Shown: piece after piece, positions 1 through 64,000 of the stretch | Position numbering within the stretch: position 1 is the stretch's first letter | Layout: each line of letters begins with the position of its first letter | The notes under the pieces: model-generated | Databases searched by the model: none | What the model was told of the DNA's origin: nothing | Seen by the model: only the letters and a program-made list of their open reading frames with translations | Source of the DNA: an uncultured Acidimicrobiales bacterium | GTDB lineage: Bacteria > Actinomycetota > Acidimicrobiia > Acidimicrobiales > SZUA-35 | Assembly: GCA_938002965.1 (NCBI GenBank) | Contig: CALKZY010000006.1 | Span: 129,057-193,056 of the forward strand | Direction of reading: 5' to 3' | DNA length: 64,000 nucleotides | Made by a program: the position numbers and the translations under genes

Positions 1-810
1 GAACTGGCTCAGGTCATGTCCCGCTTCGGTGTAGCCGTCACAGTCGTTGAAGGCCTCGACCGTTTGCTGCCCCAGAACGAGCCTGAAGCCGGCCATGTGC
101 TAGCCGAGGTGTTCGAGTCTGAGGGAATCAGCGTGCACACCGGGCAGTTCGCCGAGAAGGTAACCTACGACAACGATCAATTCTCCGTTCACCTGCCGGA
201 CGGAACTGTGACATCGGCTGAGAAGCTGCTGGTAGCCGCCGGTCGCCGGACCTTCCTCAAAGAGTTAGGTGTGGAAGCTATCGGCATTGATCCTGACTCT
301 CGTTTGTTGTCCACTGACGGTAATCAGCGGGTGACCAATGGAGTCTGGGCGGTCGGAGACATCGCCGGAGACGGCTTGTTCACCCACCTGGCCATCCGCC
401 AAGCCGACGTGGCAGCAGCCGACATTCTCGGCAACGAGGTCGAACCGCTCAACCTTGACGCACTCTCAGCCGTCACCTTCACCGATCCCGAGGTGGGCGC
501 AGTCGGGCTAACCGAGGCCGCTGCCACCGAACAAGGCATCAACGTTGCCATCGCCTACAAGCCCGTGGCCCACACCGCCAGAGGCTGGCTTCACATGCAC
601 GGCAACGAAGGTTTCATCAAGCTTGTGGCTGACGCCGACAAGCAGATTCTGGTCGGAGCAACGTCGGTGGGACCCGCCGGCGGCGAGGTGTTGGGTCTGC
701 TATCACTGGCTGTGCACGCCAAGATCCCGATCTCAACTGTCAAATCCATGATCTACGCCTACCCCACATTCCACAAGGGCGTGGAGGACGCGCTCAACGA
801 GTTCTCGTAG
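1..810 (+). CDS. Pyridine nucleotide-disulfide oxidoreductase (dihydrolipoamide dehydrogenase / mercuric reductase-like), C-terminal part; 5' end lies outside the window
   Basis: The frame is open from base 1 (ELAQVMSRFGVAVTVVE...). It carries an NAD-binding region, then a GDIAG FAD motif and a C-terminal dimerisation domain (AYPTFHKGVEDAL). Confidence 0.8.
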   Translation, partial: ELAQVMSRFGVAVTVVEGLDRLLPQNEPEAGHVLAEVFESEGISVHTGQFAEKVTYDNDQFSVHLPDGTVTSAEKLLVAAGRRTFLKELGVEAIGIDPDSRLLSTDGNQRVTNGVWAVGDIAGDGLFTHLAIRQADVAAADILGNEVEPLNLDALSAVTFTDPEVGAVGLTEAAATEQGINVAIAYKPVAHTARGWLHMHGNEGFIKLVADADKQILVGATSVGPAGGEVLGLLSLAVHAKIPISTVKSMIYAYPTFHKGVEDALNEFS

Positions 811-826
811 CGATCACAGGACAGGC

Positions 827-1492
827 TTAGCTACGGCCAGGCAGCGTGTCTCGATCCATCGCCGTCGGCGCACTCTGCCGTGCCACTGACGCCCAGACGG
901 CGTAGAGCGGATCGCTGGCGACTCCTGGGTTTCGAAGCTGAACGACCGGCTCATCAAAGCCGAGAGTCGCGGTGAAGTAAGCGGCGACGATGTCGCAATG
1001 CTGCTGGTCATTCGTTGCCAACCAACCCTTGATGGCCTTGGTCGGAAAGCATCGGTTGGAGAACGTGCATACGAACACGCCACCGGGCCTGGTCACCCGA
1101 GCAACCTCGGCGAAAACCTCCAAGGGCTTGGTGAGGTAGTCGACCGATACACAGCATGTGGCCCCGTCGAACGAGTCTCCACCGAACGGTAGCGTCGGGT
1201 CGACGTTGAGATCTTGCACCACATGGTCAGAGGCCGCCTCATTGGCCTCAAGCTCATTGGCGTTCATGCCCAATGCTGTCAGATGCTTCGGTGGCGTTCG
1301 AAAGTGGGAGATCCATGACGAGCACAAATCCAGAATCCGACCTGACAACGCCAACTCGTCGTACAACTCCCCCACCGCAGCGATGGCCAGACCATCAATG
1401 TGAGTGACGAAGCGGTCGAACTGGTAGAACTCAGCATCGTTGGCTCTGTCTGCACGGTCGAAGAAGCCGTCGGGGTACTGGTCGTAGCTCAC
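827..1492 (-). CDS. Class I SAM-dependent methyltransferase
   Basis: 221 aa with a methyltransferase type-11-like core (ILDLCSSW...LTALGMN...RPGGVFV). Its GTG start overlaps the upstream paaX-like stop as GTGA (1489-1492). Confidence 0.7.
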   Translation of the reverse strand: MSYDQYPDGFFDRADRANDAEFYQFDRFVTHIDGLAIAAVGELYDELALSGRILDLCSSWISHFRTPPKHLTALGMNANELEANEAASDHVVQDLNVDPTLPFGGDSFDGATCCVSVDYLTKPLEVFAEVARVTRPGGVFVCTFSNRCFPTKAIKGWLATNDQQHCDIVAAYFTATLGFDEPVVQLRNPGVASDPLYAVWASVARQSAPTAMDRDTLPGRS

Positions 1493-2352
1493 CCCTCAGA
1501 GACCGCCCACCATTGCTGCGCTGCCGGTAGCAGATCTCTGCGGCGGTGCTCGAAAAGGGCGGCGGCTTGATGACCTGACCAATCGTTAGGAAGTAGTTCC
1601 GCCGGGAGTTCGGGATCAATCAGCGGGAACTTGCGCCACTGGTGCACCAAGTCGACCAGCTCAGTGGCGGCAGCAAAGGGGTCATCGGCATCGTCCCCGA
1701 CCGATTCAAACCGATGTAGAAATTGGCTGTACTGGCGGCCAAGCGCATCAAGATCCCAGGCACCGGCTACAAGGTCGGCGTCAGCACCCAATCCGGCCAA
1801 CTTTGATTCGAACAGGCTGGCTCCCGAGCCGCCAGCGACGCTGTGAGCATCAAGGACGGCCAACACCTCGGGCCGTCGTGCGACCCACGGGCAGATCCAG
1901 GTGCCTCTTGAGGCAGTGCCGCATCCAGTCCAGCGCAGCGCCCGGGCCAATCGAAATTCCGTTGCCCGGTCTAGCGGCTGATCGCCCGGGACGAGCAGAA
2001 GCCACGAACCATTCCATTGCTGTCGCCGTTGCCCAAAGTCGTAGATACGAGATCCGCCGCTTTCCAACTGCCCGAGAAGCTCGTGGCCAAGCACCCAGCG
2101 GACGCTCCTCCCGTGACGTTCGCGCTCAAGCCATCCAGGGCGTTCCATGCGCGACAGCGCTTGCCGGACGGCCTTGTCCTTGATAGCAAGGCCGTCGAGA
2201 AGGGTGACGAGCGTTCGGGTCCAGGCCCCTGCGCCTCCTGGTCGGGCCAACTCACCGAGCACAGTCAACAGCAATCCCCTGGCCGACTCCGCACTAGCGG
2301 TTCCATCGGCGGTGGTCCCAAGAATTGGGGCGGAAGTCGAGCGCAATGCCAT
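1489..2352 (-). CDS. paaX: PaaX-family transcriptional repressor (phenylacetyl-CoA/aryl-CoA responsive family)
   Basis: N-terminal winged-helix region typical of PaaX (LLLTVLGELARPGG...LLDGLAIKDKAVRQALSRMERPGWLERERHGRSVRW). It is transcribed divergently from boxC. I prefer the ATG at 2352 (MALRSTS...) over the TTG at 2388 used in the ORF track. Confidence 0.75.
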   Translation of the reverse strand: MALRSTSAPILGTTADGTASAESARGLLLTVLGELARPGGAGAWTRTLVTLLDGLAIKDKAVRQALSRMERPGWLERERHGRSVRWVLGHELLGQLESGGSRIYDFGQRRQQWNGSWLLLVPGDQPLDRATEFRLARALRWTGCGTASRGTWICPWVARRPEVLAVLDAHSVAGGSGASLFESKLAGLGADADLVAGAWDLDALGRQYSQFLHRFESVGDDADDPFAAATELVDLVHQWRKFPLIDPELPAELLPNDWSGHQAAALFEHRRRDLLPAAQQWWAVSEG

Positions 2353-2358
2353 CAACCT

Positions 2359-2402
2359 ACATTCTACACAACTTGACGCAATGAACAATAAGTGTAGAAT
2401 GT
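2359..2402. promoter_or_regulatory. Perfect 11-bp inverted repeat (ACATTCTACAC N22 GTGTAGAATGT) carrying two outward-facing TAGAAT -10 boxes; candidate PaaX operator and divergent promoters
   Basis: Arms lie at 2359-2369 and 2392-2402. On the plus strand, TTGACG (2373-2378), a 16 nt spacer and TAGAAT (2395-2400) face boxC. The mirror TAGAAT on the minus strand (2366-2361) ends 8 nt before the paaX ATG. Confidence 0.5.
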
Positions 2403-2441
2403 CGGTAGACGCTCACAAGCTTAGGATTGCTCGGGTTTGCC

Positions 2442-4133
2442 ATGACATCTGCCGACATTGACTTTCGAACTAGCCCCGCTCGCTATCACCATTGGACCGT
2501 CGAATACGACGAAGCTGTGGCCACCGTGCGTATGGCCGTCGACCCCGAGCACGGGCTCATGGGCGACTACAAGCTGAAGACCAACTCCTACGATCTCGGA
2601 GTCGACATCGAGCTGTACGACATTGTTCAACGACTTCGCTTCGAACACCCCGAAGTCAAAGTAGTGGTCCTGACCGGCGGCCTGGACAAGATCTTTTGCG
2701 CCGGAGCCAACATTCAGATGTTGGCCGACTCCACCCACGGTCACAAAGTCAACTTCTGCAAGTTCACCAACGAGACCCGCAACGCCATCGAAGATGCCAC
2801 CTCGAACTCCCGACAAACGTGGCTGGCAGCAGTCAACGGCACGGCAGCCGGCGGCGGCTACGAGCTGGCATTGGCCTGCGACGAAATCATCCTGATAGAC
2901 GACCGCGCCTCAGCAGTCTCGCTGCCCGAACTTCCGTTACTGGCCGTCCTACCCGGAACCGGCGGCCTAACTCGGGTGGTGGACAAACGCCTAGTTCGGC
3001 GAGACCTGGCCGATGCCTTCGCCACCAAGACCGAGGGAGTCCGAGGCAAGACGGCAATGCAGTGGGGCCTGGTCGACCACGTAGCGCCAGCCAGTTCGTT
3101 CGAGGAGGCGGTCGCCGCTCGGGTACAGGAACGGGCATCGACATCAGACCGCCCCGGAGACACATCCGGGATTGAGTTCACCGCCCTCGATCGAATGATC
3201 GACGAAGACACGATCTCCTATGGCGGCGAAAATCACAGTGCGGATGCAAGTGTCACGGTAACCATCGACCGGACCACCGGAACAGCGACCATCACCGTTG
3301 CCGCCCCGGAACTTCACCAACCCGAAACCGCCGATGAGCTGGTAGCCGCAGGAGCCGAATCCTGGTTGCTCTCGGTTGTCAGACAGCTCGATGACGCCAT
3401 CCTCCACCTGCGCTTCAACGAAACCGACATCGGAACTTGGATGTTCGCTACCACGGGCCAGGCCGAGGCCATCGTCCAAGCCGAAGCGGTGTTGGGAAGC
3501 GAACCGGACCACTGGCTGGTGCGGGAAGTCCGCCTCTACTGGGCTCGAACTCTCAAGCGCATCGACGTGTCGGCCCGCACGCTTATGGCTGCGGTCGAGC
3601 CCGGAAGTTGCTTCGCCGGAACGCTAGCTGAACTCCTGTTGGCCGCCGACCGCAGTTTCATGCTGGAAGGAACATGGGAGGACGACGACAACCCTCCTCC
3701 CCCGGCAACCATGACGCTGACCGATGCCAACCTTGGCTGGTACCCAATGTCAAACGGTCTTAGCCGACTCGAAACCCGGTTCTGGCAGCGACCGGACGCC
3801 TATGCCCAGGCAGCCAAGACCGTTGGCTCGGCCTTGACCGCAGCAGAAGCTCTCGAAGCCGAATTGGTCACGTTCACGCCCGACGATCTCGACTGGCATG
3901 ACGAACTTCGCCTAGTCCTAGAGGAGCGCAACAGCTTCTCCCCCGATGCTCTGACCGGGATGGAAGCCAGCTACCGCTTCCCCGGCCCGGAAACGATGGA
4001 AACCAAGATCTTCTCTCGGCTTACCGCATGGCAGAACTGGATCTTCCAACGACCCAACGCCGCCGGGCCCGATGGTGCACTTCGCCGCTTCGGTACTGGC
4101 TCTCGACCCGACTACGACCGCAACCGAATTTGA
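2442..4133 (+). CDS. boxC: Benzoyl-CoA-dihydrodiol lyase (2,3-epoxybenzoyl-CoA dihydrolase) BoxC, crotonase superfamily
   Basis: Long blocks characteristic of BoxC: NSYDLGVDIELYDIVQRLRFEHPEV, FCAGANIQML, HKVNFCKFTNETRNAIED, GGGYELALACDEI, LPGTGGLTRV. Length is about 560 aa. The start could instead be the TTG at 2427. Confidence 0.9.
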   Translation: MTSADIDFRTSPARYHHWTVEYDEAVATVRMAVDPEHGLMGDYKLKTNSYDLGVDIELYDIVQRLRFEHPEVKVVVLTGGLDKIFCAGANIQMLADSTHGHKVNFCKFTNETRNAIEDATSNSRQTWLAAVNGTAAGGGYELALACDEIILIDDRASAVSLPELPLLAVLPGTGGLTRVVDKRLVRRDLADAFATKTEGVRGKTAMQWGLVDHVAPASSFEEAVAARVQERASTSDRPGDTSGIEFTALDRMIDEDTISYGGENHSADASVTVTIDRTTGTATITVAAPELHQPETADELVAAGAESWLLSVVRQLDDAILHLRFNETDIGTWMFATTGQAEAIVQAEAVLGSEPDHWLVREVRLYWARTLKRIDVSARTLMAAVEPGSCFAGTLAELLLAADRSFMLEGTWEDDDNPPPPATMTLTDANLGWYPMSNGLSRLETRFWQRPDAYAQAAKTVGSALTAAEALEAELVTFTPDDLDWHDELRLVLEERNSFSPDALTGMEASYRFPGPETMETKIFSRLTAWQNWIFQRPNAAGPDGALRRFGTGSRPDYDRNRI

Positions 4134-4178
4134 GGCCAACTGTTTGGCCATCGGCCAAACGTTCCCAAGGAGACCAAC

Positions 4179-5606
4179 ATGGCACTAGTTGACATCAACG
4201 CCAAGATCCCAAACAACGTCGACCTGGCCGGCGACCGTCGGCTGCAGCGAGCGCTGGAACAATGGCAACCCAAATTCATTCGCTGGTGGGAAGACCTGGG
4301 CCCCTCGGCGTTCAAGCGAAACCCCGTCTTTCTACGCACTGCTGTCGATGTGGGCCGCGATGGCTGGGCCAACTTCGATCACGTGGAAATGCCCGACTAC
4401 CGGTGGGGCGTATTCCTGGCCGACCCCGAACCAGAACGTAAAGTAGCGTTCGGTGACCACAAAGGACAAGACGTCTGGCAGGAGGTCCCGGGCGAGTACC
4501 GTTCCGAACTCCAGCGTCTCATCGTCGTCCAAGGCGACACCGAGCCGGCCTCGGTCGAACAACAACGACATCTGAGCCTCACCGCCCCTTCGCTCTATGA
4601 CATGCGAAACCTGTTCCAGGTCAACGTCGAGGAGGGCCGCCACCTGTGGGCCATGGTTTACCTGCTCCACCGCTACTTCGGTCGTGACGGGCGAGACGAA
4701 GCGGACGAGATGTTGGAGCGACACTCCGGTGACGCCGACAACCCTCGCATTCTGGGTGCGTTCAACGAAGAGACCCCGGACTGGTTGTCGTTCTTCATGT
4801 TCACCTACTTCACCGACCGCGACGGAAAGTACCAACTGGCGTCGCTGCGGGAGTCGGCTTTTGACCCCCTAAGTCGAACTTGTGACTTCATGTTGAAAGA
4901 AGAGGCCTACCACATGTTCGTGGGAACCTCGGGCGTGACGCGGGTTGTGCAACGAACAGCTGAGCTGATGAACCAGCACGGCACAGATGACATCCACCCC
5001 CACGGCGGCCTCAACCTCGACCTGCTCCAGAAGTACATCAACTTCCACTACTCGGTCTCACTGGACCTGTTCGGTGCCGAAACGTCAACCAACGCCGCCA
5101 ACTACTTCGCCGCTGGGATCAAAGGACGGTTCCAGGAGGAGCGTCGAGACGACGATCACCTGCTCAAGACCAGCTATCGGAACGTGCCGACGGTGGAAGG
5201 CCAAGGCACCGAACTGCGGATAGGCAGCCGCGAAGTTACTCAACTGGCGGCCCTCAACGAAACGCTCCGCGACGACTACATCGAAGACTGCCAAAAGGGT
5301 CTCGACCGCTGGAACCGAACGCTGGCGGGGGCGGGCATCGACTTTACCTTCTCGCTTCCCCATTCGGCCTTCAACCGAGAAGTTGGTGTCTTCCGGGACA
5401 GCCGAATCTCACCCAGCGGCCACGTGCTAACCGAAGACCAGTGGGCAGGGTCGGCCGACAACTGGCTGCCAACTGCCGATGACCGAGCGCACGTCGGCTC
5501 CCTGATGGTCGGCGTCACCAAACCTGGCGTTATGGCCGGTTGGGTGGCCCCTCCGGCCCAGGGCGTTCACCAAAAGCCGGTTGAATACGAGTACGTACGG
5601 CTGTAG
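4179..5606 (+). CDS. boxB: Benzoyl-CoA 2,3-epoxidase (oxygenase) subunit B, di-iron protein BoxB
   Basis: 475 aa. The N-terminus (IPNNVDL..DRRLQRALEQWQPKFIRWW, MPDYRWGVFLA) and EEGRH/EEAYH di-iron motifs are typical of BoxB. It lies immediately downstream of boxC. Confidence 0.9.
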   Translation: MALVDINAKIPNNVDLAGDRRLQRALEQWQPKFIRWWEDLGPSAFKRNPVFLRTAVDVGRDGWANFDHVEMPDYRWGVFLADPEPERKVAFGDHKGQDVWQEVPGEYRSELQRLIVVQGDTEPASVEQQRHLSLTAPSLYDMRNLFQVNVEEGRHLWAMVYLLHRYFGRDGRDEADEMLERHSGDADNPRILGAFNEETPDWLSFFMFTYFTDRDGKYQLASLRESAFDPLSRTCDFMLKEEAYHMFVGTSGVTRVVQRTAELMNQHGTDDIHPHGGLNLDLLQKYINFHYSVSLDLFGAETSTNAANYFAAGIKGRFQEERRDDDHLLKTSYRNVPTVEGQGTELRIGSREVTQLAALNETLRDDYIEDCQKGLDRWNRTLAGAGIDFTFSLPHSAFNREVGVFRDSRISPSGHVLTEDQWAGSADNWLPTADDRAHVGSLMVGVTKPGVMAGWVAPPAQGVHQKPVEYEYVRL

Positions 5607-5624
5607 GTCGTCCATACTGGCTCG

Positions 5625-6422
5625 ATGGCTACAACCTCATGGACCGACCATGACGCTCAACCCACCGCCTGGCGTGAAGCGGGCTCCGGCGAGGTTGTCA
5701 TGTTCCTCCACGGATTGGGCGGCACCAGAGAGTCATGGAATCCACAGCTCCGAGCGCTGTCCGACACCTGGCGCTGTGTCGCATGGGATATGCCGGGCTA
5801 CGGCGCGTCGGCTCCAGCGGCACCGCTGAACTTTGAAGCCATCGCTCATCGCCTAGTGGACTTGCTGGACACGCTCGAAGTTGCCAGAGCCACTCTCGTC
5901 GGGTTGTCCTTTGGCGGTATGCATGCACTGCATACCGCTATTGGCTTCCCGGACCGCATCACTCGACTCGTCCTAGCCGACACCAGCCCGGCTTTCGGCC
6001 TCAACGGCACGACAGCCGACCAGTGGAAGCGGGACAGGCTCGCCCCGCTCGACGGTGGCGCTACACCAGCCGCCATGGCGACCGACGTCATCGACGCCAT
6101 CAGCCACCGGACGTTGGAGGAAAACGTTCGAGCCGAGTTAGTAGCCGGTTTCGGCCGAATTTCGACCGCCGGCCTCCGGGCGGCCGTCGAATGCCTACCG
6201 GACCACGACGTTCGACCCTACCTCGAACAGATCACGCAACCCGCGCTGGTAATCGTCGGGGCGCAGGATCACGAGACCCCTGTCGAGTACGCTCGCTTGC
6301 TGGCCGATGGGCTACCAAACGGGATCCTCCACGTTCTTGACGATGTCGGTCACCTGTCGCCGTCGGAAGCACCAACCGAGTTCAATGAACTCATTCGATC
6401 CTTTCTGAACGCAGCACCATGA
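5625..6422 (+). CDS. Alpha/beta-fold hydrolase (3-oxoadipate enol-lactonase-like)
   Basis: 265 aa with HGLGG near the N-terminus, the nucleophile elbow GLSFGG and a C-terminal GHL(S) His motif. Confidence 0.75.
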   Translation: MATTSWTDHDAQPTAWREAGSGEVVMFLHGLGGTRESWNPQLRALSDTWRCVAWDMPGYGASAPAAPLNFEAIAHRLVDLLDTLEVARATLVGLSFGGMHALHTAIGFPDRITRLVLADTSPAFGLNGTTADQWKRDRLAPLDGGATPAAMATDVIDAISHRTLEENVRAELVAGFGRISTAGLRAAVECLPDHDVRPYLEQITQPALVIVGAQDHETPVEYARLLADGLPNGILHVLDDVGHLSPSEAPTEFNELIRSFLNAAP

Positions 6423-6435
6423 CAGAGCCAGCGCC

Positions 6436-7629
6436 ATGACAAGATCACCACTTGCCACCCCTGAACGCATGGCGATTGTTGACCGTGTGCGCCAACTCGG
6501 CCCAGCCATCGCCGCCCGGGCGGTTGGACACGACCTGGCCGCCGAGTTCCCGAAGGCCAATTGGGACGACTTCACCGAGGCTGGCCTCCTAGGCATCTGC
6601 ATCCCCGCCGAGGACGGCGGCTTGGGCGGGGACTTCGTCGCCTACGCACTGGCCTCCGAGGAGTTGGGGCGCCACTGCGCCGCCACCGCCCTGACGTTCA
6701 ATATGCATGTGGCCACCACATTGCTCACCGGTCAGATCGCCGATGACATGGACCTCTCCGACGATGATGGCGAAACGCTCCGGCAACGGCGCTCCGTCTT
6801 GCGCCGGGGCGTGATTGACGACGGCATCATCCACTCCCAGCCATTCTCAGAAGGCGTCTCGGCCGGTGCCACGTCGGGATTCTCTACCCGGGCACAACCA
6901 GTCGATGGTGGCTATCGGGTCAGTGGTCGCAAGATCTTCGCTTCGCTCAGCGGCGGTGCGCACATCAACAACGTGGCTTGCATGGTGGAGGGAGACGAGC
7001 GGGTCAGACTGCTCGGCGTACCAGCCAATGCCGAGGGAGTAACACTGGAAGGCTCATGGGACCCGTTGGGCATGCGGGCCACCGACTCTCGCACCTTGGT
7101 CATGGAGAACGTCTTTGTTCCCGACGACCACGAATGGCTCCCCCCAGGGGTCTTCGACCAGGCCGCTCAGCGTTGGCCCTACTTTTACATGACGCTGTCG
7201 TTCAGCTACCTAGGTCTCATGCAAGCCATCATCGACGCCACCTCCGAGTACCTCATCGGTGACGGCGGGTCCACCTCACGACGCAACCACCCCATCAAAC
7301 AGCAGGGTTGGGCCCAAATGAATCTGATCTACGAACAGGCTCAAGCCCTTTGCTACCGAGTTCTGGGTGAGGTCGGGGTGGATCCTTCAGCGGCTCAAGT
7401 ACGCCGAGCGTGGGCATCGATGGTCACCACTATGGAGGCGGCACCCGACTTGGCGTCACTCGCTCTGCGAGTCTGCGGCGGTCGCTCGCTGCTTCGCCCG
7501 TCGGCTCTGGAACGGTTCTATCGAGACGCCCGCTGCGGAGCCACCATGTTGCCGTGGAGCGTCGAGGTGTGCCTGGAACGACTGGGCCGCGCTGACTTGT
7601 TTCCCGACGCAACCGAGAACCCGGCCTAA
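6436..7629 (+). CDS. Acyl-CoA dehydrogenase family protein
   Basis: 397 aa with the ACAD three-domain layout (GLLGICIPAEDGGLG, FSEGVSAG...GYRVSGRKIFAS, C-terminal helical domain). Confidence 0.8.
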   Translation: MTRSPLATPERMAIVDRVRQLGPAIAARAVGHDLAAEFPKANWDDFTEAGLLGICIPAEDGGLGGDFVAYALASEELGRHCAATALTFNMHVATTLLTGQIADDMDLSDDDGETLRQRRSVLRRGVIDDGIIHSQPFSEGVSAGATSGFSTRAQPVDGGYRVSGRKIFASLSGGAHINNVACMVEGDERVRLLGVPANAEGVTLEGSWDPLGMRATDSRTLVMENVFVPDDHEWLPPGVFDQAAQRWPYFYMTLSFSYLGLMQAIIDATSEYLIGDGGSTSRRNHPIKQQGWAQMNLIYEQAQALCYRVLGEVGVDPSAAQVRRAWASMVTTMEAAPDLASLALRVCGGRSLLRPSALERFYRDARCGATMLPWSVEVCLERLGRADLFPDATENPA

Positions 7630-7664
7630 CTGGCACGGCAAAATTGAGACACGGAGCGGCAGCT

Positions 7665-8702
7665 ATGACCGAATGGACCTGGATCGAGCGTTACGCCACC
7701 CAGTTCAACGCCTGCAACGTCGGCCCATCAACGGCCACTGTTGTCCTATCGGAGAGCCGGAGCAGGCCGGAAATCGTCGATACCGCTCGCTTGGCGCTAT
7801 CCAGCCTTGGCGCATCCGTCATTGACATTGTTCTCCCCACACCGGCGAACCCAGGGCCACTGCCCATTCGTTCAACCGGGGCATCACAGGCAATAGCGGG
7901 CAACGAGGCCGCCATCGCCGCGCTCCAAGCCGCCGACTTCGTGGCCGACTGCACCGTGGAAGGCCTCCTACACGCCCCTGAACTGGGAGTCTTGCTGGAA
8001 GCAGGCACCCGGATTTTGATGATCTCCAACGAACACCCGGAGAACACCGAACGGTGGCCTCACGACCCGGGCCTAGCCGAGCGCGTTGACCGCGGAGTCG
8101 AGTGGATGAACGAGGCGGAGACAATGACCGTCACATCCGTAGCGGGAACGAACCTGACAATCAGTCTTGACGGGGCGTTTCGCGCTGGCTCCTACGGCTG
8201 GTGCACCGATCCCGGCAGCATCGCCCACTGGCCTGGGGGTCTGGTCTTGGCTTTCCCCGCCAGCGGCTCAGTAAACGGCACACTGGTTCTGGCTACGGGC
8301 GACGTCAACTTGACCTTCAAGCAGTATGTGACCGATCCAATCACCTGCCACGTCACCGACGACCACATAGTGGATGTCAAAGGCGACGGCGTCGACACAG
8401 AGCTATTCCGAAGCTATTTGAACGCCTTTGAAGAACCGGACGCCTGGGCTGTCAGTCATGTCGGTTGGGGTATGAACACGGCTGCACGATGGGAGTCGCT
8501 GGCCATGTGGGACAAAGGTGATCACAACGGCACCGAGCTGAGGGCTTTCGCAGGCAACTTCCTTTACTCCACGGGAGCTAACGAGGTAGCCGGCCGATTC
8601 TGCCGGGGACACTTCGATTTGCCGATGCGTAACTGCACGGTCTCATTGGACGACCGAGTGGTCGTTGCCAACGGCGTCCTATGCCCCGAACTATCACCCT
8701 GA
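7665..8702 (+). CDS. NicX-family protein (2,5-dihydroxypyridine 5,6-dioxygenase-like; M29 aminopeptidase fold)
   Basis: Blocks resemble P. putida NicX as I recall it: HWPGGLVLAFP, GTLVLATGDVNLTFKQY, VSHVGWGMN, RAFAGNFLYSTGAN, HFDLPMRNCTVSLDDRVVV. The ATG at 7665 follows a GGAG; the ORF track starts at the TTG at 7644. Confidence 0.6.
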   Translation: MTEWTWIERYATQFNACNVGPSTATVVLSESRSRPEIVDTARLALSSLGASVIDIVLPTPANPGPLPIRSTGASQAIAGNEAAIAALQAADFVADCTVEGLLHAPELGVLLEAGTRILMISNEHPENTERWPHDPGLAERVDRGVEWMNEAETMTVTSVAGTNLTISLDGAFRAGSYGWCTDPGSIAHWPGGLVLAFPASGSVNGTLVLATGDVNLTFKQYVTDPITCHVTDDHIVDVKGDGVDTELFRSYLNAFEEPDAWAVSHVGWGMNTAARWESLAMWDKGDHNGTELRAFAGNFLYSTGANEVAGRFCRGHFDLPMRNCTVSLDDRVVVANGVLCPELSP

Positions 8703-8718
8703 ATCTGGGGGGGGAAGC

Positions 8719-9456
8719 GTGCCGGACCTGATCATTGATATACACCGATCCGACCAGCGGTTCGACACCTCAATCGGATGGCTTGACTCCAAGCACAGTT
8801 TCAGCTTCGGTCGCCACTATGACCCCGACAACACCAGCCATGGGCTTCTGATTGTTTCTAACGACGACTCCGTGGCACCAGGAGGCGGATTTCAGCCGCA
8901 CTCCCACCGGGACATGGAAATCGTCACGTGGGTTCTCGAAGGCAAGCTCGAGCACCGCGATTCTGAGGGCAATCATGGTGTTCTCTACCCTGGACTGGCT
9001 CAACGTATGAGTGCGGGCAGCGGTATTACACACTCCGAACTGAACCACTCCCAGACCGACCCCGTCCACTTCATTCAGATGTGGGTCCCACCAGATACAT
9101 CAGGGGTACAACCGTCCTACGAGCAGCGAGACGTCAACGAAGCTTTGACCGGCGGGGACCTTGTCACCGTAGCTTCGGGTACCGGTGACACAGACACCAT
9201 TCACATCCACCAAGCAGGAGCATCCATGGCGGTGGCCCGGATGAAAGTCGGCCAATCGGTAGCGTTGCCCAACAGCCCGTTTGTCCACGTCTTTATGGCT
9301 CGTGGCTCGGCGATGCTCGACAGCCAATCAGGTAGCGAGACGTTGGCCGTAGGCGACGCGGCGAGAATACGCCATGCTGAGTCGCTCAGCGTGACCGCTC
9401 ATAGCTCGTCGGTCGAAATCATCGTGTGGGAGAGCAGCGCCTCGGCCGACCGCTAG
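8719..9456 (+). CDS. Pirin-family (bicupin) protein
   Basis: Pirin N-terminal motifs (GWLDSKHSFSFG, GFQPHSHRDMEIVTWVLEG.LEHRDS.GN). The GTG at 8719 is preceded by GGGGGGGAAGC, and the upstream part of the ORF overlaps the previous gene. Confidence 0.8.
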   Translation: MPDLIIDIHRSDQRFDTSIGWLDSKHSFSFGRHYDPDNTSHGLLIVSNDDSVAPGGGFQPHSHRDMEIVTWVLEGKLEHRDSEGNHGVLYPGLAQRMSAGSGITHSELNHSQTDPVHFIQMWVPPDTSGVQPSYEQRDVNEALTGGDLVTVASGTGDTDTIHIHQAGASMAVARMKVGQSVALPNSPFVHVFMARGSAMLDSQSGSETLAVGDAARIRHAESLSVTAHSSSVEIIVWESSASADR

Positions 9457-9477
9457 AGGTCAACGTGACACGTCGAA

Positions 9478-10266
9478 CTATGACGTCTCAATCTCTACGT
9501 CTTCGGTAGTTTCCAGGCTCGGGCCGCCGCCTAGAAGGTCGGGGAGATTGGACACAATCAGGGCCAAGGCCAAGGCAGCGATGATCACCTGTGCGGGCAG
9601 CAGACTCACCGGACTTGAACCGCCGGGTTCAGCAATCAACTCCCGGCGACTTGCGCTGACCTCGGAGGCGAGCTCATCAAGATTGGCCGTTGAGCGGTCC
9701 AAGTCTGCAGCTACAGTCCGCAGGTCGGCCGCCAGCTCAACGGTGTTGGGACCCAGCTCAGCTGTCTCCGTCGACAGTCTGGTCAAGGACTCTTCGGCCG
9801 CCCGCAAGTCATCGACCAACGGATCGATGTCGGTTAGGGACGGATCGACTTGGGTGATGCGGGTGTCGAGAAACGGAATGTTGTCGAGAATCCCGTTGAT
9901 ATCGCTAATGCTGGCATCCAACTGCGCCAGGTTGTTGGACACTGCGGTGAGAACCGGTGGCAGCGTCGCCGTAACATCCGCTACATCACCGGCCACCTCG
10001 GACGTTGCATCCGACGTCGCAGCCACCGATTCCAGCGACACCGCTGATGCTTCGAGAGCAGCGGCGGTTGACGTCGCAACCTCGCTTGAGCTGGCCAGCG
10101 TGGCTTCCACCGACTCAAGTGCTCCGGCCACCGTTTCCACCGAGTCGTTTGCGCCGAACTCGACCGAGCCCAGCGCAATCCAACCGAACGCGGCGCAGAC
10201 AGCGGCAAGCAAAGATGAAACAAGCGCAAAGAAGCGCCGAGATGTCGCCACCGATTCAGAACCCAT
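9478..10266 (-). CDS. Hypothetical membrane protein, one TM at each end, Ala/Ser/Glu/Asp-rich helical ectodomain
   Basis: N-terminal TM (FFALVSSLLAAVCAAFGWIAL) and C-terminal TM (LLPAQVIIAALALALIVSNL). No recognisable family. The equally long antisense ORF is Ser/Arg-rich and was rejected. Confidence 0.5.
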   Translation of the reverse strand: MGSESVATSRRFFALVSSLLAAVCAAFGWIALGSVEFGANDSVETVAGALESVEATLASSSEVATSTAAALEASAVSLESVAATSDATSEVAGDVADVTATLPPVLTAVSNNLAQLDASISDINGILDNIPFLDTRITQVDPSLTDIDPLVDDLRAAEESLTRLSTETAELGPNTVELAADLRTVAADLDRSTANLDELASEVSASRRELIAEPGGSSPVSLLPAQVIIAALALALIVSNLPDLLGGGPSLETTEDVEIETS

Positions 10267-10302
10267 GAGCCGAAGTGTACTGCCCAGGCGATTTCGCCGA
10301 GA

Positions 10303-10557
10303 GTGTCACACCGATTGCCCATAGTGACCGTCATGTCCACTTCGGCACTCCTAGCAGGTCAACTTCTCGCACCGACTCAACCTGAGATCTCCGAACACCG
10401 CCTCGAACTCATGGAGATGGCGGTCGAACTCGAGGTCGACAGAAACGACTTTGGCTTCCACCACAGTGGCGAAGAAGCCGTCTGGGATGAGCTGCAGGCC
10501 GAATTCGAGATCCGGGCCGAACGCCTGGGTCGAACCTGGGTAGCTGAAGCCGCCTGA
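10303..10557 (+). CDS. Hypothetical small acidic protein
   Basis: This ORF fills an otherwise empty gap of about 350 bp. No motif was recognised. Confidence 0.3.
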   Translation: MSHRLPIVTVMSTSALLAGQLLAPTQPEISEHRLELMEMAVELEVDRNDFGFHHSGEEAVWDELQAEFEIRAERLGRTWVAEAA

Positions 10558-10613
10558 CCGTCGGCCATGGTGGCATCGGCGGTGAATCCTGGGTGGTTCG
10601 CTAGCGTGAACCC

Positions 10614-12257
10614 ATGGCCTCGCAACCAGACTTTCGTTACACCGACCTTCTTCCGCTTGGCGAAGATACAACCCCGTACCGGTTACTGACGACACAAGGC
10701 GTCGAAACCATTGATCTGGGGGAACGGAGCTTCCTCTCGGTCAGCGACGACGCCCTGCGCACGCTCGCAGCCGAAGCCATTCGCGATATCTCCCACCTGC
10801 TACGGCCGGGCCATTTGCAGCAGTTGAGCAACATCCTCGAAGACCCGGAAGCATCAGCCAATGACCGGTTCGTGGCCACCGAGTTGCTTCGCAATGCCAA
10901 TATCGCATCTGGCTTCGTCCTACCCGGGTGTCAGGACACCGGGACCGTCATCATCAAAGGAAAGAAGGGTCAACAGGTCCTGACTTCGGGCGATGACAAG
11001 CAACCCCTGACTCAAGGGGTGTTCGAAACCTTCCAAACGTCCAACCTCCGCTACTCGCAGATGGCTCCACTTTCGATGTGGGACGAACGCAACACAGGTA
11101 CCAACCTGCCGGGCGAAGTCAAGATCGAGGCTGTACCTGGCGATGCCTACAAGTTCATGTTCATGACCAAAGGTGGGGGCTCGGCCAACAAGAGCTATCT
11201 GTTCCAGGAAACCAAGGCGCTGCTCAATCCGCAGTCCTTGCGCGCATTCCTCAACGAGAAGCTGCGGCTGCTGGGAACCTCAGCCTGTCCGCCCTATCAC
11301 CTCGGGCTGGCCATCGGCGGTACATCAGCTGAATACTCACTCGAAGTAGCCAAGCTGGCCTCCACGCGGTATCTCGACTCGCTGCCTACGAGCGGATCGG
11401 AACTTGGGCACGGCTACCGCGACGTTGAGATAGAGGCCGAGGTCCTCCAATTGACTCAGGAGTTCGGAATCGGAGCCCAGTTCGGAGGCAAGCACTTCTG
11501 CCACGACGTACGGGTTATCCGTCTTCCCCGCCACGGTGCCTCCTTACCCGTCGGCATCGCTGTTAGCTGCTCGGCGGACCGCCAGGCGCTGGCCAAAATC
11601 ACCTCAGAGGGGGTGTTCCTAGAAGAGTTGGAACGGGATCCGGCCAAGTACCTCCCGGAGGTGACGGGAGAAGCCCTCTCACCCGAGACCGTCCAGATCG
11701 ATCTAGACCAACCGATGGACGCCATCCGCAGTCAGCTGAGCGGACATCCGGTGAAGACCCGTCTGTCCTTGACCGGAACATTGGTCGTTGGCCGCGATAT
11801 CGCCCACGCCAAGATCAAGGAACGACTCGACGCCGGCGAGGCAATGCCGGAGTACCTGCGGGAGAATCCGATCTATTACGCCGGCCCGGCTAAGACGCCG
11901 GAAGGTTATGCATCAGGCTCGTTCGGGCCGACTACGGCCGGTCGAATGGACTCCTATGTTGAGCAGTTCCAGGCAGCCGGCGGCTCGCTGGTAATGCTGG
12001 CCAAGGGCAACCGAAGCGACCAGGTAGCGCAAGCCTGCAAGCGCCACGGTGGCTTTTACCTCGGCTCCATCGGCGGTCCGGCTGCCCGGCTGGCCAAAGA
12101 CTCCATCCGCCACGTCGAAGTGCTTGAATATCCGGAGCTTGGCATGGAAGCCATCTGGAAGATCGAAGTAGAGAACTTCCCGGCCTTCATAGTCATCGAC
12201 GACAAAGGCAACGACTTTTACGCCGAGACCTCTCGCCCAGTCGACTTAAAACTGTAG
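10614..12257 (+). CDS. Class I (Fe-S dependent) fumarate hydratase, fused alpha/beta type
   Basis: 547 aa with FumA/FumB-type blocks ([61 protein letters not shown]). Confidence 0.9.
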
Positions 12258-12302
12258 AGTCTCGGCGCCAGTGGGGGCTCCGACACTGAGCAAGACCGAC
12301 CT

Positions 12303-13058
12303 CTAGACGATGGTCAGGCCCCCATCAACCACCAGAACCTGGCCGGTTACGTATCGGGCCGATACCAACGAGATCACGGCATCGGCACAATCCTCCGGGC
12401 TGGCCGTGCGCCCCAGTGGGGCGCGCCGCTGAACCGAGCGTCGGACGGCATCCCAGTCGGCGGTCCAGGGCGTGTCGACCAATCCAGGGGCGACAGCGTT
12501 GAACCGGACTGGGCCGTGAGCCCGGGCTAATAGGACCGTCATGTGGTTAAGCGCCGCTTTGGACATGGCATAGGCGACCGACGAGCCCACCGGGCGAACA
12601 CCGGCGATCGAGGTGATCGTTACCACGTTGGGATCGGACGATTCACGCAGGAGTGGTATGGCAGCTTTGGTCAGCTTCCAGGTTCCAAAGACGTTGACAT
12701 CAAACGTTTTCTCGAAGACGTCGTCGGTCAGCCCGTCAAGATCCTCGTGAGGAATGACCGTCGTCCAGCCTGCATTGTTGACCAGGATGTCAAGACCACC
12801 AAAGTGCTCTACAGTTCCTTCGAGAAGACGGGCCGGTCCTTCTTCGGAGGCGATGTCCGCCTGAATGTACGCCGACTCGCCCGGCAACGCTTCCGATACC
12901 GCCTGCCCAGCTTCCACCGATGAGGCCGAGTTGACGACAACCTTTGCTCCGAGGGCTGAAAGCCGGTGGGCCGTAGCCTCCCCTATCCCGCTCGATGAGC
13001 CGGTGACCAGCGCCACCCGTCCGGACAGGTCACCCGGTATCGAATCATTGGTACTCAT
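12303..13058 (-). CDS. SDR-family oxidoreductase
   Basis: Contains TGSSSGIG (TGxxxGIG), NNAG and a YAMSKAA (YxxxK) catalytic motif. Its ATG overlaps the stop of the upstream M20 gene (ATGA at 13058). Confidence 0.85.
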   Translation of the reverse strand: MSTNDSIPGDLSGRVALVTGSSSGIGEATAHRLSALGAKVVVNSASSVEAGQAVSEALPGESAYIQADIASEEGPARLLEGTVEHFGGLDILVNNAGWTTVIPHEDLDGLTDDVFEKTFDVNVFGTWKLTKAAIPLLRESSDPNVVTITSIAGVRPVGSSVAYAMSKAALNHMTVLLARAHGPVRFNAVAPGLVDTPWTADWDAVRRSVQRRAPLGRTASPEDCADAVISLVSARYVTGQVLVVDGGLTIV

Positions 13059-14542
13059 TACTTTGCCCCTTCAAGAGTTGTGTTGGAAGCCGTCTTGGCC
13101 GACAACACATCGGCAATACAACAGGTCAGCTTTTCGGCGTAGGCAACGTCAAGAAACTCGTTTGGACCGTGGGCGTTCGAACCCGGACCGAGCACTCCCG
13201 TAATCACGAACTGGGCTGCTGGAAACTTCTCGCCCAACATCCCCATGAATGGAATAGTTCCCCCTTCACCGAACAGTTGCATACCCCGACCGAAGTTGAC
13301 GGTCGACGCTTCGTCAAGAGCCTCTCTTAGCCATGGCGCAAGGTCAGGAGCGTTCCAGCCATCGGCGCTGTCAGCTTCGCCAAACGACACCCGGGCGCCG
13401 TAAGGAGGATCGGCTTGCAGAACCTCGGCCAGTTCACGCTCGACGGCTTTCGAGTCGGCGGTTGGGGGAAGCCGCAGCGAAAGCTGAAGCGATGTATAGG
13501 GCCGCAGCACGTTACCGGCTTTCGCCGTAGGAGGTAGGCCGTCAGCGCCGACATAGGCCAGCGATGGCTTCCACGTTCGAGCCAGGAGGGCCTCAGCCGG
13601 TTCGGCAGCCACCGGTGAAGCGCCATCAACAATCGGATACTCCTCGTACACATACGAGCCGAGCAGACCGGCTGTGGCCCTGGCTTCGACCTCCCGATAC
13701 GCCGGGATGTCAACGTTGGCCGATTCGAGCAACACCCGACCATCCGCTGCGTCCTCGATGCGGTCCAGCAATTGCCGGATGATACGAAAACTCGAAGGCA
13801 CAACGCCGCCGGCACTACCGCTGTGGATCCCCTCATTGACGATCTCGACAGTGAGCTTGCCGAAGACCATTCCCCGCAACGACGTGGTCAACCACAGGGT
13901 GTTGTAGTCGGCACAGCCGGAGTCCAGGCAGATGACCAAGTCGACGTCACCCAACCGCGTCGCCAAAGCATCAACGTGGGCCGGAAGGTCCGGGCTGCCG
14001 GACTCCTCAGATGCCTCGATCAGGACTACCAAGCGTCCATGGGCGCCACCGGAGGCCTGGACAGCCTCCACAGCGGCAAGTGAGGCGTAAGCGGCGTATC
14101 CGTCGTCGGCCCCTCCCCGCCCGTACAGCCGCGAGCCCTCCATGACCGGCTTCCACGGTCCCAAGCCATCTCGCCAACCTTCCATTTCTGGCTGCTTATC
14201 CAAGTGTCCGTACAACAGCGTCGTTGTTCCGTCAGACCCGACGTCGCCGTCACCACCGAACGGTTCGATCTCAGCCATGATCACCGGGGTTCGTCCAGGC
14301 AACTCTTCGACCGAGACCGACATACCAACTATGGGTCGCGCCCGCATCCAGTTGTAGATCTGGTCGACGGCCTTTTGGATGTAGCCGGTCTCCGCCCACC
14401 CCGGATCAAATGCCGGTGAGAGAGCGGGAATGGCAATGTAGTCCCTCAGCTGCGGAACGATCTCGTCGGGCCACAAAGCGGCAATCCGCTCCTGCGGGCC
14501 CGACTCCGACGGGGACTCGGCTTGGCTGTCTGTACTCGTCAT
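13058..14542 (-). CDS. M20-family metallo-dipeptidase
   Basis: 494 aa with YGHLDKQP, RGGADDGY and EASEESGS metal-binding blocks typical of the M20 (ArgE/DapE/DUG1-like) family. Confidence 0.8.
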   Translation of the reverse strand: MTSTDSQAESPSESGPQERIAALWPDEIVPQLRDYIAIPALSPAFDPGWAETGYIQKAVDQIYNWMRARPIVGMSVSVEELPGRTPVIMAEIEPFGGDGDVGSDGTTTLLYGHLDKQPEMEGWRDGLGPWKPVMEGSRLYGRGGADDGYAAYASLAAVEAVQASGGAHGRLVVLIEASEESGSPDLPAHVDALATRLGDVDLVICLDSGCADYNTLWLTTSLRGMVFGKLTVEIVNEGIHSGSAGGVVPSSFRIIRQLLDRIEDAADGRVLLESANVDIPAYREVEARATAGLLGSYVYEEYPIVDGASPVAAEPAEALLARTWKPSLAYVGADGLPPTAKAGNVLRPYTSLQLSLRLPPTADSKAVERELAEVLQADPPYGARVSFGEADSADGWNAPDLAPWLREALDEASTVNFGRGMQLFGEGGTIPFMGMLGEKFPAAQFVITGVLGPGSNAHGPNEFLDVAYAEKLTCCIADVLSAKTASNTTLEGAK

Positions 14543-14591
14543 CGGTTGCCATCATAGATCGGACAGCACCGCCGACTGCCAGACGAACGGA

Positions 14592-15872
14592 CTACTCGCC
14601 CATCGGAAGGCTCCGGCCGTGCCGGTCACGCCCACGGCCGGCGTTGTCGAAACTGAAGCGGCTGCGTCCGGCGTGCTTCGCCCTGTAAGCCGCTCTATCT
14701 GCTCGCAACATGATGTCGGAGTAGCTGTCTCCGGGCTCCCAGGTTGCGCCACCGATGGAGCAACCTCGTTGAATCGTGCATCCGGCGATCGGAAAGGGCT
14801 CTGAGACTCTCTTGAGGATTCGCTCGGCGATCGGCATCAACTCATCAGCGGTGACCCCGAACCCCAAGACAACAAACTCATCGCCGCCCAGCCGTGCCAC
14901 CAGATCGCCAGCAGGGACAGTTTGGCGAATGCGACTCGCGACTTCGATCAACAATTGGTCGCCTACGGCGTGACCCAACGTGTCGTTCACCGACTTGAAG
15001 TCGTCCATGTCCAGCATCAAGATGCCGAGAGCTGCGCCGTCCAGAATCGCTTGCTCGACCGCAGACCGAAATGCCGCACGGTTGGCCAAGCCGGTCAACG
15101 AATCGCTCATGGCCTGCTGTCTAAGATCACCAACCAGGCGCTTGGCCTCGTCCTCGCGGGCCACGAGATCGGAGATGTCACGTTCAACCGTGTACCAGCG
15201 CTGGCTATTGGGGTCATATTCGGTTCTCATGGACAGCGGTGTCAGCGAACCGTCTTCCGCCAGGCCGAGAATTCTAGTTTCGAGACTTGTCTCACCAGCC
15301 GCCACCCGCTCCATCAGCGCCGCCCAGCTTGACGGCTCGGCAAAGTCGGCCACCGGCCGACCGATGAACTTCTGGTCCCCGTGGAACAATCGGGCCGCTT
15401 CGTTGACGTAGGTGATGGTCCCGATCTCGTCGGTTACCACGAAGATGTCGCGCGTCAGGCTGGCCAAATGCATAAGGTCTGATACTCGGCTCCGGCTACG
15501 ACGAAAGTCCGACAGCGGCTGGGCCGAGAGAATGGCTCGATCTTCGCTGATCATTCGGACTGTTGCTAGACACACTTCGCTGGTCCCGTCGGCCGACAGC
15601 ACAGTTGCCTCCCGCCGATCGATGCTCTCATCATCCGACACTCCGCTCGCCAGAACCTGAACGACGGCAGGGTCAACCTCTAGGAACTGCCCAAGTTCAC
15701 ACCCAATCCACTGTCCCGGCTCGAATCCGTAGCGGCGCAGGCCGATCGAGCCGACATCGTTGATCACCAACGAGGGCCGCTCAACAACAAGCACTAGGTC
15801 GGCCAATTCATCGATCAACCAGTTTCTGGCCGACGACGAATCTTTGTCCATCGAACCGTTCGACACGACCAA
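14592..15872 (-). CDS. Diguanylate cyclase (PAS/GAF-like sensor regions plus a GGDEF domain)
   Basis: C-terminal GGDEF domain (DSLTGLANR, DMDDFKSVNDTLGH, RLGGDEFVV). The N-terminal ~250 aa is sensory. Confidence 0.85.
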   Translation of the reverse strand: MVVSNGSMDKDSSSARNWLIDELADLVLVVERPSLVINDVGSIGLRRYGFEPGQWIGCELGQFLEVDPAVVQVLASGVSDDESIDRREATVLSADGTSEVCLATVRMISEDRAILSAQPLSDFRRSRSRVSDLMHLASLTRDIFVVTDEIGTITYVNEAARLFHGDQKFIGRPVADFAEPSSWAALMERVAAGETSLETRILGLAEDGSLTPLSMRTEYDPNSQRWYTVERDISDLVAREDEAKRLVGDLRQQAMSDSLTGLANRAAFRSAVEQAILDGAALGILMLDMDDFKSVNDTLGHAVGDQLLIEVASRIRQTVPAGDLVARLGGDEFVVLGFGVTADELMPIAERILKRVSEPFPIAGCTIQRGCSIGGATWEPGDSYSDIMLRADRAAYRAKHAGRSRFSFDNAGRGRDRHGRSLPMGE

Positions 15873-15964
15873 AGAGATCGGCGGCTACATGCCGAACCTT
15901 AACCTGATCGGATTTGTCGACCGAAGACTCAATCCAAGCGGTCAATCGAGCACAAGGCTCGTTG

Positions 15965-16537
15965 CTAACCTACGGCTCCGCACAGCTCCATGGCCTCAAA
16001 GAACTTGGCGTAGAACGCATCGGTGATCTCGCCTGACAACAAGACGTCGATGTCCTCGTCCGTCGGGTCGACCATAAGCTCCGAAGCCACACATGGAGCG
16101 TCGTCGACCGAGACACCGTTGGCCACCAACTGACTACGAATCTGCTCTTGAACGTCACCCTCTACCCCACAGGTGAACATCGCTCGGAACTGTGCTTCCT
16201 CGAAGTCAGATGACACCGGTTCGCCAGCAAGCTCCACCTCGAGTTCATCACTGCTGTAGCGGCCCATCAAGTCGTCCACGACGCAACCGGCCTGCTCGGT
16301 CGTGGCGTCCGGGTTGCTGTCCTGAAACCCCGAAATCAACGATTGCCTGGAAATCGATTCTCCACATCCAAACAGAAACAGCCCAAACACAACGACAATC
16401 GTCAGCCACCCGATCGGACCGATGCCGACGCTACCGCCTCGAAACGCGCTAGTTGATCTGACGATCGCGATCGCTCCAGTACGGGTCGCGGAGCTTGAAC
16501 TTCTGAAGTTTCCCGGTTGCAGTTCGGGCCAGCTCAT
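15965..16537 (-). CDS. Hypothetical lipoprotein or secreted protein
   Basis: Hydrophobic segment ending in a lipobox-like LFGC. The only standard start (ATG 16537) overlaps the 3' end of the upstream ligase gene by 89 bp, so the start is uncertain. Confidence 0.4.
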   Translation of the reverse strand: MSWPELQPGNFRSSSSATRTGAIAIVRSTSAFRGGSVGIGPIGWLTIVVVFGLFLFGCGESISRQSLISGFQDSNPDATTEQAGCVVDDLMGRYSSDELEVELAGEPVSSDFEEAQFRAMFTCGVEGDVQEQIRSQLVANGVSVDDAPCVASELMVDPTDEDIDVLLSGEITDAFYAKFFEAMELCGAVG

Positions 16538-17984
16538 CTCGGAACTCTACCGAGGTAGGGCACTTGTAGTGAGCCATCCGCTCGCGGCAATAGTCGATAA
16601 GACCCTGTTCCGTCAGGTCAGCACCGTCGGCGATGACGACCAGGGCTTTGACAGTCTCCCCCCACTTGTCGTGAGGAACCCCGATGACGGCGACTTCGCT
16701 CACGTCAGGATGAGAGAAGACGACGTCCTCCACTTCGATCGAGGAGACGTTTTCACCTCCAGAAATGATGACGTCCTTCTTGCGGTCGGTTATGGCGAAG
16801 TAGCCTTCGTCGTCGCAGTAGCCGCCGTCACCAGTGTGGAACCAGTTCTCGGCCAGCGCCTCAGAAGTAGCCTCGGGGTTCTCCCAGTAGCCCTGGAGGA
16901 CGTGGTTACCGCGGGCCAACAGCTCACCGGATGGACTGACCTTCATGTCGATTCCGAGCACCGGGGCACCAGCACGACCGAGCCTCTTAGCCCTGTCATT
17001 CGAGCTGAGAGAATCCCACTCCGCCCGAGTTCGGTTCATGGTGAGCAGCGGCGACGTCTCAGTTAGGCCGTAGATCTGGATGAACTCCCAGCCAAGCTCG
17101 GTCTCCATCCGCTCGATGGTGGCTGTAGGTGGCGGGGCTCCGGCCACCACCATTCGCACCCGACCGCGTCCAGGAATTTCACCGTCCCATTCGGCCGCCG
17201 CGTCCAAGATGGCGGCGCAGACTGCCGGCGCACCACACATAAGCGTCACACCGTGCTCCTCCACCCGACGCAGAATCTCGGCGCCATCGATCTTGCGGAT
17301 GACCACGTGCTTAACGCCCATACCGGTCACCGTGTAGAGCATTCCCCAACCATCACAGTGGAACATCGGCAGCGTGTGCAGGTACACGTCGCGGTCAGTC
17401 ACTCCCACCTGCCAGCCGAAGGTGACTGCGTTCGTCCAGCGAGCTCGATGAGTCTGCTCGACGCCCTTGGGTCGGGCCGTTGTTCCCGACGTATAATTGA
17501 TTGAACAGATGGCGTCCTCATCGGCGACCCAGGGCTGCGGCTCACCGTCTTGGCCGTACCAGACTTCGTCCGACTCGGCCCCCATTATCCACTTGTTCTT
17601 GCAGTCGATGCCGGACAGGTCCTGCTCAAGCTCGGGGTCGATCAGTAGCGCGTCGGCTCCACAGTGCTCGATGATGTAGCCAACCTCGTCGGCGTTGAGC
17701 CTGAAGTTGATCGGTACGAAGATGCGACCGTTCCCACTCACCCCGTAGAAGGAGGTGAGCAGTCTGGCGGCGTTGTGGGAGACCATGGCGACCCTGTCAC
17801 CAAATCCGAGTCCCAGATTGTCCATGGTGACACCCATCTTTCGACGAATGTCACCAAGTTCACGGTAAGTCAGCGTCGGGAGCGGAGGCGCCGCTTGGTC
17901 AGGCTCGTCCACGATCGCTACGCGATCGGGATAGACGGCAAGTGACCGATCAAGAAAATCGTTGATCGTCAGTGGGACCTTCAT
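16449..17984 (-). CDS. AMP-dependent acyl-CoA synthetase/ligase (FadD-like)
   Basis: AMP-binding motifs YTSGTTARPKG, GYGLTETS and DGYFAITDRKKDVIISGGENV. The ATG at 17984 is preceded by GGGAGGAAGC. The 29-codon upstream extension in the ORF track is unlikely to be translated. Confidence 0.85.
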   Translation of the reverse strand: MKVPLTINDFLDRSLAVYPDRVAIVDEPDQAAPPLPTLTYRELGDIRRKMGVTMDNLGLGFGDRVAMVSHNAARLLTSFYGVSGNGRIFVPINFRLNADEVGYIIEHCGADALLIDPELEQDLSGIDCKNKWIMGAESDEVWYGQDGEPQPWVADEDAICSINYTSGTTARPKGVEQTHRARWTNAVTFGWQVGVTDRDVYLHTLPMFHCDGWGMLYTVTGMGVKHVVIRKIDGAEILRRVEEHGVTLMCGAPAVCAAILDAAAEWDGEIPGRGRVRMVVAGAPPPTATIERMETELGWEFIQIYGLTETSPLLTMNRTRAEWDSLSSNDRAKRLGRAGAPVLGIDMKVSPSGELLARGNHVLQGYWENPEATSEALAENWFHTGDGGYCDDEGYFAITDRKKDVIISGGENVSSIEVEDVVFSHPDVSEVAVIGVPHDKWGETVKALVVIADGADLTEQGLIDYCRERMAHYKCPTSVEFRDELARTATGKLQKFKLRDPYWSDRDRQIN

Positions 17985-18144
17985 GCTTCCTCCCGGATGA
18001 GCAGGTGGTCCGAAACCTCTGCTGGTTTCGAACCCATCCAAATGTAGTTGCTGGCCCACCTCTCGTTCCAACGCGGCGCCAGCTGTAACAGTCAGCGACT
18101 CCGGTTCGCTGGATTTCGGGCTTCTCGGGCCGATTCAACACTAC

Positions 18145-19614
18145 ATGCGACGCAGAATCCCTCCCCTCATCGGGACCAAGTTGATCGCCCCATATGGATC
18201 AGGCATTTCCGAGGTGGAGTCCGGCCGACCGGGCGATACTGCCGTGATTGTCTTTTGGTCGGCAGGGTGTGAAGCCTCACTTGAGCGGCTACGACAACTG
18301 GCGACCTGGCATGACTCATCCCAGGTCCTCAACGGCGGGTCGACCGTGGACATATGGGGCGTCCACTGCCCGCGCTTTCCTGCAGCCGAAGATGCGGATG
18401 AAGTCGCCTTTGTCATGGACCGATGTCGGATTCCGTTCAGAACGGTTCATGATCCCGAGTTCAAGACCTGGAGTCGTTACAACCCGGAAGGCTGGCCGAC
18501 CACTGTTGTCATCGACAACGGTTCGGTCGCTGGGGTCGACCACGGGTTGGCTCCTCTCACGAGCGTGCTTGGCCGCCTGGAGCGGCAGCCGGAGGATCGG
18601 CTGGACGCCGACACAGCGCACGCGCAGGAAACAGTACATACACGCGACACAGCACCAGTGCCGACGAACACGGTGGCCGACCGATACGAACCTGATCGAC
18701 TCAAGTTCCCCCGCTCTGTGGTTATGGACGGCGATCGGATGTTGATCGCCGACACTGGGAACGACCGGATCCTCGCCGGTCGAGTTCGACCTGACTTGTC
18801 GATCTTCGTAGTTGACCGAATATACGACGGTCTCACCCGACCGTCCTCACTAGCTCCTTGGAGTACCGATGCCATCGCCGTCGTCGAGGACGACCGGCAA
18901 GTATCTCGCGTCGACAGCGAAACCGGCGTCAAGCAGGTGGTGACCGACAAGCTGACCCGGGCCGGTGGACTGTGTGTCGACGCCGACGGGTCGTTGGTCG
19001 TCACCGATTCCGCCGCAAACCGAATTCACAGGATCACGGCCGACAACAATCGCTCAAGTGACGAATGGTCTCCAAGGCCGATAGCGGGCGGAGGGCGCCT
19101 AGGGACCCGGGCAGGACGGGCCGACGCGGCCGAGTTCGCTCAGCCGGTTGCCGTTAGCCGAAGCGCTGGAGGTCTGATCATTGTCGATGCCGCCTCCAGC
19201 TCTCTCCGCCTCCTCACTGACAGCGGCAAGGTGATGAACCTGACCGATGGTGATCTGTACAGGTTTGGATTGGTGGACGGCGTCGCTCATCGGGCGCTCC
19301 TCCAAAGGCCGTCCGACCTTTGTACAACGCCCGGTGGCGACATCATCGTGGCCGACAGCGGGAACCACCATCTTCGACGTCTAACCAAACGTCGGTTGGA
19401 GACCGTTCCTATTCGCGGCCTACGCCACCCGATGGGAGTGACGGCGATAGACAATGACTGGGTCGCAGTCGCCGACACCAACAATCATCGCATCGTGCTG
19501 GCCAACTGTGGGCGAGGCATGGTCCAAGAACTGCGACTTGGCGGGCTGACCGGTGCAGCCAGATCAACCGACCTCGGCGAGGGCCGGTCTGCACCAACCC
19601 TGGTAAGCCACTGA
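18145..19614 (+). CDS. Thioredoxin-like domain plus NHL-repeat beta-propeller protein
   Basis: The N-terminal Trx-like fold has a degenerate CxxS site (VIVFWSAGCEAS). The C-terminus has repeated ADTGN(D/H)RI, VTDSAANRIHRI, VADSGNHHLRRL and VADTNNHRIV NHL-type blades. Confidence 0.7.
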   Translation: MRRRIPPLIGTKLIAPYGSGISEVESGRPGDTAVIVFWSAGCEASLERLRQLATWHDSSQVLNGGSTVDIWGVHCPRFPAAEDADEVAFVMDRCRIPFRTVHDPEFKTWSRYNPEGWPTTVVIDNGSVAGVDHGLAPLTSVLGRLERQPEDRLDADTAHAQETVHTRDTAPVPTNTVADRYEPDRLKFPRSVVMDGDRMLIADTGNDRILAGRVRPDLSIFVVDRIYDGLTRPSSLAPWSTDAIAVVEDDRQVSRVDSETGVKQVVTDKLTRAGGLCVDADGSLVVTDSAANRIHRITADNNRSSDEWSPRPIAGGGRLGTRAGRADAAEFAQPVAVSRSAGGLIIVDAASSSLRLLTDSGKVMNLTDGDLYRFGLVDGVAHRALLQRPSDLCTTPGGDIIVADSGNHHLRRLTKRRLETVPIRGLRHPMGVTAIDNDWVAVADTNNHRIVLANCGRGMVQELRLGGLTGAARSTDLGEGRSAPTLVSH

Positions 19615-19663
19615 CAGCGATCTGACAGCTTCGACCCACCCGGGGCCAACCAGCCTGCCGTGT

Positions 19664-20560
19664 TTAGTTTTCCAGCGAGCGGGCCAGCGGGCCGATGTCG
19701 GCCAGTTCATCTTCCCAGGACTCCGGTTCAGCAGCGGGAACCAACACGAACTTCGACAACCCGCAGGCGACGTACGCCTCAACCAAGTCAGCCAGATCGT
19801 CGACCTTCGGCATCACGGCTTCAACGTCCAAATCAGGATTGCGTTGCTTCAAGCGTGCAACCAGATTCTCAGGTAGCGCTCCGTTTCGCCGGTAGACGAT
19901 CAGTGCACCAAAGTGATCCCGGTCGATCGAGCGGCCGTTAACTTCAGCCTCGGCATCAATTGCCGCACAACCAGCGCCGGCTTGGTCAGGGTTGACGAAC
20001 GATGCCAACCAGCCATCGGCCAACCTCCCGATGCGGCGAAGCTCGGAAGGCGCCTGGCCGCCGAGCCACACCTCAAGGGGCTGTTGAACCGGCTTTGGCC
20101 GAACGGTCACGCCTGACATGGCGAAGCGGTCCCCTTGGTGGGAGACGTCGTCTTCGGTCCACAAGCGTCGCAGCAACGGGAGAGCTTCGTTAAACCACGC
20201 ACTACGGTCAGATCGGGCAACGCCGAAGGCCTGATGTTCAGCCGAATTAGGGGCTCCCAGCCCGAAAGCAGGCAGCAGCCGCCCGTCGGAGATGCGATCG
20301 AGACTGGCCAGAGACTTGGCCAGAACAACCGGGTTCCGACCAGGAAGAACCATCACCGACATCCCGACTTTCAACTTGGTCGTGCGGGCGACAGCAAATG
20401 ACATGGCCACGATGGGGTCAGGGCAGTCACCGGTCACCCGCTCCGACAACCACAGCGAGTCAAACCCGTGGCCCTCCAATCCGTCGACCAATTGACCGAA
20501 CCGACTGTGACTCGACGTCACTCCAGTGGTTCCCAGTCCGAAGCCAATACGTATCTTCAT
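19664..20560 (-). CDS. Luciferase-like monooxygenase (LLM) class oxidoreductase, possibly F420-dependent
   Basis: MKIRIGFGLG N-terminus and an LLM TIM-barrel pattern (FDSLWLSERV, GRLLPAFGLG). Cofactor assignment is inferred from the family only. Confidence 0.7.
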   Translation of the reverse strand: MKIRIGFGLGTTGVTSSHSRFGQLVDGLEGHGFDSLWLSERVTGDCPDPIVAMSFAVARTTKLKVGMSVMVLPGRNPVVLAKSLASLDRISDGRLLPAFGLGAPNSAEHQAFGVARSDRSAWFNEALPLLRRLWTEDDVSHQGDRFAMSGVTVRPKPVQQPLEVWLGGQAPSELRRIGRLADGWLASFVNPDQAGAGCAAIDAEAEVNGRSIDRDHFGALIVYRRNGALPENLVARLKQRNPDLDVEAVMPKVDDLADLVEAYVACGLSKFVLVPAAEPESWEDELADIGPLARSLEN

Positions 20561-20900
20561 GGGCCAATCACACCACATCTACGCCGCTGGTACACCCTCC
20601 GGCTCGACACACAACGCCTCGGCGACGTGTTGTCGGGTACAACACCATCATGTGGCCCGAACTCGGTGACGTCCGACCGCTACTATCGAGATTGTTGAGT
20701 CGGCCCTTCTCGCTTCCGACAGGAAGAGAATCGAAAACAACATCGTCTCGAAACCACAGGTTGATCAGCGGCGGCTATCGTCATGTCGATTCTAACTGAG
20801 ACAGAGTTTCCCACCAAATAGGCCAACAAGCCATCAAACCATGACCGTATGGAACACATCGGGTTGATCAGACCCGGTCGGTCGGCGACGAGGATCCACC

Positions 20901-23447
20901 ATGACGAGCGACAATCTGGGCGAATTGGCAGATCGAATTCGGCATCTAGCCCGAGTTCCCAATCTCCTAGTTGCCTGTGACTACGACGGAGTTCTTGCAC
21001 CCCTGGTGGACGACCCAATGCAGGCGAGACCAAACCGCGATGGTGTGGCCGCTATGAGATCGTTGGCTGAGCAGGCCAATACCCATGTCACCGTCGTATC
21101 CGGGCGCAGCCTCCGAGACCTTGCCGGACTTTCCCGGTTGCCGGAGGAGATCCGCCTGGTTGGCAGTCACGGAAGCGAGTTCGACCTAGGGTTTGCATCT
21201 CAGCTAGACCCCCAGCAGGTCGAACATCGACGGATTGTCACAGAAGAAGTACGGGCGCTAGCGGACAAGTACGGCGCCCGGTCCGAGGAAAAGCCCACCG
21301 GCGTTACCTTCCACTTCAGAGAACTCGAGGAGGAGGCCAGCGACGCGGCCCGGATGGAGCTCGTGCGAGGCCCCGCCGGCCACGATTGGATTCACGTTCG
21401 GAATGGCCACGATGTGATGGAGTTCTCGGTAATCGAGACCTCCAAGGGCTCGGCGTTGAACATCATCCGCCAACAAGTTGGCGCCTCGGCCGTGATCTTC
21501 TTCGGCGATGATGTTACCGACGAGGACGGTTTCCGCACTCTAAGTGGGCCCGATATCGGGGTCAAAGTCGGCGACGGAGCCACCGCAGCGAGCTATCGGA
21601 TCGCAGGGCCGGACACGGTGGCCAAGATTCTGGCCCTTCTAGCCGAGATCCGAGCCAAGTGGCTTCGAGGCGAGGGCTTGGTCCCAATCGAAGATCACTC
21701 GATGCTGTCCGACCTGCGCACAGCTGCCATCGTCAGCCCGTCGGCTTCGATCTCGTGGCTTTGCGTGCCCAGGATCGACTCGGCGGCCATCTTCGCGTCA
21801 CTCCTGGGCGGAGAGTCAGCAGGCCACTTCACAGTCTCCGAGGGTGACGATCAGCGACCGCCTGAGTCCCAGGGCTATGCCGGTCAGACAATGATTCTTG
21901 AGTCCCGATTCTCCAGCTTCACCGTCACCGACTTTCTGGACAGCTCAAGTGGCCGGACCCGTAGGCTGGCCGGCCGTTCGGACCTGGTTCGGATCATCGA
22001 AGGAAGCGGACGGGCCCACATCGAATTCGCTCCCCGGCTCGACTTCGGTCGAGTTCCAACCCAACTCGAACTACGCGACGACGGAATTGTTGTCCAGGGA
22101 ACCGCCGATCTCATGGTTCTTCGGGCACCGGGCGTGAACTGGGAAATCAGCCAGGACGGGCAGCACCAAACCGCCATCGGGGTGTGCGACCTGACCGAAG
22201 GAGAACCGATCACGCTCGAACTTCGTAGCGGCACCGGCACGCTTCGCCCCGACGCCCGCTCAGAGCATGACCGCCTCAACGACACCGCCCACTACTGGTC
22301 TAACTGGGCCAGCAAGCTCGAACTACCCACGCTCAAGCGTGACCTGGTTAGCCGAAGTGCATTGGTTCTCAAGAGTCTCTGCCATGGGCCCACCGGCGCA
22401 ATTCTGGCGGCGGCGACCACCAGCTTGCCCGAGCATTTGGGTGGCGTTCGCAACTGGGATTATCGCTACTGCTGGTTGCGCGATGCGTCGCTCACCGCCA
22501 CGTCGCTCGTCAGGCTCGGGTCCAGGGCGGAAGCCATGGCTTTCCTTGACTGGGTGCTGCAGTTACTGGAAACCAGAACCGATCCGGAGCGTCTCGCTCC
22601 GCTCTACAACGTCACCGGTCGTCATCTGCCTCCCGAAGCGGAGATCGCTGTTCTTCCCGGCTACGGCGGAAGCAGGCCGGTGCGTGTGGGTAACGGCGCC
22701 GACGGTCAAGTCCAGCTTGACGTGTTCGGACCGGTGGTCGATCTGGTCCATGTTCTCCTTGAGCACGGCGAGGCTTTGTCGTCAGAGCACTGGCGTCTAG
22801 TCGAAGCCATGGTGCTGGCGGTGTCTCGCCGCTGGCACGAGCCGGACCACGGCATCTGGGAGATCCGCAAGCCTCCACGCCAACACGTGTACTCCAAGCT
22901 GATGGGTTGGGTGACCGTGGACAGGGCCATCGCCATCGCCGAGCAGTTTCTCGACCGTGAACCGACCGCGTGGGTGGAGCTACGAGATCGCATCGCAACC
23001 GACGTCTTGTCTAACGGTTGGAACGAGCAATTGAACACCTTCACCGCCGCATACGGCTCCAGCGACGTGGACGCTTCAGTGCTTGCCATCGGGCTCTGGG
23101 GTCTCATCGAGCCGACCGATCCACGATTCGTTTCGACTGTTGACGCTATCGAACGGGAGTTACGCGTCGGGCCGACTGTCTACCGGTATCTGGAGGATGA
23201 CGGGCTGCCGGGCAAGGAAGGCGGGTTCAACCTGATGACGTCCTGGCTGATTGACGCTCTTTGGTTGATTGGCCGTCGGGAGCAGGCAACCGAGTTGTTC
23301 GACGAGTATTGCGACCTGGTTGGTAAGACCGGAATTATGGCCGAGGAATTCGACCCGGAGAGCCAACGCGCTCTTGGCAACATTCCGCAGGCCTACTCAC
23401 ACCTCGGCCTCATCAGCAACGCTCTGAATCTCGAGCGACTTACCTAA
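20901..23447 (+). CDS. otsB: Fusion protein: trehalose-6-phosphate phosphatase (HAD, OtsB) N-terminal domain plus a glycoside hydrolase family 15 (glucoamylase/trehalase-like) C-terminal domain
   Basis: N-terminus: LLVACDYDGVLAP, VVSGRS, FFGDDVTDEDGF (the HAD motifs of OtsB). C-terminus: NWDYRYCWLRDASLT, IWE.R and AEEFD, typical of the GH15 catalytic domain. Confidence 0.85.
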   Translation: MTSDNLGELADRIRHLARVPNLLVACDYDGVLAPLVDDPMQARPNRDGVAAMRSLAEQANTHVTVVSGRSLRDLAGLSRLPEEIRLVGSHGSEFDLGFASQLDPQQVEHRRIVTEEVRALADKYGARSEEKPTGVTFHFRELEEEASDAARMELVRGPAGHDWIHVRNGHDVMEFSVIETSKGSALNIIRQQVGASAVIFFGDDVTDEDGFRTLSGPDIGVKVGDGATAASYRIAGPDTVAKILALLAEIRAKWLRGEGLVPIEDHSMLSDLRTAAIVSPSASISWLCVPRIDSAAIFASLLGGESAGHFTVSEGDDQRPPESQGYAGQTMILESRFSSFTVTDFLDSSSGRTRRLAGRSDLVRIIEGSGRAHIEFAPRLDFGRVPTQLELRDDGIVVQGTADLMVLRAPGVNWEISQDGQHQTAIGVCDLTEGEPITLELRSGTGTLRPDARSEHDRLNDTAHYWSNWASKLELPTLKRDLVSRSALVLKSLCHGPTGAILAAATTSLPEHLGGVRNWDYRYCWLRDASLTATSLVRLGSRAEAMAFLDWVLQLLETRTDPERLAPLYNVTGRHLPPEAEIAVLPGYGGSRPVRVGNGADGQVQLDVFGPVVDLVHVLLEHGEALSSEHWRLVEAMVLAVSRRWHEPDHGIWEIRKPPRQHVYSKLMGWVTVDRAIAIAEQFLDREPTAWVELRDRIATDVLSNGWNEQLNTFTAAYGSSDVDASVLAIGLWGLIEPTDPRFVSTVDAIERELRVGPTVYRYLEDDGLPGKEGGFNLMTSWLIDALWLIGRREQATELFDEYCDLVGKTGIMAEEFDPESQRALGNIPQAYSHLGLISNALNLERLT

Positions 23448-23454
23448 ACCCGGG

Positions 23455-25443
23455 TTAACTGGCAGCGTCAAGGCGCGCCACCGCCGACTCCCAATCCCCC
23501 AGCAGACGATCGGCCTTGCGCTTCACCTCTTCGTACTCAGCCACCAGTTCGTTCATTCGAGCTTGATCCTGGTAGACCGCTGGATCAGCCAACAGCCCCT
23601 CAATCTTCTTGATCCGTTCGTCGGCATCAGCCGACTTGCGCTCCAGCCGGTTAATCTCCTTGCGCAGCTTGCGGCCGTCGACCGCAACCTTCCCGCCCGC
23701 AACTAGTGAAGATGAACCAGGGGTGGAATGAGGCCTGGGACCTTTGGCCTTGTCCCTCTTTCCGGCCGGGCGCTTCACCGGAGATTTGCCTCCGCCCGAC
23801 TTATTGGCTTTGCCAGCCGAAGTTTTGGGCAACTCGGCGTCGTCGGAACCGGGGGTCAGCAGTCGCTCGTCGACTTCTGTGTGATGGGTGACCTTGCCAT
23901 CGCGTACTTCGACTAGCTCTTCGGCACAATTGCGAATCAGGTGGCGATCGTGACTCACGATCAGCACCGTGCCTGGATACACCCGCAGGGCATCTTCGAG
24001 CACGTCGCAGCTGGGTAGATCGAGATGATTCGTGGGCTCGTCCAACACCAGCAGGTTGACTGGATCGCACATGATTTCAGCCAGTGCCAGACGGGTCCGC
24101 TCCCCGCCTGATAGATCGCCAACAAGACGGTCCACAGCATCGCCGGAGAAACCGAAGGAACCCAGCACCGTCCGCATGTTCCGGTTCTTCGGCTGCTCCC
24201 CCACCTTGTGTCGAAACTCCTGCTCCACAGTTTTGGACAGGTCCAACGCATCGACCTGATGTTGAGCAAAGTAGGCAACGTCGACGTTGGCGCCCAGTTT
24301 CGCCGTCCCGGCGAGAGGCTTCAACTGGCCTAGGATCAGCTTCAAAAGCGTTGACTTTCCAGCACCGTTTGGACCGACCAGGGCGAGCTTCTGACCCCGT
24401 TCAACCACGAGATTGACTCCGACCAACACCGGCTCGTCGTCGTATCCGACGGCAGCGTCGGAGATTTCGACCACAAGACGAGATGAACGTTGAGGCTCGG
24501 GGAATCCGAACGCCAGTCGGAGATCATCAACCTGCGGAACCTGAATTCGCTCCAGCTTCTCCAGCGTCTTGATCCGGGACTGGACTTGGCGAGACTTGGT
24601 GGCCTTGTAGCGAAATCGTTCAATGAAACGTTCGACCCGCTCGATCTCCTTTGCTTGGCGGGCTGCAGAGGCTTCAAGCGAAGCCAGGCGTTCTTCCCTA
24701 GCCACGACGAATTCCGCAAATCCACCGACATATTCAAGCGCTGTGCCCCATGCAATCTCCACCACCCGCTCGGCCACAGCGTCGATGAAATCTCGATCAT
24801 GCGACACGAAGAGGATGGCTCCCGGCCAGCTTCGGAGCTGATCCTCAAGCCATGCCACAGAGTCGACGTCAAGGTGATTGGTCGGCTCGTCCAACAAGAG
24901 ACAGTCGGGGTTTTGCAGCAGCAGCCGGGCCAAGGCCGCTCGCATCTGCCAGCCTCCTGACATATCACCGAGCGGCGAATCCATGTCGGTCTCGGTAAAG
25001 CCAAGTCCGGCCAAGATGCGGCGCGCCTCAGCTTCAAGCTGGTAGCCGCCGAGCGTCTCGAAACGATCCTGTAGCTGACCGAATCGCTCCACGGTCCGGT
25101 CATGATCCGGCGCACTGGAATCGCCCATCTGATCGGTCAGCGCAGCCAGCTCGCGTTCGATGTCGAGGATCTCGCCTGCGCCTCGCATCACCTCTTCCAA
25201 CACGGTGCCGGACCACGACTCGATCAGTTCCTGCGGGAGGTAGCCGATCTTGAAGTCTTTGGGTTGGGAGACGTCACCGCGGTCGGCGTCCTGGAGACCG
25301 ACGATGATCTCCAGAATCGTGGACTTTCCAACCCCGTTCCCGCCGATTAGGGCGATTCGACGTCCGGCTGACAAACGGAACGTGACATCGTTGAACAGGG
25401 TTCTCGACCCGTGTGATTTGGAGAGCCCGGAGACGGTTAGCAC
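23455..25443 (-). CDS. ABC-F family ATPase (two ABC domains, no TM; Uup/EttA-like) with a Lys/Gly-rich linker and C-terminal coiled coil
   Basis: Two Walker A sites ([18 protein letters not shown]), two LSGG signatures and two Walker B sites ([22 protein letters not shown]). Confidence 0.9.
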
Positions 25444-25469
25444 AGCTGCCAGGCTAACTGCCTGGCGGG

Positions 25470-25850
25470 CTATCGCCTGGGTGGGCTGAGATCAGCGGTC
25501 AGCAATCGGTCTAGGACCGACGTGACCGTCCCGACAAGGAGTTCCGGATGGACTGGGCCCCAGGTTCGACTGTCGGTGCCGGCGTCTGGATTGTCGCTCT
25601 CGAGCACCACTCGGGTGTCGGATTTGAAGCCTGCTACCCGCTTGACCACCAGCAAGTCGTCTTCGCCGACGTCGATTGATCGCATCGGGTGACGGGAAAC
25701 GACAAGCTCGCCGACCTGTGGCCGGCGAGCTGAATCGATCAGAACAAATTCACCGTCGGCCAAGGTCGGTGACATTGACTGGCCGACTACTCGTATTCGC
25801 TGACGGCGACCAAACAGCCAGGCAATCAGATTGATCGCGGCTCCGGCCAT
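25470..25850 (-). CDS. sodX: Ni-SOD maturation endopeptidase SodX (S26 signal-peptidase family)
   Basis: GQSMSPTL catalytic Ser motif. It starts 8 nt downstream of the sodN stop. I prefer the ATG at 25850 because the longer ORF overlaps sodN. Confidence 0.8.
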
Positions 25851-25858
25851 CACTGGAA

Positions 25859-26317
25859 TTAGCTGGCGGTATACCAGGGGATGTCGCGGCCCTTCGTGGC
25901 CCAGAAGATGTTGTGGATATTTTCGATCTGGGTCATCAGATCGGTGGCGGCGTCGAGGCTCACCGACGTCTTGCATGCCGAGGCCTGCTTGGCGCCATTC
26001 CAGAACGTGGTGTGAAGGTCCGGGTACTCTTCGAGGTGGGGTGGCTTGAAGTAGTCGTGCCAGAGAATGTTAAGTTCCCGCTTGACCTTCTCGGCTTCTT
26101 CTTCCTTGATGGCTACAAATCGCGAGTAGGTGTTGTGTGCACCCTCAGCCGACATGTCGAGATCCAGAAGCTTCTTGGTCATCGAAAGAACGGCCTCGCC
26201 GGCAATGCGGGCGCTGGCCGGGTCGTAGACTCCGCACGGGCCGTCACAGTGGGCCGAGGCGATCGGTGCCTGTTTTACGGAATCGAGTTTTCGGAGCAAA
26301 CGAGCTGACAGATTCAT
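25859..26317 (-). CDS. sodN: Nickel-containing superoxide dismutase precursor
   Basis: Ni-hook HCDGPCGVYDP follows a 22-aa pro-peptide (MNLSARLLRKLDSVKQAPIASA). The four-helix body carries FWATKG near the C-terminus. Confidence 0.95.
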   Translation of the reverse strand: MNLSARLLRKLDSVKQAPIASAHCDGPCGVYDPASARIAGEAVLSMTKKLLDLDMSAEGAHNTYSRFVAIKEEEAEKVKRELNILWHDYFKPPHLEEYPDLHTTFWNGAKQASACKTSVSLDAATDLMTQIENIHNIFWATKGRDIPWYTAS

Positions 26318-26550
26318 GGATCTTCTCCTGGCGAGCGCCTGATTCGTCTAGTGGTACGAGTTTGCAGCGTAGCGGCGCCACCTACCGAGCGGCTAACTTT
26401 CCACCCAACTCACCGCCGTCGGCAACGACCCTCCCCGTCACCACTGGGGGCGACGGCCATCCATCTGGTTGTGACAACGGCCCACAGGGCGAGGAGTCAA
26501 GAGGCAGAAGTGGGGGTAGAGCGCCGGCAGCGCCCAGAAGGGTGAAGACC

Positions 26551-26994
26551 ATGATCCGGTGGCACAGTGGATTGGTGACACAGCACAACGATGAGCACAC
26601 GGTCGCGAAAATGTTCGCGGAGGACCGAGCCTCGAACAACCTGGGAATCAGCCTGGACAGCACCGGGGATGGCGTCGCCGTGGTCTCGATGACCATCACC
26701 GACGACATGGTCAATGGACTGGGGATCGGCCACGGCGGACTGGTTTTCGCCCTGGCAGACTCGGCAATGGCTTTCGCCACCAACGGCACGGGAACTCCAG
26801 CGGTGGCCGTCCAAGCCGAAATCGACTGGCTTCGACCCGCCCGCCTGGGGGCCAGGCTGACGGCGACCGCCGCACGCATTCACGGAAAGGGCCGAAACGC
26901 AATCACAGACGTAACGGTCCGCGACGAAGCCGGTGACACCATTGCCGTTTTTCGCGGACGTACCCGCCTCGTCAACAAACCTCACCCTGAGTAG
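26551..26994 (+). CDS. PaaI/hotdog-fold acyl-CoA thioesterase
   Basis: About 147 aa hotdog fold with HGG..FALADSA, characteristic of the PaaI family. The long upstream part of ORF 26137-26994 is Arg/Pro-rich and unlikely to be coding. Confidence 0.75.
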   Translation: MIRWHSGLVTQHNDEHTVAKMFAEDRASNNLGISLDSTGDGVAVVSMTITDDMVNGLGIGHGGLVFALADSAMAFATNGTGTPAVAVQAEIDWLRPARLGARLTATAARIHGKGRNAITDVTVRDEAGDTIAVFRGRTRLVNKPHPE

Positions 26995-27037
26995 ACCCAG
27001 CAGAATCGCCCGTAGCAGCAGGACGCCGCGGCCATAA

Positions 27038-27985
27038 TCAGTAGCCAGCGTCGACGTCGACCTGGCCTTCGAGTTCCCCGCCTGCGGCAAACAAGGCGAC
27101 ATTCCGCTCAATGTGCGAAGCCAGAAGAGGAATCCCCATCTCCGGTGTGTTCCCAACGTGAGGCGTGATCAGGACCCTTGGGTGGGACCACAACGGATGA
27201 CCATCCGGCAAGGGTTCCGGCTCGGTGACATCAAGGCACGCTCCGCCAATCGAACCCCGCTCTAGAGCAGCGAGCAATGCTGCGTTGTCGACGTGACCAC
27301 CCCTGGCAACGTTCACCAGCCATCCATGATCGGCCATGGCGGCAAACTCGTTGTGGCTCATGATGGCTTCAGTTTCGGGGGTCAGAGCTAATGCCAACAC
27401 CACAACATCAGCGTCGGCAACGGCTTCCAGCCGCTCCTCGAAGCCCACGGTCCGGTCGGCACCGGCCATAGGCGTGGGTCGACGACGAACCACGGTCGTT
27501 GAACAGTTGAATCCGCCAAGCAGCTTCAGCAGTTCCTCGGCAATACCACCGGCGCCGAAGATGGTCACCCGGCCATCGACAAGATTGTGCCCCTCCGGAG
27601 CCGACCAGGTGGACGAGCGAGCATAGGTCGACAGTCCCCTCAGTCCAGCAAGTCCCAACAAGAGGGCGTGTTCGGCCACCGGCCGAGCGTAGACCCCTCG
27701 AGCGCACGTCCAGACCCGACCATGGTCCAGATAGGGCACGTAGGGTTCTATCCCGGCAAAGGGAAGGGCAACCCAACGAAGTCGTTCGTGGCCGTCGAGA
27801 GTGTCCGGTAGCAGATTCGGAAGCGCCGGGTCGGCCCAAATGAGAGCCTCGGCTTCGCCCAATGTCGCCACCCGACCGCCACCGGCAACCACCGCCTGTT
27901 CAAGCGACTCGAATCTGCCCGATTTCGGTTCGACCGCTATCGCCGGCATGTCTCGGCTTGCAGGCCCCGTTGTGTCGCCGCTCAC
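27038..27985 (-). CDS. D-isomer-specific 2-hydroxyacid dehydrogenase family protein
   Basis: NAD-binding GAGGIA, then the catalytic ARG and TPH(V)G pattern (NVARGGHVD...ITPHVGN). Its GTG start overlaps the metB stop (GTGA 27982-27985). Confidence 0.8.
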   Translation of the reverse strand: MSGDTTGPASRDMPAIAVEPKSGRFESLEQAVVAGGGRVATLGEAEALIWADPALPNLLPDTLDGHERLRWVALPFAGIEPYVPYLDHGRVWTCARGVYARPVAEHALLLGLAGLRGLSTYARSSTWSAPEGHNLVDGRVTIFGAGGIAEELLKLLGGFNCSTTVVRRRPTPMAGADRTVGFEERLEAVADADVVVLALALTPETEAIMSHNEFAAMADHGWLVNVARGGHVDNAALLAALERGSIGGACLDVTEPEPLPDGHPLWSHPRVLITPHVGNTPEMGIPLLASHIERNVALFAAGGELEGQVDVDAGY

Positions 27986-29157
27986 AGAAGATCCAGCGCC
28001 TGCTTCAGGTCGGCAACAAGATCTGCGCCATCTTCAATGCCAACTGAGAGCCGAACGAGATCGTCAGGCACCTCGAGAGGCGATCCGGCGGCCGAAAGGT
28101 GGGTCATGGCCCCGGGGTGCTCAATCAGCGATTCCACCGCTCCCAGTGACTCGGCCAAGGTGAACAACTCCGTGCCTTCCGATACCTTCATGGCACCGTC
28201 GCGGGTCCCCGTCTGGAAGCTGATCATGCCGCCGAAGTTCTTCATCTGTTTGCGGGCCGCCTCGTGTCCGGGGTGCGAAGCCACGCCGGGCCACAGCACC
28301 GCTGTCACTTTCGGGTGGGACGACAGAAGCTCGACGAGCTTGGCGGCATTTGTACAATGACGATCCATCCGGACACCGAGTGTCTTGACCCCCCGCAGCG
28401 TCAGGTAGCAGTCCCACGGCCCGGGCACGGCTCCGACGGCGTTCTGGATAAAGGTGAGATGGTCATGAACCTCGGCGTCGTTAGTGGCGACAAATCCGCC
28501 GACCACATCAGAGTGACCTCCGATGTACTTGGTGGTGGAGTGAACGACAATATCGGCGCCGTGCGCCAGGGGCTGCTGAAGGTAGGGCGTAGCGAAGGTG
28601 TTGTCGACCACTAGGCGAGTCTCAGGGTGATGGGCGACAACCGAAGCCACAGCAGAAATGTCGATCACGGTGAGAAGAGGGTTGGTGGGGGTCTCGGCCC
28701 AAACCATCTTGGTGTTGTCCGGCCAATCGCGACCAAGGGCCGTCGGGTCCGTGAGATCGTGAGCCGACCAGGTGATACCGGCCCGCCCGAACACCTTGGA
28801 GATCAGCCGGAACGTACCGCCGTAGGCGTCGTTGCCCATGACGATGTGATCTCCGGGCTCGAGGAGACGCAATATGGCGTCCTCGGCCGCCAAGCCTGAT
28901 GCGAATGAGACTCCGAACGCCGCGTCCTCCAGGGCAGCCAGGGCGGTCTGCAGCGCTGTGCGGGTCGGGTTACCGGTCCGGGCGTACTCGTAGCCTGAGT
29001 GTTTGCCGACGGCTTCCTGAGCGAAGGTGGACGTCTGGAAGACGGGAACGGTCACCGCGCCGGTGATCGGTTCTGGATCCTGTCCGGCGTGAATCGCCCG
29101 GGTGTCAAAGCCCCACCCTCGAGAGCGATTGGTCTTGGTTGGTTCGGCTTCAGACAT
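27982..29157 (-). CDS. metB: Cystathionine gamma-synthase/gamma-lyase (PLP-dependent Cys/Met metabolism family)
   Basis: FDTRAIHAGQ, YARTGNPT and the PLP-lysine block HSTTKYIGGHSD. The ATG at 29157 lies 1 nt after the cbs stop. Confidence 0.9.
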   Translation of the reverse strand: MSEAEPTKTNRSRGWGFDTRAIHAGQDPEPITGAVTVPVFQTSTFAQEAVGKHSGYEYARTGNPTRTALQTALAALEDAAFGVSFASGLAAEDAILRLLEPGDHIVMGNDAYGGTFRLISKVFGRAGITWSAHDLTDPTALGRDWPDNTKMVWAETPTNPLLTVIDISAVASVVAHHPETRLVVDNTFATPYLQQPLAHGADIVVHSTTKYIGGHSDVVGGFVATNDAEVHDHLTFIQNAVGAVPGPWDCYLTLRGVKTLGVRMDRHCTNAAKLVELLSSHPKVTAVLWPGVASHPGHEAARKQMKNFGGMISFQTGTRDGAMKVSEGTELFTLAESLGAVESLIEHPGAMTHLSAAGSPLEVPDDLVRLSVGIEDGADLVADLKQALDLL

Positions 29158-29158
29158 C

Positions 29159-30526
29159 TCAAACTCCTTCAGTTGACAGGAACGACAGCAGATCGGCTCG
29201 GGCAATGACCGTCGTCGGCCGACCGCCATCAAGGACAAGCAACGCAGGCGCGCCGTCCAGCAGTTGAACGGCGAGTTCAACAGACTGGCCGACGCCGATT
29301 GTGGGCATCTTCGGACTCATAACCGACTCAACCGACCGGTCCAATACGGTGCCATCTCCGAAGGCGGCTTCCATGATGCGGAGTTCATCGATGGAACCGC
29401 CAACCTCGGCGGCGGCAAGGGGCATTTCGCCTTTGGCCACCGGTAGCTGCGAAACGTCATGTTTGTGCATGAGGGCCACAGCGTCTCGCACTAAATCCTC
29501 CGGTTGGACGTACACGAGGCTCGGTCTACCTTCGTCTTTGGCCGCCACCACATCTCCGACGGTTGGACCATCAGCGCTGAGAAAGCCGAAACCGGCCATC
29601 CACTCATCGTTGAACACCCTGCTCAAATAGCCTCTACCCGAATCGGGTATGAGCACGACCACAAGATCGTCTGCAGTCAACTCCTCGGCCAATCGCAGCG
29701 CTGCCGCGACCGCGGTCCCACCCGAGCCACCGATGAGCAGACCCTCATCCTGGCTGACCGATCGGGCGGTCATAAACGAATCCCGATCGGACACTGCGAT
29801 GACCTGATCGACAAGGTCGGGATTGTACGTCTCCGGCCAAAAGTCCTCGCCGACACCCTCTACAAGATATGGGCGGCCTGACCCACCTGAATACACCGAT
29901 CCTTCCGGGTCGGCGGCCACGATCTGGACGTCGGGGTTCTGCTCTTTGAGGTAGCGTCCGACGCCAGAGAGTGTTCCTCCCGTTCCCGCGCCGGCGACGA
30001 AATGAGTGATTCGTCCGTCGGTCTGGCGCCAGATCTCCGGACCCGTCGTCTGATAGTGGGCCAACGGGTTGACGGGATTGGCGTATTGATTGGGACGAAA
30101 GGCTCCAGGGGTCTCGTTGACCAATCGTTCGGCGGTCGAATAGTACGAGGCCGGGTCATCGGGCGGCACGGCCACCGGGCAAACAACAACCTCAGCACCG
30201 TAGGCCTTCAGGAGGTCGATCTTCTCGGGCGCGACTTTGTCGGTGAGGACAAAGATGCAGTCGTACCCCCGCTGAGCGGCGACGATGGCCAAACCGACTC
30301 CGGTGTTGCCCGATGTCGGTTCAATGATGGTGCCACCCGGCTGGAGCAGACCACTACGTTCCGCCTCGTCAATCATGGTGAGAGCCGGGCGGTCCTTCGC
30401 ACTACCTCCCGGGTTGGTCATCTCAACCTTGACCACCACGGGACAAGCAAGGCCCTCGCCCACCCTACGTAGGTACACCATCGGCGAATTGCCAATGAGA
30501 TCGATGACCGAATCGGCGATGTCCAT
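29159..30526 (-). CDS. cbs: Cystathionine beta-synthase (PLP domain plus a CBS-pair regulatory domain)
   Basis: LIGNSPMVYL, NPGGSAKDR (PLP Lys), EPTSGNTG and GAGTGGT, followed by tandem CBS domains. The ATG at 30526 follows GGAGAG. The 115-codon upstream extension in the track is rejected. Confidence 0.9.
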   Translation of the reverse strand: MDIADSVIDLIGNSPMVYLRRVGEGLACPVVVKVEMTNPGGSAKDRPALTMIDEAERSGLLQPGGTIIEPTSGNTGVGLAIVAAQRGYDCIFVLTDKVAPEKIDLLKAYGAEVVVCPVAVPPDDPASYYSTAERLVNETPGAFRPNQYANPVNPLAHYQTTGPEIWRQTDGRITHFVAGAGTGGTLSGVGRYLKEQNPDVQIVAADPEGSVYSGGSGRPYLVEGVGEDFWPETYNPDLVDQVIAVSDRDSFMTARSVSQDEGLLIGGSGGTAVAAALRLAEELTADDLVVVLIPDSGRGYLSRVFNDEWMAGFGFLSADGPTVGDVVAAKDEGRPSLVYVQPEDLVRDAVALMHKHDVSQLPVAKGEMPLAAAEVGGSIDELRIMEAAFGDGTVLDRSVESVMSPKMPTIGVGQSVELAVQLLDGAPALLVLDGGRPTTVIARADLLSFLSTEGV

Positions 30527-30665
30527 TGTCTCTCCGAGCTGAAATCGGGAACGGTTCGGGCCGACGTTGTCAATGGTCAGAGACGGCGGACAGATGGGCC
30601 ACCGCCGACAGACCTCGGCCATGCCAGCCAATGAGCGCCCAACAGGAGGCGCCTGCGCAGCCAGC

Positions 30666-33176
30666 CTACAGCGCGGAGTCGCCGACGGTTGGCTGGCTTG
30701 AATCGTCCGTGAGATCCAGCGCAGTCTGGCCGGGTCGGCCAGTGGTGACATCGATGACTTCCAGCGGGAACGTCCCGGTCTCAACCAGTTCAGCGAACAC
30801 AAACCGTCCGTCCCCAGCGGGGGCGAGCCACACCACCATCGACTTGCGTTCGGGGCGTCGGACGCCCACAACCTTCCCTTTGTCGGTCACCAACTTCCGC
30901 TCCGGGTGGTCTACCGTCATCGACACCGATGGGCATCGGCCGTCGCGAACCAGCTCGACCCGCCTGACCAGCGGACGGTCACCGGCGACTCGCAGACCGG
31001 CATCGCGCATCCGCGCCTGCCGGAGCTTCAGCTCATCAAAAATCGGCGTTCCGTCAAGAGCGATCTCTTCTTCACGATGTGACTCTGGTTCGCTCTGAAT
31101 TCGAAAATCGGTGTCCACCAGTGCGGCGGCAACATCGGTCCATCGCGAACGGACATTGTGCTGCTCAAGGGAAGCCGATAGTGACGTTGACGGCCGATCA
31201 GGGTGAAGCGCCGATCTGAACGGTCGAACCAAGCGATGGAAGACAGCGCCTTGGCCGAGGAGAGCCGGACCAAGAATAACCATCCCGGCAAGGCCGACAA
31301 CAGTGAGAACCAGGGCCAATCCCGTGCCGAAGCGGCCGGTGCCTGTGCCTGAACCTGCTAAGGCAGCAAGCGCCATGAACACCGAGAACACCACCGAAGC
31401 TGCGCCAACGACCACCACGCCATCGCCGGGATCAACCTCGCTTCGCTGCCCGACAAAGCCGAGGGCCCAGAGTAGAAAGAGCAGATTCGATAACACCAGC
31501 ACCGACAGAAGCTCGCCTGCCGCGACCTGTCCTGCCGCGATCCGATAGAGACCAACCGAAGCCGATCCGAGAATCATCACCAGAACGACAACCGTCGCCG
31601 CGTATGGTCGGTCCTGGGAACGCAGGAACGTCACCAGACCCGACATCACAGCCAACAGCGCAAGCGTCACCAGCGTCAGACTTCCCGAGCCGCGACTAGT
31701 CAATTCAGCCAGCGCCGGGCTACTCACCGAGAGGCCGTCGAACGAACGCACATCATCCAGCAGTTCCGCGCCTTCCGTGCTGGCAAGCGACACCGAAGGC
31801 ACGATGATGGCCGAACGGCTGAGATCCTCGGGATCCCAACCTTGTCGGCCCAACACACTCGGCGACAGCAATGAAACACCGTCAACCGCCGGTTGAACGT
31901 CAGCCGCAATGTGCCTCATGGTCGCAGTGTCCACCCAGGCCACAGACGTCAACGGCACGACGGTGGCCGCGATGTCATCGATGGTGGCCGCTGACGACTC
32001 ATCCAAGGTAACGACCAAGCCCTCCGTTGGGTTGCCCGCACCAAGGTCGAACAGGTCATCTGCCACCCCGCCGTCAACATCGGCGAGGGCCAGCTGGCGA
32101 CTCGGTTGCCCGAAGGCAAAGACGGCAAGAAGAACGAGGAAGGCGACTGCAGCCAGAACTGCGCTCGGAGTCGCCGGCACCGTACGTAGGCCGTCAAGCA
32201 TGGCACGCACTGTCGGTACGGGGTTGCGTGGGCGCGTGAGGTGGGCCCCCAGAACACCGACGGTCAGCCCCGACGCCATCACAGAACCAGTTAGCACCAC
32301 AGCCACAAGCAAGCCGATGGCCACCGACCAGACCGGGTGTGAGATCAAACCAAAGACGGACAGGATCGAGCCGACAGCCAGCAGGCCAAGCCCGACCATA
32401 GCGATGTCGGTACAGCTTGAAACCACCGAACGTTGGATCATCTCGGCACCGTCTTCCCCATCCGGGGATCGGAACCAGATATACATCCGCCAGCAGACGA
32501 GACAAGCAGTGATCAACGCAGCCAAAGCGCTGACGACCTCAGTGGAGGCGATGGTGCCGTCGTAGGGTCCGTTGACCTGCCGGGCCACTGATGGCCCAAG
32601 CACTGTCGAGCCAGCCAGTGTGGCCATTGTCAACGCTCCGACCAACCAATGGACACGAAGGGCTGCGACGACACCGACGACCACTGCTAGGACCACTAGC
32701 AACATGACAGCTGGCTCGTAGGACGTTCGGAGACCTTCCTCGATCATCAAACGGCCGGAGACATCAACCGAGCCCAATTCGACATCTTCGAATCCGGCCA
32801 GCGTCGACTCGACGTCGCCGACAATCCGATCCAGTGACCGGCGCTGCACTGAGGCATCGTCGGTGCCGAGATAGAATGCGGTCAGGTCTCCTGCCAGCCA
32901 GTCAACCGAACTGGTGGTGACACCCGGAATGCTCTCAAGTTCATTTCGGGCCACAGCCAGCCACTCGTCTTCGACCGAGCTGGCCACGTTGACTGTGGCG
33001 ACCAGGTCCGGCACAACGTCACCAGCTGACTCCGAAATGTCGGGGTTCGGATCAACCGATCCGAACAAAAGGGCTCCCCAGCCCAGCAAGGTCACAATCA
33101 GAGCCGCGACAAGCGAAAGTTTTCCTGCGGACTGACCGGTAAACCACCCGCTGATCGATCGCCTCCAGGAAGACAT
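30666..33176 (-). CDS. MMPL/RND-superfamily-like integral membrane protein with an extra C-terminal soluble domain of about 190 aa
   Basis: Twofold architecture (TM, large extracytoplasmic loop, about 5 TM; repeated). The C-terminal 190 aa has no TM and no family I can name. Confidence 0.55.
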   Translation of the reverse strand: MSSWRRSISGWFTGQSAGKLSLVAALIVTLLGWGALLFGSVDPNPDISESAGDVVPDLVATVNVASSVEDEWLAVARNELESIPGVTTSSVDWLAGDLTAFYLGTDDASVQRRSLDRIVGDVESTLAGFEDVELGSVDVSGRLMIEEGLRTSYEPAVMLLVVLAVVVGVVAALRVHWLVGALTMATLAGSTVLGPSVARQVNGPYDGTIASTEVVSALAALITACLVCWRMYIWFRSPDGEDGAEMIQRSVVSSCTDIAMVGLGLLAVGSILSVFGLISHPVWSVAIGLLVAVVLTGSVMASGLTVGVLGAHLTRPRNPVPTVRAMLDGLRTVPATPSAVLAAVAFLVLLAVFAFGQPSRQLALADVDGGVADDLFDLGAGNPTEGLVVTLDESSAATIDDIAATVVPLTSVAWVDTATMRHIAADVQPAVDGVSLLSPSVLGRQGWDPEDLSRSAIIVPSVSLASTEGAELLDDVRSFDGLSVSSPALAELTSRGSGSLTLVTLALLAVMSGLVTFLRSQDRPYAATVVVLVMILGSASVGLYRIAAGQVAAGELLSVLVLSNLLFLLWALGFVGQRSEVDPGDGVVVVGAASVVFSVFMALAALAGSGTGTGRFGTGLALVLTVVGLAGMVILGPALLGQGAVFHRLVRPFRSALHPDRPSTSLSASLEQHNVRSRWTDVAAALVDTDFRIQSEPESHREEEIALDGTPIFDELKLRQARMRDAGLRVAGDRPLVRRVELVRDGRCPSVSMTVDHPERKLVTDKGKVVGVRRPERKSMVVWLAPAGDGRFVFAELVETGTFPLEVIDVTTGRPGQTALDLTDDSSQPTVGDSAL

Positions 33177-33290
33177 CCTGATTCAGGGTAGCGGTCGACA
33201 CCTACCAGATCACTTCGCTTCGGTTAGGTTGCGGCAAACCTCTCGAGGCCGCGCACCCCTATCGGCCCACGTAGAAGCGATGAATGGGCC

Positions 33291-33713
33291 TTACGGCCTA
33301 TCACCCGGGAGTTGCTCCTCCACCGGATCCGCAACGTGGTAGTCACCGTGTTCGTTCATGAACAGCGCCACAGTCGTTGTCAGCCCAGTCGGAGGATTCA
33401 GAGAACCGGCGCAGATTGAAAGCAAACCGGGCCGAGAGGACGTCCGCCAAAACAAGCTTGCACCGCACGTCGAGCAGAAGCCGTATTCAACGTCGGGGGC
33501 GGACTCGAACCACCTCAGCGAGTCACCCGCGAGGAACTCGATGTCAGGCGGCGCGACGGCGGTAGCGGCCATGTGATGGCCGGTAAAGCGACGGCACGGC
33601 TCACAGTGACAGTTACTGACGGACCGAAGTTCTCCCATGATGGCGAATGACACGCCCCCACACAGACAACCACCTTGGGTCGGCGGGCCGGTATCGGCGG
33701 CCTCAACAGCCAT
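33291..33713 (-). CDS. GFA-family (glutathione-dependent formaldehyde-activating / CENP-V-like) zinc protein
   Basis: Cys pattern CLCGGV...CHCEPCRR...CSTCG, typical of the GFA family. Confidence 0.8.
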   Translation of the reverse strand: MAVEAADTGPPTQGGCLCGGVSFAIMGELRSVSNCHCEPCRRFTGHHMAATAVAPPDIEFLAGDSLRWFESAPDVEYGFCSTCGASLFWRTSSRPGLLSICAGSLNPPTGLTTTVALFMNEHGDYHVADPVEEQLPGDRP

Positions 33714-33835
33714 CGCAACTACACCCGAACCACATCTTGAATCCTGCTCTCACCGGCAAAACAGTACCTGGCGGTAGCCACCGGACAAACTCCCAGGATT
33801 CCCTCGAAGCGCCAGGTAGCCGTAGTCTGTTGCCG

Positions 33836-35317
33836 GTGAGCAGTCTTCAAGGTTCGACACCGGTAATCGTTGGCGTGGCTCAGGTCCTCCAGCGACCTGA
33901 AGACCTGGGCCAGGCCAAAGAGCCGGTCCGGTTGATGGTCGAGGCCGTCAAACAAGCACAAGCAGATGCCGGCAATCCGAACCTGCTCCGCAGCGCCGAT
34001 CTGATCGCCGTGGTTGCAGGTGCCTGGCGATACACCGATCCTGCCCGGCTCATCGCCGAAGACCTGTCGATTACAAGCGCATCAACTGCTCTCACCACCA
34101 TGGGTGGCCAGGCGCCGATGGCGGCCCTCGGTTATGTGGCGCAAGAGATCCAAGCTGGCCGCCTGAGCTGTGCCGTACTCACCGGCGGCGAAACGATCTG
34201 GAGCCGCAGACGGCTTCGTCGAGCTGGCCACAAGATGAGCACCATCCAACAAACCAATGCCACCCCCGAGCGAACGATCGGCCGACCGTTCTCGATGAGC
34301 TCAGAGTTCGAGCAACAGCGGAACATTAGCGAACCCATCGTGGCATACCCGTTGTTCGAATCAGCGCTTCGCTATCGAAACGGCGAGTCAATGGCCGCCC
34401 ATAGACAGCGAATCAGCAAATTGTGGGCCCGCTTCAACAAGGTGGCAGGCGACAACCCCTATGCCTGGTCCCCACAGCAGCTCACGGCCGAGCAGATACG
34501 ACAGGAAACCGCTACCAACAGAATGGTCGGCTTTCCCTACACCAAAGCAATGAACTCCAATTGGGACCTCGACCAGGCAAGTGCGGCAATCATCACATCA
34601 GCCGAACTGGCAGCGGCCGCAGGCATAGATCGAGACAACTGGATCTCTCCCCACGCCAGCGCCGAAGCCAACGACACCGCACTATTGTCCAACCGCCGCG
34701 ACTTCCACTCTTCCCCCGCCATAGAGGCGGCAGGTAAGGCGTTGCTCACCACCACGTCGACAGCGGTCGAGCAACTCTCCGACATCGACTTGTATTCGTG
34801 TTTTCCCTCAGCGGTACAAATCTCGGCTGCCGAACTTGATATCTACCTGGACCAACAGCTGACCGTCACGGGTGGTCTGGCCTTCGCTGGAGGACCCCTA
34901 AACAATTATGTGGGCCACTCGATCGCCGCCATGGCCACGAAGCTCCGCCAAAGACCCAAACAGTCTGTCGGCCTAGTCACGGGCAATGGCGGATTCATCA
35001 CCAAACATGCACTCGGTCTCCTGGGCAACACTCCGCCGGAACATTCGTATGTCCGACTCGACGCTCAAGAGAAAGCCGACGCCATCGAAACCGTCGACAG
35101 CGATCCGGACTACGTCGGTACGGTCAAAATCGAGGCCTACACAGTGCTTCACGAAAAAGACGGCGCCCGCCAAGGCCGCTGCTCAGTCAGAACCCCCGGC
35201 GGCGCACGAACATGGGCTCTGATCGACCGTGAAGACCTGATCGACGAGTTGCTCTCAGTCGAAGGCATCGGCCGCCAAGGCAGCCTCGACGACACCGGTC
35301 AACTGCAACTCGACTGA
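33836..35317 (+). CDS. Thiolase-like (acetyl-CoA acetyltransferase superfamily) protein
   Basis: VIVGVAQV..., MVEAVKQAQADAG, GGETIWS, DLYSCFPSAVQ and GGLAFAGGPLNNY resemble the thiolase fold. The start is uncertain (GTG 33836 or TTG 33830). The upstream ORF portion overlaps the divergent GFA gene. Confidence 0.65.
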   Translation: MSSLQGSTPVIVGVAQVLQRPEDLGQAKEPVRLMVEAVKQAQADAGNPNLLRSADLIAVVAGAWRYTDPARLIAEDLSITSASTALTTMGGQAPMAALGYVAQEIQAGRLSCAVLTGGETIWSRRRLRRAGHKMSTIQQTNATPERTIGRPFSMSSEFEQQRNISEPIVAYPLFESALRYRNGESMAAHRQRISKLWARFNKVAGDNPYAWSPQQLTAEQIRQETATNRMVGFPYTKAMNSNWDLDQASAAIITSAELAAAAGIDRDNWISPHASAEANDTALLSNRRDFHSSPAIEAAGKALLTTTSTAVEQLSDIDLYSCFPSAVQISAAELDIYLDQQLTVTGGLAFAGGPLNNYVGHSIAAMATKLRQRPKQSVGLVTGNGGFITKHALGLLGNTPPEHSYVRLDAQEKADAIETVDSDPDYVGTVKIEAYTVLHEKDGARQGRCSVRTPGGARTWALIDREDLIDELLSVEGIGRQGSLDDTGQLQLD

Positions 35318-35368
35318 CCTAGCCCCGATCAGCCCCCAAGGCACCTCCGGCACGAGTAGTCTGGGATT

Positions 35369-36760
35369 GTGTCAGCCGCTCCTCAACTCATCGTAGTTGC
35401 CAACCGTCTTCCCGTTCGGCGGGTCGAGCGTGACGATGGAACTAGCGAATGGGTCACCAGCCCAGGAGGCCTCGTTTCGGCGCTTTCGCCTGCGCTGGCA
35501 CAGTCCGACAACCCTTCGTGGGTGGGTTGGACCGGCGATCGGACGCATCAGGTTCAAGAACCGTTCGCCGTTGATGGCATCAACCTGATCCCTATTCCGG
35601 TGACTCCAGTTGAGTTGGACGCCCACTACAACGGCATGTCCAACGGCACTCTCTGGCCGCTCTACCACGACAAAGTCGGACCGGTTGAGTTCCACCGTAC
35701 GTGGTATGAGGGCTACCGGACCGTAAACAAGCGGTTTGCCGAGTCGGTGGCCAAGTCGGCGAAACCAGGGGCCGTGGTCTGGGTCCAGGACTACCAACTT
35801 CAGCTCGTCCCCGGTTATCTGAAGGAACTGCGCCCGGATCTCCAAATCGGCTTCTTCCTCCACATCCCGTTTCCCCCGGCCGAGCTGTTCAACCAGCTGC
35901 CGTGGCGAGACGCGCTCGTTTCGGGGATTCTCGGTAGCGACCTGGTCGGCTTCCAGACCCCAAGAAGTGCAGCCAACTTTCGACGAGTCGCCGAGTTCCT
36001 CGGCAAGGGCACGATTGACAACGACGACTTAATCGTCGATGGCCGACGTGTCCGACTGAGCTCCTATCCGATCGGAATCGACTTTCACCGATACGAAGCA
36101 GCCGGAGTCGACCACGCCACCTCAGAGCGCAGTCGGGATTTACGGGCCCAGCTTGGCAATCCCCGCACGGTGATACTGGGTGTCGATCGCCTCGACTACA
36201 CAAAGGGCATCGACGTCCGCCTTCGAGCCTTCAAGGAGCTATTGGCCGACGGCGTGCTCCACCCGTCTCAAGTCACCATGGTGCAGGTCGCAGACCCATC
36301 ACGCGACAACGTAGACGCCTACATTGATCTACGAGGTCGGGTCGAACGGCTGGTGGGGGAAATCAACGGTGACTACGGCCGTGTTGGTGTCCCGGTGGTT
36401 CACTACATTCACCAGACACAGAATTTTGATGCCCTTCTGGCGTTGTACCGCACCGCAGACATCATGTTGGTGACCCCGTTCGCCGACGGAATGAACCTCG
36501 TGGCCAAGGAGTATGTGGCCACCCGCTACGACGAGTCCGGGGCACTGGTGCTTTCCGAGTTCGCTGGTGCCGCCCATCAGCTGACCGAAGCCCTTACGGT
36601 CAACCCCTACGACGTCGACGGTCTAAAGTCAGCTATCGCCGAAGCCGTCAGAATGACACCTGAGGAACAGCGTCAGCGCATGCGCGACATGCGCAAAGAG
36701 GTCGAGGCCACCGACGTGAGAACCTGGGCCGCCGACTTCCTGGCCGATCTCCGCCCGTAA
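35369..36760 (+). CDS. otsA: Alpha,alpha-trehalose-phosphate synthase (GT20)
   Basis: LIVVANRLPV, WVGW, NGTLWPLYH, WVQDYQL, FLHIPFP, LGVDRLDYTKGI and DGMNLVAKEY, all classic OtsA blocks. GTG start. Confidence 0.9.
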   Translation: MSAAPQLIVVANRLPVRRVERDDGTSEWVTSPGGLVSALSPALAQSDNPSWVGWTGDRTHQVQEPFAVDGINLIPIPVTPVELDAHYNGMSNGTLWPLYHDKVGPVEFHRTWYEGYRTVNKRFAESVAKSAKPGAVVWVQDYQLQLVPGYLKELRPDLQIGFFLHIPFPPAELFNQLPWRDALVSGILGSDLVGFQTPRSAANFRRVAEFLGKGTIDNDDLIVDGRRVRLSSYPIGIDFHRYEAAGVDHATSERSRDLRAQLGNPRTVILGVDRLDYTKGIDVRLRAFKELLADGVLHPSQVTMVQVADPSRDNVDAYIDLRGRVERLVGEINGDYGRVGVPVVHYIHQTQNFDALLALYRTADIMLVTPFADGMNLVAKEYVATRYDESGALVLSEFAGAAHQLTEALTVNPYDVDGLKSAIAEAVRMTPEEQRQRMRDMRKEVEATDVRTWAADFLADLRP

Positions 36761-36777
36761 CCTCACGCCCCGACCCG

Positions 36778-37836
36778 CTAGGCCAACGCGGGGCTGAACA
36801 GCACCTTCGGACGGTTAGCAACCGCGGTGGACCGTTGGTCGAGTGGCTCAGCAAGTTGTTCGAAAACATCTGCAAGGTCGGAGAATCCAACGGTATGGCT
36901 CGTTAGTTCATCGACCCGATAACGTTCGTCGGCCATCAGGTCCAAAGCCCGATGAACGTCAGCCACTGAATACCCCAACGAACCGATGACCGTGAGCTCG
37001 CGACGCAACATCTGATCAACCGAAATCACCGCCTCACCTGCACTGAATCCGACCAGTAGCACGGTGGCACCGGCCCGGGCAGCGTTCACCCCGGTGGCCA
37101 GTGCCGCCGAGCCACCGGCGCAATCGAACACCAAATCAGCACCCAGGCCATGTCCTTGAACAGCCAGCCAACGGTTCACATCGTCACCGGGGGCGAACGC
37201 CGCGTCGGCGCCGAGAGCGCATGCCAATTCTCGACGTGATTCTTCGGTGTCTACGGCCACAACTCGGCTCGCTCCGGCTAGCCGAGCCAGTTCAGCCACG
37301 AGCAGTCCAATAGTTCCGGTTCCAATCACCATGACGACATCGCCGAGTGACGGCTGCGCTCGTCTCACGGCGTGAGCCGCAACCGCCGCCGGTTCCGCCA
37401 ACGCCCCCATTGGGCCATCGACTCCCTCAGGCAGACGATGGACTCGCCGGCTGTCGACCCGAATTTGCTCGGCGAAAGCCCCGTGAGCGACCGCCATGGG
37501 ATCGGTACCCACGATCATCGACAACACCAGCTGACAGATGGAACCGATACCGCTGCGACACGGCCGACAGGCTCCGCATGGGGCGGGCACCCCACCGACG
37601 ACTCGTTCACCTTCAAACCGTTCAGCTGAGCCCTCACCTACAGCTACCACACGACCGACCCACTCATGGCCAAACCAAGCAGGGGCCGGCAGGTGGCCGG
37701 TCTGCCAGGCCACAACATCTGATCCACTAAGTCCGCAGCGTTCGACCTCAACCACAACCGAGCCGGGCAACAACTCGGGGCTCGGCACATCGTCGACGTC
37801 GACCTGGCCACGGGCGGTGAGAATAGCGGCCCGCAT
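36778..37836 (-). CDS. Zinc-dependent medium-chain alcohol dehydrogenase/reductase
   Basis: GHEWVG zinc motif, structural-zinc Cys cluster (CGACRPCRSG) and the GTGTIGLL Rossmann motif. Confidence 0.8.
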   Translation of the reverse strand: MRAAILTARGQVDVDDVPSPELLPGSVVVEVERCGLSGSDVVAWQTGHLPAPAWFGHEWVGRVVAVGEGSAERFEGERVVGGVPAPCGACRPCRSGIGSICQLVLSMIVGTDPMAVAHGAFAEQIRVDSRRVHRLPEGVDGPMGALAEPAAVAAHAVRRAQPSLGDVVMVIGTGTIGLLVAELARLAGASRVVAVDTEESRRELACALGADAAFAPGDDVNRWLAVQGHGLGADLVFDCAGGSAALATGVNAARAGATVLLVGFSAGEAVISVDQMLRRELTVIGSLGYSVADVHRALDLMADERYRVDELTSHTVGFSDLADVFEQLAEPLDQRSTAVANRPKVLFSPALA

Positions 37837-37838
37837 GG

Positions 37839-39182
37839 TCAGCCGCCCCCTGGCGTTGACCGCAACTCGTCCAACACCTCAAAGAACTGAGGAAACGTTT
37901 TGGCCACGCAGCCAGGATCGGCGATGACAATCCCAGGATTCTGCAGCCCGAGTATGGCGAAACTCATCGCCATCCGGTGGTCGTCATAGGTTTCAATCGT
38001 TGTCGGCCGAGGCGGGCCCGGGCTGATAGTGAGCCCATCATCGGTCTGGCGGCAGTCAATTCCCAACCTCTGCAATTCTGTCGCCGTGGCGGCCAGGCGG
38101 TCGGTTTCCTTGTTTCGGATAAATCCGACTCCGGTAATGGTTGTTGCCGTCGTGGCCTGAGATGCGACCACAGCCAGCGTCTGGACCGTGTCGGAGATAT
38201 CGGACATATCAATGTCAATACCCCGGAGCGGCCCTACCCGTCGGACCTCGGTGTAGTCGTCGCCAACCTGGACATCACAACCCATTTGCTCTAACGCGTA
38301 AACAAACCTGAGATCACCCTGAACAGTTGAACGACCTAGACCCGCCACGCGAATCCGGCCACCGGCCAGCGCGGCGGCGCCAAAGAAATAGGAGGCGGCC
38401 GAGGCATCCGGCTCAATGTTGACCTGTGACGGTTGATAGCCCGACTCAGGAACAACAAACCGTCGTAGGCCGGAGCCGCAATCGACGGTAACCCCAAAGT
38501 CGGCCATCGTGGCCAGCGTCAGCTCCACATACGGCTTGGATACCAATGAGCTTGATACCGAAATCTCCGTTGGCCCCGAAGCCAGAGGAGCAGCCAACAG
38601 CAGGCCCGAAAGGAACTGGCTGGAGATATCGCCCGATACCTCCACCTTCCCACCGGGCATAGTTCGCCCGGTAATGGCCAGCGGCAGTTGCTCTCCGTCG
38701 ACGACAGCGCCGAGCGAACGGAGAGATCGCAACTGGGGCCCGAATGGCCGACTCCGAAGTTGTGGGTCGCCGTCGAGAACGAAGTCGCCTTCCAGCCCGG
38801 CCAGAACTGCCAGCAGAAACCGCCCGGTTGTGCCCGACTGGCGAACGTTGACCGTCCGTGGACTTTCTGCGTCCCCTGGATGTGATCCGCCAGCTTTTCG
38901 ACCAACAACGACTGCGCCCGGGCCAAGGTGGTCTTCGAAACGCTCAACCTCAGCACCCAATTCGACCACCGCTGACATCATGGCCTCCGTGTCATCGGCC
39001 AGGAGAACTCCGTGCAGCCTGGAGCGACCGCCAGTGAGTGCAGCACAAACCAAAGCCCGATTGGTATGTGACTTCGATCCGGGAACGCGGACAGCGGCGT
39101 CAATTGGCCCGTTCATAGGAACGATGGACAGCTCGGAGACCGTGGGGCTGGAGTTCACCAGGTCAACGGTAGTCAGATCCAA
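37839..39182 (-). CDS. aroA: 3-phosphoshikimate 1-carboxyvinyltransferase (EPSP synthase)
   Basis: VPGSKSHTNRAL, RPFGP.L..L..LG, LAGGR, DHRMAMSFA.LG. Confidence 0.9.
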   Translation of the reverse strand: MDLTTVDLVNSSPTVSELSIVPMNGPIDAAVRVPGSKSHTNRALVCAALTGGRSRLHGVLLADDTEAMMSAVVELGAEVERFEDHLGPGAVVVGRKAGGSHPGDAESPRTVNVRQSGTTGRFLLAVLAGLEGDFVLDGDPQLRSRPFGPQLRSLRSLGAVVDGEQLPLAITGRTMPGGKVEVSGDISSQFLSGLLLAAPLASGPTEISVSSSLVSKPYVELTLATMADFGVTVDCGSGLRRFVVPESGYQPSQVNIEPDASAASYFFGAAALAGGRIRVAGLGRSTVQGDLRFVYALEQMGCDVQVGDDYTEVRRVGPLRGIDIDMSDISDTVQTLAVVASQATTATTITGVGFIRNKETDRLAATATELQRLGIDCRQTDDGLTISPGPPRPTTIETYDDHRMAMSFAILGLQNPGIVIADPGCVAKTFPQFFEVLDELRSTPGGG

Positions 39183-39271
39183 GACAAGCGACGCGCAATT
39201 GGGTGAGCATCCACCCCACCGTCAAGGCTGCACCGCCAGCCTTTGATGGGCTTATCAGTCACAGCGGGCGT

Positions 39272-39469
39272 TTAGAGGTCGCCATCCAGCACGGTGCTGG
39301 CCCGGCTCAGGTCGGTACTGCGGATAAGAACTACAAACTCTGCACCGGCGGTACCAGTCGCTTTATTCAGTGCCTCAACCCGTATCCCATTCGACCGCAA
39401 CAAACGGGCCGCGCCAACAGCGGACGCCTCATCGACAAAGTTCAGTCGGCTGATTGATACCGGTCCCAT
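39272..39469 (-). CDS. Small hypothetical protein (DUF2007-like fold guessed)
   Basis: 65 aa with an alternating beta-alpha pattern (AARLLRSNGIRVE). Weak assignment. Confidence 0.3.
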   Translation of the reverse strand: MGPVSISRLNFVDEASAVGAARLLRSNGIRVEALNKATGTAGAEFVVLIRSTDLSRASTVLDGDL

Positions 39470-39497
39470 CGTGGAGGTCGGTCAAGCAGATCCGACG

Positions 39498-40046
39498 TCA
39501 GGCCGCCCCACTGGAGGCATCGGCAGGAGGGGTAGTTGGAACTTCTTCGGTTATATGCACGAGGCTCGCCAGCGGATCACGGGCCTCTAGCGACTCCCGG
39601 ATTTCGGTGAGAGCCTCGCGGTACCGCTTTAGCTTCGCCTCGCCGGCGGCGATCTGAAGGCTTGCATCCTCGAGATCGTCTTTCAAGGCAGCGATCTCGA
39701 CTTGAGCATCGACATCGGGCGCAACGGTCGCAAGCACCGGGGAGGCCGGTTTCCATGACTGATCGGCCGACGACTGCCCCACGAGTCCTCCGTGACTCAG
39801 ATCCTGGGCCGATGGCTGCGCCAAGTTGTCGGAATACCCGTGTTGGAGTTGATGAATCTCGTGACGGAGGCGGCGATTCGTCTCACGATCTTCCGCTGCT
39901 TCACGCCGCGACTCATCGAGCGCTCGATCCTTGGCCGCCATGTCGTCGGCGAGTCCTTTGCGGACATTGCGAACAACAACCAGCATCAGCACAGAGAAAA
40001 CGATCGCTCCAATAGCGAATCCGATGAGCAACGCGGGAAGACTCAC
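39498..40046 (-). CDS. Membrane-anchored coiled-coil protein
   Basis: N-terminal TM (LLIGFAIGAIVFSVLMLVVV) followed by a charged heptad-like region. Confidence 0.45.
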   Translation of the reverse strand: MSLPALLIGFAIGAIVFSVLMLVVVRNVRKGLADDMAAKDRALDESRREAAEDRETNRRLRHEIHQLQHGYSDNLAQPSAQDLSHGGLVGQSSADQSWKPASPVLATVAPDVDAQVEIAALKDDLEDASLQIAAGEAKLKRYREALTEIRESLEARDPLASLVHITEEVPTTPPADASSGAA

Positions 40047-40284
40047 GATCGATCACCTAAGTGATTCGCCGCGAAACAAGCGCCTTTCATCCGAATTGTC
40101 CCTTCCATATCGTTCAGTCTCCGCCGCCCGAATGGGATCAAAGCCCGACGTCGTCGGTGGAGGTTATTGTACTGCCTGTTCGACAGAGCGACCCAGCCAG
40201 ACAGGTCAACAGGTAGTGGGTATTTCTACCGAACTGCCTATCAATCCGCTATGAATTAAGGGAAATCGACCCATGCAGGATCGA

Positions 40285-41475
40285 CTACCCAATGGCGTTT
40301 CCAGAGTTCGGATCGAAGAAATGCATCCGCGGCGTGTCGACCGCAAACTCGATGCTGTCGCCAATCCTGGCCCCCGAACGAGGATTGACTCTGGCGACGT
40401 AAATGTAGTTGCCGGTCTCGTCTTGAGCAGTGGCAACGGCATCCTCGCCCTCGAACTCCTGGTCCATGATCTCAAACGGTTCGACCGGCAGCGGGAAGTG
40501 CACGATGACCTCCGAACCGAGCGACTCAACCAAAGTCGTGGTCGACCGCAGGCGCCGATCTTCTGGAGCCGATGGGGCTAGTGCAGCGTCCTCAATGTCC
40601 TCAGGCCGAATGCCCACCACGACCTCGCGGCCCTCGAATTCAGCCAAGCCAGGCCGCTGGTCGACCGTGTCGACGGGCAGGCCGAGGGTTTGCTCCCCCA
40701 GCCGAACGCTGATTTCATTATCACCATCACGTTCTAGCCGAGCCTTGAAAAGGTTCATTGACGGTGACCCGATGAAGCCGGCCACAAACACATTGTCGGG
40801 CGAGTCATACAGATTCTGTGGTGTGTCGACCTGCTGGAGATAACCCCGCTTCAGCACGGCGACTCTGTCGCCCATGGTCATAGCTTCGACCTGATCGTGC
40901 GTCACATACAGGGTTGTAACCCCGAGGTCCCGCTGCAGACCGGCAATCTCGGCCCGCATCTGCACACGTAGCTTGGCGTCAAGGTTTGAAAGCGGCTCGT
41001 CCATCAAAAAGGCCTTGGGCTGACGCACAATCGCACGCCCCATAGCCACCCGCTGACGTTGACCACCGGACAACTGCCCAGGCTTCTTCTCCAGCTGCTC
41101 GGTCAGGTCGAGCGTATGCGCAGCGGTCTCGACCCGATCGGCGATCTCCGACTTGGGAACCTTCGCCAGCTTCAAGGCAAATCCAATGTTGTCCGCCACC
41201 GACATGTGCGGATACAACGCGTAGTTCTGAAAGACCATCGCAATGTCACGATCCTTGGGGTGGACATCGTTGACAACGCGATCTTCGATCTTCAACTCAC
41301 CACTGCTTATATCCTCAAGCCCTGCCACCATACGAAGCGCCGTGGACTTGCCGCAGCCGGACGGCCCAACCAGGACGAGGAACTCGCCATCTTGTATGTC
41401 GATGGACAACTCGTGAATGGCTTGAAAACCATTCGGATAGATCTTGTTAACGGATTCAAGGACGACGCCAGCCAT
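40285..41475 (-). CDS. Carbohydrate ABC transporter ATP-binding protein (MalK/UgpC/MsiK type), orphan
   Basis: GPSGCGKST, LSGGQRQRVA, FLMDEPLSNLD and a C-terminal TOBE-like regulatory domain. There are no permease or solute-binding genes adjacent, as for actinobacterial MsiK. Confidence 0.9.
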   Translation of the reverse strand: MAGVVLESVNKIYPNGFQAIHELSIDIQDGEFLVLVGPSGCGKSTALRMVAGLEDISSGELKIEDRVVNDVHPKDRDIAMVFQNYALYPHMSVADNIGFALKLAKVPKSEIADRVETAAHTLDLTEQLEKKPGQLSGGQRQRVAMGRAIVRQPKAFLMDEPLSNLDAKLRVQMRAEIAGLQRDLGVTTLYVTHDQVEAMTMGDRVAVLKRGYLQQVDTPQNLYDSPDNVFVAGFIGSPSMNLFKARLERDGDNEISVRLGEQTLGLPVDTVDQRPGLAEFEGREVVVGIRPEDIEDAALAPSAPEDRRLRSTTTLVESLGSEVIVHFPLPVEPFEIMDQEFEGEDAVATAQDETGNYIYVARVNPRSGARIGDSIEFAVDTPRMHFFDPNSGNAIG

Positions 41476-41672
41476 TCGAAGACTGCCCCCTCATTAAGCA
41501 CGATGGATTAGGAACAGCTCCACCGCCAACAGCGTCAGAGCCTTAGTAGGATCACAATGTAGCACGAGCGCCATGAACTACGGTAGATCCGGGCATGCCA
41601 GGATCGACAAGGGGTGTAGAGCCTCCCCAGCTATCGAGACGTGTCCAGGCCTAAGGACTTGGAGTAGCGCTG

Positions 41673-41909
41673 ATGAACGACAACCCCTCTGGGAACGACA
41701 CCGAAGCGCCAACTAAGGCGCCACCGTGCCCTCGTTGCGGGGGCGCGTTGTTTGATAACTCCGAGCCAGCGCGGTTCTACGGGCCGTGCAGCGATTGTCG
41801 CCAGCAATTGCGAGAGTCTCTGCGGGGTGAGATCAGCGAAACGACCGCAGCCGAGTACGAACCAAAGATGAACGTAACACCCAATGCCGTGGCGTTGAAA
41901 GACGACTAA
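41673..41909 (+). CDS. Small zinc-ribbon protein (CPRC...CSDC)
   Basis: 78 aa with two CxxC pairs 18 residues apart. It sits 17 nt upstream of the next gene. Confidence 0.4.
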   Translation: MNDNPSGNDTEAPTKAPPCPRCGGALFDNSEPARFYGPCSDCRQQLRESLRGEISETTAAEYEPKMNVTPNAVALKDD

Positions 41910-41926
41910 ACCCCGATGCCAAAGAC

Positions 41927-42586
41927 ATGAGCGACATCGGAACGTTGAACGAGCGGTCGCTCCACCGTTCGCTCAAGGAACTCCTCGCCGAGCGTGGCGA
42001 CGAGTTTGAGGTTCCCGTTGGCAATTTCGTTGTCGACATCAAACGCGGCAGCGAAATAATCGAAATTCAAACATCCTCTTTTGGAGCGATGGCCCGCAAG
42101 CTCGATGTGCTCTTGGACGCTCACACTGTTCGAATCGTGCACCCGATAGCCATCGAGACCTACCTCCACCGGGATAAACGCAAGCCACGGCGGTCGCCCA
42201 AAAAGGGCACGGTCTATTCGTTACTGGACGAACTGGTCAGTCTCCCGACGATGCTCGATCATCCGAATCTGACCGTCGACGCCGTCTTAGTGTCGGTCGA
42301 CAAGATTCAACGATTCGACGACCGGGCTAGACGGGGCAGGGGCGGCTGGGTCACTGTCGACCGTCGACTTCGAGAGATCCACGAGTGGCAACGATTCAAG
42401 ACCACCGGAGACCTCCTCGCCCTGCTGCCGCTAGGACTTCCCTCTCATTTCACTACTGCCGACATTGCTCCGGAGGTCGGGTCGCGCACCGCCGCCCAAC
42501 GTTTGGTTTACTGTCTTCGCCAGCTCGGTTCAATCGAGGTGGTCGACCGAACCCGCAGCGGCGTTGTCTATCAACTGGCAACCTGA
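41927..42586 (+). CDS. Conserved hypothetical protein, probable PD-(D/E)XK nuclease-like fold
   Basis: N-terminal ERSLHRSLKELL, then the VVDIKRGSEIIEIQTSSF motif (D ... E-x-Q), resembling CoiA-type/restriction-endonuclease-like cores. Confidence 0.45.
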   Translation: MSDIGTLNERSLHRSLKELLAERGDEFEVPVGNFVVDIKRGSEIIEIQTSSFGAMARKLDVLLDAHTVRIVHPIAIETYLHRDKRKPRRSPKKGTVYSLLDELVSLPTMLDHPNLTVDAVLVSVDKIQRFDDRARRGRGGWVTVDRRLREIHEWQRFKTTGDLLALLPLGLPSHFTTADIAPEVGSRTAAQRLVYCLRQLGSIEVVDRTRSGVVYQLAT

Positions 42587-42956
42587 TCTGCCCAGAGCGC
42601 CAGGGCAGGCCTGCCCATTCGCAGCATCAAGTCGGACCATTACTATTCGGTGCAGCAAATCGGATCGCCCCCGTACCGCCTAGTCGCCCGCCCAACAGCG
42701 ATTCGACACCGAACGACCTAATTAGGAGCGGATACCTACTGATGCGCTCTTCGGCAACATGAATCAACCTTCATGGGTTTTTGTCTTGAATGGTCGACGC
42801 GGAGCTGATCCACGGCTACCTTGGTGGCCAGCGGGCGACAGGGGACACTGACAACCTGTAGCTGTGGAGAAAATCAAACGACGACCGCTGCAAGCTGTCC
42901 ATGAAGCTGATAGTTTCGGGCTGCGAGGTATGGGCGCAGCACCGGCGGAGGTAATT

Positions 42957-45410
42957 GTGAACACAAACGATGAAACGGCGGCGGGCGCACGAGTCCTCTC
43001 ATCGAGCGGATTTGAGCACCTTCAGCTGTCTGACGGCGATTCATCGGTCAAGGTGACCATTGGTTCGATTGACCGTTGGGACCGTTCGCATCTGCGACGT
43101 CTCCGTCAGTCCGCAGACCTTCCGGGTCTTGTCCCCGTAATCGATAGCGATCTTTCCAGCGACGACAAGCCTTTCGCCGTCACCCCGCAGGTCAATCATC
43201 CCAGTCTCGCCGATCGCATTCCGCCCGAAGCCGCTCAGTGGCCTGAGTGTGCCGCCATCGTTGAGGCTTCCGCCCGTGCGCTACACGAGGCCCATCTACG
43301 TGGCCTCTTCCACGGCAGCCTCTCCCCCAACCAGATCTACGTCATCAACGAGGACATCGCTGTCGAAGGCGTCGGACTCGGCCTTGGCGGTGTCGTTCAG
43401 GCTGACTATCAGCACTGGGCCGCTCCTGAGGTCCTCGACGGCGCCGACGCTACCGAGCGTTCGGATGTCTATTCGCTCGGCAAGATCCTTGAGTCAGCGC
43501 TTGGCAACAACATCGAGGACGTACCCCGTTCGGTGCGGCGTCTTATCATGTGGTCCAGCTCGGACACACCTGAGGCCCGACCACCGTCGGCACTCGAATT
43601 CGCCAGCATTCTGGCAGAAGCGCTCGGCGACGAACGCCGAATCTACTCGCCTGCCTTCATTCCAACCGCTGACGTCAACGCCTTGGCGGCAACCGCTTCG
43701 GCCGAAGTCGCAGCTCATGAGCTCGCCGATCCCGGCACCTCATCAACCAGTGCCGGCGTAGCCACAGCTGCTGTAGCGGCTGGAACTGGAGCAGTAGTCG
43801 CCGAAAAGTTCTTCGACGATGAACCGGAGATCGATGACCCCGCCGCCGGACTCGAGGTTGTCGATGAAGCCGACGCCGACCTCGACGTCGACGCGGACCT
43901 CGAAGAAATCGACCTTGACGCAGACGATGAGATCGACTCATTCGACGACGAGATCGCAGAAGACGACGCAACCATCGACGTCGAAAAAGAAGCCGTCATC
44001 ACTGACGAGATTCCCGAAATGGAAATCGGCAACGAGGCGGCGACCACTACCGAGATCGAAGGCGAAGCAGCCGCCACCTCCGGTGAAACGTCCTCAGGAT
44101 TCGACTCTCGGGACTACACCGCGGCCACTACGACCGCTGACAACTACGAAGTCCCAGCCGCACAGACGGTAGAAATCGTCAGCCCACAGGAACCAAGCAA
44201 GCGCTCCAACAGAGCCGGAATTCTGGTTGGCGTAATCGCCGCTCTCGGATTGGCTCTGATCTTCTGGCAGCTGTTCAACGGGGATTCCGGCGATGAGACC
44301 GAGGTCGCCGCCAACCCCGCAGCGGAAGAGGCAGTGGAAGCCGAAGAAGACGCTGAAGCTTCGGTCTCCTCCGAAGACAGCACCCCCGAGGCGCCAACCG
44401 CCACCGATGACGAGGCAGAAGCCGCTGCAGCCGAAGAAGCAGCTGCGGCTGAAGAAGAAGCCGCTGCAGCTGAAGCCGCCGAAGAAGCAGCTGCGGCTGA
44501 AGAAGAAGCCGCTGCAGCTGAAGTCGCCGAAGCTGAGGAAGCATCCGAGACTGAAGAAGCAGCCGAAGAAGCATCAGAGACTGAAGAAGAAGCAGCCGAG
44601 GAAGAGTCCACCGATGAACCGGCGGAACCCGCTGAGGCAGCCGCATCGCTGCTTGACGGCCCAATCCCCGCTGACGAGGCGGGGGTTCAAATCGTCCACG
44701 GGATTCCCGGAGCCACGGTTGACGTCTACGTCGACGGCCAGGCACTTGCTCCCGGCTTCGCCCCAGGCACAATCGCTGGTCCGGTCGACCTCGCACCTGG
44801 AAACTACGAGGTAGAGATCTTTGCAGTCTCCGACGTTGCACCGGCTGCCAGTGCGGATCGCGATGACCAAGCCCTGCTGTCGCAGACCATCGCAGTAGGC
44901 GACAGTGCCGCATCGCTCTACGCCCACCTAGGTGAACAGGGTGCTCCCGCACTAAGCGCCTTTGGCGAGGACTTCACCACGCTGGCACCAGGCCAAGGAA
45001 GAGCCGTCGCCCGACACCTGGCGGCTGCTCCGGAGGTCTCCCTCCTGGTTGACGGCGAACCTGTTGGCACCTTGGCCAACGGCGACGCCTTTGGCGCTGA
45101 CCTGGATGCAGGTGCTCACGACTTTGCTGTGCTGGCCGGAGACACCGAAGTCTTGGCCGCCACGCTCGACATCGCCGATGGCGAAGTGGTTGTGGTCTCG
45201 GTGACGGGCTCAGTCGCCGACGGAACGCTCGCTCCGGTCGTACAGCGATACAGCGGACTAAGCTCCGCTCCCACCGAGGTACCGACTGGCAACAGCAACC
45301 TGCTGGGCATGGACGAGGACATGACGAATCTCTACATCGTCGGTGTCGTAACTCTGGCGATGGCGCTCGGTGGCTTGGTGATAATAAGTCGCCGCCGTCG
45401 ACTTCTGTGA
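42957..45410 (+). CDS. Membrane protein: degenerate Ser/Thr-kinase-like (pseudokinase) domain, acidic linker, TM, E/A-rich stalk, DUF4397-like domain, C-terminal TM plus Arg tail
   Basis: Kinase C-lobe remnants AAPEVL and SDVYSLGKIL are present. HRDLKPxN is replaced by FHGSLSPNQ, and no G-loop, VAIK or DFG is visible. The TM is AGILVGVIAALGLALIFWQLF. The DUF4397-like block reads VQIVHGIPGATVDVYVDG...APGNYEVEIF. GTG 42957 follows GGAGG; the ORF track starts at 42864. Confidence 0.7.
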   Translation: MNTNDETAAGARVLSSSGFEHLQLSDGDSSVKVTIGSIDRWDRSHLRRLRQSADLPGLVPVIDSDLSSDDKPFAVTPQVNHPSLADRIPPEAAQWPECAAIVEASARALHEAHLRGLFHGSLSPNQIYVINEDIAVEGVGLGLGGVVQADYQHWAAPEVLDGADATERSDVYSLGKILESALGNNIEDVPRSVRRLIMWSSSDTPEARPPSALEFASILAEALGDERRIYSPAFIPTADVNALAATASAEVAAHELADPGTSSTSAGVATAAVAAGTGAVVAEKFFDDEPEIDDPAAGLEVVDEADADLDVDADLEEIDLDADDEIDSFDDEIAEDDATIDVEKEAVITDEIPEMEIGNEAATTTEIEGEAAATSGETSSGFDSRDYTAATTTADNYEVPAAQTVEIVSPQEPSKRSNRAGILVGVIAALGLALIFWQLFNGDSGDETEVAANPAAEEAVEAEEDAEASVSSEDSTPEAPTATDDEAEAAAAEEAAAAEEEAAAAEAAEEAAAAEEEAAAAEVAEAEEASETEEAAEEASETEEEAAEEESTDEPAEPAEAAASLLDGPIPADEAGVQIVHGIPGATVDVYVDGQALAPGFAPGTIAGPVDLAPGNYEVEIFAVSDVAPAASADRDDQALLSQTIAVGDSAASLYAHLGEQGAPALSAFGEDFTTLAPGQGRAVARHLAAAPEVSLLVDGEPVGTLANGDAFGADLDAGAHDFAVLAGDTEVLAATLDIADGEVVVVSVTGSVADGTLAPVVQRYSGLSSAPTEVPTGNSNLLGMDEDMTNLYIVGVVTLAMALGGLVIISRRRRLL
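44431..44600 (+). repeat. In-frame tandem repeats in the E/A-rich stalk (48-bp unit x2, then a ~30-bp unit x2)
   Basis: The 45-nt string CCGAAGAAGCAGCTGCGGCTGAAGAAGAAGCCGCTGCAGCTGAAG occurs at 44431-44475 and again at 44479-44523. GAAGCATC(C/A)GAGACTGAAGAA..GCAGCC is repeated at about 44538-44597. Confidence 0.9.
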
Positions 45411-46078
45411 ACTCACGGGTTCGCTCCGGAGTCCTCGTACTAGCAATCTCTCTTTGCCTGATGGGCGCTGCCACGTCAAGTGGTGGCGCCATCGGCGCGT
45501 CCATCAGTGACACCATCTCGTCTAGGTCCTTACCAGACAACCTGGTCAACCTGGTTGATGAGTTGGCCTCGCCACAGGTTCCGCTGCGGAGCGGCAATTT
45601 GGCCGACCAGCCAGAGCCTGAGAGCGGCCCCTCTCCCGTAGCCGTTCGAATTGGCGACATCGCGCTCGAGGCCCCCGTCATTCCGGTGGGGGTCGACAGC
45701 GAAAATCAGTTCGCTGTACCGGCGGCGGAACAGGTCGGTTGGTATAGGTTCGGTCCCCGTCCCGGGACCGAAGGTTCAGCGGTACTAGCCGCTCACGTCG
45801 ACTACGGAGGCAAACCGGGAGCGTTCTTCAACCTGGCCGAGCTGCGGGTCGGTGACCCAATCGAGGTCGAGCTCAGTGATGGTTCCGTCCTGCGCTACCG
45901 GGTGACAGGAAATACCGAGTACGACAAGACAGATCTGCCATTCGAGGACGTCTTCCGCAAAGAAGGTTCTGAAGTCCTGCAGCTCATCACCTGTGGCGGC
46001 ACGTTTGATCCAAACGCTCGGTCCTATGAGGCCAACATTGTGGTTACCGCACTCCCCGAGGCGCTCGTCGAGTTCTAG
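45407..46078 (+). CDS. Sortase-family transpeptidase (class F-like)
   Basis: N-terminal TM anchor, catalytic His region (AVLAAHVDY), LQLITCGG (TLxTC-type Cys) and a conserved Arg near the C-terminus. Its GTG overlaps the stop of the upstream gene (GTGA 45407-45410). Confidence 0.8.
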   Translation: MNSRVRSGVLVLAISLCLMGAATSSGGAIGASISDTISSRSLPDNLVNLVDELASPQVPLRSGNLADQPEPESGPSPVAVRIGDIALEAPVIPVGVDSENQFAVPAAEQVGWYRFGPRPGTEGSAVLAAHVDYGGKPGAFFNLAELRVGDPIEVELSDGSVLRYRVTGNTEYDKTDLPFEDVFRKEGSEVLQLITCGGTFDPNARSYEANIVVTALPEALVEF

Positions 46079-46098
46079 CGATCTGGCACCAACCGTCG

Positions 46099-46806
46099 CT
46101 ACAAACCGCTGCTGGCCACTCGAGCACTAACCGTCCGAGCGCTGACACGGTATCCCATCACCCGGTAGAGGGCCGCTAGCCGCTGTTGGAGCTGATCGTC
46201 GTCAGGTACGGCCCTGAGCGCTTGTTCGAGCGCCCACACCGCCTCTTGGGTACGCCCAGTAGCCGTGAGGGCATCACACGCCGCGGCTGCAAGCTGGGTT
46301 ACCTGTCTTTCGACATGTGCCCGCTGGACGAAACAGCGCTCCAGCCAGATCCAGTAGGCCCGCCCCGCCCCCGCAGACCGATGAAGAGGAAGCCCATTGA
46401 CCTCGGCCAACGCCCCGAGCGCTGCTGTCAACCAGTCATATCCAGCCTGCCTACTCCCGCACAACGTCTCCAGTCGGGTGACATCACTACAGACATCGGA
46501 CAGGCGATAGTAGCCATCATCGGCGGCCGGCAGCCGCTGTCGCCCGATGACACCTCGGACCTCGGCCAACAGATTTGGCAGCCGGCTCGGCGACATCACC
46601 CGGCCTTGCCACAGCGCATGGGCGATGTCATCACCCGATACCGGACCGCAGAGGCCGACGAAAGCCACCAAGGACTGCTGTTGGTGGGTCAGCTTCCGTC
46701 CACCCAACCGCACCACCGGCGGCCCAATGAGGCGGAGATGCAACAACGGATCTTCGGCGCGACAAGTAGAAGAACCGACGCCGACGTCGGCACGAATGAC
46801 AAACAT
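46099..46806 (-). CDS. SARP/AfsR-DnrI-like regulator (OmpR-type winged helix plus BTAD domain)
   Basis: LHLRLIGPPVVRLGGRKL...LVAFVGL....ALW, then a TPR-like BTAD helical region (EAVWALEQALRAVPDDDQLQQRLAALYRVMG). Confidence 0.65.
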   Translation of the reverse strand: MFVIRADVGVGSSTCRAEDPLLHLRLIGPPVVRLGGRKLTHQQQSLVAFVGLCGPVSGDDIAHALWQGRVMSPSRLPNLLAEVRGVIGRQRLPAADDGYYRLSDVCSDVTRLETLCGSRQAGYDWLTAALGALAEVNGLPLHRSAGAGRAYWIWLERCFVQRAHVERQVTQLAAAACDALTATGRTQEAVWALEQALRAVPDDDQLQQRLAALYRVMGYRVSARTVSARVASSGL

Positions 46807-47160
46807 GGAAACCCGCTTTCCAAGACTGGACAATAATGACCAGCCAACACACAAACGCTTAAGCTAGTCGATCGCGTCGGCCTCGGCAACCGCGTCGACG
46901 CCACTAGTTGTCGGCGCCGGCGCAGAATCCTGCAATTGGACCCCGAGCGAGCCCAACTCGAGATACAGCCGCTCGAGGTGTCGAATGCCAACCTCGAGTG
47001 ACTCCAGATCCGGGTTGGTCACGGGCTCTGCCCGACGGGAGGGCACAACTTCTACTGGACCGGCTGGGAGCGACATAATGCCGACCCTACTACGCGAGTC
47101 CCGCCGAATATCGTAAATAAGTGACTCGCCTTACAGGGCAAATAGTCCAAATACTTGGAC

Positions 47161-47196
47161 GTCAATCTACCTATTTCTACAAATAGATAGATTGAC
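47161..47196. promoter_or_regulatory. 36-bp near-perfect palindrome (16-bp arms, 15/16 match, 4-bp spacer) in an AT-rich intergenic region; candidate operator
   Basis: GTCAATCTACCTATTT ctac AAATAGATAGATTGAC, about 100 bp upstream of the pepN start and between divergent genes. Confidence 0.4.
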
Positions 47197-47295
47197 GACC
47201 GTAGACATCCAACCGACCTACACGATGAGCGAACCAGACCGCAACTGACCGACAGTCCAATCCGGGCACCCCGACTGGGGCCCGACAAGCATGCG

Positions 47296-49935
47296 GTGAC
47301 AAGCAGTCAGCGGCTACCAGCTTCCAGGCCCGCTACGATCAAGATCGTGTCCGAGACAAACAAGCACCGTCTTCCCTCCACCGTTATTCCCAACGCTTAT
47401 GACCTGACGTTCGAGCCACATTTTGAACGCAAGACGTTCACGGGTCGGGTGTCGATCGATGCCACTGTTCAAGAAGCAACGTCCAGTATTGTCCTCAACG
47501 GCGAAGACCTTCAGGTCGATCTGGCCGCCGTCGTCGTCGGAGACAAGAGACACCCCTGCACTATCGAACTAGACGCAGAGAACGAACGAATCAAGCTCGA
47601 GACCGAGGAAGCCATTGAGCCGGGCTCGATCTCCGTTGAGCTTTCGTTTGCCGGATCGTTCAATGAGAGCCTGGTTGGCCCTTATCTGAGCACATTCGAG
47701 GACGTCGCCGGGGTCACCCGAACTCTTGCCACAACCCAGTTTCAGGCCACCCACGCACGAAAGTGTTTCCCCTGCTGGGACGAGCCAGATTTGAAGGCGA
47801 CGTTCTCTGTAACCCTCGTCGTACCCGAGGGGATGGACGGCGTTTCCAACGGTGCCGAAGCCCAGCGACTTGAACACGACGGCAAGCAGCACATTTCGTT
47901 CGCTCCAACCATTGCGATGAGCACTTATCTCGTTGCCTTCGTCATTGGGCCGATCGAAAAGTCTGCGCCGGTCGACGTCGACGGCGTTCCGCTTCGGATC
48001 GTGCACATCCCGGGCAAGGGACATCTGACCAACTTTGCCCTCGATGCTGGGGCCTTTGCCTTGAGATATTTCAAGGAGTACTTCGGTCTCCCGTACCCTG
48101 GCCAGAAACTCGACTTGGTCGCCATTCCCGACTTCGCCTTCGGGGCCATGGAAAACCTAGGCTGCGTGACCTTCCGGGAGACTCTCCTGCTGGTCGATCC
48201 CGATAGGGCAACTCAGCCGGAGCTACAGCGGGCTGCGGACGTAATCAATCACGAGTTGGCTCACATGTGGTTTGGCGACCTGGTCACGATGAAGTGGTGG
48301 AACGGCCTCTGGCTGAACGAAGCATTCGCCACCTTCATGGAGATGCGTTGCACCGACGCCTACCGGCCCGAGTGGGATCGATGGACGGACTTCGGCCTGT
48401 CCCGCTCAGCAGCGTTTGCCACCGACTCGTTAGCCTCAACCCGGCCCATCGAATACGAGGTCATCAGCCCGGTGGAAGCAGAGGGAATGTTCGACATCCT
48501 CACCTACGAAAAGGGAGCAGCCGTCGTTCGGATGCTCGAACAGTACCTAGGCGAAGAACCCTTCCGGGAAGGCATCCGCCGGTACATGCGCGAGCACCAA
48601 TTCGGTAATGCCGACACACCTGACCTGTGGGCGGCCATCGAAGCCGAAACCGGCGAGCCCGTCGCCGACATCATGCACAGCTGGATCTACCAAGGTGGGT
48701 ACCCACAGATCCACGTTGCGACGGCTCCGAACGGGACAACAACAATTCATCAACAGCCAGTGCAGCTCGACGGCGCCGACCCGGTTCCTCAGCAAGAGTG
48801 GCTTGTACCAGTCGAATATCGCTGGGTTGACGACAGCCTAAACAGCCACTGGGACGACAGTACCGTAACCAACCCGACTTCCATTCGGACCCTCCTGGGA
48901 CCGGAACCAATGAGTATCGGCGAAGCGCCGGTGACCGGAGCCAGCGCACTCGTCAACGCCATGAGTAGAGGCTTCTATCGGGTGAGCTACGACGATGAAG
49001 CTCGCGACAACCTGACTGACATCGCGGCTGACGCGCTCACTGCTGTCGAGCGCTATTCGCTGGTCGACGACTCCTGGGCCTCAGTTCTAACCGGCCAGAC
49101 TTCTGCCGTGTCGTTCCTCACTCTGCTTGAAGCGATGACCGGCGAATCCAACCGCTCTGTGTGGCAACGGATCATTGCCGGCTTCGGGAGTCTTAGGCGG
49201 CTCATCGACGGCGAAGCCCAAGAGCGACTGGAAGAGATCGCCCACGACGCTCTGGCACCCAACCTTGCGGGACTCGGCTTGGAGAGCCGCCCGGAGGACA
49301 CTGACCAGGAACGGCAACTGCGGGCCGACCTCTTCCGGGCCCTGGGCACCCTGGCCAATGATGCTGACATCCAAGAAGTAGCGAAACAGATCTCCGCTGA
49401 AGGTCTCCGGGACCCCGAGCTGGTCGATACATCTCTTCTAGCTGCGGCAACCGATGTCGTAGCTGCAGGCGGAGATCAAGCCGACTTCGACGACTTCCTC
49501 GAAGCCTCGCGTGCGGCCACCACTCCTCAGGCCGAGCTTCGCTACCTCGGCGCTCTCATGGACTTCCCATCTGTCGAGCAACAGTCGCGCATGTGGACGA
49601 TGATCACTGACGGCACAGTCAGAAGCCAAAATGGCCCACTGCTGCTCCGCCGAGGTCTGCTCAATGAGGAATGCGGCCGTCAGACCTGGGCCTTCATAGC
49701 CGACAACTGGGACGAACTGAACGATCTGTTCGCCTCGAGCCTGATTGTGAGGATGGTTGAGGGCGTTAATGTTCACAATCGTGCTTCCGATCAGGAAGCG
49801 GTGTCGGCCTTTTTCTCCAGTCATCACGTTCCAAGCGGCGAACGAACTCTGCATCAGATCCTCGAGCGCCAGCGGGTGAACGTTTCCCTTCGTTCGCGCC
49901 AGTCAGATTTGCTCGCTCGATTCCTGACCAGCTGA
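47296..49935 (+). CDS. pepN: Aminopeptidase N (M1 family)
   Basis: GAMEN exopeptidase motif (FGAMENLG) and zinc motif HELAHMWFGD-x18-E (NEAF). 879 aa. GTG start. Confidence 0.9.
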   Translation: MTSSQRLPASRPATIKIVSETNKHRLPSTVIPNAYDLTFEPHFERKTFTGRVSIDATVQEATSSIVLNGEDLQVDLAAVVVGDKRHPCTIELDAENERIKLETEEAIEPGSISVELSFAGSFNESLVGPYLSTFEDVAGVTRTLATTQFQATHARKCFPCWDEPDLKATFSVTLVVPEGMDGVSNGAEAQRLEHDGKQHISFAPTIAMSTYLVAFVIGPIEKSAPVDVDGVPLRIVHIPGKGHLTNFALDAGAFALRYFKEYFGLPYPGQKLDLVAIPDFAFGAMENLGCVTFRETLLLVDPDRATQPELQRAADVINHELAHMWFGDLVTMKWWNGLWLNEAFATFMEMRCTDAYRPEWDRWTDFGLSRSAAFATDSLASTRPIEYEVISPVEAEGMFDILTYEKGAAVVRMLEQYLGEEPFREGIRRYMREHQFGNADTPDLWAAIEAETGEPVADIMHSWIYQGGYPQIHVATAPNGTTTIHQQPVQLDGADPVPQQEWLVPVEYRWVDDSLNSHWDDSTVTNPTSIRTLLGPEPMSIGEAPVTGASALVNAMSRGFYRVSYDDEARDNLTDIAADALTAVERYSLVDDSWASVLTGQTSAVSFLTLLEAMTGESNRSVWQRIIAGFGSLRRLIDGEAQERLEEIAHDALAPNLAGLGLESRPEDTDQERQLRADLFRALGTLANDADIQEVAKQISAEGLRDPELVDTSLLAAATDVVAAGGDQADFDDFLEASRAATTPQAELRYLGALMDFPSVEQQSRMWTMITDGTVRSQNGPLLLRRGLLNEECGRQTWAFIADNWDELNDLFASSLIVRMVEGVNVHNRASDQEAVSAFFSSHHVPSGERTLHQILERQRVNVSLRSRQSDLLARFLTS

Positions 49936-49947
49936 GCCAAACGGCGC

Positions 49948-51090
49948 ATGTTTTCGCTTTCATCACCAGTCGGCGTGTTCTCAGTGGGTGCCACCTGGGC
50001 TCAAATAACCTGGGGAGCGCTTCCAACAGGATCAGTGACGATCGAGTGCGACTACCAAGTCGCCGTTCTCGAACACCCTGGTGGGCCGGGGTCTCACATC
50101 GTCGAGGGCCTGCCTTCGGGGTCGGGAACCGCCATCGTCGTGACCTCGCCGGACGGAACGAAAGTCCCCTTGACGGCAACCACCCTCGCCGCCCCGTGGG
50201 GCGACGAACTGACTCGGTTCGCCACCATAAGCGACCTCCACCTTGGCGCACACCGCTGGGGATTCTTCAAAACCATGACGGAGGCTGCCGGTCGGTTTGC
50301 CGACCCACACCCCACGAGGTGTGCCAAGGCAGCCATCAGCGAGGCGCAGAAATGGGGTGCCGACATGCTATTGATCAAGGGTGACGCCGCTCACCACGAA
50401 GACAAAGAGTGCTTCGACATTCTCGCCACTCTGGTGGACGAGTTCCCAGATCTCCCGATGATGCTCATCCCCGGTAATCACGATGTCGACGAAGGAGCCG
50501 ACAACCTGCCGACATCGCTCGGGCGGCGCGCCCTCAGCTACACAACCGCCGTCGACCACGTCGACCTGCCCGGCATCCGGGTCATTGCCGCCGATACCAC
50601 CAAACCCCTCTACGGCAGCGGGTCGTTGGCCAAAGTCTCCGGTGACATCCTGGAGCGAGCCGCCGAAGCCGATAGGCCGGTCTTTATCGGCCTGCACCAT
50701 CAGCTTCAAGCGACCAAAATTCCCCGGTACTACCCGAAGGGCATTCCAGCGCCCGAGTCGACTGACTTTCTAGACGACCTCAACGATGTTCAACCCAATG
50801 CCGTCGTCAGTTCCGGTCACACTCACCGCAATCGGGTGCGACGCCACGGCGATGCGCTGGTCACTGAGATCGCGTCAACCAAGGATTGGCCCGGCGTCTG
50901 GGGGGCCTACACCGTCCATGAGGGCGGTATCTGTCAAGCGGTTCGTCGGGTGAGCGAACCGTCGGCAATGGTATGGACCGAGTACAGCCAGCGGGCGGTC
51001 GCCGGACTGTGGTCCAAATGGTCCCCTGGGAAGCTGGAAGACCGGTGTCTAAGCCACGTTTGGGCTCGGGACCCGCACCTCGTCGGCTAG
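49948..51090 (+). CDS. Metallophosphoesterase (calcineurin-like) family protein
   Basis: SDLHLG, KGDAAHH, IPGNHD, GLHH and GHTHRN metal-ligand motifs in the canonical order. Confidence 0.75.
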   Translation: MFSLSSPVGVFSVGATWAQITWGALPTGSVTIECDYQVAVLEHPGGPGSHIVEGLPSGSGTAIVVTSPDGTKVPLTATTLAAPWGDELTRFATISDLHLGAHRWGFFKTMTEAAGRFADPHPTRCAKAAISEAQKWGADMLLIKGDAAHHEDKECFDILATLVDEFPDLPMMLIPGNHDVDEGADNLPTSLGRRALSYTTAVDHVDLPGIRVIAADTTKPLYGSGSLAKVSGDILERAAEADRPVFIGLHHQLQATKIPRYYPKGIPAPESTDFLDDLNDVQPNAVVSSGHTHRNRVRRHGDALVTEIASTKDWPGVWGAYTVHEGGICQAVRRVSEPSAMVWTEYSQRAVAGLWSKWSPGKLEDRCLSHVWARDPHLVG

Positions 51091-52836
51091 CGTCTCCTCA
51101 CACGACACGACGCCGGTAAGGCCGTCAACGTTGATGGTCATCCCGGTCGTGATCCGGTGACTAGCGCCGGCGGCACCTACCACCATTGGGGTACCAAGCT
51201 CACGGGCTACCACCACTGCGTGGGTGAACGGTCCACCGATATCGGTGATAACGGCCCCGGCAGCTACAAACAGCGCGGTCGCCACCAGCGACGGCTGATC
51301 CAACACGATGATCTCGCCCGGGCGGACCTCGGCCAGATCAGCATCGGTTTCAATAACTCGAGCAGTTCCTGACGCCATTCCCGGGCTGCCGGGTGAACCC
51401 AGAATGATGTCGCCAGGCTCTAGGTCGGTGCTCAAAGGCAGGCCGTAGCCGTGCTGCAGCCCGATGGCGGCACGGTTGTCATTCCCCGTGTCGTCTATGA
51501 CGTTCGGCAGTTCACGGGTTCGAACGACATCGTGCTCGGCCCGACGCAGCCCAGCCAGATGGCGGGTGTCTGCTAGGCCACCATCGGCGTAGTACTCGAC
51601 TTCTTCCGCCGTCAACATCCAGATCTCATCGGCCGACCCGAAGTCACCTCTGCGCTCACCGCGGACTCCGAGCTCACCAATGAGTTGACGCATGCGATGA
51701 ACCAGCCGCATCAGATGATTCCGGCATGTTTCCCGTCCGCGAAGAAAGACCGCTGAAGAGGCCACTGCCGACCGGAAAACCGGGCGGCGTTCCTCTGGCA
51801 GCGTTTCTGCTATTTCTGCCACCAACCGTTGTCGATCGGTCTCAAGGTGGCGCCTTCGAAGCTGGGGAGCCAGAGAATCGTCGCAATGGTACATACAACG
51901 AATCAAGGCCAAGACGATGTCGTGAGCTTCATCCCAGGTGGGGGAAGCCAGATCCCATTCGTTCGGGCCTCGGTGTCCGACCTCAGCCACCAATGCGTTC
52001 ACACCAGCGATGAGGGCCTTTGCCTCGGTCTGGTTGGAAAGCCGAAGGGCCTTGTCCAACCGGTCTAGGCCTTGGTCGAACAGCGACCGCAAACCGGGCG
52101 ATGTTCGCACCAGTCGAGACAGCTCCCACAGCGCAAGGGTGGGCGAAACAGGCTCGATCCGGCCGATACCGCTCAACAAACGAAGCGCATGCGCCGGCTG
52201 ACCCACCGAATTGCAGAACTCGTTGATAAGCATCGGGCCAACCGTCGTGGCCAGAAGCTGATTTAGCTGTTGATCGAACAGCGACCGGGTGAGGGGTTGG
52301 AGCGCCACGACAGCGTTGACTAGTTCGGTGTCGGACATCGACTCGAGGTCTAAAGCCGAGGCCAGCGTCCGGTCGACGGCTTCGCCAAGGTTCTCCAGCT
52401 CAACCTGATTGCGACTGTCCAGGACCCATCGATACCACTGGTCGAGCATTGCTGCAGTAACCGGGTCCGGGTCATGCCACTCCTCGTGACGGTGAACGGG
52501 AACGGGTCCCAGCTCGCCACCGAGAAGACGATCGATGTGACCCTCGTGCAGTTGCGGTGACCGGTGAGCCAACACTTTCAGGGTCGAAGCGTTGACGTAA
52601 GCATGCCCCCCACGACCACGAATGGTCTCAGGGAAGTCGGCGTTGATCTCAGTCTCATCAAAACCGAAGCGGTTGATCAGGGCGTCTCGCCAGCCCAAAG
52701 CAGCGCACGGCTCCCACAACAGTGTCCAACCAAGTGGGCTGGCCACCTCGGGCAGCATCTCACCGACGATGAAACGACTCCAGATCGGTAGGTGTGCGGT
52801 ACCAGGTTGTTCGGTTAGCCAACTGGGCTCAGGCAT
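51049..52836 (-). CDS. PEP-utilising-enzyme mobile (swivel phospho-His) domain protein with a large helical N-terminal domain; no ATP-grasp domain
   Basis: C-terminus: GMASGTARVI...IIVLDQPS...AVITDIGGPFTHAVVVARELGTPMVVG (phospho-His TH motif). The N-terminal ~480 aa is helical, reminiscent of the substrate-binding domain of rifampicin-phosphotransferase-like enzymes. I prefer the ATG at 52836. Confidence 0.65.
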   Translation of the reverse strand: MPEPSWLTEQPGTAHLPIWSRFIVGEMLPEVASPLGWTLLWEPCAALGWRDALINRFGFDETEINADFPETIRGRGGHAYVNASTLKVLAHRSPQLHEGHIDRLLGGELGPVPVHRHEEWHDPDPVTAAMLDQWYRWVLDSRNQVELENLGEAVDRTLASALDLESMSDTELVNAVVALQPLTRSLFDQQLNQLLATTVGPMLINEFCNSVGQPAHALRLLSGIGRIEPVSPTLALWELSRLVRTSPGLRSLFDQGLDRLDKALRLSNQTEAKALIAGVNALVAEVGHRGPNEWDLASPTWDEAHDIVLALIRCMYHCDDSLAPQLRRRHLETDRQRLVAEIAETLPEERRPVFRSAVASSAVFLRGRETCRNHLMRLVHRMRQLIGELGVRGERRGDFGSADEIWMLTAEEVEYYADGGLADTRHLAGLRRAEHDVVRTRELPNVIDDTGNDNRAAIGLQHGYGLPLSTDLEPGDIILGSPGSPGMASGTARVIETDADLAEVRPGEIIVLDQPSLVATALFVAAGAVITDIGGPFTHAVVVARELGTPMVVGAAGASHRITTGMTINVDGLTGVVSCEETLADEVRVPSPNVA

Positions 52837-53005
52837 CGTGCATCGTTCTGGACAAGAGGGAGCGTCAGCGGCCTCCCTGCCTGAGAGACAGGCCAAAGCG
52901 ACCGCTGCGCCCTCAAGAGTAGCGCACATTGATCATCCACGTACAGCCCTCACAGGCGACGTTCGAGGGTGTATCTGAACCGCCCGGTTACGGCGATAGG
53001 CGAAA

Positions 53006-53332
53006 CTACAGGCTCTTTACCAAGTCGTGGTAGCTGGCTGCCCGCTCGGCCCGCAAAGCCGATCGACGCTTCCAACCTTTCGTCTTCCAGACCTTGAACC
53101 GCCTCTGTTTGACCATCGGCATCGGCCGTTCAGCGGGATCGGCTTTTTGCGAGGTATGAACCGGCCTCGGCAATGCTAAATCGTCCGGTTCGTCTAGCTG
53201 GCGCAGCTCCGTGTGGGCGGCTCGGCGCACCTTGCGGTGCTCCTCCTGGCGCTGGTGGCGGCTTGGTCTATTGACGGCCGCTGCTCCTGGCTTCCGAAGA
53301 CGATTGGAGCGTGTACGAGAAGACATTGACAT
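53006..53332 (-). CDS. Hypothetical highly basic small protein
   Basis: 108 aa, Arg/Lys-rich, the only ORF in this gap. No motif was recognised. Confidence 0.3.
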   Translation of the reverse strand: MSMSSRTRSNRLRKPGAAAVNRPSRHQRQEEHRKVRRAAHTELRQLDEPDDLALPRPVHTSQKADPAERPMPMVKQRRFKVWKTKGWKRRSALRAERAASYHDLVKSL

Positions 53333-53551
53333 CCTTTCAGCTCACTTCAATGTGAGTAGTGGGTTCTCAGCGTCTGGCTGTACTAGATCATTCTTACTCA
53401 TTTCCATCCGGAGCGCCAGAGCAGGTCGGCTCATTTCTAGAGAATCAGAAGCACCACGCGTCGACACGCAGATCGCCCCGATGCGCTCCAAGGCCGTCGG
53501 GTGCAACCGCCCGGCAAAGTCACTCACCTACAGTGTGTGGTTGTGTCGGCG

Positions 53552-54310
53552 ATGTTCGTTTCAGCGGTCCTACCAGCCCAAGGTGCAGTCTCCGCCCCCG
53601 AGCTGACTGATCTGCAGGCTTCACGGCTGGTGACGCTGTTCTGGCTGGCAGTAGCGGCCAGCATCATCTTGCCCCGACTTCCCTTCGGGCGAAGGTTGCT
53701 GTATCCCTTCGCTCTACTCAGTACGTGGGTACATGAGATGGGCCACGGGCTGGCCGCCATCGCCGTTGGTGGAAGGTTCCATCGCCTCGAGATTTATCCA
53801 AACCTCGGCGGGCAGGCGCTCTCCTCTGGCGTGTACGGCGTCGGACGGGCCATCGTGTCGGCCGGTGGGCTGCTCGGCCCGGCTCTAGCGGGGGGTGCGA
53901 TAATTATCTCGGGCTCTCGGCAACAAACCGCCCAATGGATCCTCACATTCGTGGCGGCAGCCGTGTTCTTGTCGCTCGTGGCGTTCGTTAGAAACCTTTA
54001 CGGCTGGCTCTCGCTGGGAGCGATCGCCTTGGTCCTGGTTCCGATCGCTCTTTACGCTCCCGTCGAGGCCAGGATTTTTCTAGCCCAGTTGATCGGCATC
54101 CAATTCTGCCTGGCCTGTTGGGGCAGCCTTGACTACATGTTCACCAAGAACTTCTACCGTGACGGACGAGTTCTCAACTCCGATACCGAGGAGATCGCCA
54201 AGGTCCTGGTTCTGCCATACTGGTTCTGGGGAGGCTTGATCGCCTTGATTTCGCTCGGTGTGGTTGTGGGTTCGTTTTATCTGGCCTGGGTGCTACCAAC
54301 CGCGACTTGA
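53552..54310 (+). CDS. M50B-like integral membrane metallopeptidase
   Basis: HEMGH (HExxH) inside a TM helix (STWVHEMGHGLAAIAVGG) with multiple TMs. The start is uncertain (53501-53552). Confidence 0.7.
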   Translation: MFVSAVLPAQGAVSAPELTDLQASRLVTLFWLAVAASIILPRLPFGRRLLYPFALLSTWVHEMGHGLAAIAVGGRFHRLEIYPNLGGQALSSGVYGVGRAIVSAGGLLGPALAGGAIIISGSRQQTAQWILTFVAAAVFLSLVAFVRNLYGWLSLGAIALVLVPIALYAPVEARIFLAQLIGIQFCLACWGSLDYMFTKNFYRDGRVLNSDTEEIAKVLVLPYWFWGGLIALISLGVVVGSFYLAWVLPTAT

Positions 54311-54333
54311 TCGGCGATGCCATGGACACTCGG

Positions 54334-55398
54334 TCAAACGGTCGGTGCCTCTGTAGGTTCTTCTCGGCGACCATCAGGATGGACAGCGAACCGACCGGCG
54401 GTCCGTGGATGAACCGGATCATCCCGCCCCCACGGCCAACCCCCGAATCGGGTCGATTGGTAGTCCGCTACCGCCTGCTCTAACCCGGAACGGTCGTTCA
54501 TGACGAACGGACCGTATTGCGCCACAGGCTCACCGATCGGCCGGCCCTGCAACAAGATCATCGAAACCCCTCGACCATCAGCCGTCATCGACAGCCGGTC
54601 GGCCGGAACCTCGACACCATGCCCTGAGGCCAACGTATGGCCGCCACCATGACCCCCAGCTTCGGTATCGCCTGCGCTGCCTTCGTCGCCCGCTATCGAG
54701 AGGCTGGATCCGGCGTAGGCGTACAGCATGCGCTCGACTCCCTCAGCGGCGGCAGGCATGACCCATCGGGCATCAGGAGACATTTCGATATGCCAGATGG
54801 CAACGCCGGACGAACCGTCAGCCGCCCATGAGTCTGGAGGTGGTGGCGCCGCCACCACCTCGTTGTACGAACCAGCGATGGTGGTAATCCTGGTCACCGC
54901 TCCTTGTTCATCGGTCGCAATGTGGGCAGGGGTTGACTCCGACCACATCATGGTGAAGTACGGGTCGACCATCTTCCTGGCCTGTGGCAGATTCAGCCAG
55001 ATCTGAAATAGTTCAAGTGGATTGGCGGCCTCATGGTGCAACAGCGGAAACATCTCGCTGTGCACGATTCCAGCACCAGCCGTCATCCATTGGGTGTCCC
55101 CGGGACCGAACCTAGCTGTCGCACCCAACGAATCAGAGTGATCTATTGCCCCAGCTCGCAGGTGCGTGACTGTTTCGAAACCTCGATGAGGGTGCTGAGG
55201 AAAGCCCGGCACACCCGAACCGTGATACATATTCCACCCGTCGATACCGGCGAAGTCGTTACCGATAGATCGCCCTGTCAGTGAGGCGACCGGCCTCATC
55301 TCATCGTCGCCAAGCGGGTAGGCATCGTTGTGGTGCGCTACGAAGAGAAACGGATCTTTGGTCGGCCATTGATCACCAATGGCAAAGGGCTTCCACAT
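54334..55398 (-). CDS. Pirin-family bicupin protein (long form)
   Basis: GFPQHPHRGFETVTHL..G.IDHSDS.G, then a second cupin domain. It is a paralogue of 8719-9456. Confidence 0.8.
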   Translation of the reverse strand: MWKPFAIGDQWPTKDPFLFVAHHNDAYPLGDDEMRPVASLTGRSIGNDFAGIDGWNMYHGSGVPGFPQHPHRGFETVTHLRAGAIDHSDSLGATARFGPGDTQWMTAGAGIVHSEMFPLLHHEAANPLELFQIWLNLPQARKMVDPYFTMMWSESTPAHIATDEQGAVTRITTIAGSYNEVVAAPPPPDSWAADGSSGVAIWHIEMSPDARWVMPAAAEGVERMLYAYAGSSLSIAGDEGSAGDTEAGGHGGGHTLASGHGVEVPADRLSMTADGRGVSMILLQGRPIGEPVAQYGPFVMNDRSGLEQAVADYQSTRFGGWPWGRDDPVHPRTAGRFAVHPDGRREEPTEAPTV

Positions 55399-55480
55399 GG
55401 TTTCCAGGATAAGTCCAACGAGAGCAACCGAACGGACCCGTGCGCCACATCGAAACCTGTTGCCCGTGCCACATCACAGG

Positions 55481-56056
55481 TCAGGTTCGAGCACTTCGTT
55501 CGCCTGAGACGGCGAAGCCCGCTGCCACCAACATGACGCTCATGGCCAGCAGCGTCCCTAACACCCAGGTGGAGAACTGAGCCACTCCGACGAAGGCAGC
55601 CAACGTGGCCAACGACACTGCAACACTGAGACCCACGGCGCTGTTCTCGAAGCGGGCCATGACGACCGAGAAAACGGCAACGCAGATCAGGAGCCCGGAC
55701 AGGATCCATTCGGCCGGTTGCCCGGCAATCAACAGACTGGCACCCACGATCCCTCCGACTAAGAGACCGGGGTACAACCCCCCGTCGATCGTGTTCGAGC
55801 TCCCGCTTGCTTTGGCCCGCTTCATGACCCGACCGAGAGCGGCGATGCTGACAACCGAGCCTGTAGCGAGAATGAAAACAAGACTTACAGCGTCTCCCAC
55901 GACGTAGCGAACGGCGACAAACAGCCCAAACAAACCGAACAGGATCAGCCCAGCGCTGTGAACACCGGCCCGCATCGGTGAAAGACGAGTGATGACAGCC
56001 CGGTTCACCTCGGGCGAAGATAAAGATGGGGGTAGGTTCGTGTTTAGATCGGCCAT
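55481..56056 (-). CDS. Hypothetical integral membrane protein (about 5-6 TM)
   Basis: Hydrophobic profile only. The overlapping 254-aa ORF in another frame is Arg/Cys-rich and was rejected. Confidence 0.5.
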   Translation of the reverse strand: MADLNTNLPPSLSSPEVNRAVITRLSPMRAGVHSAGLILFGLFGLFVAVRYVVGDAVSLVFILATGSVVSIAALGRVMKRAKASGSSNTIDGGLYPGLLVGGIVGASLLIAGQPAEWILSGLLICVAVFSVVMARFENSAVGLSVAVSLATLAAFVGVAQFSTWVLGTLLAMSVMLVAAGFAVSGERSART

Positions 56057-56235
56057 CGGCGAGTAGCCGCCAAGACGTACAGAAGAAGCCGGTTGACGGC
56101 ACGACGAGGCGGCATTGAGTCGAGACTACATCGGCGACCTAGCCGATGGGCGGACCTCTCACTTACCCCCAGAAGTCGACCCGATCGCCATCGGGAAACT
56201 CCGACAATCGGGTTCAAAGTGGAGTCGGCAAGCCC

Positions 56236-56793
56236 TCAATCCATAAGGTCAAGGAGGGCGGGTAGAACCAGCTGCAATGAGTCCGGGCACACCGGTCGAC
56301 CATTTACCCAGCCAGCGATTTCGCCGAGAGGAACCTCGTCCACGGCTACGACTTCCCCGTCGAGGCAGGCAACGTCAGCCTGACTTCGGGCCAAGAAGAT
56401 CCGCCCGAAGGAGTGATTGTCGGCATCCTGGTACTGTCCATCAGCCAGCAGCGAGAGCTCCGCCTCGACTCCGGCCTCCTCCTTCAACTCCCGTTTCGCC
56501 GACTCGTACCAGTCCTCGCCAGCGCTACAAACCCCGCCAAAGGCGATATCCCAGTAGCCGGGGTAAACGTCCTTCCACAGCGCCCGCTGGTGGACGACGA
56601 CGAGGTCATCACTGTGAAGTCGGCCGGTCCCGCCAGGCCCGGACGCCGGTTTCTGAACAGCACGCACCAACGCTACATAGGTGGCCCGATGAGGGAGCTG
56701 CTCGGCCCGCATACGACTCCTGGATGCTCTTCCAACGACACGACCGTCCTCGTCGAGGACGTCGATCAACTCGTCGCCACCGCCGAGCGGCAT
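56236..56793 (-). CDS. NUDIX hydrolase
   Basis: Nudix box GGVCSAGEDWYESAKRELKEEAGVE. The ATG at 56793 overlaps the stop of the upstream reductase gene (ATGA). Confidence 0.8.
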   Translation of the reverse strand: MPLGGGDELIDVLDEDGRVVGRASRSRMRAEQLPHRATYVALVRAVQKPASGPGGTGRLHSDDLVVVHQRALWKDVYPGYWDIAFGGVCSAGEDWYESAKRELKEEAGVEAELSLLADGQYQDADNHSFGRIFLARSQADVACLDGEVVAVDEVPLGEIAGWVNGRPVCPDSLQLVLPALLDLMD

Positions 56794-58061
56794 CACGACG
56801 TGGTGGGGGTCAGCCGCTCTAACGCCTCGGCGCGGTTTGTGCCGGCTGCTACCAGCTGGCGGCCGATGATGGCCTGCCTCGGCCTGTTCCAGGCAAGAAC
56901 ACCGCACAAGTGGGTGTCGTCGTCGAAGAAGGCCCTGACAAAGCGGTCATCATCGGGAGAACCAACGGTGTCGTGCCAATCGGGGGACACAACACCGGCC
57001 AATTGAATCTTCCGATCAAACTGGTCGCTCCAGAACCACGGGACCGGCTGGTAGGGCTCGTCAGGTTGCGTGCCCTGCATCGCTGCCACCAGGCTCCGAC
57101 CGGCGTACTGACCCATCTCCACCGCGTTGTCCCATTGCTCAACCCGCATCATTCGGCCACCAAACAATCTGTTGGGCCATGAAGCGACGTCACCGGCGGC
57201 GACGATGGCTTCGCCCGCCCGGCAGAACTGATCAACCACCACGCCAGAGCCCGGACCACTACCGAGATCCAAACCTGAGCCTTCGAGCCAGCCGGTCTCC
57301 GGCAAGGCACCAATGCCAACCACGAGCACATCGGCTTGCAGTCGCCGAGCCGAAGAGAGAACAACTGATGAGACACCGCCGCCGGACGTTTCGACCACAT
57401 CGATGGCCTCCCCCATCAGCATCGTGACGCCCTGCTGCTCGAAGAACCGGCACAAAGCGTGTCCGATGGAGACGTCCAGGACTCGGCTGAGTGGTGCTGC
57501 GGCCACGTCGACGACCGTAACGTCGAGCCCCATCTGGTGAGCGCTGGCGGCAACCTCGGCACCAATGAAACCGGCGCCGCACACAACGACGCTCTTTGGT
57601 TCTCCAACCAGCAAGTCACGCAGGCGTCGAGCGTCATCGAGAGTGCGGAGAGTTACCACTCCCCCTGGAGACGGGTCTCGGTTATCTAGGCCATCGACCG
57701 ACGTGACGGTGACGGCGGAGGGCAAGCTTCTCGCCGACGCACCACTGGCGATGACCAGTCCGTCAAAGGCCAACAGCGACCCATCGCTCAACTCAATCGA
57801 GCGAGCATCGACATCAAGACTCAGGGCGTCAACATCAATGCGCCAGGTCGCCTCCAGGCGATCTTCAGCCGCTGCTGGGAGTGGCAAGCGCGCCTCATCT
57901 CCGCCGCCGGTGAGGAACTCTTTTGACAACGGAGGCCGATCGTAGGGCCGGTGAGGCTCGCGACCAATGATCACTAGCTCCTGATCGAATCCGCTCTTTC
58001 GAATGGCGGCCGCCGCATGAGTACCGGCAAGCGAGGCGCCCACGACAACAATCGTCTTCAT
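56793..58061 (-). CDS. FAD-dependent ferredoxin-NAD(P)+ reductase (putidaredoxin/rhodocoxin reductase-like)
   Basis: VVVGASLAG, PYDRPPLSK, VCGAGFIGAEVA and the GD..S motif. I prefer the ATG at 58061 (MKTIVVVG). Confidence 0.85.
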   Translation of the reverse strand: MKTIVVVGASLAGTHAAAAIRKSGFDQELVIIGREPHRPYDRPPLSKEFLTGGGDEARLPLPAAAEDRLEATWRIDVDALSLDVDARSIELSDGSLLAFDGLVIASGASARSLPSAVTVTSVDGLDNRDPSPGGVVTLRTLDDARRLRDLLVGEPKSVVVCGAGFIGAEVAASAHQMGLDVTVVDVAAAPLSRVLDVSIGHALCRFFEQQGVTMLMGEAIDVVETSGGGVSSVVLSSARRLQADVLVVGIGALPETGWLEGSGLDLGSGPGSGVVVDQFCRAGEAIVAAGDVASWPNRLFGGRMMRVEQWDNAVEMGQYAGRSLVAAMQGTQPDEPYQPVPWFWSDQFDRKIQLAGVVSPDWHDTVGSPDDDRFVRAFFDDDTHLCGVLAWNRPRQAIIGRQLVAAGTNRAEALERLTPTTS

Positions 58062-58106
58062 GTGCAGCCCATGGTGAAACGCTGCACAGGCCATATGAGC
58101 CCGGTG

Positions 58107-58301
58107 CTAAGCCTCTTCAAGCTTGATTGCCTGCTTCGGGCAGCGCTCAGCGGCTTCCTTGACCTTCTCCTGCAACTCAGCGCCGGGATTTTCGTTGAGG
58201 ACGTAGAGAAAATCGTCATCTCGGACCTCGAAGACCTCAGGGGCGATGGCCATGCACACGGCATTGCTCTCACACAGGTCAAAGTCGACAACTACCTTCA
58301 T
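58107..58301 (-). CDS. Small [3Fe-4S]-type ferredoxin
   Basis: 64 aa with a CESNAVC...CP cluster motif. The ATG at 58301 is preceded by GGAG. Confidence 0.8.
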   Translation of the reverse strand: MKVVVDFDLCESNAVCMAIAPEVFEVRDDDFLYVLNENPGAELQEKVKEAAERCPKQAIKLEEA

Positions 58302-58478
58302 GGCTGCTCCTATCTCGCTGAGCCACACCGACAAACGACGACGGACGGAACAACCGACCCGACTTCGACCGACCCAGCGCCGATCGATGTAGACCTACAG
58401 ACTCTACTCCACACCATCGCTGCACCGGCAACGACGACTCCAGCCCAATCCTGCACAACCGCTTTGCCCGCTGCCGCG

Positions 58479-59204
58479 CTACAGATCGGCAGCCATATCA
58501 AAAGCCTCGCCCGGTAGGCCGAACCAGGAGCCGAGCAACTCTCCGTCGCCATCAAGCAGCGCTGCTCGAGGTTGACCGGAGACCTGGTAGAACTGCCAGG
58601 TCTCGAATGACTGATCCCAGACCATCAGGGGCGTGTTCAGCTCGTGGCGTTGCTGAAAAGTCTGCGCCAAGTCGAGTGAGTCCTGCGTTCCAAGCCCGAT
58701 TACCTGCACGGTGTCTTCGTATTGCTGAGCGAACTGCTCAACAGCCGGTGCCTCGGCGTTGCAAGCCGGTCAATGCGGAGCAAAGAACCACAACAACGTT
58801 GCCTTACCTGAGTCGGCCAACGCGTCGGCGACGTTCAGCGACTGCCCCGAGGCAATCTCGACCACTTCAACATCGGGAAAGACCGACCGTGGCGGACCGG
58901 TCGGTGTCGCAGTCTCCTCATCCGCTTCCGGCTCATCTGACACCGAGTCGTCTGAGGACTGGCCAGCGTCCGCATCGGCATCAGCATAAGCATCGGTAGT
59001 AGCGTCCTCACCATCGACTTCGGCCTCCTTCGCCGTCTCAGCGACTTCCGACGCCGTCGCTTCCGGTGCCTCATCGGTGTCGGCCTCATCAGCCTCGGCC
59101 TGCTCCCCGCTTTCAGAGGAAGTCACCTGGCTCTCATCGGCTGCCTCACCAGTGCAGGCGGCCACGATCAATGACATGGCGGCAACAGCAAGTAGGGCCC
59201 GCAT
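58479..59204 (-). CDS. TlpA/ResA-like thioredoxin-fold lipoprotein interrupted by one in-frame TGA (58770-58772) at the first redox Cys position: candidate selenoprotein (UPAC) or very recent pseudogene
   Basis: ORFs 58770-59309 and 58479-58709 are in the same frame. The joined translation reads ...KATLLWFFAPH-TGA-PACNAEAPAVEQFAQQYEDTVQVIGLG...VSGQPRAALLDGDGELL, that is WxxxxCxxC with the cis-Pro block. The N-terminus has a lipoprotein signal MRALLAVAAMSLIVAAC. Confidence 0.6.
58723..58743 (-). other. Candidate bacterial SECIS-like hairpin downstream of the in-frame TGA
   Basis: The mRNA UGUUGAGC-AGUUC-GCUCAGCA forms an 8-bp stem (one G.U pair) with a 5-nt loop containing GU. The stem starts 26 nt after the UGA. 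Confidence 0.3.
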
Positions 59205-59444
59205 CCATTCAGCACTCCGATCCGGCCGGCGGCTCGGTCGATCGGGATTAGGCAAGGCGCTCCCACCGGGAGCGCGCCAAGACACATTGCGACGGTCAGT
59301 CATGAACATTCAAACCAGCGTCGACCGCGGCCAATTCCGCCGTCGACGGGAAAGTTTTGTGTTTTGTTCGCACAAGTCCGTGGCCCGGACGGTTGGAGTC
59401 AAGCAAACTTAAAAGCAGGATTGCAGGCAGAGGGCAAAACTCAG

Positions 59445-61097
59445 ATGATTGAATCGCCAACCGACGAACAACCAGCAAAGGCCGAGCCGGAAACCAACAC
59501 TGCTGACGCGGCCGAAACAGCCGACACGGTTGGCTCGTCGTCGACAGTGCTTGCCGCTCTAAGTGGTATCGCTTCCGGCGCGGTGGCTCTCGGTGTCGGC
59601 GAGTTGGTAGGTGCTATTCGAGCGCCCGAACCGGGGCCCGTCATCGCAGTAGCCAATCGGGTAATCGACCTGGCCCCCAATTGGTTTGTCGAGTTGGGTA
59701 AGTCGATCTTTGGATTGGCGGACAAGCCGGCTCTGATTGTCGGGACGATCCTGCTGTCCATCGTCTTTGCCTCCGTGCTCGGTGTTGTCTCGATTGCCCG
59801 ACCAAAGCCGGCCGTTCTCGGTTTGTGTGCGTTTGGCCTGCTGGGTGCCTTCGCAATCGCCGCCGACGCACAAGGCTCGGTGTTCGGCGCCGTGGTTACC
59901 GGCGGAGCCGCCACCATTGTCGGCGTCACTGCCCTCCTCTCGCTCCGACGACGCCTGCCAAGCTCTCTCGACCAGACAGCCATCAAGACTGAGATCGAAA
60001 GTCCGACGAATCCCAACGTTGATCGTCGCTCATTTCTTACTTGGGCCGGAGGAATAGGGGCCACAGCAGCGGGCGCAGCTGTTGTCGGGAACTCCGTCCG
60101 GTCCCGGTCATCAGTTCAAGAAGCCCGAACTTCGGTTGCCCTTGAGCCCGAGATCGACGACGAAGTTCAAGGTTGGCTTGATGCCGCCGTCGACGCAGAC
60201 CTCGGCATAGGCGACGAACTGACGCCACTGGTGATCGATGACGGCGAGTTCTATCTGATCGATACTGCACTGGTGAAACCCCAAGTGGACCCGACTACCT
60301 GGTCTCTTCGCATCAGCGGCATGGTCGATAACCCCATCGAGATCGGCTACGACGACTTGTTGGGGCGCTCGACCACGGTTGCCCCCGTCACGTTGTCGTG
60401 CGTCTCCAATGAAGTCGGCGGTGGCCTTGTTGGCAACGCCGTCTGGCAAGGGGTGCCGCTGGTCGACCTGCTCGAGGAGGCCGGAGTTCAGCCCGGCGCT
60501 ACTCAGGTGGCCAGTCGGTCCATTGATGGATGGACCTGTGGCTTCCCGACCGAGGCTGTTTTTGATGGCCGAACGGCGCTCGTTGCCGTATCCATGAACG
60601 GTGAACCACTTCCAGTCCGCCACGGCTTCCCCGCTCGTCTGGTCGTGTCGGGTCTGTACGGGTACGTCTCGGCCACCAAGTGGCTTACCGACATCGAGCT
60701 GACGACCATTGAAGGCTTCGACGGCTACTGGATTCCCCGAGGGTGGTCAAAGCTCGGTCCGGTCAAGACGCAGTCCAGAATTGACACTCCGCGTCGTCGG
60801 GAGACGCTGGTCGCTGGCCAGCCCACCGCGATCGCTGGAGTCGCCTGGGCGCCAGATCGAGGTGTTTCAAAAGTCGAAGTGAACATCGACGATGAGTGGG
60901 TCGAAGCCACCCTTAGCAACGAGTTGGGTACCGATGCCTGGCGACAGTGGATGGTGTCGTGGACACCTACTCCCGGCGACCACGTCCTGGCGGTTCGAGC
61001 CACCGACGGTGACGGCGACACACAGACCGCCGACCTCGCCCCGCCTGCACCAAGCGGTGCGACCGGGTGGCACACAATTGTGGTCCGAGCCGAGTAA
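59445..61097 (+). CDS. Membrane-anchored molybdopterin-dependent oxidoreductase (sulfite oxidase / MsrP-YedY family)
   Basis: N-terminal multi-TM region, a Tat-like RRSFLTWAGG, then SCVSNEVGGG..GNAVWQGVPL..LL, NGEPLP..HGFP.RLVVSGLYG and a C-terminal Ig-like dimerisation domain. Confidence 0.8.
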   Translation: MIESPTDEQPAKAEPETNTADAAETADTVGSSSTVLAALSGIASGAVALGVGELVGAIRAPEPGPVIAVANRVIDLAPNWFVELGKSIFGLADKPALIVGTILLSIVFASVLGVVSIARPKPAVLGLCAFGLLGAFAIAADAQGSVFGAVVTGGAATIVGVTALLSLRRRLPSSLDQTAIKTEIESPTNPNVDRRSFLTWAGGIGATAAGAAVVGNSVRSRSSVQEARTSVALEPEIDDEVQGWLDAAVDADLGIGDELTPLVIDDGEFYLIDTALVKPQVDPTTWSLRISGMVDNPIEIGYDDLLGRSTTVAPVTLSCVSNEVGGGLVGNAVWQGVPLVDLLEEAGVQPGATQVASRSIDGWTCGFPTEAVFDGRTALVAVSMNGEPLPVRHGFPARLVVSGLYGYVSATKWLTDIELTTIEGFDGYWIPRGWSKLGPVKTQSRIDTPRRRETLVAGQPTAIAGVAWAPDRGVSKVEVNIDDEWVEATLSNELGTDAWRQWMVSWTPTPGDHVLAVRATDGDGDTQTADLAPPAPSGATGWHTIVVRAE

Positions 61098-61149
61098 TCC
61101 GAACTAGGGCAGGTAGTTCCGAGTAATCCGAACTACGGCAGGTAGTTCC
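61092..61149. repeat. 29-bp tandem direct duplication (28/29 identical) spanning the stops of two convergent genes
   Basis: GAGTAATCCGAACTAGGGCAGGTAGTTCC (61092-61120) is followed directly by GAGTAATCCGAACTACGGCAGGTAGTTCC (61121-61149). Confidence 0.95.
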
Positions 61150-62434
61150 GTGGGTTGACCGGCGAGCCGTCCACCCGGACCTCAAAGTGCAAGTGATTGC
61201 CGGTAGCAGTGCCGGTGGCGCCGACGAAACCAACGACGTCGCCCCTGGCCACCAGCTGGCCTTCACTGGTTCCTATTCTCGACTGGTGAGCGTAGAGCGT
61301 GGTGATGCCGCCGCCGTGATCCACGATCACTGTGCTTCCATAGCCTCCGCGTCCCCCGGCAAAGATGACGATTCCATCATTGGCGGCGTAGATCGGAGTG
61401 CCGCTTGCGGCCCCGACGTCAATGCCAGCATGCAGTCGCCTGGTGCCGTACACCGGGTGAATCCGGTAACCGAACTCACTGGTCACTCTGGCATCCACGG
61501 GCCATTGGAATCCAGCCAGGGAGGCCGAAGATGGATTGTTGATCGAGGTGTCTACCTCAGCCTTGGATGAGCTGTTGTTGATGATCTGCTGGACCGCAGC
61601 GTCCTCGCGTGAGTAGGCCGCCAGCTCACCGGCCCACTGATCGATACGGCGCTCCGCCTCGGCCTTAAGTTGCAACTGGGCGGCCTGCTGCTCTTTGTAC
61701 ACATCAAGTTCCGCCTGCAAGACGACTTGGGCTTCCTCGGCCTCCGACTTGGCTCGGCTGGCTCGAGCATTGGCCAGCTGTCGCTCCTCCAGCAGACCGC
61801 GTAGCTCCTCCAGCAATTCGGCGGTTGACAAACTCGCCTGGGCAAGTAGCGCGTTGCGACGAATAGCCCGATTCAAATCAGCGTCGGTTAACAACGGTTG
61901 CGGGGCTCCAATGGTTCGACTCTTGAACCCTTCAACCGCTTTGAGCCTCAGCTCTTCCTCAATCAGTTCTTGACGACTGGCTGATGCGCCTAGGTCTTCG
62001 GCGGTTCGCTGAAGCACCCGGTCGGCTTCATCGATTCTGGCTTGCGCCTCATCGATCTTTTCCAGAGTCCCGTTGGCGGCGCCGTTGATCGTGTTCAATT
62101 CGCGGGCGATTTCCACATCAGCAGCTTTGGCCAAATTGAGATTGGCCACCGCTTCCGCTTTGGCCCTGCTGTCAGCAGTCGTAACCGTGGCCGCCACAGT
62201 GGTTGTGGACTCGCCAGCGGAAGTCTCCGACTGAGCGGCAGTGGTTGACGCCGCCGTGGTCGCCGGCGCTTCGGTTGTTTCGGGGGCGACCGTGATGCTT
62301 GTGGTCGTGGATGACGTGTCTTCTTGGCCCGCAGCGGTCAGTGACGCTGACGCAGCCCAAGCAAAAACAACGAACCCTACGCCGAGTCGAATACGGCTTG
62401 GCCGGTTGGCACCGCGTGGCACATCAACACTCAT
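61133..62434 (-). CDS. M23-family peptidoglycan metalloendopeptidase with a signal peptide and long coiled-coil (EnvC-like layout)
   Basis: C-terminal LytM motifs HAGIDVGA..GTPIYAA, LYAHQS and GNHLHFEVR. The central region is Ala/Glu/Leu/Gln heptad-like. Confidence 0.85.
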   Translation of the reverse strand: MSVDVPRGANRPSRIRLGVGFVVFAWAASASLTAAGQEDTSSTTTSITVAPETTEAPATTAASTTAAQSETSAGESTTTVAATVTTADSRAKAEAVANLNLAKAADVEIARELNTINGAANGTLEKIDEAQARIDEADRVLQRTAEDLGASASRQELIEEELRLKAVEGFKSRTIGAPQPLLTDADLNRAIRRNALLAQASLSTAELLEELRGLLEERQLANARASRAKSEAEEAQVVLQAELDVYKEQQAAQLQLKAEAERRIDQWAGELAAYSREDAAVQQIINNSSSKAEVDTSINNPSSASLAGFQWPVDARVTSEFGYRIHPVYGTRRLHAGIDVGAASGTPIYAANDGIVIFAGGRGGYGSTVIVDHGGGITTLYAHQSRIGTSEGQLVARGDVVGFVGATGTATGNHLHFEVRVDGSPVNPRNYLP

Positions 62435-62843
62435 GAGGACTTCAATGGGCTCCTTGTCCGGCCTGCTGAGATCTGCCGCCCAACCGAACTCTTTCCCTCC
62501 GAAACCCGGCGTATCGTACCGGACTCAGAGTTCTCATGTCGAGCTGCCACTAATGCGTGTTCAAGCATATTGTGCCATCTCACCAATCCGCCCAACTTCA
62601 GCAGCATTCTGCCACATTCTGGAAGATCCTTAACTCAAATGGAGGGTGCAATGTCGGTCGCCCTCTCCAACCTCCACTGCAATCGACCAGCGCGACCCTC
62701 GGGTACAGGCGCTGGCAGAACAACAACGGTAGGAGCCCACCACCCGACTTCGCAACGGCGATGGGCATGACTCCGGTTGTGGTGATGGTCTTTACGGACT
62801 AGACAAAACACAATCAGGCAGACACGGCCAGAAGGAGACGTTG

Positions 62844-63356
62844 ATGACCGAAAGCTCGGCGGAACGCGAAGTGCTCGATTGGGAGACCTATGGCCACGCC
62901 GCCCGCAGCTTGGCGAGAACCGTTGCTGACAGCGGGTTCCGACCGGACCTGGTCCTTGCCATTGCCCGCGGCGGGCTGTTCATCGCCGGGTCGCTGGGCT
63001 ACGCCCTGTCGGTCAAGAATCTTTATGTCATGAACCTGGAGTTCTACTCCGGCGTCGATAAGAGGCTTGACGTACCGGTGATGCTCCCCCCGTACCTCGA
63101 CAAGATCGACCTTACCGATGCCAAGATTCTCGTCGCCGACGACGTCGCCGATACCGGATACACCCTCAAGGTCGTCCACGAATTTTGCCAGGAAGTGGTG
63201 GCCGAGAGCCGAACAGCGGTCCTCTACGAGAAACCCCACTCGCTAGTCAAATGCGACTTCGTTTGGCGCCGAACCGACAAGTGGATCAACTTCCCATGGT
63301 CCAGCGAACCACCCATGGTTGACCCACAAGCTTCATCAGCAGTGTTGGATGCATGA
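62844..63356 (+). CDS. Purine phosphoribosyltransferase (Gpt/xanthine-guanine PRT-like)
   Basis: AIARGGLFIAG and the PRPP-binding motif ILVADDVADTGYTL. About 170 aa. Confidence 0.75.
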   Translation: MTESSAEREVLDWETYGHAARSLARTVADSGFRPDLVLAIARGGLFIAGSLGYALSVKNLYVMNLEFYSGVDKRLDVPVMLPPYLDKIDLTDAKILVADDVADTGYTLKVVHEFCQEVVAESRTAVLYEKPHSLVKCDFVWRRTDKWINFPWSSEPPMVDPQASSAVLDA

Positions 63357-63460
63357 CATTAATGTCTAAATAGCGATAAGAATCATCCCGATTATTTGCC
63401 CAAAAACAAGATGCGCATTTGCCTTTTATTCAGACTATTCTGATTTTCGGAGGCAACAAT

Positions 63461-64000
63461 ATGGTCAAACGCATCGTGTCGGGCATCTTCGCTCTCGCCG
63501 CCTTAGCGGCGTTGGGAGTGATCATCGGAGGGGCACTCGCCAGTGGGGAGCAGTTAATCGTTCGCTTCCTCACCGCAGTCATCGTGGCCGCACTGGCCCT
63601 CTATGTCGTCAGCGATCTGAGGCTCAAGTCCGAGCCGACAAGTGATCGGCGGACAGACCCGAAGCCGGAGCGACATCTGCCGGCCCAAACCGCCGCGCGA
63701 CCAGTCAACGCGTCCATCTTGGAGTCGACTGTTCTAACGACCGATATGACGGCTGACAGTCGCGACCTCCAACCGGCTGCCCGTACTATCGACGTCGTCC
63801 ATCCGACCCGTCCGCCATCGCCACCGCCGGCGGCCACTCCACCAGCACAGCCCAGCGCTGTTCCCTCGGCCGAGGCCATACCGTCCAGGGATACGACCAG
63901 TGTTGTGAAAGACGTCAACGTTGTCGATCTCACTGAACGAGAACTAGACGATTCCGAAGACGAACAGCATGATGCGGTCTATGTCGCAGTCGGCACTCAC
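63461..64000 (+). CDS. Hypothetical membrane protein, N-terminal part (2 TM then a Pro-rich linker); 3' end lies outside the window
   Basis: Not in the ORF track because no stop falls in the window. The ATG at 63461 is preceded by GGAGG, and the frame stays open for 180 codons to the window end (MVKRIVSGIFALAALAALGVIIGG...). Confidence 0.5.
   Translation, partial: MVKRIVSGIFALAALAALGVIIGGALASGEQLIVRFLTAVIVAALALYVVSDLRLKSEPTSDRRTDPKPERHLPAQTAARPVNASILESTVLTTDMTADSRDLQPAARTIDVVHPTRPPSPPPAATPPAQPSAVPSAEAIPSRDTTSVVKDVNVVDLTERELDDSEDEQHDAVYVAVGTH

Follow-up and report, generated by a model that had tools for sequence, protein, structure and literature searches.

We consider it likely that a seven-gene array in a marine Acidimicrobiales genome joins two unrelated catabolic modules in one transcription unit, through a recent, lineage-specific rearrangement, and that its epoxidase BoxB is served by an unlinked electron donor. 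The array lies in a window of 64,000 nucleotides (the whole stretch of DNA analysed) and consists of genes for a PaaX-family regulator, BoxC, BoxB, an alpha/beta hydrolase, a flavoprotein with the acyl-CoA dehydrogenase (ACAD) fold, a NicX homologue and a pirin. An earlier note had described it from the sequence alone, and we confirmed all seven genes at the positions given there. The same arrangement occurs on an independent contig from a different sample (the twin contig, L104) and in two further species of the genus (G023 and G018), so it is not an assembly artefact.

The first module would be the core of the aerobic benzoyl-CoA (box) pathway in the form usual for actinobacteria. The boxC gene (positions 2442–4133, plus strand) encodes a 2,3-epoxybenzoyl-CoA dihydrolase that scores 841 bits on TIGR03222 (cut-off 712 bits) and matches PDB entry 2W3P with an E-value of 2.8e-190. 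It is followed by boxB (4179–5606, plus strand), for the di-iron oxygenase component of benzoyl-CoA 2,3-epoxidase, with 773 bits on TIGR03225 (cut-off 499 bits). BoxB matches PDB 3PER, the characterised A. evansii enzyme, with an E-value of 4.7e-203 and approximately 65% identity over its full length, and all six di-iron ligands (E120, E150, H153, D211, E240 and H243) are kept. Judging from this strong orthology, BoxB would epoxidise benzoyl-CoA and BoxC would open the ring to give 3,4-dehydroadipyl-CoA semialdehyde and formate.

The canonical aerobic box cluster of Aromatoleum (Azoarcus) evansii and Burkholderiales comprises the BoxA/BoxB epoxidase, BoxC, BoxD, a benzoate-CoA ligase and BoxR. 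Compared with the canonical boxC-boxB-boxA copy of Mycetohabitans rhizoxinica pBRH01, the window has the same boxC-boxB order and a BoxB that is 61% identical, but BoxA and BoxD were found neither in this genome nor in its lineage, a PaaX-family regulator stands in place of the helix-turn-helix BoxR, and the ligase, which belongs to the canonical cluster, is displaced, with no copy found in the assembly. The usual core in this lineage is a paaX gene with boxC-boxB-benzoate-CoA ligase: boxC, boxB and an AMP ligase are conserved neighbors in 45 loci, and with 550 bits on TIGR02262 the ligase of the relatives exceeds the cut-off of 375 bits. As the earlier note stated, the cluster contains neither boxD nor a benzoate-CoA ligase gene, and this extends to the whole 91%-complete assembly. 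No benzoate-CoA-ligase-family gene above the cut-off is present in either (the assembly's best match, at 281 bits, is MbcS-like or acetate-CoA-ligase-like), nor is there a BoxD orthologue (the best match is at most 29% identical). Because the genome is 91% complete, an absent ligase or donor gene could sit in its unassembled part.

The missing BoxA, BoxD and ligase would be accounted for if BoxB and BoxC used a different aryl-CoA, and the lack of a high-scoring ligase and of BoxD in the assembly fits this idea. We nevertheless regard it as very unlikely, given the similarity of BoxB to the A. evansii enzyme and its intact metal site. Its orthologues in the same genus and family are 76–93% identical to it, and several of them adjoin the 550-bit ligase gene; G023, with the same fused order, retains a benzoate-CoA ligase elsewhere in its genome; and BoxA and BoxD are absent across the lineage regardless of gene context. 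The proposal of a variant aryl-CoA epoxidase pathway in the earlier note thus stands as regards the electron donor only, and not as regards the substrate.

A profile search for BoxA, whose positive control on Mycetohabitans pBRH01 gave 682 bits, found no BoxA in our genome. At E ≤ 1e-20 there was none in 81 relatives either, 39 of which have BoxB above the cut-off, near-closed genomes included. BoxA was likewise not found in seven further BoxB-positive Actinomycetota, in Pseudonocardia humida, Nonomuraea salmonea, Ca. Poriferisodalis and two Rhodospirillales MAGs, or within 10 kb on either side of the best 80 BoxB loci. The textbook reductase is absent across the actinobacterial box lineage, and its absence is normal there. 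The cluster does lack boxA, as had been claimed, and so does the assembly, but the earlier view that this is special to the cluster was mistaken, because absence is the rule in the phylum. A canonical boxA, boxD and ligase elsewhere in the genome, which would speak against the earlier reading, were looked for without success. Among 401 sampled Pseudomonadota genomes, 28 have BoxB and 17 have BoxA; all 17 BoxA genes are in BoxB-positive genomes, on the same contig and 50–270 bp from BoxB, and in the other 11 BoxB-positive genomes BoxA was not found. In a phylogenetic tree of BoxB, the window's protein falls in a 14-member Acidimicrobiales clade (support 99) nested in a 30-member, all-actinobacterial clade without BoxA (support 98), and proteobacteria without BoxA are interspersed among BoxA-positive ones.

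Searches of the assembly failed to find three of the five textbook pathway genes, and a comparative study counts box clusters without BoxA as incomplete (PMC10803450), as would suit decaying box genes that are no longer functional for want of BoxA, BoxD and the ligase. We think this unlikely. Neither boxB nor boxC is disrupted, and both exceed their curated cut-offs by a wide margin; the metal ligands and the promoter/operator are conserved; and of the 24 other genomes in the genus 23 have BoxB, as do 37 of 48 in the family, at the identities given above. The action of BoxA, according to one account (PMC4498308), is transient only and takes minor amounts of the protein. The wide retention of the boxCB pair without BoxA argues for function with another donor.

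Since the whole lineage lacks BoxA, some other donor must serve BoxB. Its two electrons would come from an unlinked source. The likeliest is a small carrier (ferredoxin or flavodoxin) that receives them from a housekeeping NAD(P)H reductase, because ferredoxin or flavodoxin genes lie directly behind boxB in other lineages without BoxA–a 7Fe-type ferredoxin in at least five, probably six, Pseudonocardiaceae-type loci, and a flavodoxin in two proteobacterial genomes. These carrier-linked clusters (boxB-ferredoxin, in some cases with boxD, in the Pseudonocardiaceae type, and boxB-flavodoxin in some Pseudomonadota) are known from genomes alone as far as we searched. They share with the window the lack of BoxA, and the Pseudonocardia BoxBs belong to the same actinobacterial clade as the window's. 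In contrast, no ferredoxin, flavodoxin or reductase was found conserved beside boxCB in the window and its Acidimicrobiales relatives, so the locus offers no donor candidate.

As the second module, the hydrolase would form a conserved cassette with a flavin monooxygenase of the ACAD fold and a NicX-type Fe(II) dioxygenase, to hydroxylate, cleave and hydrolyse a para-dihydroxylated ring that probably contains N. The first gene of this trio (5625–6422, plus strand) encodes an alpha/beta-fold serine hydrolase with matches to Pfam Abhydrolase_1 and Abhydrolase_6; it is nearest to PcaD-like models, under their cut-offs, and the trio hydrolases of relatives are 52–73% identical. The second (6436–7629, plus strand) encodes the ACAD-fold flavoprotein, whose best PDB matches are 5Z8T, deposited as 'Flavin-containing monooxygenase', and 5GJ7 (E = 3e-32), with KijD3 next, DnmZ and DszC/TdsC lower, and true ACADs also in the list. 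The position of the ACADs' catalytic Glu is not conserved. The label of acyl-CoA dehydrogenase in the earlier note is therefore probably wrong; by these sequence features the protein is probably a two-component flavin monooxygenase. Group D flavin monooxygenases (5Z8T, the nitrososynthases KijD3 and DnmZ, and DszC/TdsC) are its best sequence matches and among its best fold matches, and in them the catalytic Glu is likewise not conserved, but identity is at most 30% and the window encodes no partner flavin reductase. The third gene (7665–8702, plus strand) is for the NicX homologue, of the NicX family (M29 fold) of non-haem Fe(II) ring-cleavage dioxygenases. It matches PDB 7CN3 (E = 2e-55) with H105, H265, S302, H318 and D320 conserved, and its copy on the twin contig carries a precomputed match to Pfam PF26233. 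The last gene of the array (8719–9456, plus strand) encodes a pirin-family bicupin (Pfam Pirin and Pirin_C_2), and in the loci examined across the relatives, linkage of pirin to the trio was confined to this species and G023.

In Pseudomonas putida KT2440, the lower pathway of 2,5-dihydroxypyridine uses NicX and the deformylase NicD. P. putida S16 has Hpo and Nfo for this pathway (PMC3831237). When compared with the nicC-nicE-nicD-nicX-nicF copy of Caballeronia plasmid p1, the window's NicX homologue keeps the Fe(II) ligands and His105 and is paired with an alpha/beta-fold hydrolase, but it is only approximately 35–38% identical to NicX and falls into a subfamily of its own, annotated 'peptidase M29'. 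The hydrolase is no NicD orthologue (23% identity to the NicD-type hydrolase of the canonical nic cluster), so a deformylase role would be by analogy only. The place of the group-A monooxygenase NicC is taken by an ACAD-fold flavoprotein, and the amidase NicF and the isomerase NicE are absent from the cassette.

The trio also has counterparts in cassettes on plasmids of Ensifer adhaerens (p1) and Aminobacter aminovorans (pAA02), with the order M29-ACAD-hydrolase-TetR-glutamine-synthetase-like (GS-like)-(flavin reductase)-APC permease. They have the same three core genes (49% identity between 'peptidase M29' and the NicX homologue, and 35% and 33% for the other two) and, like the Acidimicrobiales home island of the trio, they are linked to a GS-like ligase. 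They differ in gene order and in a hydrolase of approximately 430 residues, and include versions with a flavin reductase gene, whereas in the window the trio stands apart from the GS-like ligase gene and no flavin reductase gene adjoins it.

The normal island of the trio in Acidimicrobiales would include, besides a GS-like ligase and an aldehyde dehydrogenase, a P450, a LigB dioxygenase and an ADC-fold protein. One relative (G035) has the trio precisely in the space that separates LigB from the GS-like gene; our own genome has this island without the trio, on contig C46, where ADC-P450-LigB is followed by a gap of 740 bp and then the GS-like gene, and no remnants of the trio were found on that contig. 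The trio is away from boxCB, on other contigs or megabases off, in six genomes (G001, G003, G033, G035, G016 and G048), and is present in two in which BoxB was not found (G031 and G074). Only in this genome (G000), G023 and G018 does it lie behind boxB, where it occupies the usual place of the benzoate-CoA ligase. This self-standing, conserved trio, located elsewhere in most relatives and behind boxB in three sister species only, gives good support to the suggestion in the earlier note that one operon unites two catabolic modules.

The genes from boxC to pirin are separated by 45, 18, 13, 35 and 16 bp, counted on the sequence, and the 35-bp gap before the NicX homologue shrinks to 14 bp if a TTG at 7644 is the start. 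A strong boxC promoter (TTGACG, 16 nt, TAGAAT; 2359–2402, plus strand) matches at 10 of 12 positions and is the sole promoter-like site within 1400–10700. No terminator-like sites were found between the genes on the plus strand, and we predict from these features that the array is one transcription unit. The promoter lies inside an 11-bp inverted repeat, the probable operator, and the layout ATTCTACA..TTGACG..TGTAGAAT upstream of boxC is kept in at least 10 actinobacterial loci. Divergent from boxC is the regulator gene (1489–2388, minus strand), with matches to Pfam PaaX, PaaX_M and PaaX_C and 153 bits on TIGR02277, under the cut-off of 265 bits; the gene call on the twin contig has a later start (287 residues). 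A PaaX-family gene adjoins boxC in 19 related loci. The inverted repeat over the boxC promoter is probably the binding site of this repressor, which an aryl-CoA probably releases, by analogy with PaaX and phenylacetyl-CoA.

Tight spacing behind a single promoter could also mean that the trio and pirin act with BoxB and BoxC under PaaX control in one integrated, undescribed pathway, the fusion being adaptive co-regulation. The substrate could then be a compound that gives benzoyl-CoA plus a hydroxylated N-heteroaromatic or aminophenol-type ring–for example, an N-benzoylated amine. Three species share the fused order, with 72–93% protein identity, and at least two further arrangements, independent of this one, bring NicX-type modules close to boxCB (L030, with divergent NicX-hydrolase-M24-PhyH-Amdase, and Pseudonocardia L071); in G006 the distance is 11 kb. 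Such proximity is more frequent than expected for unrelated genes and may reflect a functional link. The trio is beside another PaaX-family regulator in G003 and G074, which hints at an acyl-CoA effector, and an M20 peptidase gene (13058–14542) is close to the box genes here and in G003 and G023. We still find a single pathway rather unlikely, because linkage between the trio and boxCB is missing in most relatives, the trio is also present in genomes where no BoxB was found, and where it lies elsewhere the genes conserved around it are not box genes but those for a GS-like ligase, an aldehyde dehydrogenase and a flavin reductase. Moreover, the product of BoxC is aliphatic, so no ring remains for a NicX-type enzyme, and catabolic genes frequently cluster without a common pathway.

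In the preferred reading of two unrelated modules, the trio would have moved out of its island in the ancestor shared by this species, G023 and G018 and come to lie after boxB, at the site of the relatives' benzoate-CoA ligase gene, with pirin joining the array in addition; transcription from the boxC promoter now probably reads through into the trio. The locus is mainly a quirk of gene order, on top of a widespread question about the electron donor of BoxB.

The array at 1489-9456 lies in a 4.69-Mb marine-metagenome assembly of the Acidimicrobiales (Actinomycetota; 57 contigs, 91% complete). The earlier note's cluster of paaX-like, boxC, boxB, hydrolase, ACAD-fold, NicX-like and pirin genes is real, and every gene was located by domain or structure matches. 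BoxC (2442-4133) scores 841 bits on TIGR03222 (cut-off 712 bits), and BoxB (4179-5606) matches TIGR03225 over its full length (model positions 1-471) at 773 bits (cut-off 499 bits). When BoxB is aligned to A. evansii BoxB (PDB 3PER), all six di-iron ligands (E120, E150, H153, D211, E240 and H243, numbers counted off the printed alignment) are kept, and the sole change in their neighborhood is that the adjacent residue H242 is Y. As a member of the TIGR03225 family, it is the predicted oxygenase component of benzoyl-CoA 2,3-epoxidase. The regulator gene (1489-2388, minus strand) is divergent from boxC and its product has three Pfam PaaX domains, but it reaches only 153 bits on the equivalog model TIGR02277 (cut-off 265 bits), and we class it from these scores as a PaaX family member and not the phenylacetate PaaX. 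The NicX homolog (7665-8702) matches the solved NicX structure (PDB 7CN3) at E = 2e-55 over residues 26-350; L104, a twin contig from another sample, encodes the identical protein with PF26233 (NicX) on record, and our local Pfam copy gives no match. The other members are an alpha/beta hydrolase (5625-6422), an ACAD-fold flavoprotein (6436-7629) and the pirin (8719-9456).

From boxC to the pirin gene, the intergenic gaps are 45, 18, 13, 35 and 16 bp. L104, otherwise near-identical to the window, differs from it by a 41-bp tandem duplication that runs from the end of the hydrolase gene into the start of the flavoprotein gene (L104:12235-12300; window 6397-6440), and makes the hydrolase-flavoprotein gap 54 bp in L104 instead of 13 bp. 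An assembly chimera is ruled out, because the same junction is present in L104 and in G023 and G018, two sister species of the same genus.

In textbook biochemistry, BoxB requires BoxA, a reductase with two [4Fe-4S] clusters and a FAD/NADPH domain. We searched for BoxA with the TIGR03224 model (cut-off 459 bits), which gives 682 bits on the positive control, Mycetohabitans plasmid pBRH01 with its annotated boxC-boxB-boxA. That the cluster has no boxA was correctly noted, and none was found in the rest of the assembly either: the best TIGR03224 match in the genome is 33 bits, and tblastn with Mycetohabitans BoxA found nothing at E ≤ 1e-5. The missing gene does not set this cluster apart, as had been supposed, because BoxA is absent across the phylum as sampled. 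BoxB is above cut-off in 39 of 81 genomes (80 relatives plus our own) and, within the genus, in 23 of the 24 genomes besides ours; BoxA was found at E ≤ 1e-20 in none of the 81, near-closed ones included, and in none of the 80 best BoxB loci within ±10 kb. Sampling 401 Actinomycetota genomes gave 8 further ones with BoxB above cut-off, and BoxA is absent from all 7 of these that were checked. Nor was it found in Pseudonocardia humida, Nonomuraea salmonea or Ca. Poriferisodalis.

Among 401 sampled Pseudomonadota, BoxB is present in 28 genomes and BoxA in 17. All 17 are BoxB-positive, with BoxA on the same contig and 50-270 bp from BoxB, and the other 11 of the 28 (~40%) are without BoxA. In a BoxB tree made by a quick maximum-likelihood search, the window sequence and that of G023 form a pair (support 99) within an Acidimicrobiales clade of 14 rows (99), which is nested in a 30-row clade that is entirely actinobacterial and BoxA-less (98). 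BoxA-less proteobacteria appear at several separate places among BoxA-positive ones (for rows L088, L089 and L095, lack of BoxA was judged from the ±10 kb loci alone). From the genome surveys and these scattered rows, we conclude that BoxA has been lost or replaced repeatedly, and that it is uniformly missing from Actinomycetota as sampled. The literature we found holds only incidental mentions of BoxA-less box clusters in Actinobacteria: 'boxBC' is listed in one paper (PMC12008989), and another treats such clusters as incomplete (PMC10803450). A separate observation concerns locus L160 (G217:C12:191231-192670), from the same class, whose BoxB groups with proteobacterial sequences outside the actinobacterial clade, a placement that points to probable horizontal acquisition; BoxA was not found in its genome.

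Some BoxA-less clusters have other redox proteins beside BoxB. A gene for a 112-aa 7Fe-type ferredoxin lies directly 3' of boxB in at least five, and probably six, Pseudonocardiaceae-type loci (L049:6205-6543 and L071:11426-11767; also L057, L059, L060 and L086), and in L049 and L071 the next gene codes for a BoxD-like aldehyde dehydrogenase. Similarly, two proteobacterial genomes without BoxA, G789 and G573, have a flavodoxin gene that adjoins or follows boxB (L135:10766-11278 and L134 at ~8848-9306). This linkage suggests that small soluble carriers can serve BoxB, and the Pseudonocardiaceae-type ferredoxin may stand in for BoxA's iron-sulfur part. Around Acidimicrobiales boxCB, no substitute reductase, ferredoxin or flavodoxin is conserved within ±10 kb, and tblastn with the Pseudonocardia ferredoxin found no match in our genome. 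The only donor candidates there are generic proteins with partial matches to the BoxA model, both unlinked to the box genes: a 2x[4Fe-4S] ferredoxin on contig C8 and a 603-aa NAD-binding flavoprotein on contig C13. A pyridine-nucleotide-disulfide oxidoreductase gene upstream of the array (window 1-810) was considered as the BoxB reductase and rejected, since it is not conserved beside the box genes in G023. For a donor search, the ferredoxin- and flavodoxin-linked clusters are better entry points than the window locus, which gives no pointer.

In the conserved actinobacterial core, a PaaX-family gene and boxC-boxB are divergently oriented, and an AMP ligase gene usually comes after boxC-boxB; the ligase is beside boxCB in 45 of ~90 loci and PaaX in 19. 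For this GC-rich DNA, a GC3-based filter was applied to the gene calls. The genome-wide search for BoxA, BoxD and the ligase that the earlier note had proposed found none of them above cut-off in the 91%-complete assembly. For the benzoate-CoA ligase family (TIGR02262, cut-off 375 bits), the best match is 281 bits, to a protein more like MbcS or acetate-CoA ligase, as against 550 bits for the box-linked ligase of relatives. G023, which has the same fused gene order, retains an orthologue of this ligase on another contig. The best BoxD candidate has at most 29% identity to the box-linked aldehyde dehydrogenases of BoxA-positive proteobacteria, which themselves are 42-46% identical to their counterparts in Pseudonocardia-type box clusters, and the PaaN-DH model, used as a proxy for BoxD, gives 140 bits (cut-off 563 bits). 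We also discarded the hydrolase behind boxB as a box-associated hydrolase or lactonase: it is only 26% identical to the box-linked hydrolase of Mycetohabitans, whose better match is on contig C47. An M20-family peptidase gene (window 13058-14542, minus strand) is near the box genes in the window and in G023, and adjoins paaX in the related genome G003. Some M20 enzymes hydrolyze N-acyl amino acids, for example N-benzoyl ones, and it is a speculation that this peptidase could feed benzoate into the pathway.

The array has a single promoter-like site (TTGACG-16-TAGAAT, 2373-2400), in front of boxC, and we found no terminator-like sites between the genes on the plus strand. The promoter is embedded in an inverted repeat at 2359-2402 (ATTCTACA..TTGACG..TGTAGAAT), which probably serves the PaaX-family regulator as its operator. 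At least 10 actinobacterial loci keep the same layout 5' of boxC (L105, L108, L110, L113, L024, L032, L034, L031, L103 and L044, spanning Acidimicrobiales and other Actinomycetota), and we therefore conclude that the box unit is old and under selection.

The genes behind boxB have a different distribution. NicX orthologs (54-84% identity) occur in 35 of the 81 genomes, and the hydrolase, ACAD-fold and NicX genes travel together as a trio. It is unlinked to boxCB (on other contigs or megabases away) in G001, G003, G033, G035, G016 and G048, and it also occurs in two other genomes, one in which BoxB was not found (G031) and one without a BoxB match (G074). Only in our genome, G023 and G018 is the trio directly behind boxB, and the latter two rank closest to our genome in the identity of both BoxB (91-93%) and NicX (82-84%). 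Of the readings offered earlier, the fusion of two modules, into what is predicted to be one operon, is thus the supported one. In relatives, the trio belongs to an island with genes for a glutamine-synthetase-like ligase, an SSADH-like aldehyde dehydrogenase, a P450, a LigB-type dioxygenase and an ADC/MppR-fold protein. Our genome has this home island at C46:3700-11900 (aldehyde dehydrogenase, ADC-fold, P450, LigB and GS-like ligase; proteins 63-81% identical to the relatives'), in which we found no remnants of the trio. The LigB and GS-like genes are 740 bp apart on C46, with a 129-aa ORF with a signal-peptide-like start in the gap, and in G035 the trio sits exactly between these two genes. 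The box unit of G003 has the window's flanks (fumarase, M20 peptidase, acyl-CoA ligase o540 and others), yet a benzoate-CoA ligase gene behind boxB. This comparison indicates that the trio and pirin genes took the place of the ligase gene, with a local inversion. Separately, G003 (L109:4868-5653) and G074 (L122:10801-11565) encode, beside the trio, a PaaX-family regulator of another type, which shares 27-29% identity with the one in the window and has no ortholog in our genome.

In the printed 7CN3 alignment, the NicX homolog keeps H265, S302, H318 and D320, which we take to be the Fe(II) ligands, and H105, presumably at the substrate site. This conservation indicates a probably active Fe(II) dioxygenase that would cleave the ring of a para-diol resembling 2,5-dihydroxypyridine. 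It is only 35-38% identical to the products of plasmid genes annotated as 2,5-dihydroxypyridine dioxygenase, whereas its nearest relatives (49%) are annotated 'peptidase M29'. For the ACAD-fold protein, the earlier label of acyl-CoA dehydrogenase is probably wrong. In the PDB, it is matched best by 5Z8T, whose deposited name is flavin-containing monooxygenase, and by 5GJ7 (we found no paper for either), with the nitrososynthase KijD3 next; DnmZ and DszC/TdsC are further down the same list, which also holds true acyl-CoA dehydrogenases. At the site of the catalytic Glu, where SCAD presumably reads RDARITEIYEG (the Glu being in the YEG of SCAD and MCAD), the protein reads RDARCGATMLPW and the YEG motif after RDAR was not found; the HMMER alignment to 1JQI ends just short of the motif. 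5Z8T and KijD3 have the same pattern, and the RDARCGATMLPW segment is invariant in 11 trio homologs. A fold search with the predicted model (pLDDT 73) did not separate monooxygenases from dehydrogenases. The PDB matches, the lack of the catalytic Glu and a flavin reductase gene in related rhizobial cassettes together argue that the protein is probably a two-component flavin monooxygenase. The hydrolase has the alpha/beta fold and a G-L-S-F-G nucleophile motif, but it is no ortholog of the N-formylmaleamate deformylase NicD/Nfo, having 23% identity (pairwise E = 0.02) to the alpha/beta hydrolase of the Caballeronia nicC-E-D-X-F cluster. With the Hpo/Nfo pathway as the model for a hydrolase step following ring cleavage (PMC3831237), it may by analogy act at that stage.

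The rhizobial cassettes are on plasmids p1 of Ensifer adhaerens (L130:8983-16711) and pAA02 of Aminobacter aminovorans (L131:5248-17361). Both have genes for a 'peptidase M29' (49% identical to the window's NicX homolog), an 'acyl-CoA dehydrogenase family protein' (35%) and an alpha/beta hydrolase (33%), then a TetR regulator, a glutamine-synthetase-family protein, a flavin reductase and an APC permease. The trio cassette thus crosses phyla. Its neighbors on pAA02 code for a cupin dioxygenase, an FAA-family hydrolase and a C-N hydrolase, and the first two are 56-65% identical to the products of genes beside the trio in G003 and G074, which suggests horizontal transfer. We found no paper on this M29/ACAD/GS-like cassette.

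An alternative to chance joining is that the two modules work together: the opening of the benzoyl-CoA ring and the NicX-type trio would be coupled in one operon under PaaX control, for the degradation of a compound that yields both a benzoyl moiety and a hydroxylated moiety of N-heteroaromatic or aminophenol type. Two unrelated Actinomycetota have NicX-type modules directly beside boxCB. In L030 (2453-7290), genes for NicX (53% identical), a hydrolase, an M24 peptidase, PhyH and an Amdase-family (maleate-isomerase-like) protein are divergent from boxC, and in Pseudonocardia (L071:2676-6302) an Amdase-family gene, a 31%-identical NicX and an Amidohydro_2 gene are upstream of boxC-boxB-ferredoxin. 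In G006, NicX is 11 kb from boxB. The recurrence of these independent layouts keeps a link between box and NicX functions alive at low probability, and the coupled operon itself we consider improbable. If true, it would account for the arrival of NicX-type modules next to boxCB on at least three separate occasions in Actinomycetota.

The locus contributes two points, the first being that the absence of BoxA is lineage-wide, and the second that the downstream genes are a relocated cassette and not substitutes for missing box genes. Since BoxA was found in none of the searched BoxB-bearing Actinomycetota and is lacking in ~40% of the sampled BoxB-bearing Pseudomonadota, many box clusters now termed "incomplete" are probably functional with another electron donor, which has consequences for inferring aerobic benzoate degradation from genome and metagenome data. 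The trio is part of a widespread, uncharacterized ring-cleavage cassette of Acidimicrobiia and rhizobial plasmids that merits its own biochemical study.

Follow-up and report, generated by a model that had tools for sequence, protein, structure and literature searches.

The locus lies in a 64-kb stretch of Acidimicrobiales DNA (here called the window; positions are counted from its first letter) and consists of two overlapping genes on the forward strand, one for a transmembrane protein combining a kinase-fold domain with a DUF4397 ectodomain and the other for a sortase (Table 1). The open reading frame of the first gene spans positions 42864 to 45410; the 817-aa protein is encoded at 42957 to 45410, stop codon included. 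We took the GTG at 42957 as the real start because of the GGAGG sequence 5 nt upstream and because homologues start with MVNT or MNT at the equivalent residue. The protein is composed, in this order, of the kinase fold, an acidic linker, a first transmembrane helix (TM1), a low-complexity stalk, two DUF4397 sandwiches, and a C terminus resembling a sorting signal. Apart from the number of sandwiches, this arrangement, with its D/E-rich linker, its E/A-rich stalk, and a C-terminal membrane helix followed by RRRR, had been proposed in the original prediction and was upheld by composition and hydropathy; the strings quoted there, FHGSLSPNQ (residues 118 to 126), AAPEVL (155 to 160), and SDVYSLGKIL (169 to 178), are all present. 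The architecture recurs in 38 genome loci and also in distant representatives, the linker measuring 56 to 238 aa among homologues and the stalk, rich in T/A/E/D/P, 57 to 242 aa. In the window protein, Ala makes up 38% and Glu 33% of the stalk, and the stalk DNA carries a 48-bp tandem duplication (44430 to 44532) and a 30-bp repeat (44529 to 44604).

No N-terminal signal peptide was found on the 817-aa protein. TM1 (residues 420 to 440) is immediately preceded by KRSNR, and an R/K-x-N-R-AG motif at this helix was conserved in the homologues. Basic residues lie on the N-terminal side of TM1 and acidic ones after it, and RRRR stands behind the second helix. The basic residues N-terminal to TM1 indicate that the N terminus is cytoplasmic.

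Table 1. Features of the locus, with positions in the window, strand, and basis of assignment
Feature	Position	Strand	Basis
Ribosome-binding site GGAGG	42947..42951	+	5 nt before GTG start; read from sequence
Gene for predicted transmembrane pseudokinase with DUF4397 ectodomain	42957..45410	+	ORF list; architecture kept in homologues
Predicted cytoplasmic pseudokinase domain, bilobal kinase fold, residues about 12-248	42990..43700	+	AlphaFold2, Foldseek, hmmsearch, hhalign
Catalytic-loop remnant FHGSLSPNQ	43308..43334	+	Alignments to PknA and kinase profile
GVGLGLGG, replacing DFG and the start of a shortened activation segment	43368..43391	+	Alignments
Retained C-lobe landmarks, APE (AAPEVL) and alphaF motif SDVYSLGKIL	43419..43490	+	Sequence, family alignment
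Cytoplasmic linker, low complexity, rich in Ala/Asp/Glu	43701..44198	+	Composition
KRSNR and transmembrane helix 1 (AGILVGVIAALGLALIFWQLF)	44199..44276	+	Hydropathy
Extracellular stalk, low complexity, rich in Glu/Ala	44277..44648	+	Composition
Two tandem Ig-like beta-sandwich domains (DUF4397)	44685..45254	+	Pfam, AlphaFold2, Foldseek
Conserved sorting-like motif GLSSAPTEVPTGNSNL, core VPTG at 45279-45290	45255..45302	+	Family alignment
C-terminal hydrophobic helix (LYIVGVVTLAMALGGLVIIS) and basic tail RRRRLL	45330..45407	+	Hydropathy, sequence
GTGA, sortase start codon over pseudokinase stop codon	45407..45410	+	Read from sequence
Sortase gene, 223 aa; membrane anchor residues 8-24, His130, Cys196 (LITCGG), Arg205	45407..46078	+	Pfam, NCBIfam, alignment

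Profile searches and the predicted structure agreed that the N-terminal domain is kinase-like, as had been claimed from the C-lobe landmarks. The AlphaFold2 model of the domain had a pLDDT of 90.7 and a pTM of 0.88, and a Foldseek search of the PDB with this model returned PknA, PknS, Stk1, PknG, and PknB as the leading matches (E values of 2e-10 to 3e-9), the best being PknA at 2e-10. Among sequence searches of the PDB, phmmer found PknI (1.3e-6) and PknB (4.5e-5), and hmmsearch with a family profile found PknA (3.6e-15); hhalign to true kinases gave a probability of 99.9% and an E value of 7e-35. The Pfam Pkinase model (PF00069) scored 15.4 bits (E = 0.012), under its gathering threshold of 31.7, and covered only the stretch from APE to alphaF.

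All six canonical catalytic positions turned out to be lost from this domain. The HRDxKPxN of the catalytic loop aligned to HGSLSPNQ, so that HRD is replaced by HGS, the catalytic-loop Lys by Ser, and Asn by Gln; the family form is HG[A/S/G]L with an invariant HG, the longer HRDxKxxN stretch corresponding to HG[S/A]LSPxx, and the single distant member that has HGD is missing the Lys and the Asn. DFG aligned to G138-V-G140, with Asp replaced by Gly138 in at least 90% of 16 family members, and G138, G140, G144, and G145 were invariant or nearly so across the family. The N-lobe is unalignable to kinases by sequence, and its positions rest on the AlphaFold2 model and family conservation: it has no GxGxxG Gly-rich loop, and no conserved Lys or Glu column that could represent the beta3 Lys or the alphaC Glu was found in residues 1 to 53 of 16 divergent members. 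Lys32 of the window protein is D, I, E, Q, or L in relatives, and the invariant residues of alphaC are W41, H45, and L49. Since no catalytic set emerged after alignment, the domain is, as predicted at the outset and judged from sequence and model, a pseudokinase by the usual definition.

For the ectodomain, the Pfam DUF4397 model (PF14344) scored 59.7 bits (E = 5.3e-16; gathering threshold, 30.6), which bears out the assignment made earlier to this family; the single beta domain envisaged then gave way to two tandem sandwiches in the AlphaFold2 model (pLDDT of 86.9). Foldseek matched the ectodomain to the extracellular domain of PepT1/2 (E = 2e-5) and, weakly, to AlgF and to Bacteroides fimbrial and adhesin folds.

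The GTGA overlap of the two genes was found where it had been predicted, and the sortase is, judging from this overlap, translationally coupled to the pseudokinase gene. The downstream protein matched the Pfam Sortase model (PF04203) at 1e-20, with 74.2 bits against a cutoff of 26.6. Class F was the best-matching sortase class by more than 100 bits, any other sortase model scoring below 31 bits (class C, 19 bits); the predicted class F affinity thus held as to the nearest class, but the score of 142 bits on the NCBIfam class_F_sortase model (NF033748) fell short of its cutoff of 166. Six other DUF4397-linked sortases behaved likewise, with 112 to 138 bits, all under the cutoff. The His and Cys were invariant in 43 of 43 sortases, and the putative catalytic Arg was found in 36 and missing in 7 of them.

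A survey of genomes showed the adjacency of the sortase, also part of the original prediction, to be conserved. Among the 38 genome loci, 34 extended far enough downstream to be informative; all 34, from Acidimicrobiales, had the sortase directly downstream, and 32 kept a 4-nt overlap (GTGA or ATGA). These loci are mostly syntenic and the adjacency is partly inherited, so independent support comes from a distant member (L044), in which the sortase is again downstream and the window's other neighbor genes are all absent, and from the stand-alone DUF4397 cassettes described below. No kinase or FHA gene that could be a partner of the pseudokinase was found among the window genes scanned.

The C terminus is organized in three parts like a cell-wall sorting signal, with [VI]P[TSA]G in place of LPXTG: VPTG (residues 775 to 778), a 13-residue spacer, a hydrophobic helix (792 to 811), and RRRRLL. 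In classic sorting signals, the spacer between motif and helix is shorter than the approximately 13 residues here. The family consensus of the motif region is GLx[ST][AP]Pxx[VI]P[TSA]G[DN]x[GN]L, and the core was present in 59 of 60 tails, stand-alone DUF4397 proteins included. The motif is kept across members whose N-terminal domains are only about 30 to 40% identical; its place after the last beta-strand and ahead of the C-terminal helix is fixed, the surrounding spacer and helix varying, and the segment is flexible in the AlphaFold2 model (pLDDT of 53 to 62). No LPXTG, LAXTG, or NPXTN pentapeptide occurs anywhere in the 817-aa protein. The LPXTG_anchor model (TIGR01167; cutoff, 15.9 bits) scored 18.3 bits on the tail scanned alone, covering profile positions 6 to 33 only, and 11.5 bits, under the cutoff, on the full-length protein. 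[VI]P[TSA]G is not among the known sortase motifs; VPTG does not have the X of LPXTG and its Thr is often Ser or Ala. The pseudokinase was the sole ORF with such a tail in the window.

Other Actinobacteria have genes for secreted, stand-alone DUF4397 proteins that carry the [VI]P[TSA]G signal, and a sortase of the same subgroup lay downstream of these genes in six of seven contexts; in the exception (P0016), PGASVNTGG stands instead of the motif and the sortase is absent too. The motif and the sortase occur together in three unrelated contexts. The stand-alone cassettes (e.g., in Aquipuribacter hungaricus and Cryobacterium) share with the window a homologous two-sandwich ectodomain (33 to 38% identity), the C-terminal motif, helix, and basic tail, and the same-subgroup sortase directly downstream. 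Their proteins differ in being only 265 to 280 aa long, with a cleavable-looking signal peptide replacing the pseudokinase, linker, TM1, and stalk, and look like ordinary wall-anchored proteins. The cassettes usually stand beside genes for an ECF sigma factor and an RskA-type anti-sigma factor, a neighborhood that points to envelope signaling.

The explanation that we favor, and hold to be probable though far from certain, is that the two genes specify a dedicated sortase and substrate pair making a membrane-to-wall tether with a cytoplasmic pseudokinase scaffold. The two-gene module is apparently confined to Acidimicrobiia. Cys196 of the sortase would cleave within or beside [VI]P[TSA]G, and the new C terminus would be passed to a peptidoglycan precursor, by analogy with the cleavage of LPXTG between T and G. 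Since TM1 is not a cleavable signal peptide, the protein should stay in the membrane; in its mature form it would be membrane held with its outer end covalently on the wall, and would thus bridge the two. This explanation builds on the kinase fold stripped of its catalytic set, the topology, the conserved motif, the linked sortase, and the stand-alone relatives; weighing against it are the unfamiliar motif, the long spacer, the class F scores under the cutoff, the Arg missing from 7 of 43 sortases, the synteny of most loci, and the lack of a kinase or FHA gene among the window genes scanned. The pseudokinase domain, we speculate, may be a noncatalytic docking or dimerization scaffold, as in MviN and EssB, through which the wall, by its state or position, would be coupled to partners in the cytoplasm; membrane pseudokinase scaffolds have precedents in MviN and EssB/YukC (PMC12599244). 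More tentatively, we propose the protein to be a sortase-stapled transmembrane pseudokinase: a class F-like sortase would read a new [VI]P[TSA]G signal and link the outer end of a membrane-retained protein to peptidoglycan, giving a continuous covalent connection from the wall to a cytoplasmic signaling scaffold.

The genetic linkage and the conserved motif would fit equally well if the sortase only processed the protein, the acyl-enzyme being resolved by water or another acceptor and the C-terminal helix cut off, perhaps in the course of maturation or regulation, with no attachment to peptidoglycan. The quadruple deletion of srtF in Actinoplanes, which removed all four class F sortases and had no phenotype (PMC13251363), is in line with such a role. 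We nevertheless consider it unlikely, since all characterized sortases are transpeptidases acting on three-part signals of this layout (PMC8225981) and the stand-alone DUF4397 relatives look ordinarily wall anchored. That the C-terminal helix is instead a permanent second span of a hairpin protein, the sortase serving other substrates and the genes being merely coexpressed, seems to us quite unlikely. The departure of the motif from LPXTG and the below-cutoff TIGR01167 score of the full-length protein speak for it, and the linkage could look stronger than it is because of synteny among the 38 loci; however, the motif is far better conserved than the helix behind it, the co-occurrence of motif and sortase in unrelated contexts is matched by the absence of both in P0016, the 4-nt overlap is conserved, and the window holds no other candidate substrate.

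A further alternative concerns the N-terminal domain, which could be an atypical kinase or another nucleotide-using enzyme with noncanonical residues, perhaps the invariant His113 and His119 and the Gly-rich GVGLGLGG. The family-wide invariance of these residues would suit it, and SidJ, WNK, and DLHK are so-called pseudokinases that bind ATP or catalyze other reactions (PMC12599244). It is very improbable given that all six canonical positions are lost and that the surroundings of the cleft have no conserved Lys, Asp, or Asn; moreover, families with all three motifs degraded are nearly always devoid of ATP binding (PMC12599244). Least credible of all is a sortase that joins the DUF4397 modules into surface polymers resembling a pilus or a sheet: tandem Ig-like domains with a dedicated sortase resemble pilin/sortase C loci and the ectodomain has its weak fimbrial and adhesin matches, yet subunits that each keep an N-terminal membrane anchor and 420 aa of cytoplasmic sequence do not suit a fiber, the sortase is not of class C, and no pilin-motif Lys stands out among the invariant columns.

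The favored tether can be compared with several known systems. MviN of Mycobacterium tuberculosis (MurJ, Rv3910; ActPs3) likewise combines an intracellular actinobacterial kinase fold, in which every catalytic motif is degraded and the activation segment shortened, with a TM helix and an extracellular beta-rich domain behind it, and its pseudokinase domain is a scaffold in cell-wall homeostasis (PMC12599244). The window protein differs in having no flippase domain and in its DUF4397 ectodomain, that of MviN being carbohydrate-binding-like; MviN, in turn, lacks both a sorting signal and a dedicated sortase. The ActPs3 features of three degraded motifs and a C-terminal TM helix, as described (PMC12599244), are both present in our protein. 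A hallmark of ActPs3 is an activation-loop deletion of about 40 residues (PMC12599244); the activation segment here is only about 10 residues shorter than that of PknA, the comparison with ActPs3 being by description only. MviN structures were absent among the 50 listed Foldseek and 60 listed phmmer matches from the PDB, which included PknA, PknB, and PknI.

These three receptor-type Hanks kinases of Actinobacteria were the closest sequences and structures among the matches listed, and they share with the window protein the plan of an N-terminal cytoplasmic kinase fold, one TM helix, and an extracellular sensor domain. PknA and PknB are active kinases, and the PASTA domains of PknB bind muropeptides noncovalently. 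The window protein, in contrast, has lost all of its catalytic residues, and attachment of its ectodomain to the wall by the sortase is predicted. EssB/YukC of type VIIb secretion likewise crosses the membrane once and has a pseudokinase fold on the cytoplasmic side, in which the motifs are degraded and the activation loop is attenuated; it acts as an assembly scaffold (PMC12599244). It differs in belonging to Firmicutes and to a secretion machine and in having no DUF4397 domain, sorting signal, or sortase.

On the side of the enzyme, the closest likeness is to class F SrtF of Propionibacterium acnes, class F being the best match and the window enzyme likewise being actinobacterial and having an N-terminal membrane anchor. 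SrtF of P. acnes, however, is a housekeeping enzyme recognizing LPXTG (PMC8225981), whereas the window sortase is paired with one [VI]P[TSA]G substrate. The proposed covalent link between membrane and wall would follow a logic comparable to that of Braun's lipoprotein in Gram-negative bacteria. One sortase beside one dedicated substrate with a variant motif is also the arrangement of SrtB-IsdC and of the class GN "marine" sortase; their sortase classes and motifs differ from those of the window pair, and we know of none of their substrates that keeps a membrane anchor and a cytoplasmic signaling-type domain.

In the literature searched, no paper linked sortases to pseudokinases or to DUF4397 and none described this pseudokinase-sortase pair; within that scope, the architecture is as unusual as was first suggested. 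Because Pfam Pkinase misses the family at threshold, the seven pseudokinase families of the published atlas probably do not include it. Class F sortases occur widely in Actinobacteria, and at this locus enzyme and substrate are strictly paired, the motif being defined and other than LPXTG; if the stapled reading is true, substrate and motif would be the first physiological ones for this sortase subgroup. Sortase substrates normally lose their membrane anchor, and one that keeps an N-terminal TM span and a cytoplasmic domain would connect membrane and wall covalently in an envelope of the Gram-positive type. Such a connection of the wall to a scaffold, if true, could allow growth, tension, or turnover of the wall to be sensed or relayed. 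Bacterial pseudokinases as a group are little understood, and the ectodomain suggests what this family connects to.

The predicted pseudokinase gene lies in an open reading frame at 42864-45410 on the forward strand. Its true start is the GTG at 42957, giving a product of 817 aa; a GGAGG is found at 42947-42951, 5 nt before this codon, and the N-termini of the homologues (MVNT or MNT) coincide with it exactly. An exact look-up of the 817-aa protein returned no record, probably because gene callers chose a different start, and public records call its relatives "hypothetical protein" or "DUF4397 domain-containing protein". The motifs quoted in the original prediction are all present (FHGSLSPNQ, residues 118-126; AAPEVL, 155-160; SDVYSLGKIL, 169-178; RRRR, 812-815), as are the linker, the single first transmembrane helix (TM1), the Glu/Ala-rich stalk and the C-terminal helix with its RRRR tail, and the stop codon does overlap the GTG of the next gene (GTGA, 45407-45410). 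The N-terminus is placed inside because of the acidic stretch after TM1; an extracellular kinase-like domain was considered and rejected, since a signal peptide is absent and the charges flanking TM1 obey the positive-inside rule. Within the stalk-coding DNA (window 44430-44604) there is a 48-bp tandem duplication, 98% identical and present in 2.1 copies, with an adjacent 30-bp repeat; these repeats point to a recent change in spacer length, the spacers of homologues measuring 57-242 aa. An Rfam scan of 41500-47400 at E values up to 1 matched nothing, and scanning of 42400-46400 gave no promoter-like sites and terminator-like sites on the minus strand only, not clearly commoner than in shuffled sequences.

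Features of the pseudokinase protein (residues) and regions of other Actinobacteria with a stand-alone DUF4397 plus sortase cassette beside an ECF sigma factor (locus positions)
Feature	Position	Remark
Ala/Asp/Glu-rich linker	249-414	
KRSNR	415-419	
TM1 hydrophobic helix, acidic stretch after	420-440	N-terminus inside
Stalk	441-564	about 38% Ala, 33% Glu
DUF4397 ectodomain	about 577-766	Pfam, AlphaFold2
Tail-motif segment	767-782	GLSSAPTEVPTGNSNL
Tail peptide carrying P776, T777 and G778		GLSSAPTEVPTGNSNLLG
Rest of motif-to-helix spacer	783-791	
C-terminal hydrophobic helix	792-811	
Basic end	812-817	RRRRLL
Cassette/ECF sigma region, L039	5795-7358	
Cassette/ECF sigma region, L041	5532-7071	
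Cassette/ECF sigma region, L125	5095-6481	
Cassette/ECF sigma region, L126	6038-7350	
Cassette/ECF sigma region, L127	5038-5701	

When one genome per species was scanned, the pseudokinase turned up at 38 loci, which without exception belong to MAGs of Acidimicrobiales or Acidimicrobiia and have N-domain identities of 56-93%; four stop at a contig edge, leaving 34 informative. At all 34 the N-domain and the DUF4397 part belong to a single gene and the sortase follows directly, with the 4-nt overlap (GTGA or ATGA) retained in 32, so that the adjacency on which the original prediction depended is conserved. Three of the 34 pseudokinase genes (L014, L025 and L037) are spread over more than one reading frame; these could be pseudogenes, or assembly errors in low-complexity parts. 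Two MAGs carry two pairs each on separate contigs (L023 and L037 in JAWKIL01; L034 and L038 in CAZKEM01). The adjacency is partly inherited, since the 38 loci are largely syntenic, the usual order being aroA, an ABC ATPase, a 219-aa protein of no assigned family, the pseudokinase-sortase pair, a SARP-like regulator and pepN. A metagenome scan with a four-sequence subgroup as query gave ten family loci, among which L044 alone was both distant and complete: its N-domain is far more divergent (phmmer E of 6e-38, versus 1e-80 or better for the intact genes at the genome loci) and its neighbours are unrelated (acyl-CoA dehydrogenase and aldo-keto reductase genes), yet the fusion is retained and a sortase lies 45 nt downstream. 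Word-indexed protein searches with the N-domain returned only four homologues, close and partial; it took the genome scan and an exhaustive profile search to reveal the family. In the profile search 21 cluster representatives fell below 1e-30, and the distant ones (P0033-P0048) all had the complete architecture and tail. Homologues differ freely in the length and make-up of linker (56-238 aa) and stalk (57-242 aa), but not in their domains, TM1 or tail motif. L044, the full architecture of the distant representatives and this free variation against constant domains, TM1 and motif each support the conservation independently of the syntenic loci.

The gene for the 219-aa protein (41927-42586, forward strand) immediately precedes the pseudokinase gene, in the same orientation, in 32 of 38 loci, and its product has no Pfam or NCBIfam match. 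A 251-aa protein encoded convergently to the sortase gene (46099-46854, reverse strand) weakly matches TPR_14 (E = 1.4e-4) and BTAD (E = 0.0067) and has an N-terminus resembling a winged helix, so that it could be a SARP-like regulator of small size. It keeps its syntenic place in 26 of 38 loci, but is probably not required for the module, because it is absent near L044. Neither gene occurs near L044, and both were rejected as required parts. Further away, the 182-aa product of 39498-40046 (reverse strand; syntenic in 24 of 38 loci) has a hydrophobic helix at its N-terminus and matches nothing in Pfam, and an 836-aa reading frame with no Pfam match at E values up to 1e-5 (30666-33176, reverse strand) is surrounded by ordinary metabolic genes (trehalose metabolism, aroA, ABC-F ATPase).

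The ectodomain and tail are homologous, at 33-38% identity, to stand-alone DUF4397 proteins of other Actinobacteria, which measure 265-280 aa and have a signal peptide where the window protein has its pseudokinase part. A sortase gene lies directly downstream in six of the seven stand-alone contexts examined. The sole exception is P0016 (L124, 3501-4376), in which PGASVNTGG replaces the tail motif [VI]P[TSA]G; no sortase is found within 3.5 kb, and transposase fragments adjoin. This one natural example lacks both motif and sortase. In five of the seven contexts (L039, L041, L125, L126 and L127) the cassette has an ECF sigma factor as neighbour. The gene after the sigma factor codes for an anti-sigma factor of the RskA_C type in L125 and L126, has a product without Pfam assignment in L039 and L041, and is cut by the contig end in L127. 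This hints that the stand-alone cassette is part of an envelope-signalling unit.

The 223-aa protein encoded downstream of the pseudokinase matches Pfam Sortase (1e-20) and carries a membrane anchor at its N-terminus; His130 lies in LAAHVDY and Cys196 in LITCGG. Among 43 aligned sequences His and Cys are invariant and Arg205 occurs in 36. The original prediction of a class F-like enzyme stands insofar as class F is the best NCBIfam class, at 142 bits, but this score misses the 166-bit cutoff; all other NCBIfam sortase models stay below 31 bits, and six further DUF4397-linked sortases score 112-138 bits on the class F model. The enzyme is best described as a putative sister subgroup of class F. 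A phmmer search against PDB sequences gave no match at E values up to 0.01. Class F includes one characterised sortase, which is LPXTG-specific (PMC8225981), and the class has no known physiological role in actinomycetes (PMC13251363).

On the side of the putative substrate, Pfam DUF4397 scores 59.7 bits; the beta domain that had been predicted is thus a DUF4397 domain, though not a single one, the AlphaFold2 model (pLDDT 86.9) having two tandem Ig-like sandwiches, a flexible segment and a long helix. Foldseek returned generic two-sandwich ectodomains only (PepT1/2 at 2e-5, the HGSNAT luminal domain and, weakly, AlgF), and the modelled fold names no ligand. The tails follow the consensus GLx[ST][AP]Pxx[VI]P[TSA]G[DN]x[GN]L, then a variable spacer, a hydrophobic stretch of about 20 residues and an end rich in Arg, and the [VI]P[TSA]G core is found in 59 of 60; within the 64-kb window no other reading frame has such a tail. 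Taken alone, an enzyme-substrate relationship between the sortase and the pseudokinase protein is probable, and the sortase would cleave at the tail motif and transfer the protein onto peptidoglycan. Processing by the sortase with no attachment is unlikely. The 817-aa protein has no LPXTG, LAXTG or NPXTN anywhere, no sorting-domain model spanned [VI]P[TSA]G in an NCBIfam scan of five C-terminal tails (GVDTG_CTERM and PVV_CTERM remained below threshold), and in the tail scanned alone a TIGR01167 match was confined to the helix and basic end; a permanent membrane hairpin with an unrelated sortase is nevertheless rather improbable.

The kinase-like nature of the N-domain was borne out by both profile comparison and structure prediction. 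Pfam Pkinase scores 15.4 bits, below its cutoff of 31.7, while phmmer against PDB sequences found PknI (1.3e-6) and PknB (4.5e-5). A profile of the 16-sequence family alignment matched PknA in the PDB (3.6e-15) and annotated Ser/Thr kinases in a database of 5.8 billion proteins (1e-19 to 1e-11), and hhalign of the family against an alignment of these kinases gave a probability of 99.9% and E = 7e-35 over residues 54-228. The AlphaFold2 model from the same alignment (pLDDT 90.7, pTM 0.88) shows three strands in the N-lobe, the alphaC helix and a complete C-lobe, and its best Foldseek matches in the PDB were PknA, PknS, Stk1, PknG and PknB. Proper alignment leaves no catalytic set: HRDxKPxN aligns with HGSLSPNQ and DFG with G138-V-G140, the GxGxxG loop is absent, and the family has an invariant HG and a nearly invariant GxGLxxGG. 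Compared with PknA, the activation segment is short by about 10 residues, and the domain retains APE, the D-x-x-S-L-G motif of alphaF and the alphaH-I Arg. Since the N-lobe cannot be aligned to kinases by sequence, it is from the model and from family conservation that the beta3 Lys and alphaC Glu are judged to be missing, no N-lobe Lys or Glu being conserved across the family. Lys32 (VKV) was rejected as the VAIK lysine, relatives having D, I, E, Q or L there. On sequence and model together, the domain is a predicted pseudokinase in the usual sense, and residual or novel enzymatic activity is quite improbable.

Sequence and models show the fold and the catalytic loss, the signals of topology, a conserved motif, a sortase with its active site intact, and a pairing that is strict and translationally coupled. 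The original observation is confirmed, and its interpretation is supported by the fold, the lost catalytic residues and the conserved sortase pairing. TM1 is a signal anchor like that of PknB and other receptor kinases, so the mature protein would reach from cytoplasm to wall and be held at both ends; the pseudokinase might, more speculatively, serve as a docking or dimerisation scaffold, as do the pseudokinase domains of MviN and EssB (PMC12599244). We lean, with some reserve, towards this whole chain of sortase cleavage, wall transfer, membrane-to-wall span and pseudokinase scaffold. Polymerisation by the sortase is very improbable.

Seven families of bacterial pseudokinases are on record (ActPs1-3, GLW, CP1, DYD and DLHK); DUF4397, sortases and Acidimicrobiia go unmentioned in both the pseudokinase review and the atlas preprint. 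The atlas was seeded with homologues of Pfam PF00069, whose threshold the window pseudokinase misses. The nearest described family is ActPs3 (MviN), the likeness being conceptual. The literature searched gave no description of a pseudokinase-DUF4397 plus sortase module and no paper connecting a sortase with a pseudokinase. As a variant on known kinds, the window protein joins a receptor-like pseudokinase to what would be a dedicated sortase substrate with a non-canonical motif.

Follow-up and report, generated by a model that had tools for sequence, protein, structure and literature searches.

We report that an interrupted gene on the minus strand (positions 58479 to 59204) of the analysed stretch of DNA, i.e. 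the window of 64,000 nucleotides from an uncultured Acidimicrobiales bacterium, is very probably a functional selenoprotein gene and not a pseudogene, its in-frame TGA being a genuine selenocysteine (Sec) codon. The reading as a candidate selenoprotein, proposed in an initial annotation made from the DNA sequence, is supported by a column that holds TGA or Cys among relatives, by hairpins 3' of the UGA that are confined to the Sec forms, by a constrained downstream reading frame and by the presence of the same TGA in an independent assembly. The encoded product would be a lipoprotein-anchored extracytoplasmic thiol-disulfide oxidoreductase belonging to the DsbE/DsbF (MPT53) branch of TlpA/ResA-like proteins, in which the attacking Cys of the CxxC motif would be replaced by selenocysteine (U-P-A-C).

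The open reading frames at 58770..59309 (179 aa) and 58479..58709 (76 aa), both on the minus strand, have a common frame (59309-58709 = 600). Translation of 58479-59204 gave 242 codons with one internal stop, the TGA at 58772-58770, which is followed by 96 intact sense codons and a terminal TAG. The initial annotation had described two same-frame fragments parted by the TGA at 58770-58772 with no further lesion downstream, and the coordinates and the translation agree with this description of the fragments and the TGA in every detail. The complete candidate selenoprotein gene (58479..59204, minus strand) comprises 241 codons plus TAG and starts with the ATG at 59204, where the gene caller's N-terminal fragment (P0002) also begins and which is preceded by GGAG 10 nt upstream; an in-frame ATG located upstream, at 59309, is an alternative start. 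When read through, the product begins with MRALLAVAAMSLIVAAC, reaches LLWFFAPH immediately before the TGA, continues with PACNAEAPAVEQF directly after it and then, via GQPRAALLDGDGELL, ends with MAADL. It had been anticipated that annotation programs would split the gene, and the public gene calls for the same contig indeed give a 144-aa and a 76-aa product.

With Cys substituted for the stop, three Pfam families matched the product across the TGA (residues 109-223): AhpC-TSA (PF00578; 41.4 bits, cut-off 26), Redoxin (PF08534; 35.7 bits, cut-off 26.6) and Thioredoxin_8 (PF13905; 35.8 bits, cut-off 27). The Pfam and PDB matches define a thioredoxin-fold (TlpA/ResA/DsbE-like) domain covering residues 105-241 (58482..58892, minus strand), in keeping with the earlier claim that read-through yields a complete domain of this type. 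Within it, the redox motif U-P-A-C is encoded by 58761..58772 (minus strand), where the TGA at 58770-58772 corresponds to Sec145 and 58761-58763 to the resolving Cys148. Alignment to 1LU4 and 3IOS (M. tuberculosis DsbE and DsbF, see below) revealed a CxxC-type active site after strand beta1 (W-x-x-x-x-C-x-x-C) together with a conserved proline loop, and the U column aligns with the first Cys of the DsbE/DsbF CxxC; hence the stop is positioned at the nucleophilic Cys of the family, as had been suggested. According to the alignment, Pro212 (58569..58571, minus strand) is part of an invariant Q-P and is a candidate for the cis-proline facing the active site. Q108/P109 are invariant in the alignment of relatives (A1) and align with WQP / QQP of DsbE/DsbF.

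The N-terminus MRALLAVAAMSLIVAAC is lipoprotein-like as judged by its sequence pattern, and a predicted signal peptide with a lipobox (MRALLAVAAMSLIVAA-C) is encoded by 59154..59204 (minus strand), the lipidated Cys of which would be residue 17. Of the 163 homologues with a complete 5' end, 134 have a lipobox-like motif, typically L-A-A-C-G, and this conserved lipoprotein signal suggests that the protein acts outside the cytoplasmic membrane. Residues 18-104 (58893..59153, minus strand) constitute an acidic low-complexity linker that is rich in D/E/A/T and without Pfam match; among the relatives the distance from the lipobox Cys to the U is highly variable (50-130 residues). Both the lipoprotein signal and the acidic linker had been recognised in the initial annotation. 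On the basis of the signal pattern we predict that the protein is a membrane-anchored, exported thioredoxin-fold redox enzyme.

A word-indexed search in a database of 5.8 billion proteins returned fragments alone, where every N-terminal fragment ends with LLWFFAPH and the C-terminal fragments begin right past the stop (V/M-C-R-x-E-A-P). Looking up the clusters of the N-terminal fragments yielded neither accessions nor names. The DNA of two relatives (~44% protein identity) reads WFWAPH-TGA-PVC and WFWAPH-TGA-PAC, and the TGA is retained at 45-59% protein identity in L003, L004 and further loci. Scanning GTDB genomes and JGI metagenomes gathered 160 further loci; in total, the column was counted in 177 family copies, distributed over 165 related loci of which the majority are from Acidimicrobiia MAGs. 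The codons were TGA (157), TGC (17) and TGT (3), showing that the column, for which a comparison of homologues had been proposed, holds either TGA or Cys in the relatives (157 vs 20 copies, a ratio biased by the search peptide; see below). Counted as unique nucleotide contexts, the numbers were 142 for TGA vs 18 for TGC/TGT, and a TGA at one column in 142 distinct contexts from other genomes is far beyond chance. At least about 77 GTDB species, the majority of them Acidimicrobiia, carry a member of the family. The GTDB matches are mostly Acidimicrobiales/Acidimicrobiia MAGs, including Ilumatobacteraceae, Ca. Poriferisocius and the Sva0996 group, while those of Cys-type are three in number (Paraconexibacter and Solirubrobacterales). 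Many genomes carry two tandem Sec paralogues.

The peptide EAPxVEQF, which was used in the locus search, is encoded by the Sec-form RNA element, so this search favours Sec forms and the 157:20 ratio is biased; we therefore rejected a dominance of Sec forms based on that ratio, and an unbiased HMMER search instead suggested approximately 1-2 Sec-type clusters per Cys-type cluster. In this search the 96 C-terminal residues were compared with 1.84 billion cluster representatives and 233 clusters were identified at E <= 1e-3. Among the best 150 of these 233, ~82 were truncated C-terminal fragments, as expected when a stop occupies that column, and at least 41 were full-length with CPxC-type motifs. 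At least five switches between Sec and Cys are required on a rough neighbour-joining tree. Moreover, the codon-position diversity downstream of the UGA was 0.26/0.17/0.47, i.e. higher at the third position than at the first and second, which indicates purifying selection, and residues on both sides of the UGA are invariant in the alignment of relatives. The initial annotation had named a disrupted, decaying gene in close relatives as an observation that would speak against a selenoprotein; we found instead a downstream frame under purifying selection and an RNA structure that is kept in the Sec forms.

This structure consists of two adjacent hairpins directly after the UGA, which are common to the Sec forms and absent from the Cys forms; the conserved RNA structure that had been expected downstream of the TGA is thus present, and in Sec forms only. 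The U of the UGA is referred to as nt 1, such that the window coordinate equals 58773 - n. Hairpin 2, the proposed SelB-binding SECIS core, covers nt 30-50 (58723..58743, minus strand; UGUUGAGC-AGUUC-GCUCAGCA), and in its consensus nt 32-37 pair with 43-48 and enclose the loop AGUUY. In 133 distinct sequences the pairing amounted to 97.4%, compared to 22-40% when the 3' arm was slid by 1-3 nt, and compensatory changes were detected at pairs 33/47 (CG 112, UA 20) and 34/46 (GC 132, CG 1). In the Cys forms the corresponding columns pair in 0-11% of the sequences at four of the six positions. The RNAalifold program recovered four of the hairpin 2 pairs from the 133 sequences, at low energy, and explicit counting of pairs was more informative.

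The synonymous sites give a similar picture. Third-position synonymous diversity among the Sec forms collapses at stem codons 10-14, being 0.25, 0.08, 0.00 and 0.03 for the hairpin 2 stem codons, relative to 0.52 for the loop codon and 0.4-0.7 for the flanks, while the Cys forms show no drop in third-position diversity at these codons. Specifically, 140 of the 142 Sec forms use GCU for the Ala of the 3' arm, although GCU accounts for 19% of the Ala codons in the window's genes, and the Cys forms use GCC, GCG, GCA and GCT at this position. The frozen synonymous sites and the GCU bias therefore indicate selection on the RNA and not on the protein.

In the window, hairpin 2 has a predicted stability of -10.5 kcal/mol (z = -4.36; 0 of 200 shuffles as stable). 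The published bSECIS model (PMC13188914) has an apical loop of 3-9 nt with a G in the first two loop positions, an upper stem of 4-16 bp, a distance between the UGA and the loop of 16-37 nt, and an MFE <= -7.5 kcal/mol. Hairpin 2 falls within every one of these limits, with a 5-nt loop (AGUUC; G at position 2, then U), an 8-bp stem, a spacing of 34 nt and a stability of -10.5 kcal/mol. Hairpin 1, a likely accessory helix, corresponds to nt 16-29 (58744..58757, minus strand; GCCG-AGGCAC-CGGC). In the relatives it spans approximately nt 13-31 and is GC-rich with a register that varies between subfamilies. This region has a mean stability of -12.1 kcal/mol in the Sec forms vs -6.7 for shuffled sequences, and of -4.5 vs -4.6 kcal/mol in the Cys forms; covariation is seen at pairs 15/29 (CG 56, UA 18, GC 10) and 17/27 (GC 75, CG 20). 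The window's own hairpin 1 is weak (4 bp, -6.6 kcal/mol, z = -1.3) and does not reach the bSECIS energy limit. Judging from these patterns, we suggest that hairpin 2 represents the SelB-binding core and hairpin 1 an accessory helix. A scan of the window against Rfam identified no family at gathering scores, and a match to gut-2 (E = 3.6) in a permissive Rfam scan of 58600-58900 was discarded as a chance match.

Other explanations for the internal TGA have to be weighed against a selenocysteine codon. The gene could be a pseudogene, i.e. a Cys-type DsbE-like gene with a TGC-to-TGA nonsense mutation that is now decaying, which would agree with the two products given by gene callers and with the lack of Sec machinery nearby (window and 10 kb flanks). 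Against this stand the TGA in 142 distinct sequence contexts and many species, the 96 lesion-free codons downstream with their pattern of purifying selection, and a Sec-form-specific hairpin with compensatory changes and frozen synonymous sites. An erroneous TGA for TGC, introduced during sequencing or assembly, is worth considering since the two codons differ by a single base and the window is derived from a metagenome-assembled contig, but the ENA/NCBI assembly ERZ6863860 and the independent Logan assembly of run ERR9287625 (locus L002) have the identical TGA, and TGA is likewise read at this column in over 100 independent assemblies from relatives. For practical purposes the conserved TGA, the constrained downstream frame and the agreement between independent assemblies therefore exclude both: decay is very improbable, and an error in the sequence is hardly conceivable.

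A true UGA might also be read through without Sec, by near-cognate suppression, by a lineage-wide reassignment (to Trp, Cys or Gly) or by structure-stimulated read-through, and RNA structures downstream of stops can stimulate ordinary read-through. TGA, however, terminates 17 others among the 49 large ORFs of the window, and does so at the expected ends, so there is no general or genome-wide reassignment of UGA. Likewise, the column alternates exclusively with Cys, which is the classic Sec/Cys pairing, the hairpin fits the bacterial SECIS model (including the loop G-U and the spacing), and a non-redox residue at the position of the nucleophile would kill a CxxC enzyme; we consider this type of decoding improbable. 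It is also conceivable that two polypeptides are made, namely a lipoprotein of 144 residues terminated by the TGA and a C-terminal piece with a start of its own: a 76-codon ORF begins with the in-frame GTG at 58709, and such fragments are listed in databases. Yet, strand beta1 and the active-site helix of the thioredoxin fold would then lie on different polypeptides, the C-terminal piece is without signal peptide, the database fragments start at differing positions, suggesting gene-caller artefacts, and the Sec-form-specific hairpins would be left unexplained. We assign a very small probability to two separate products, and the preferred reading is a single selenoprotein.

Genes for selA, selB, selD and tRNA-Sec need not be linked to a selenoprotein gene. 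Using ARAGORN, no tRNA-Sec was predicted in the window or in 106 related loci, and tblastn with the E. coli SelD and SelA (queries validated at 620 and 632 bits, respectively) gave no match in the window or any related locus. Pfam scans of ~40 window ORFs and of 10 kb of the contig on each side detected no sel genes; in ~2 Mb of related loci none of selA, selB, selD and tRNA-Sec was found. Searches for further selenoprotein genes gave off-frame noise only, both for in-frame TGA pairs within the window and, across all loci, for a TGA combined with a hairpin and a Cys close by. According to a 2026 preprint (bioRxiv 10.64898/2026.04.03.716425), selA, selB, selC and selD are present in all 84 complete Actinomarina genomes. 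Actinomarinales is another order of the class Acidimicrobiia. In the searchable literature we found no paper linking selenocysteine with Acidimicrobiales, DsbE, DsbF or MPT53.

The gene neighbourhoods are not strongly conserved across the loci. A CcdA-like DsbD_TM membrane protein is encoded immediately next to the family gene in 18 loci, all with Sec forms, which suggests, as far as gene adjacency in relatives can tell, a reductive pathway; a CcdA-like gene is absent from the window. Divergent from the candidate Sec gene is a gene for a membrane-anchored molybdopterin oxidoreductase (Oxidored_molyb + Big_7; 59364..61097, plus strand). In 11 loci, the window included, the Sec gene directly adjoins a gene for a membrane-anchored Oxidored_molyb protein, and the two may be functionally linked. 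A ferredoxin reductase gene is located near the family gene in 19 loci.

We propose the following route for expression and function of the protein. SelB together with Sec-tRNA(Sec) would recognise hairpin 2, with its loop AGUUY starting 34 nt past the UGA, and insert Sec, while the GC-rich hairpin 1 would be an auxiliary helix or a spacer. Export of the unfolded precursor would then take place via the Sec translocon, followed by lipidation at Cys17, with the acidic linker as tether. Outside the membrane, the selenolate of U145 would attack substrate disulfides or thiols to give a selenenylsulfide, which Cys148 would resolve, and recycling might proceed through a CcdA-type membrane electron carrier such as that encoded adjacent to the gene in the 18 related loci, though not in the window.

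The consequences concern both annotation and physiology. Here and in scores of related clusters the gene is mis-annotated, with a "hypothetical" product of 144 aa for its N-terminal part and another product for its C-terminal part, and reading these as one selenoprotein corrects the annotation of the family in the at least about 77 GTDB species. It also implies that abundant aquatic and soil actinobacteria decode selenocysteine, which in the searchable literature is documented, for Acidimicrobiia, only in Actinomarinales (the 2026 preprint, bioRxiv 10.64898/2026.04.03.716425). With its matched Sec and Cys forms, the family offers very clean natural data from which bacterial SECIS models could be refined, and the protein would add an example of a selenoprotein that uses the general secretion pathway for export and is held outside the membrane by a lipid anchor. 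More speculatively, the element could represent a lineage-specific two-hairpin class of bacterial SECIS, with a variable GC-rich helix 1 kept by covariation and a 17-nt near-invariant hairpin 2 across a whole Actinomycetota class, and the selenoenzyme perhaps a main thiol-disulfide catalyst on the outward-facing side of the membrane in aerobic Acidimicrobiia that are abundant in the sea and in soil. We regard this extension as possible but rather doubtful; if true, selenium would help to determine how envelope proteins are folded or repaired in these Acidimicrobiia.

Among proteins of known structure the best PDB matches are 1LU4 (M. tuberculosis MPT53/DsbE, Rv2878c; E = 1.3e-11) and 3IOS (DsbF, Rv1677; E = 1.4e-11). 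The likeness amounts to about one third identity over ~95 residues and includes the frame LWFW-x-P-x-[C/U]-P-x-C-x-x-EAP and the conserved Q-P loop, with the U column corresponding to the first Cys of WCPFC / WCPTC; both are, like the predicted product of the window, exported actinobacterial proteins. In contrast to the latter, the M. tuberculosis proteins have Cys and not Sec, a Trp in place of the His that precedes the active site, and are without the long acidic linker. They have been reported to act as oxidants in vitro (oxidative folding), and the partner proposed for these homologues is a CcdA/DsbD-like membrane protein (PMC3853704). By similarity, we assign the protein to the DsbE/DsbF (MPT53) subfamily, which has the active-site frame LWFW-x-P-x-C-P-x-C-N/Q-x-EAP and is without a curated model.

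The protein also resembles ResA, TlpA, StoA and CcmG(DsbE), which are membrane-tethered thioredoxin-fold CxxC proteins on the outer membrane face that are fed by CcdA/DsbD: a CcdA-like gene adjoins the gene in some relatives, and there are weak NCBIfam matches to all of them. The scores are far below the cut-offs for ResA (39.3 bits vs 170) and TlpA (18 vs 230), and likewise for StoA, CcmG/DsbE and MauD, and the protein is therefore an equivalog of none of these. No cytochrome c maturation genes adjoin the gene in the window.

Finally, thioredoxin-fold UxxC selenoproteins, of which WP_010940744.1 is a published representative, have been catalogued since 2004-2008. Ocean metagenomes contain them by the hundreds (PMC1794560, PMC2398784), and a 2026 review counts them among the high-confidence predictions. 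The gene reported here fits this known Trx/Prx-like UxxC class in domain and motif and on this basis belongs to it. Shared characteristics are the thioredoxin fold with PF00578/PF08534-type matches, Sec in place of the first Cys, many Cys homologues, a SECIS hairpin within the coding region, and abundance in marine metagenomes. The window subfamily differs in representing an actinobacterial DsbE/DsbF branch concentrated in Acidimicrobiia, in its predicted lipoprotein signal, and in a two-hairpin element of which the second hairpin is nearly invariant. What is specific here is thus the DsbE/DsbF branch, the putative lipoprotein anchor, the wide distribution in Acidimicrobiia, frequently with paralogues in tandem, and an unusually clean two-hairpin element for which the Cys forms provide the controls.

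The selenoprotein gene of the window, which encodes a DsbE/DsbF-like thioredoxin-fold lipoprotein, is adjoined by a divergent gene (59364-61097, plus strand) for a 577-residue protein with an N-terminal membrane region followed by Oxidored_molyb and Big_7 domains, and the same adjacency of family gene and Oxidored_molyb protein was found in 10 loci besides the window. In L001, MoaA and MoaC are encoded a few kb beyond the Oxidored_molyb gene. Directly downstream of the selenoprotein gene, and likewise on the minus strand, are genes for a small 4Fe-4S ferredoxin (58107-58334) and a ferredoxin reductase (Pyr_redox_2/Reductase_C; 56793-58094), followed by a NUDIX hydrolase gene; in 19 loci, a homologue of this reductase is encoded in the vicinity of the family gene.

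Elsewhere in the window, a phenylacetate-catabolism-like cluster (1489-9456) comprises genes for a PaaX regulator, an enoyl-CoA hydratase fusion, a PaaA/PaaC-like protein, an alpha/beta hydrolase, an acyl-CoA dehydrogenase, a NicX-like protein and a pirin. An 848-residue fusion of trehalose-phosphatase, trehalase-like N-terminal and GH15 domains (20901-23447, plus strand) is separated by 12 kb from a GT20 trehalose-6-phosphate synthase gene (35369-36760, plus strand). The gene for an 848-residue DUF4397 protein is followed at once, with a 4-nt overlap, by a sortase gene (together 42864-46078, plus strand), and the two likely constitute a sortase-substrate pair. An 836-codon ORF (30666-33176, minus strand) matches no Pfam family at E ≤ 1e-5 and overlaps, at its 3' end, with the 5' extension of another ORF, that of a cystathionine-beta-synthase-like gene (PALP and CBS).

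Many genomes, notably those of Ca. Poriferisocius and relatives, carry two family paralogues in tandem, approximately 600 nt apart and both with the TGA, e.g. at positions 9508 and 10118 of L033 and also in L018, L043, L044, L055, L064, L066-L071, L079, L083, L100, L145 and L150. The upstream copy has the variant peptide EAPGLDQLARDN, and in its hairpin 2, the proposed SECIS core, pair 36/44 (counted from the U of UGA) is a C-C mismatch. In L003, what is left of a further, decayed copy lies in the intergenic stretch upstream of the family gene (9590-9720): a TGA is followed after 33 nt by the hairpin UCGAGCAGUUUGCUCGA, which codes for ...IEQFARQ..., and stops come next. The peptide EAPxVEQFARQ, SECIS-encoding in Sec forms, is kept in a few full-length Cys forms (P0031, P0043 and P0132), which may be recent Sec-to-Cys conversions with a relic hairpin retained.

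Typical Acidimicrobiia-type Sec forms are also present on MAG contigs labelled as unrelated phyla (L029 and L031, Acidobacteriota; L041, Phenylobacterium), and these contigs are probably mis-binned. Some Sec forms (L003, 10001-10672; L004, 10001-10690; proteins P0003, P0008 and P0009) are extended at the C-terminus by approximately 130 extra residues, in which an RFCRYA motif is conserved and for which no Pfam match was obtained. Unlike the Sec forms of L003 and L004, the protein of the window lacks this extension.
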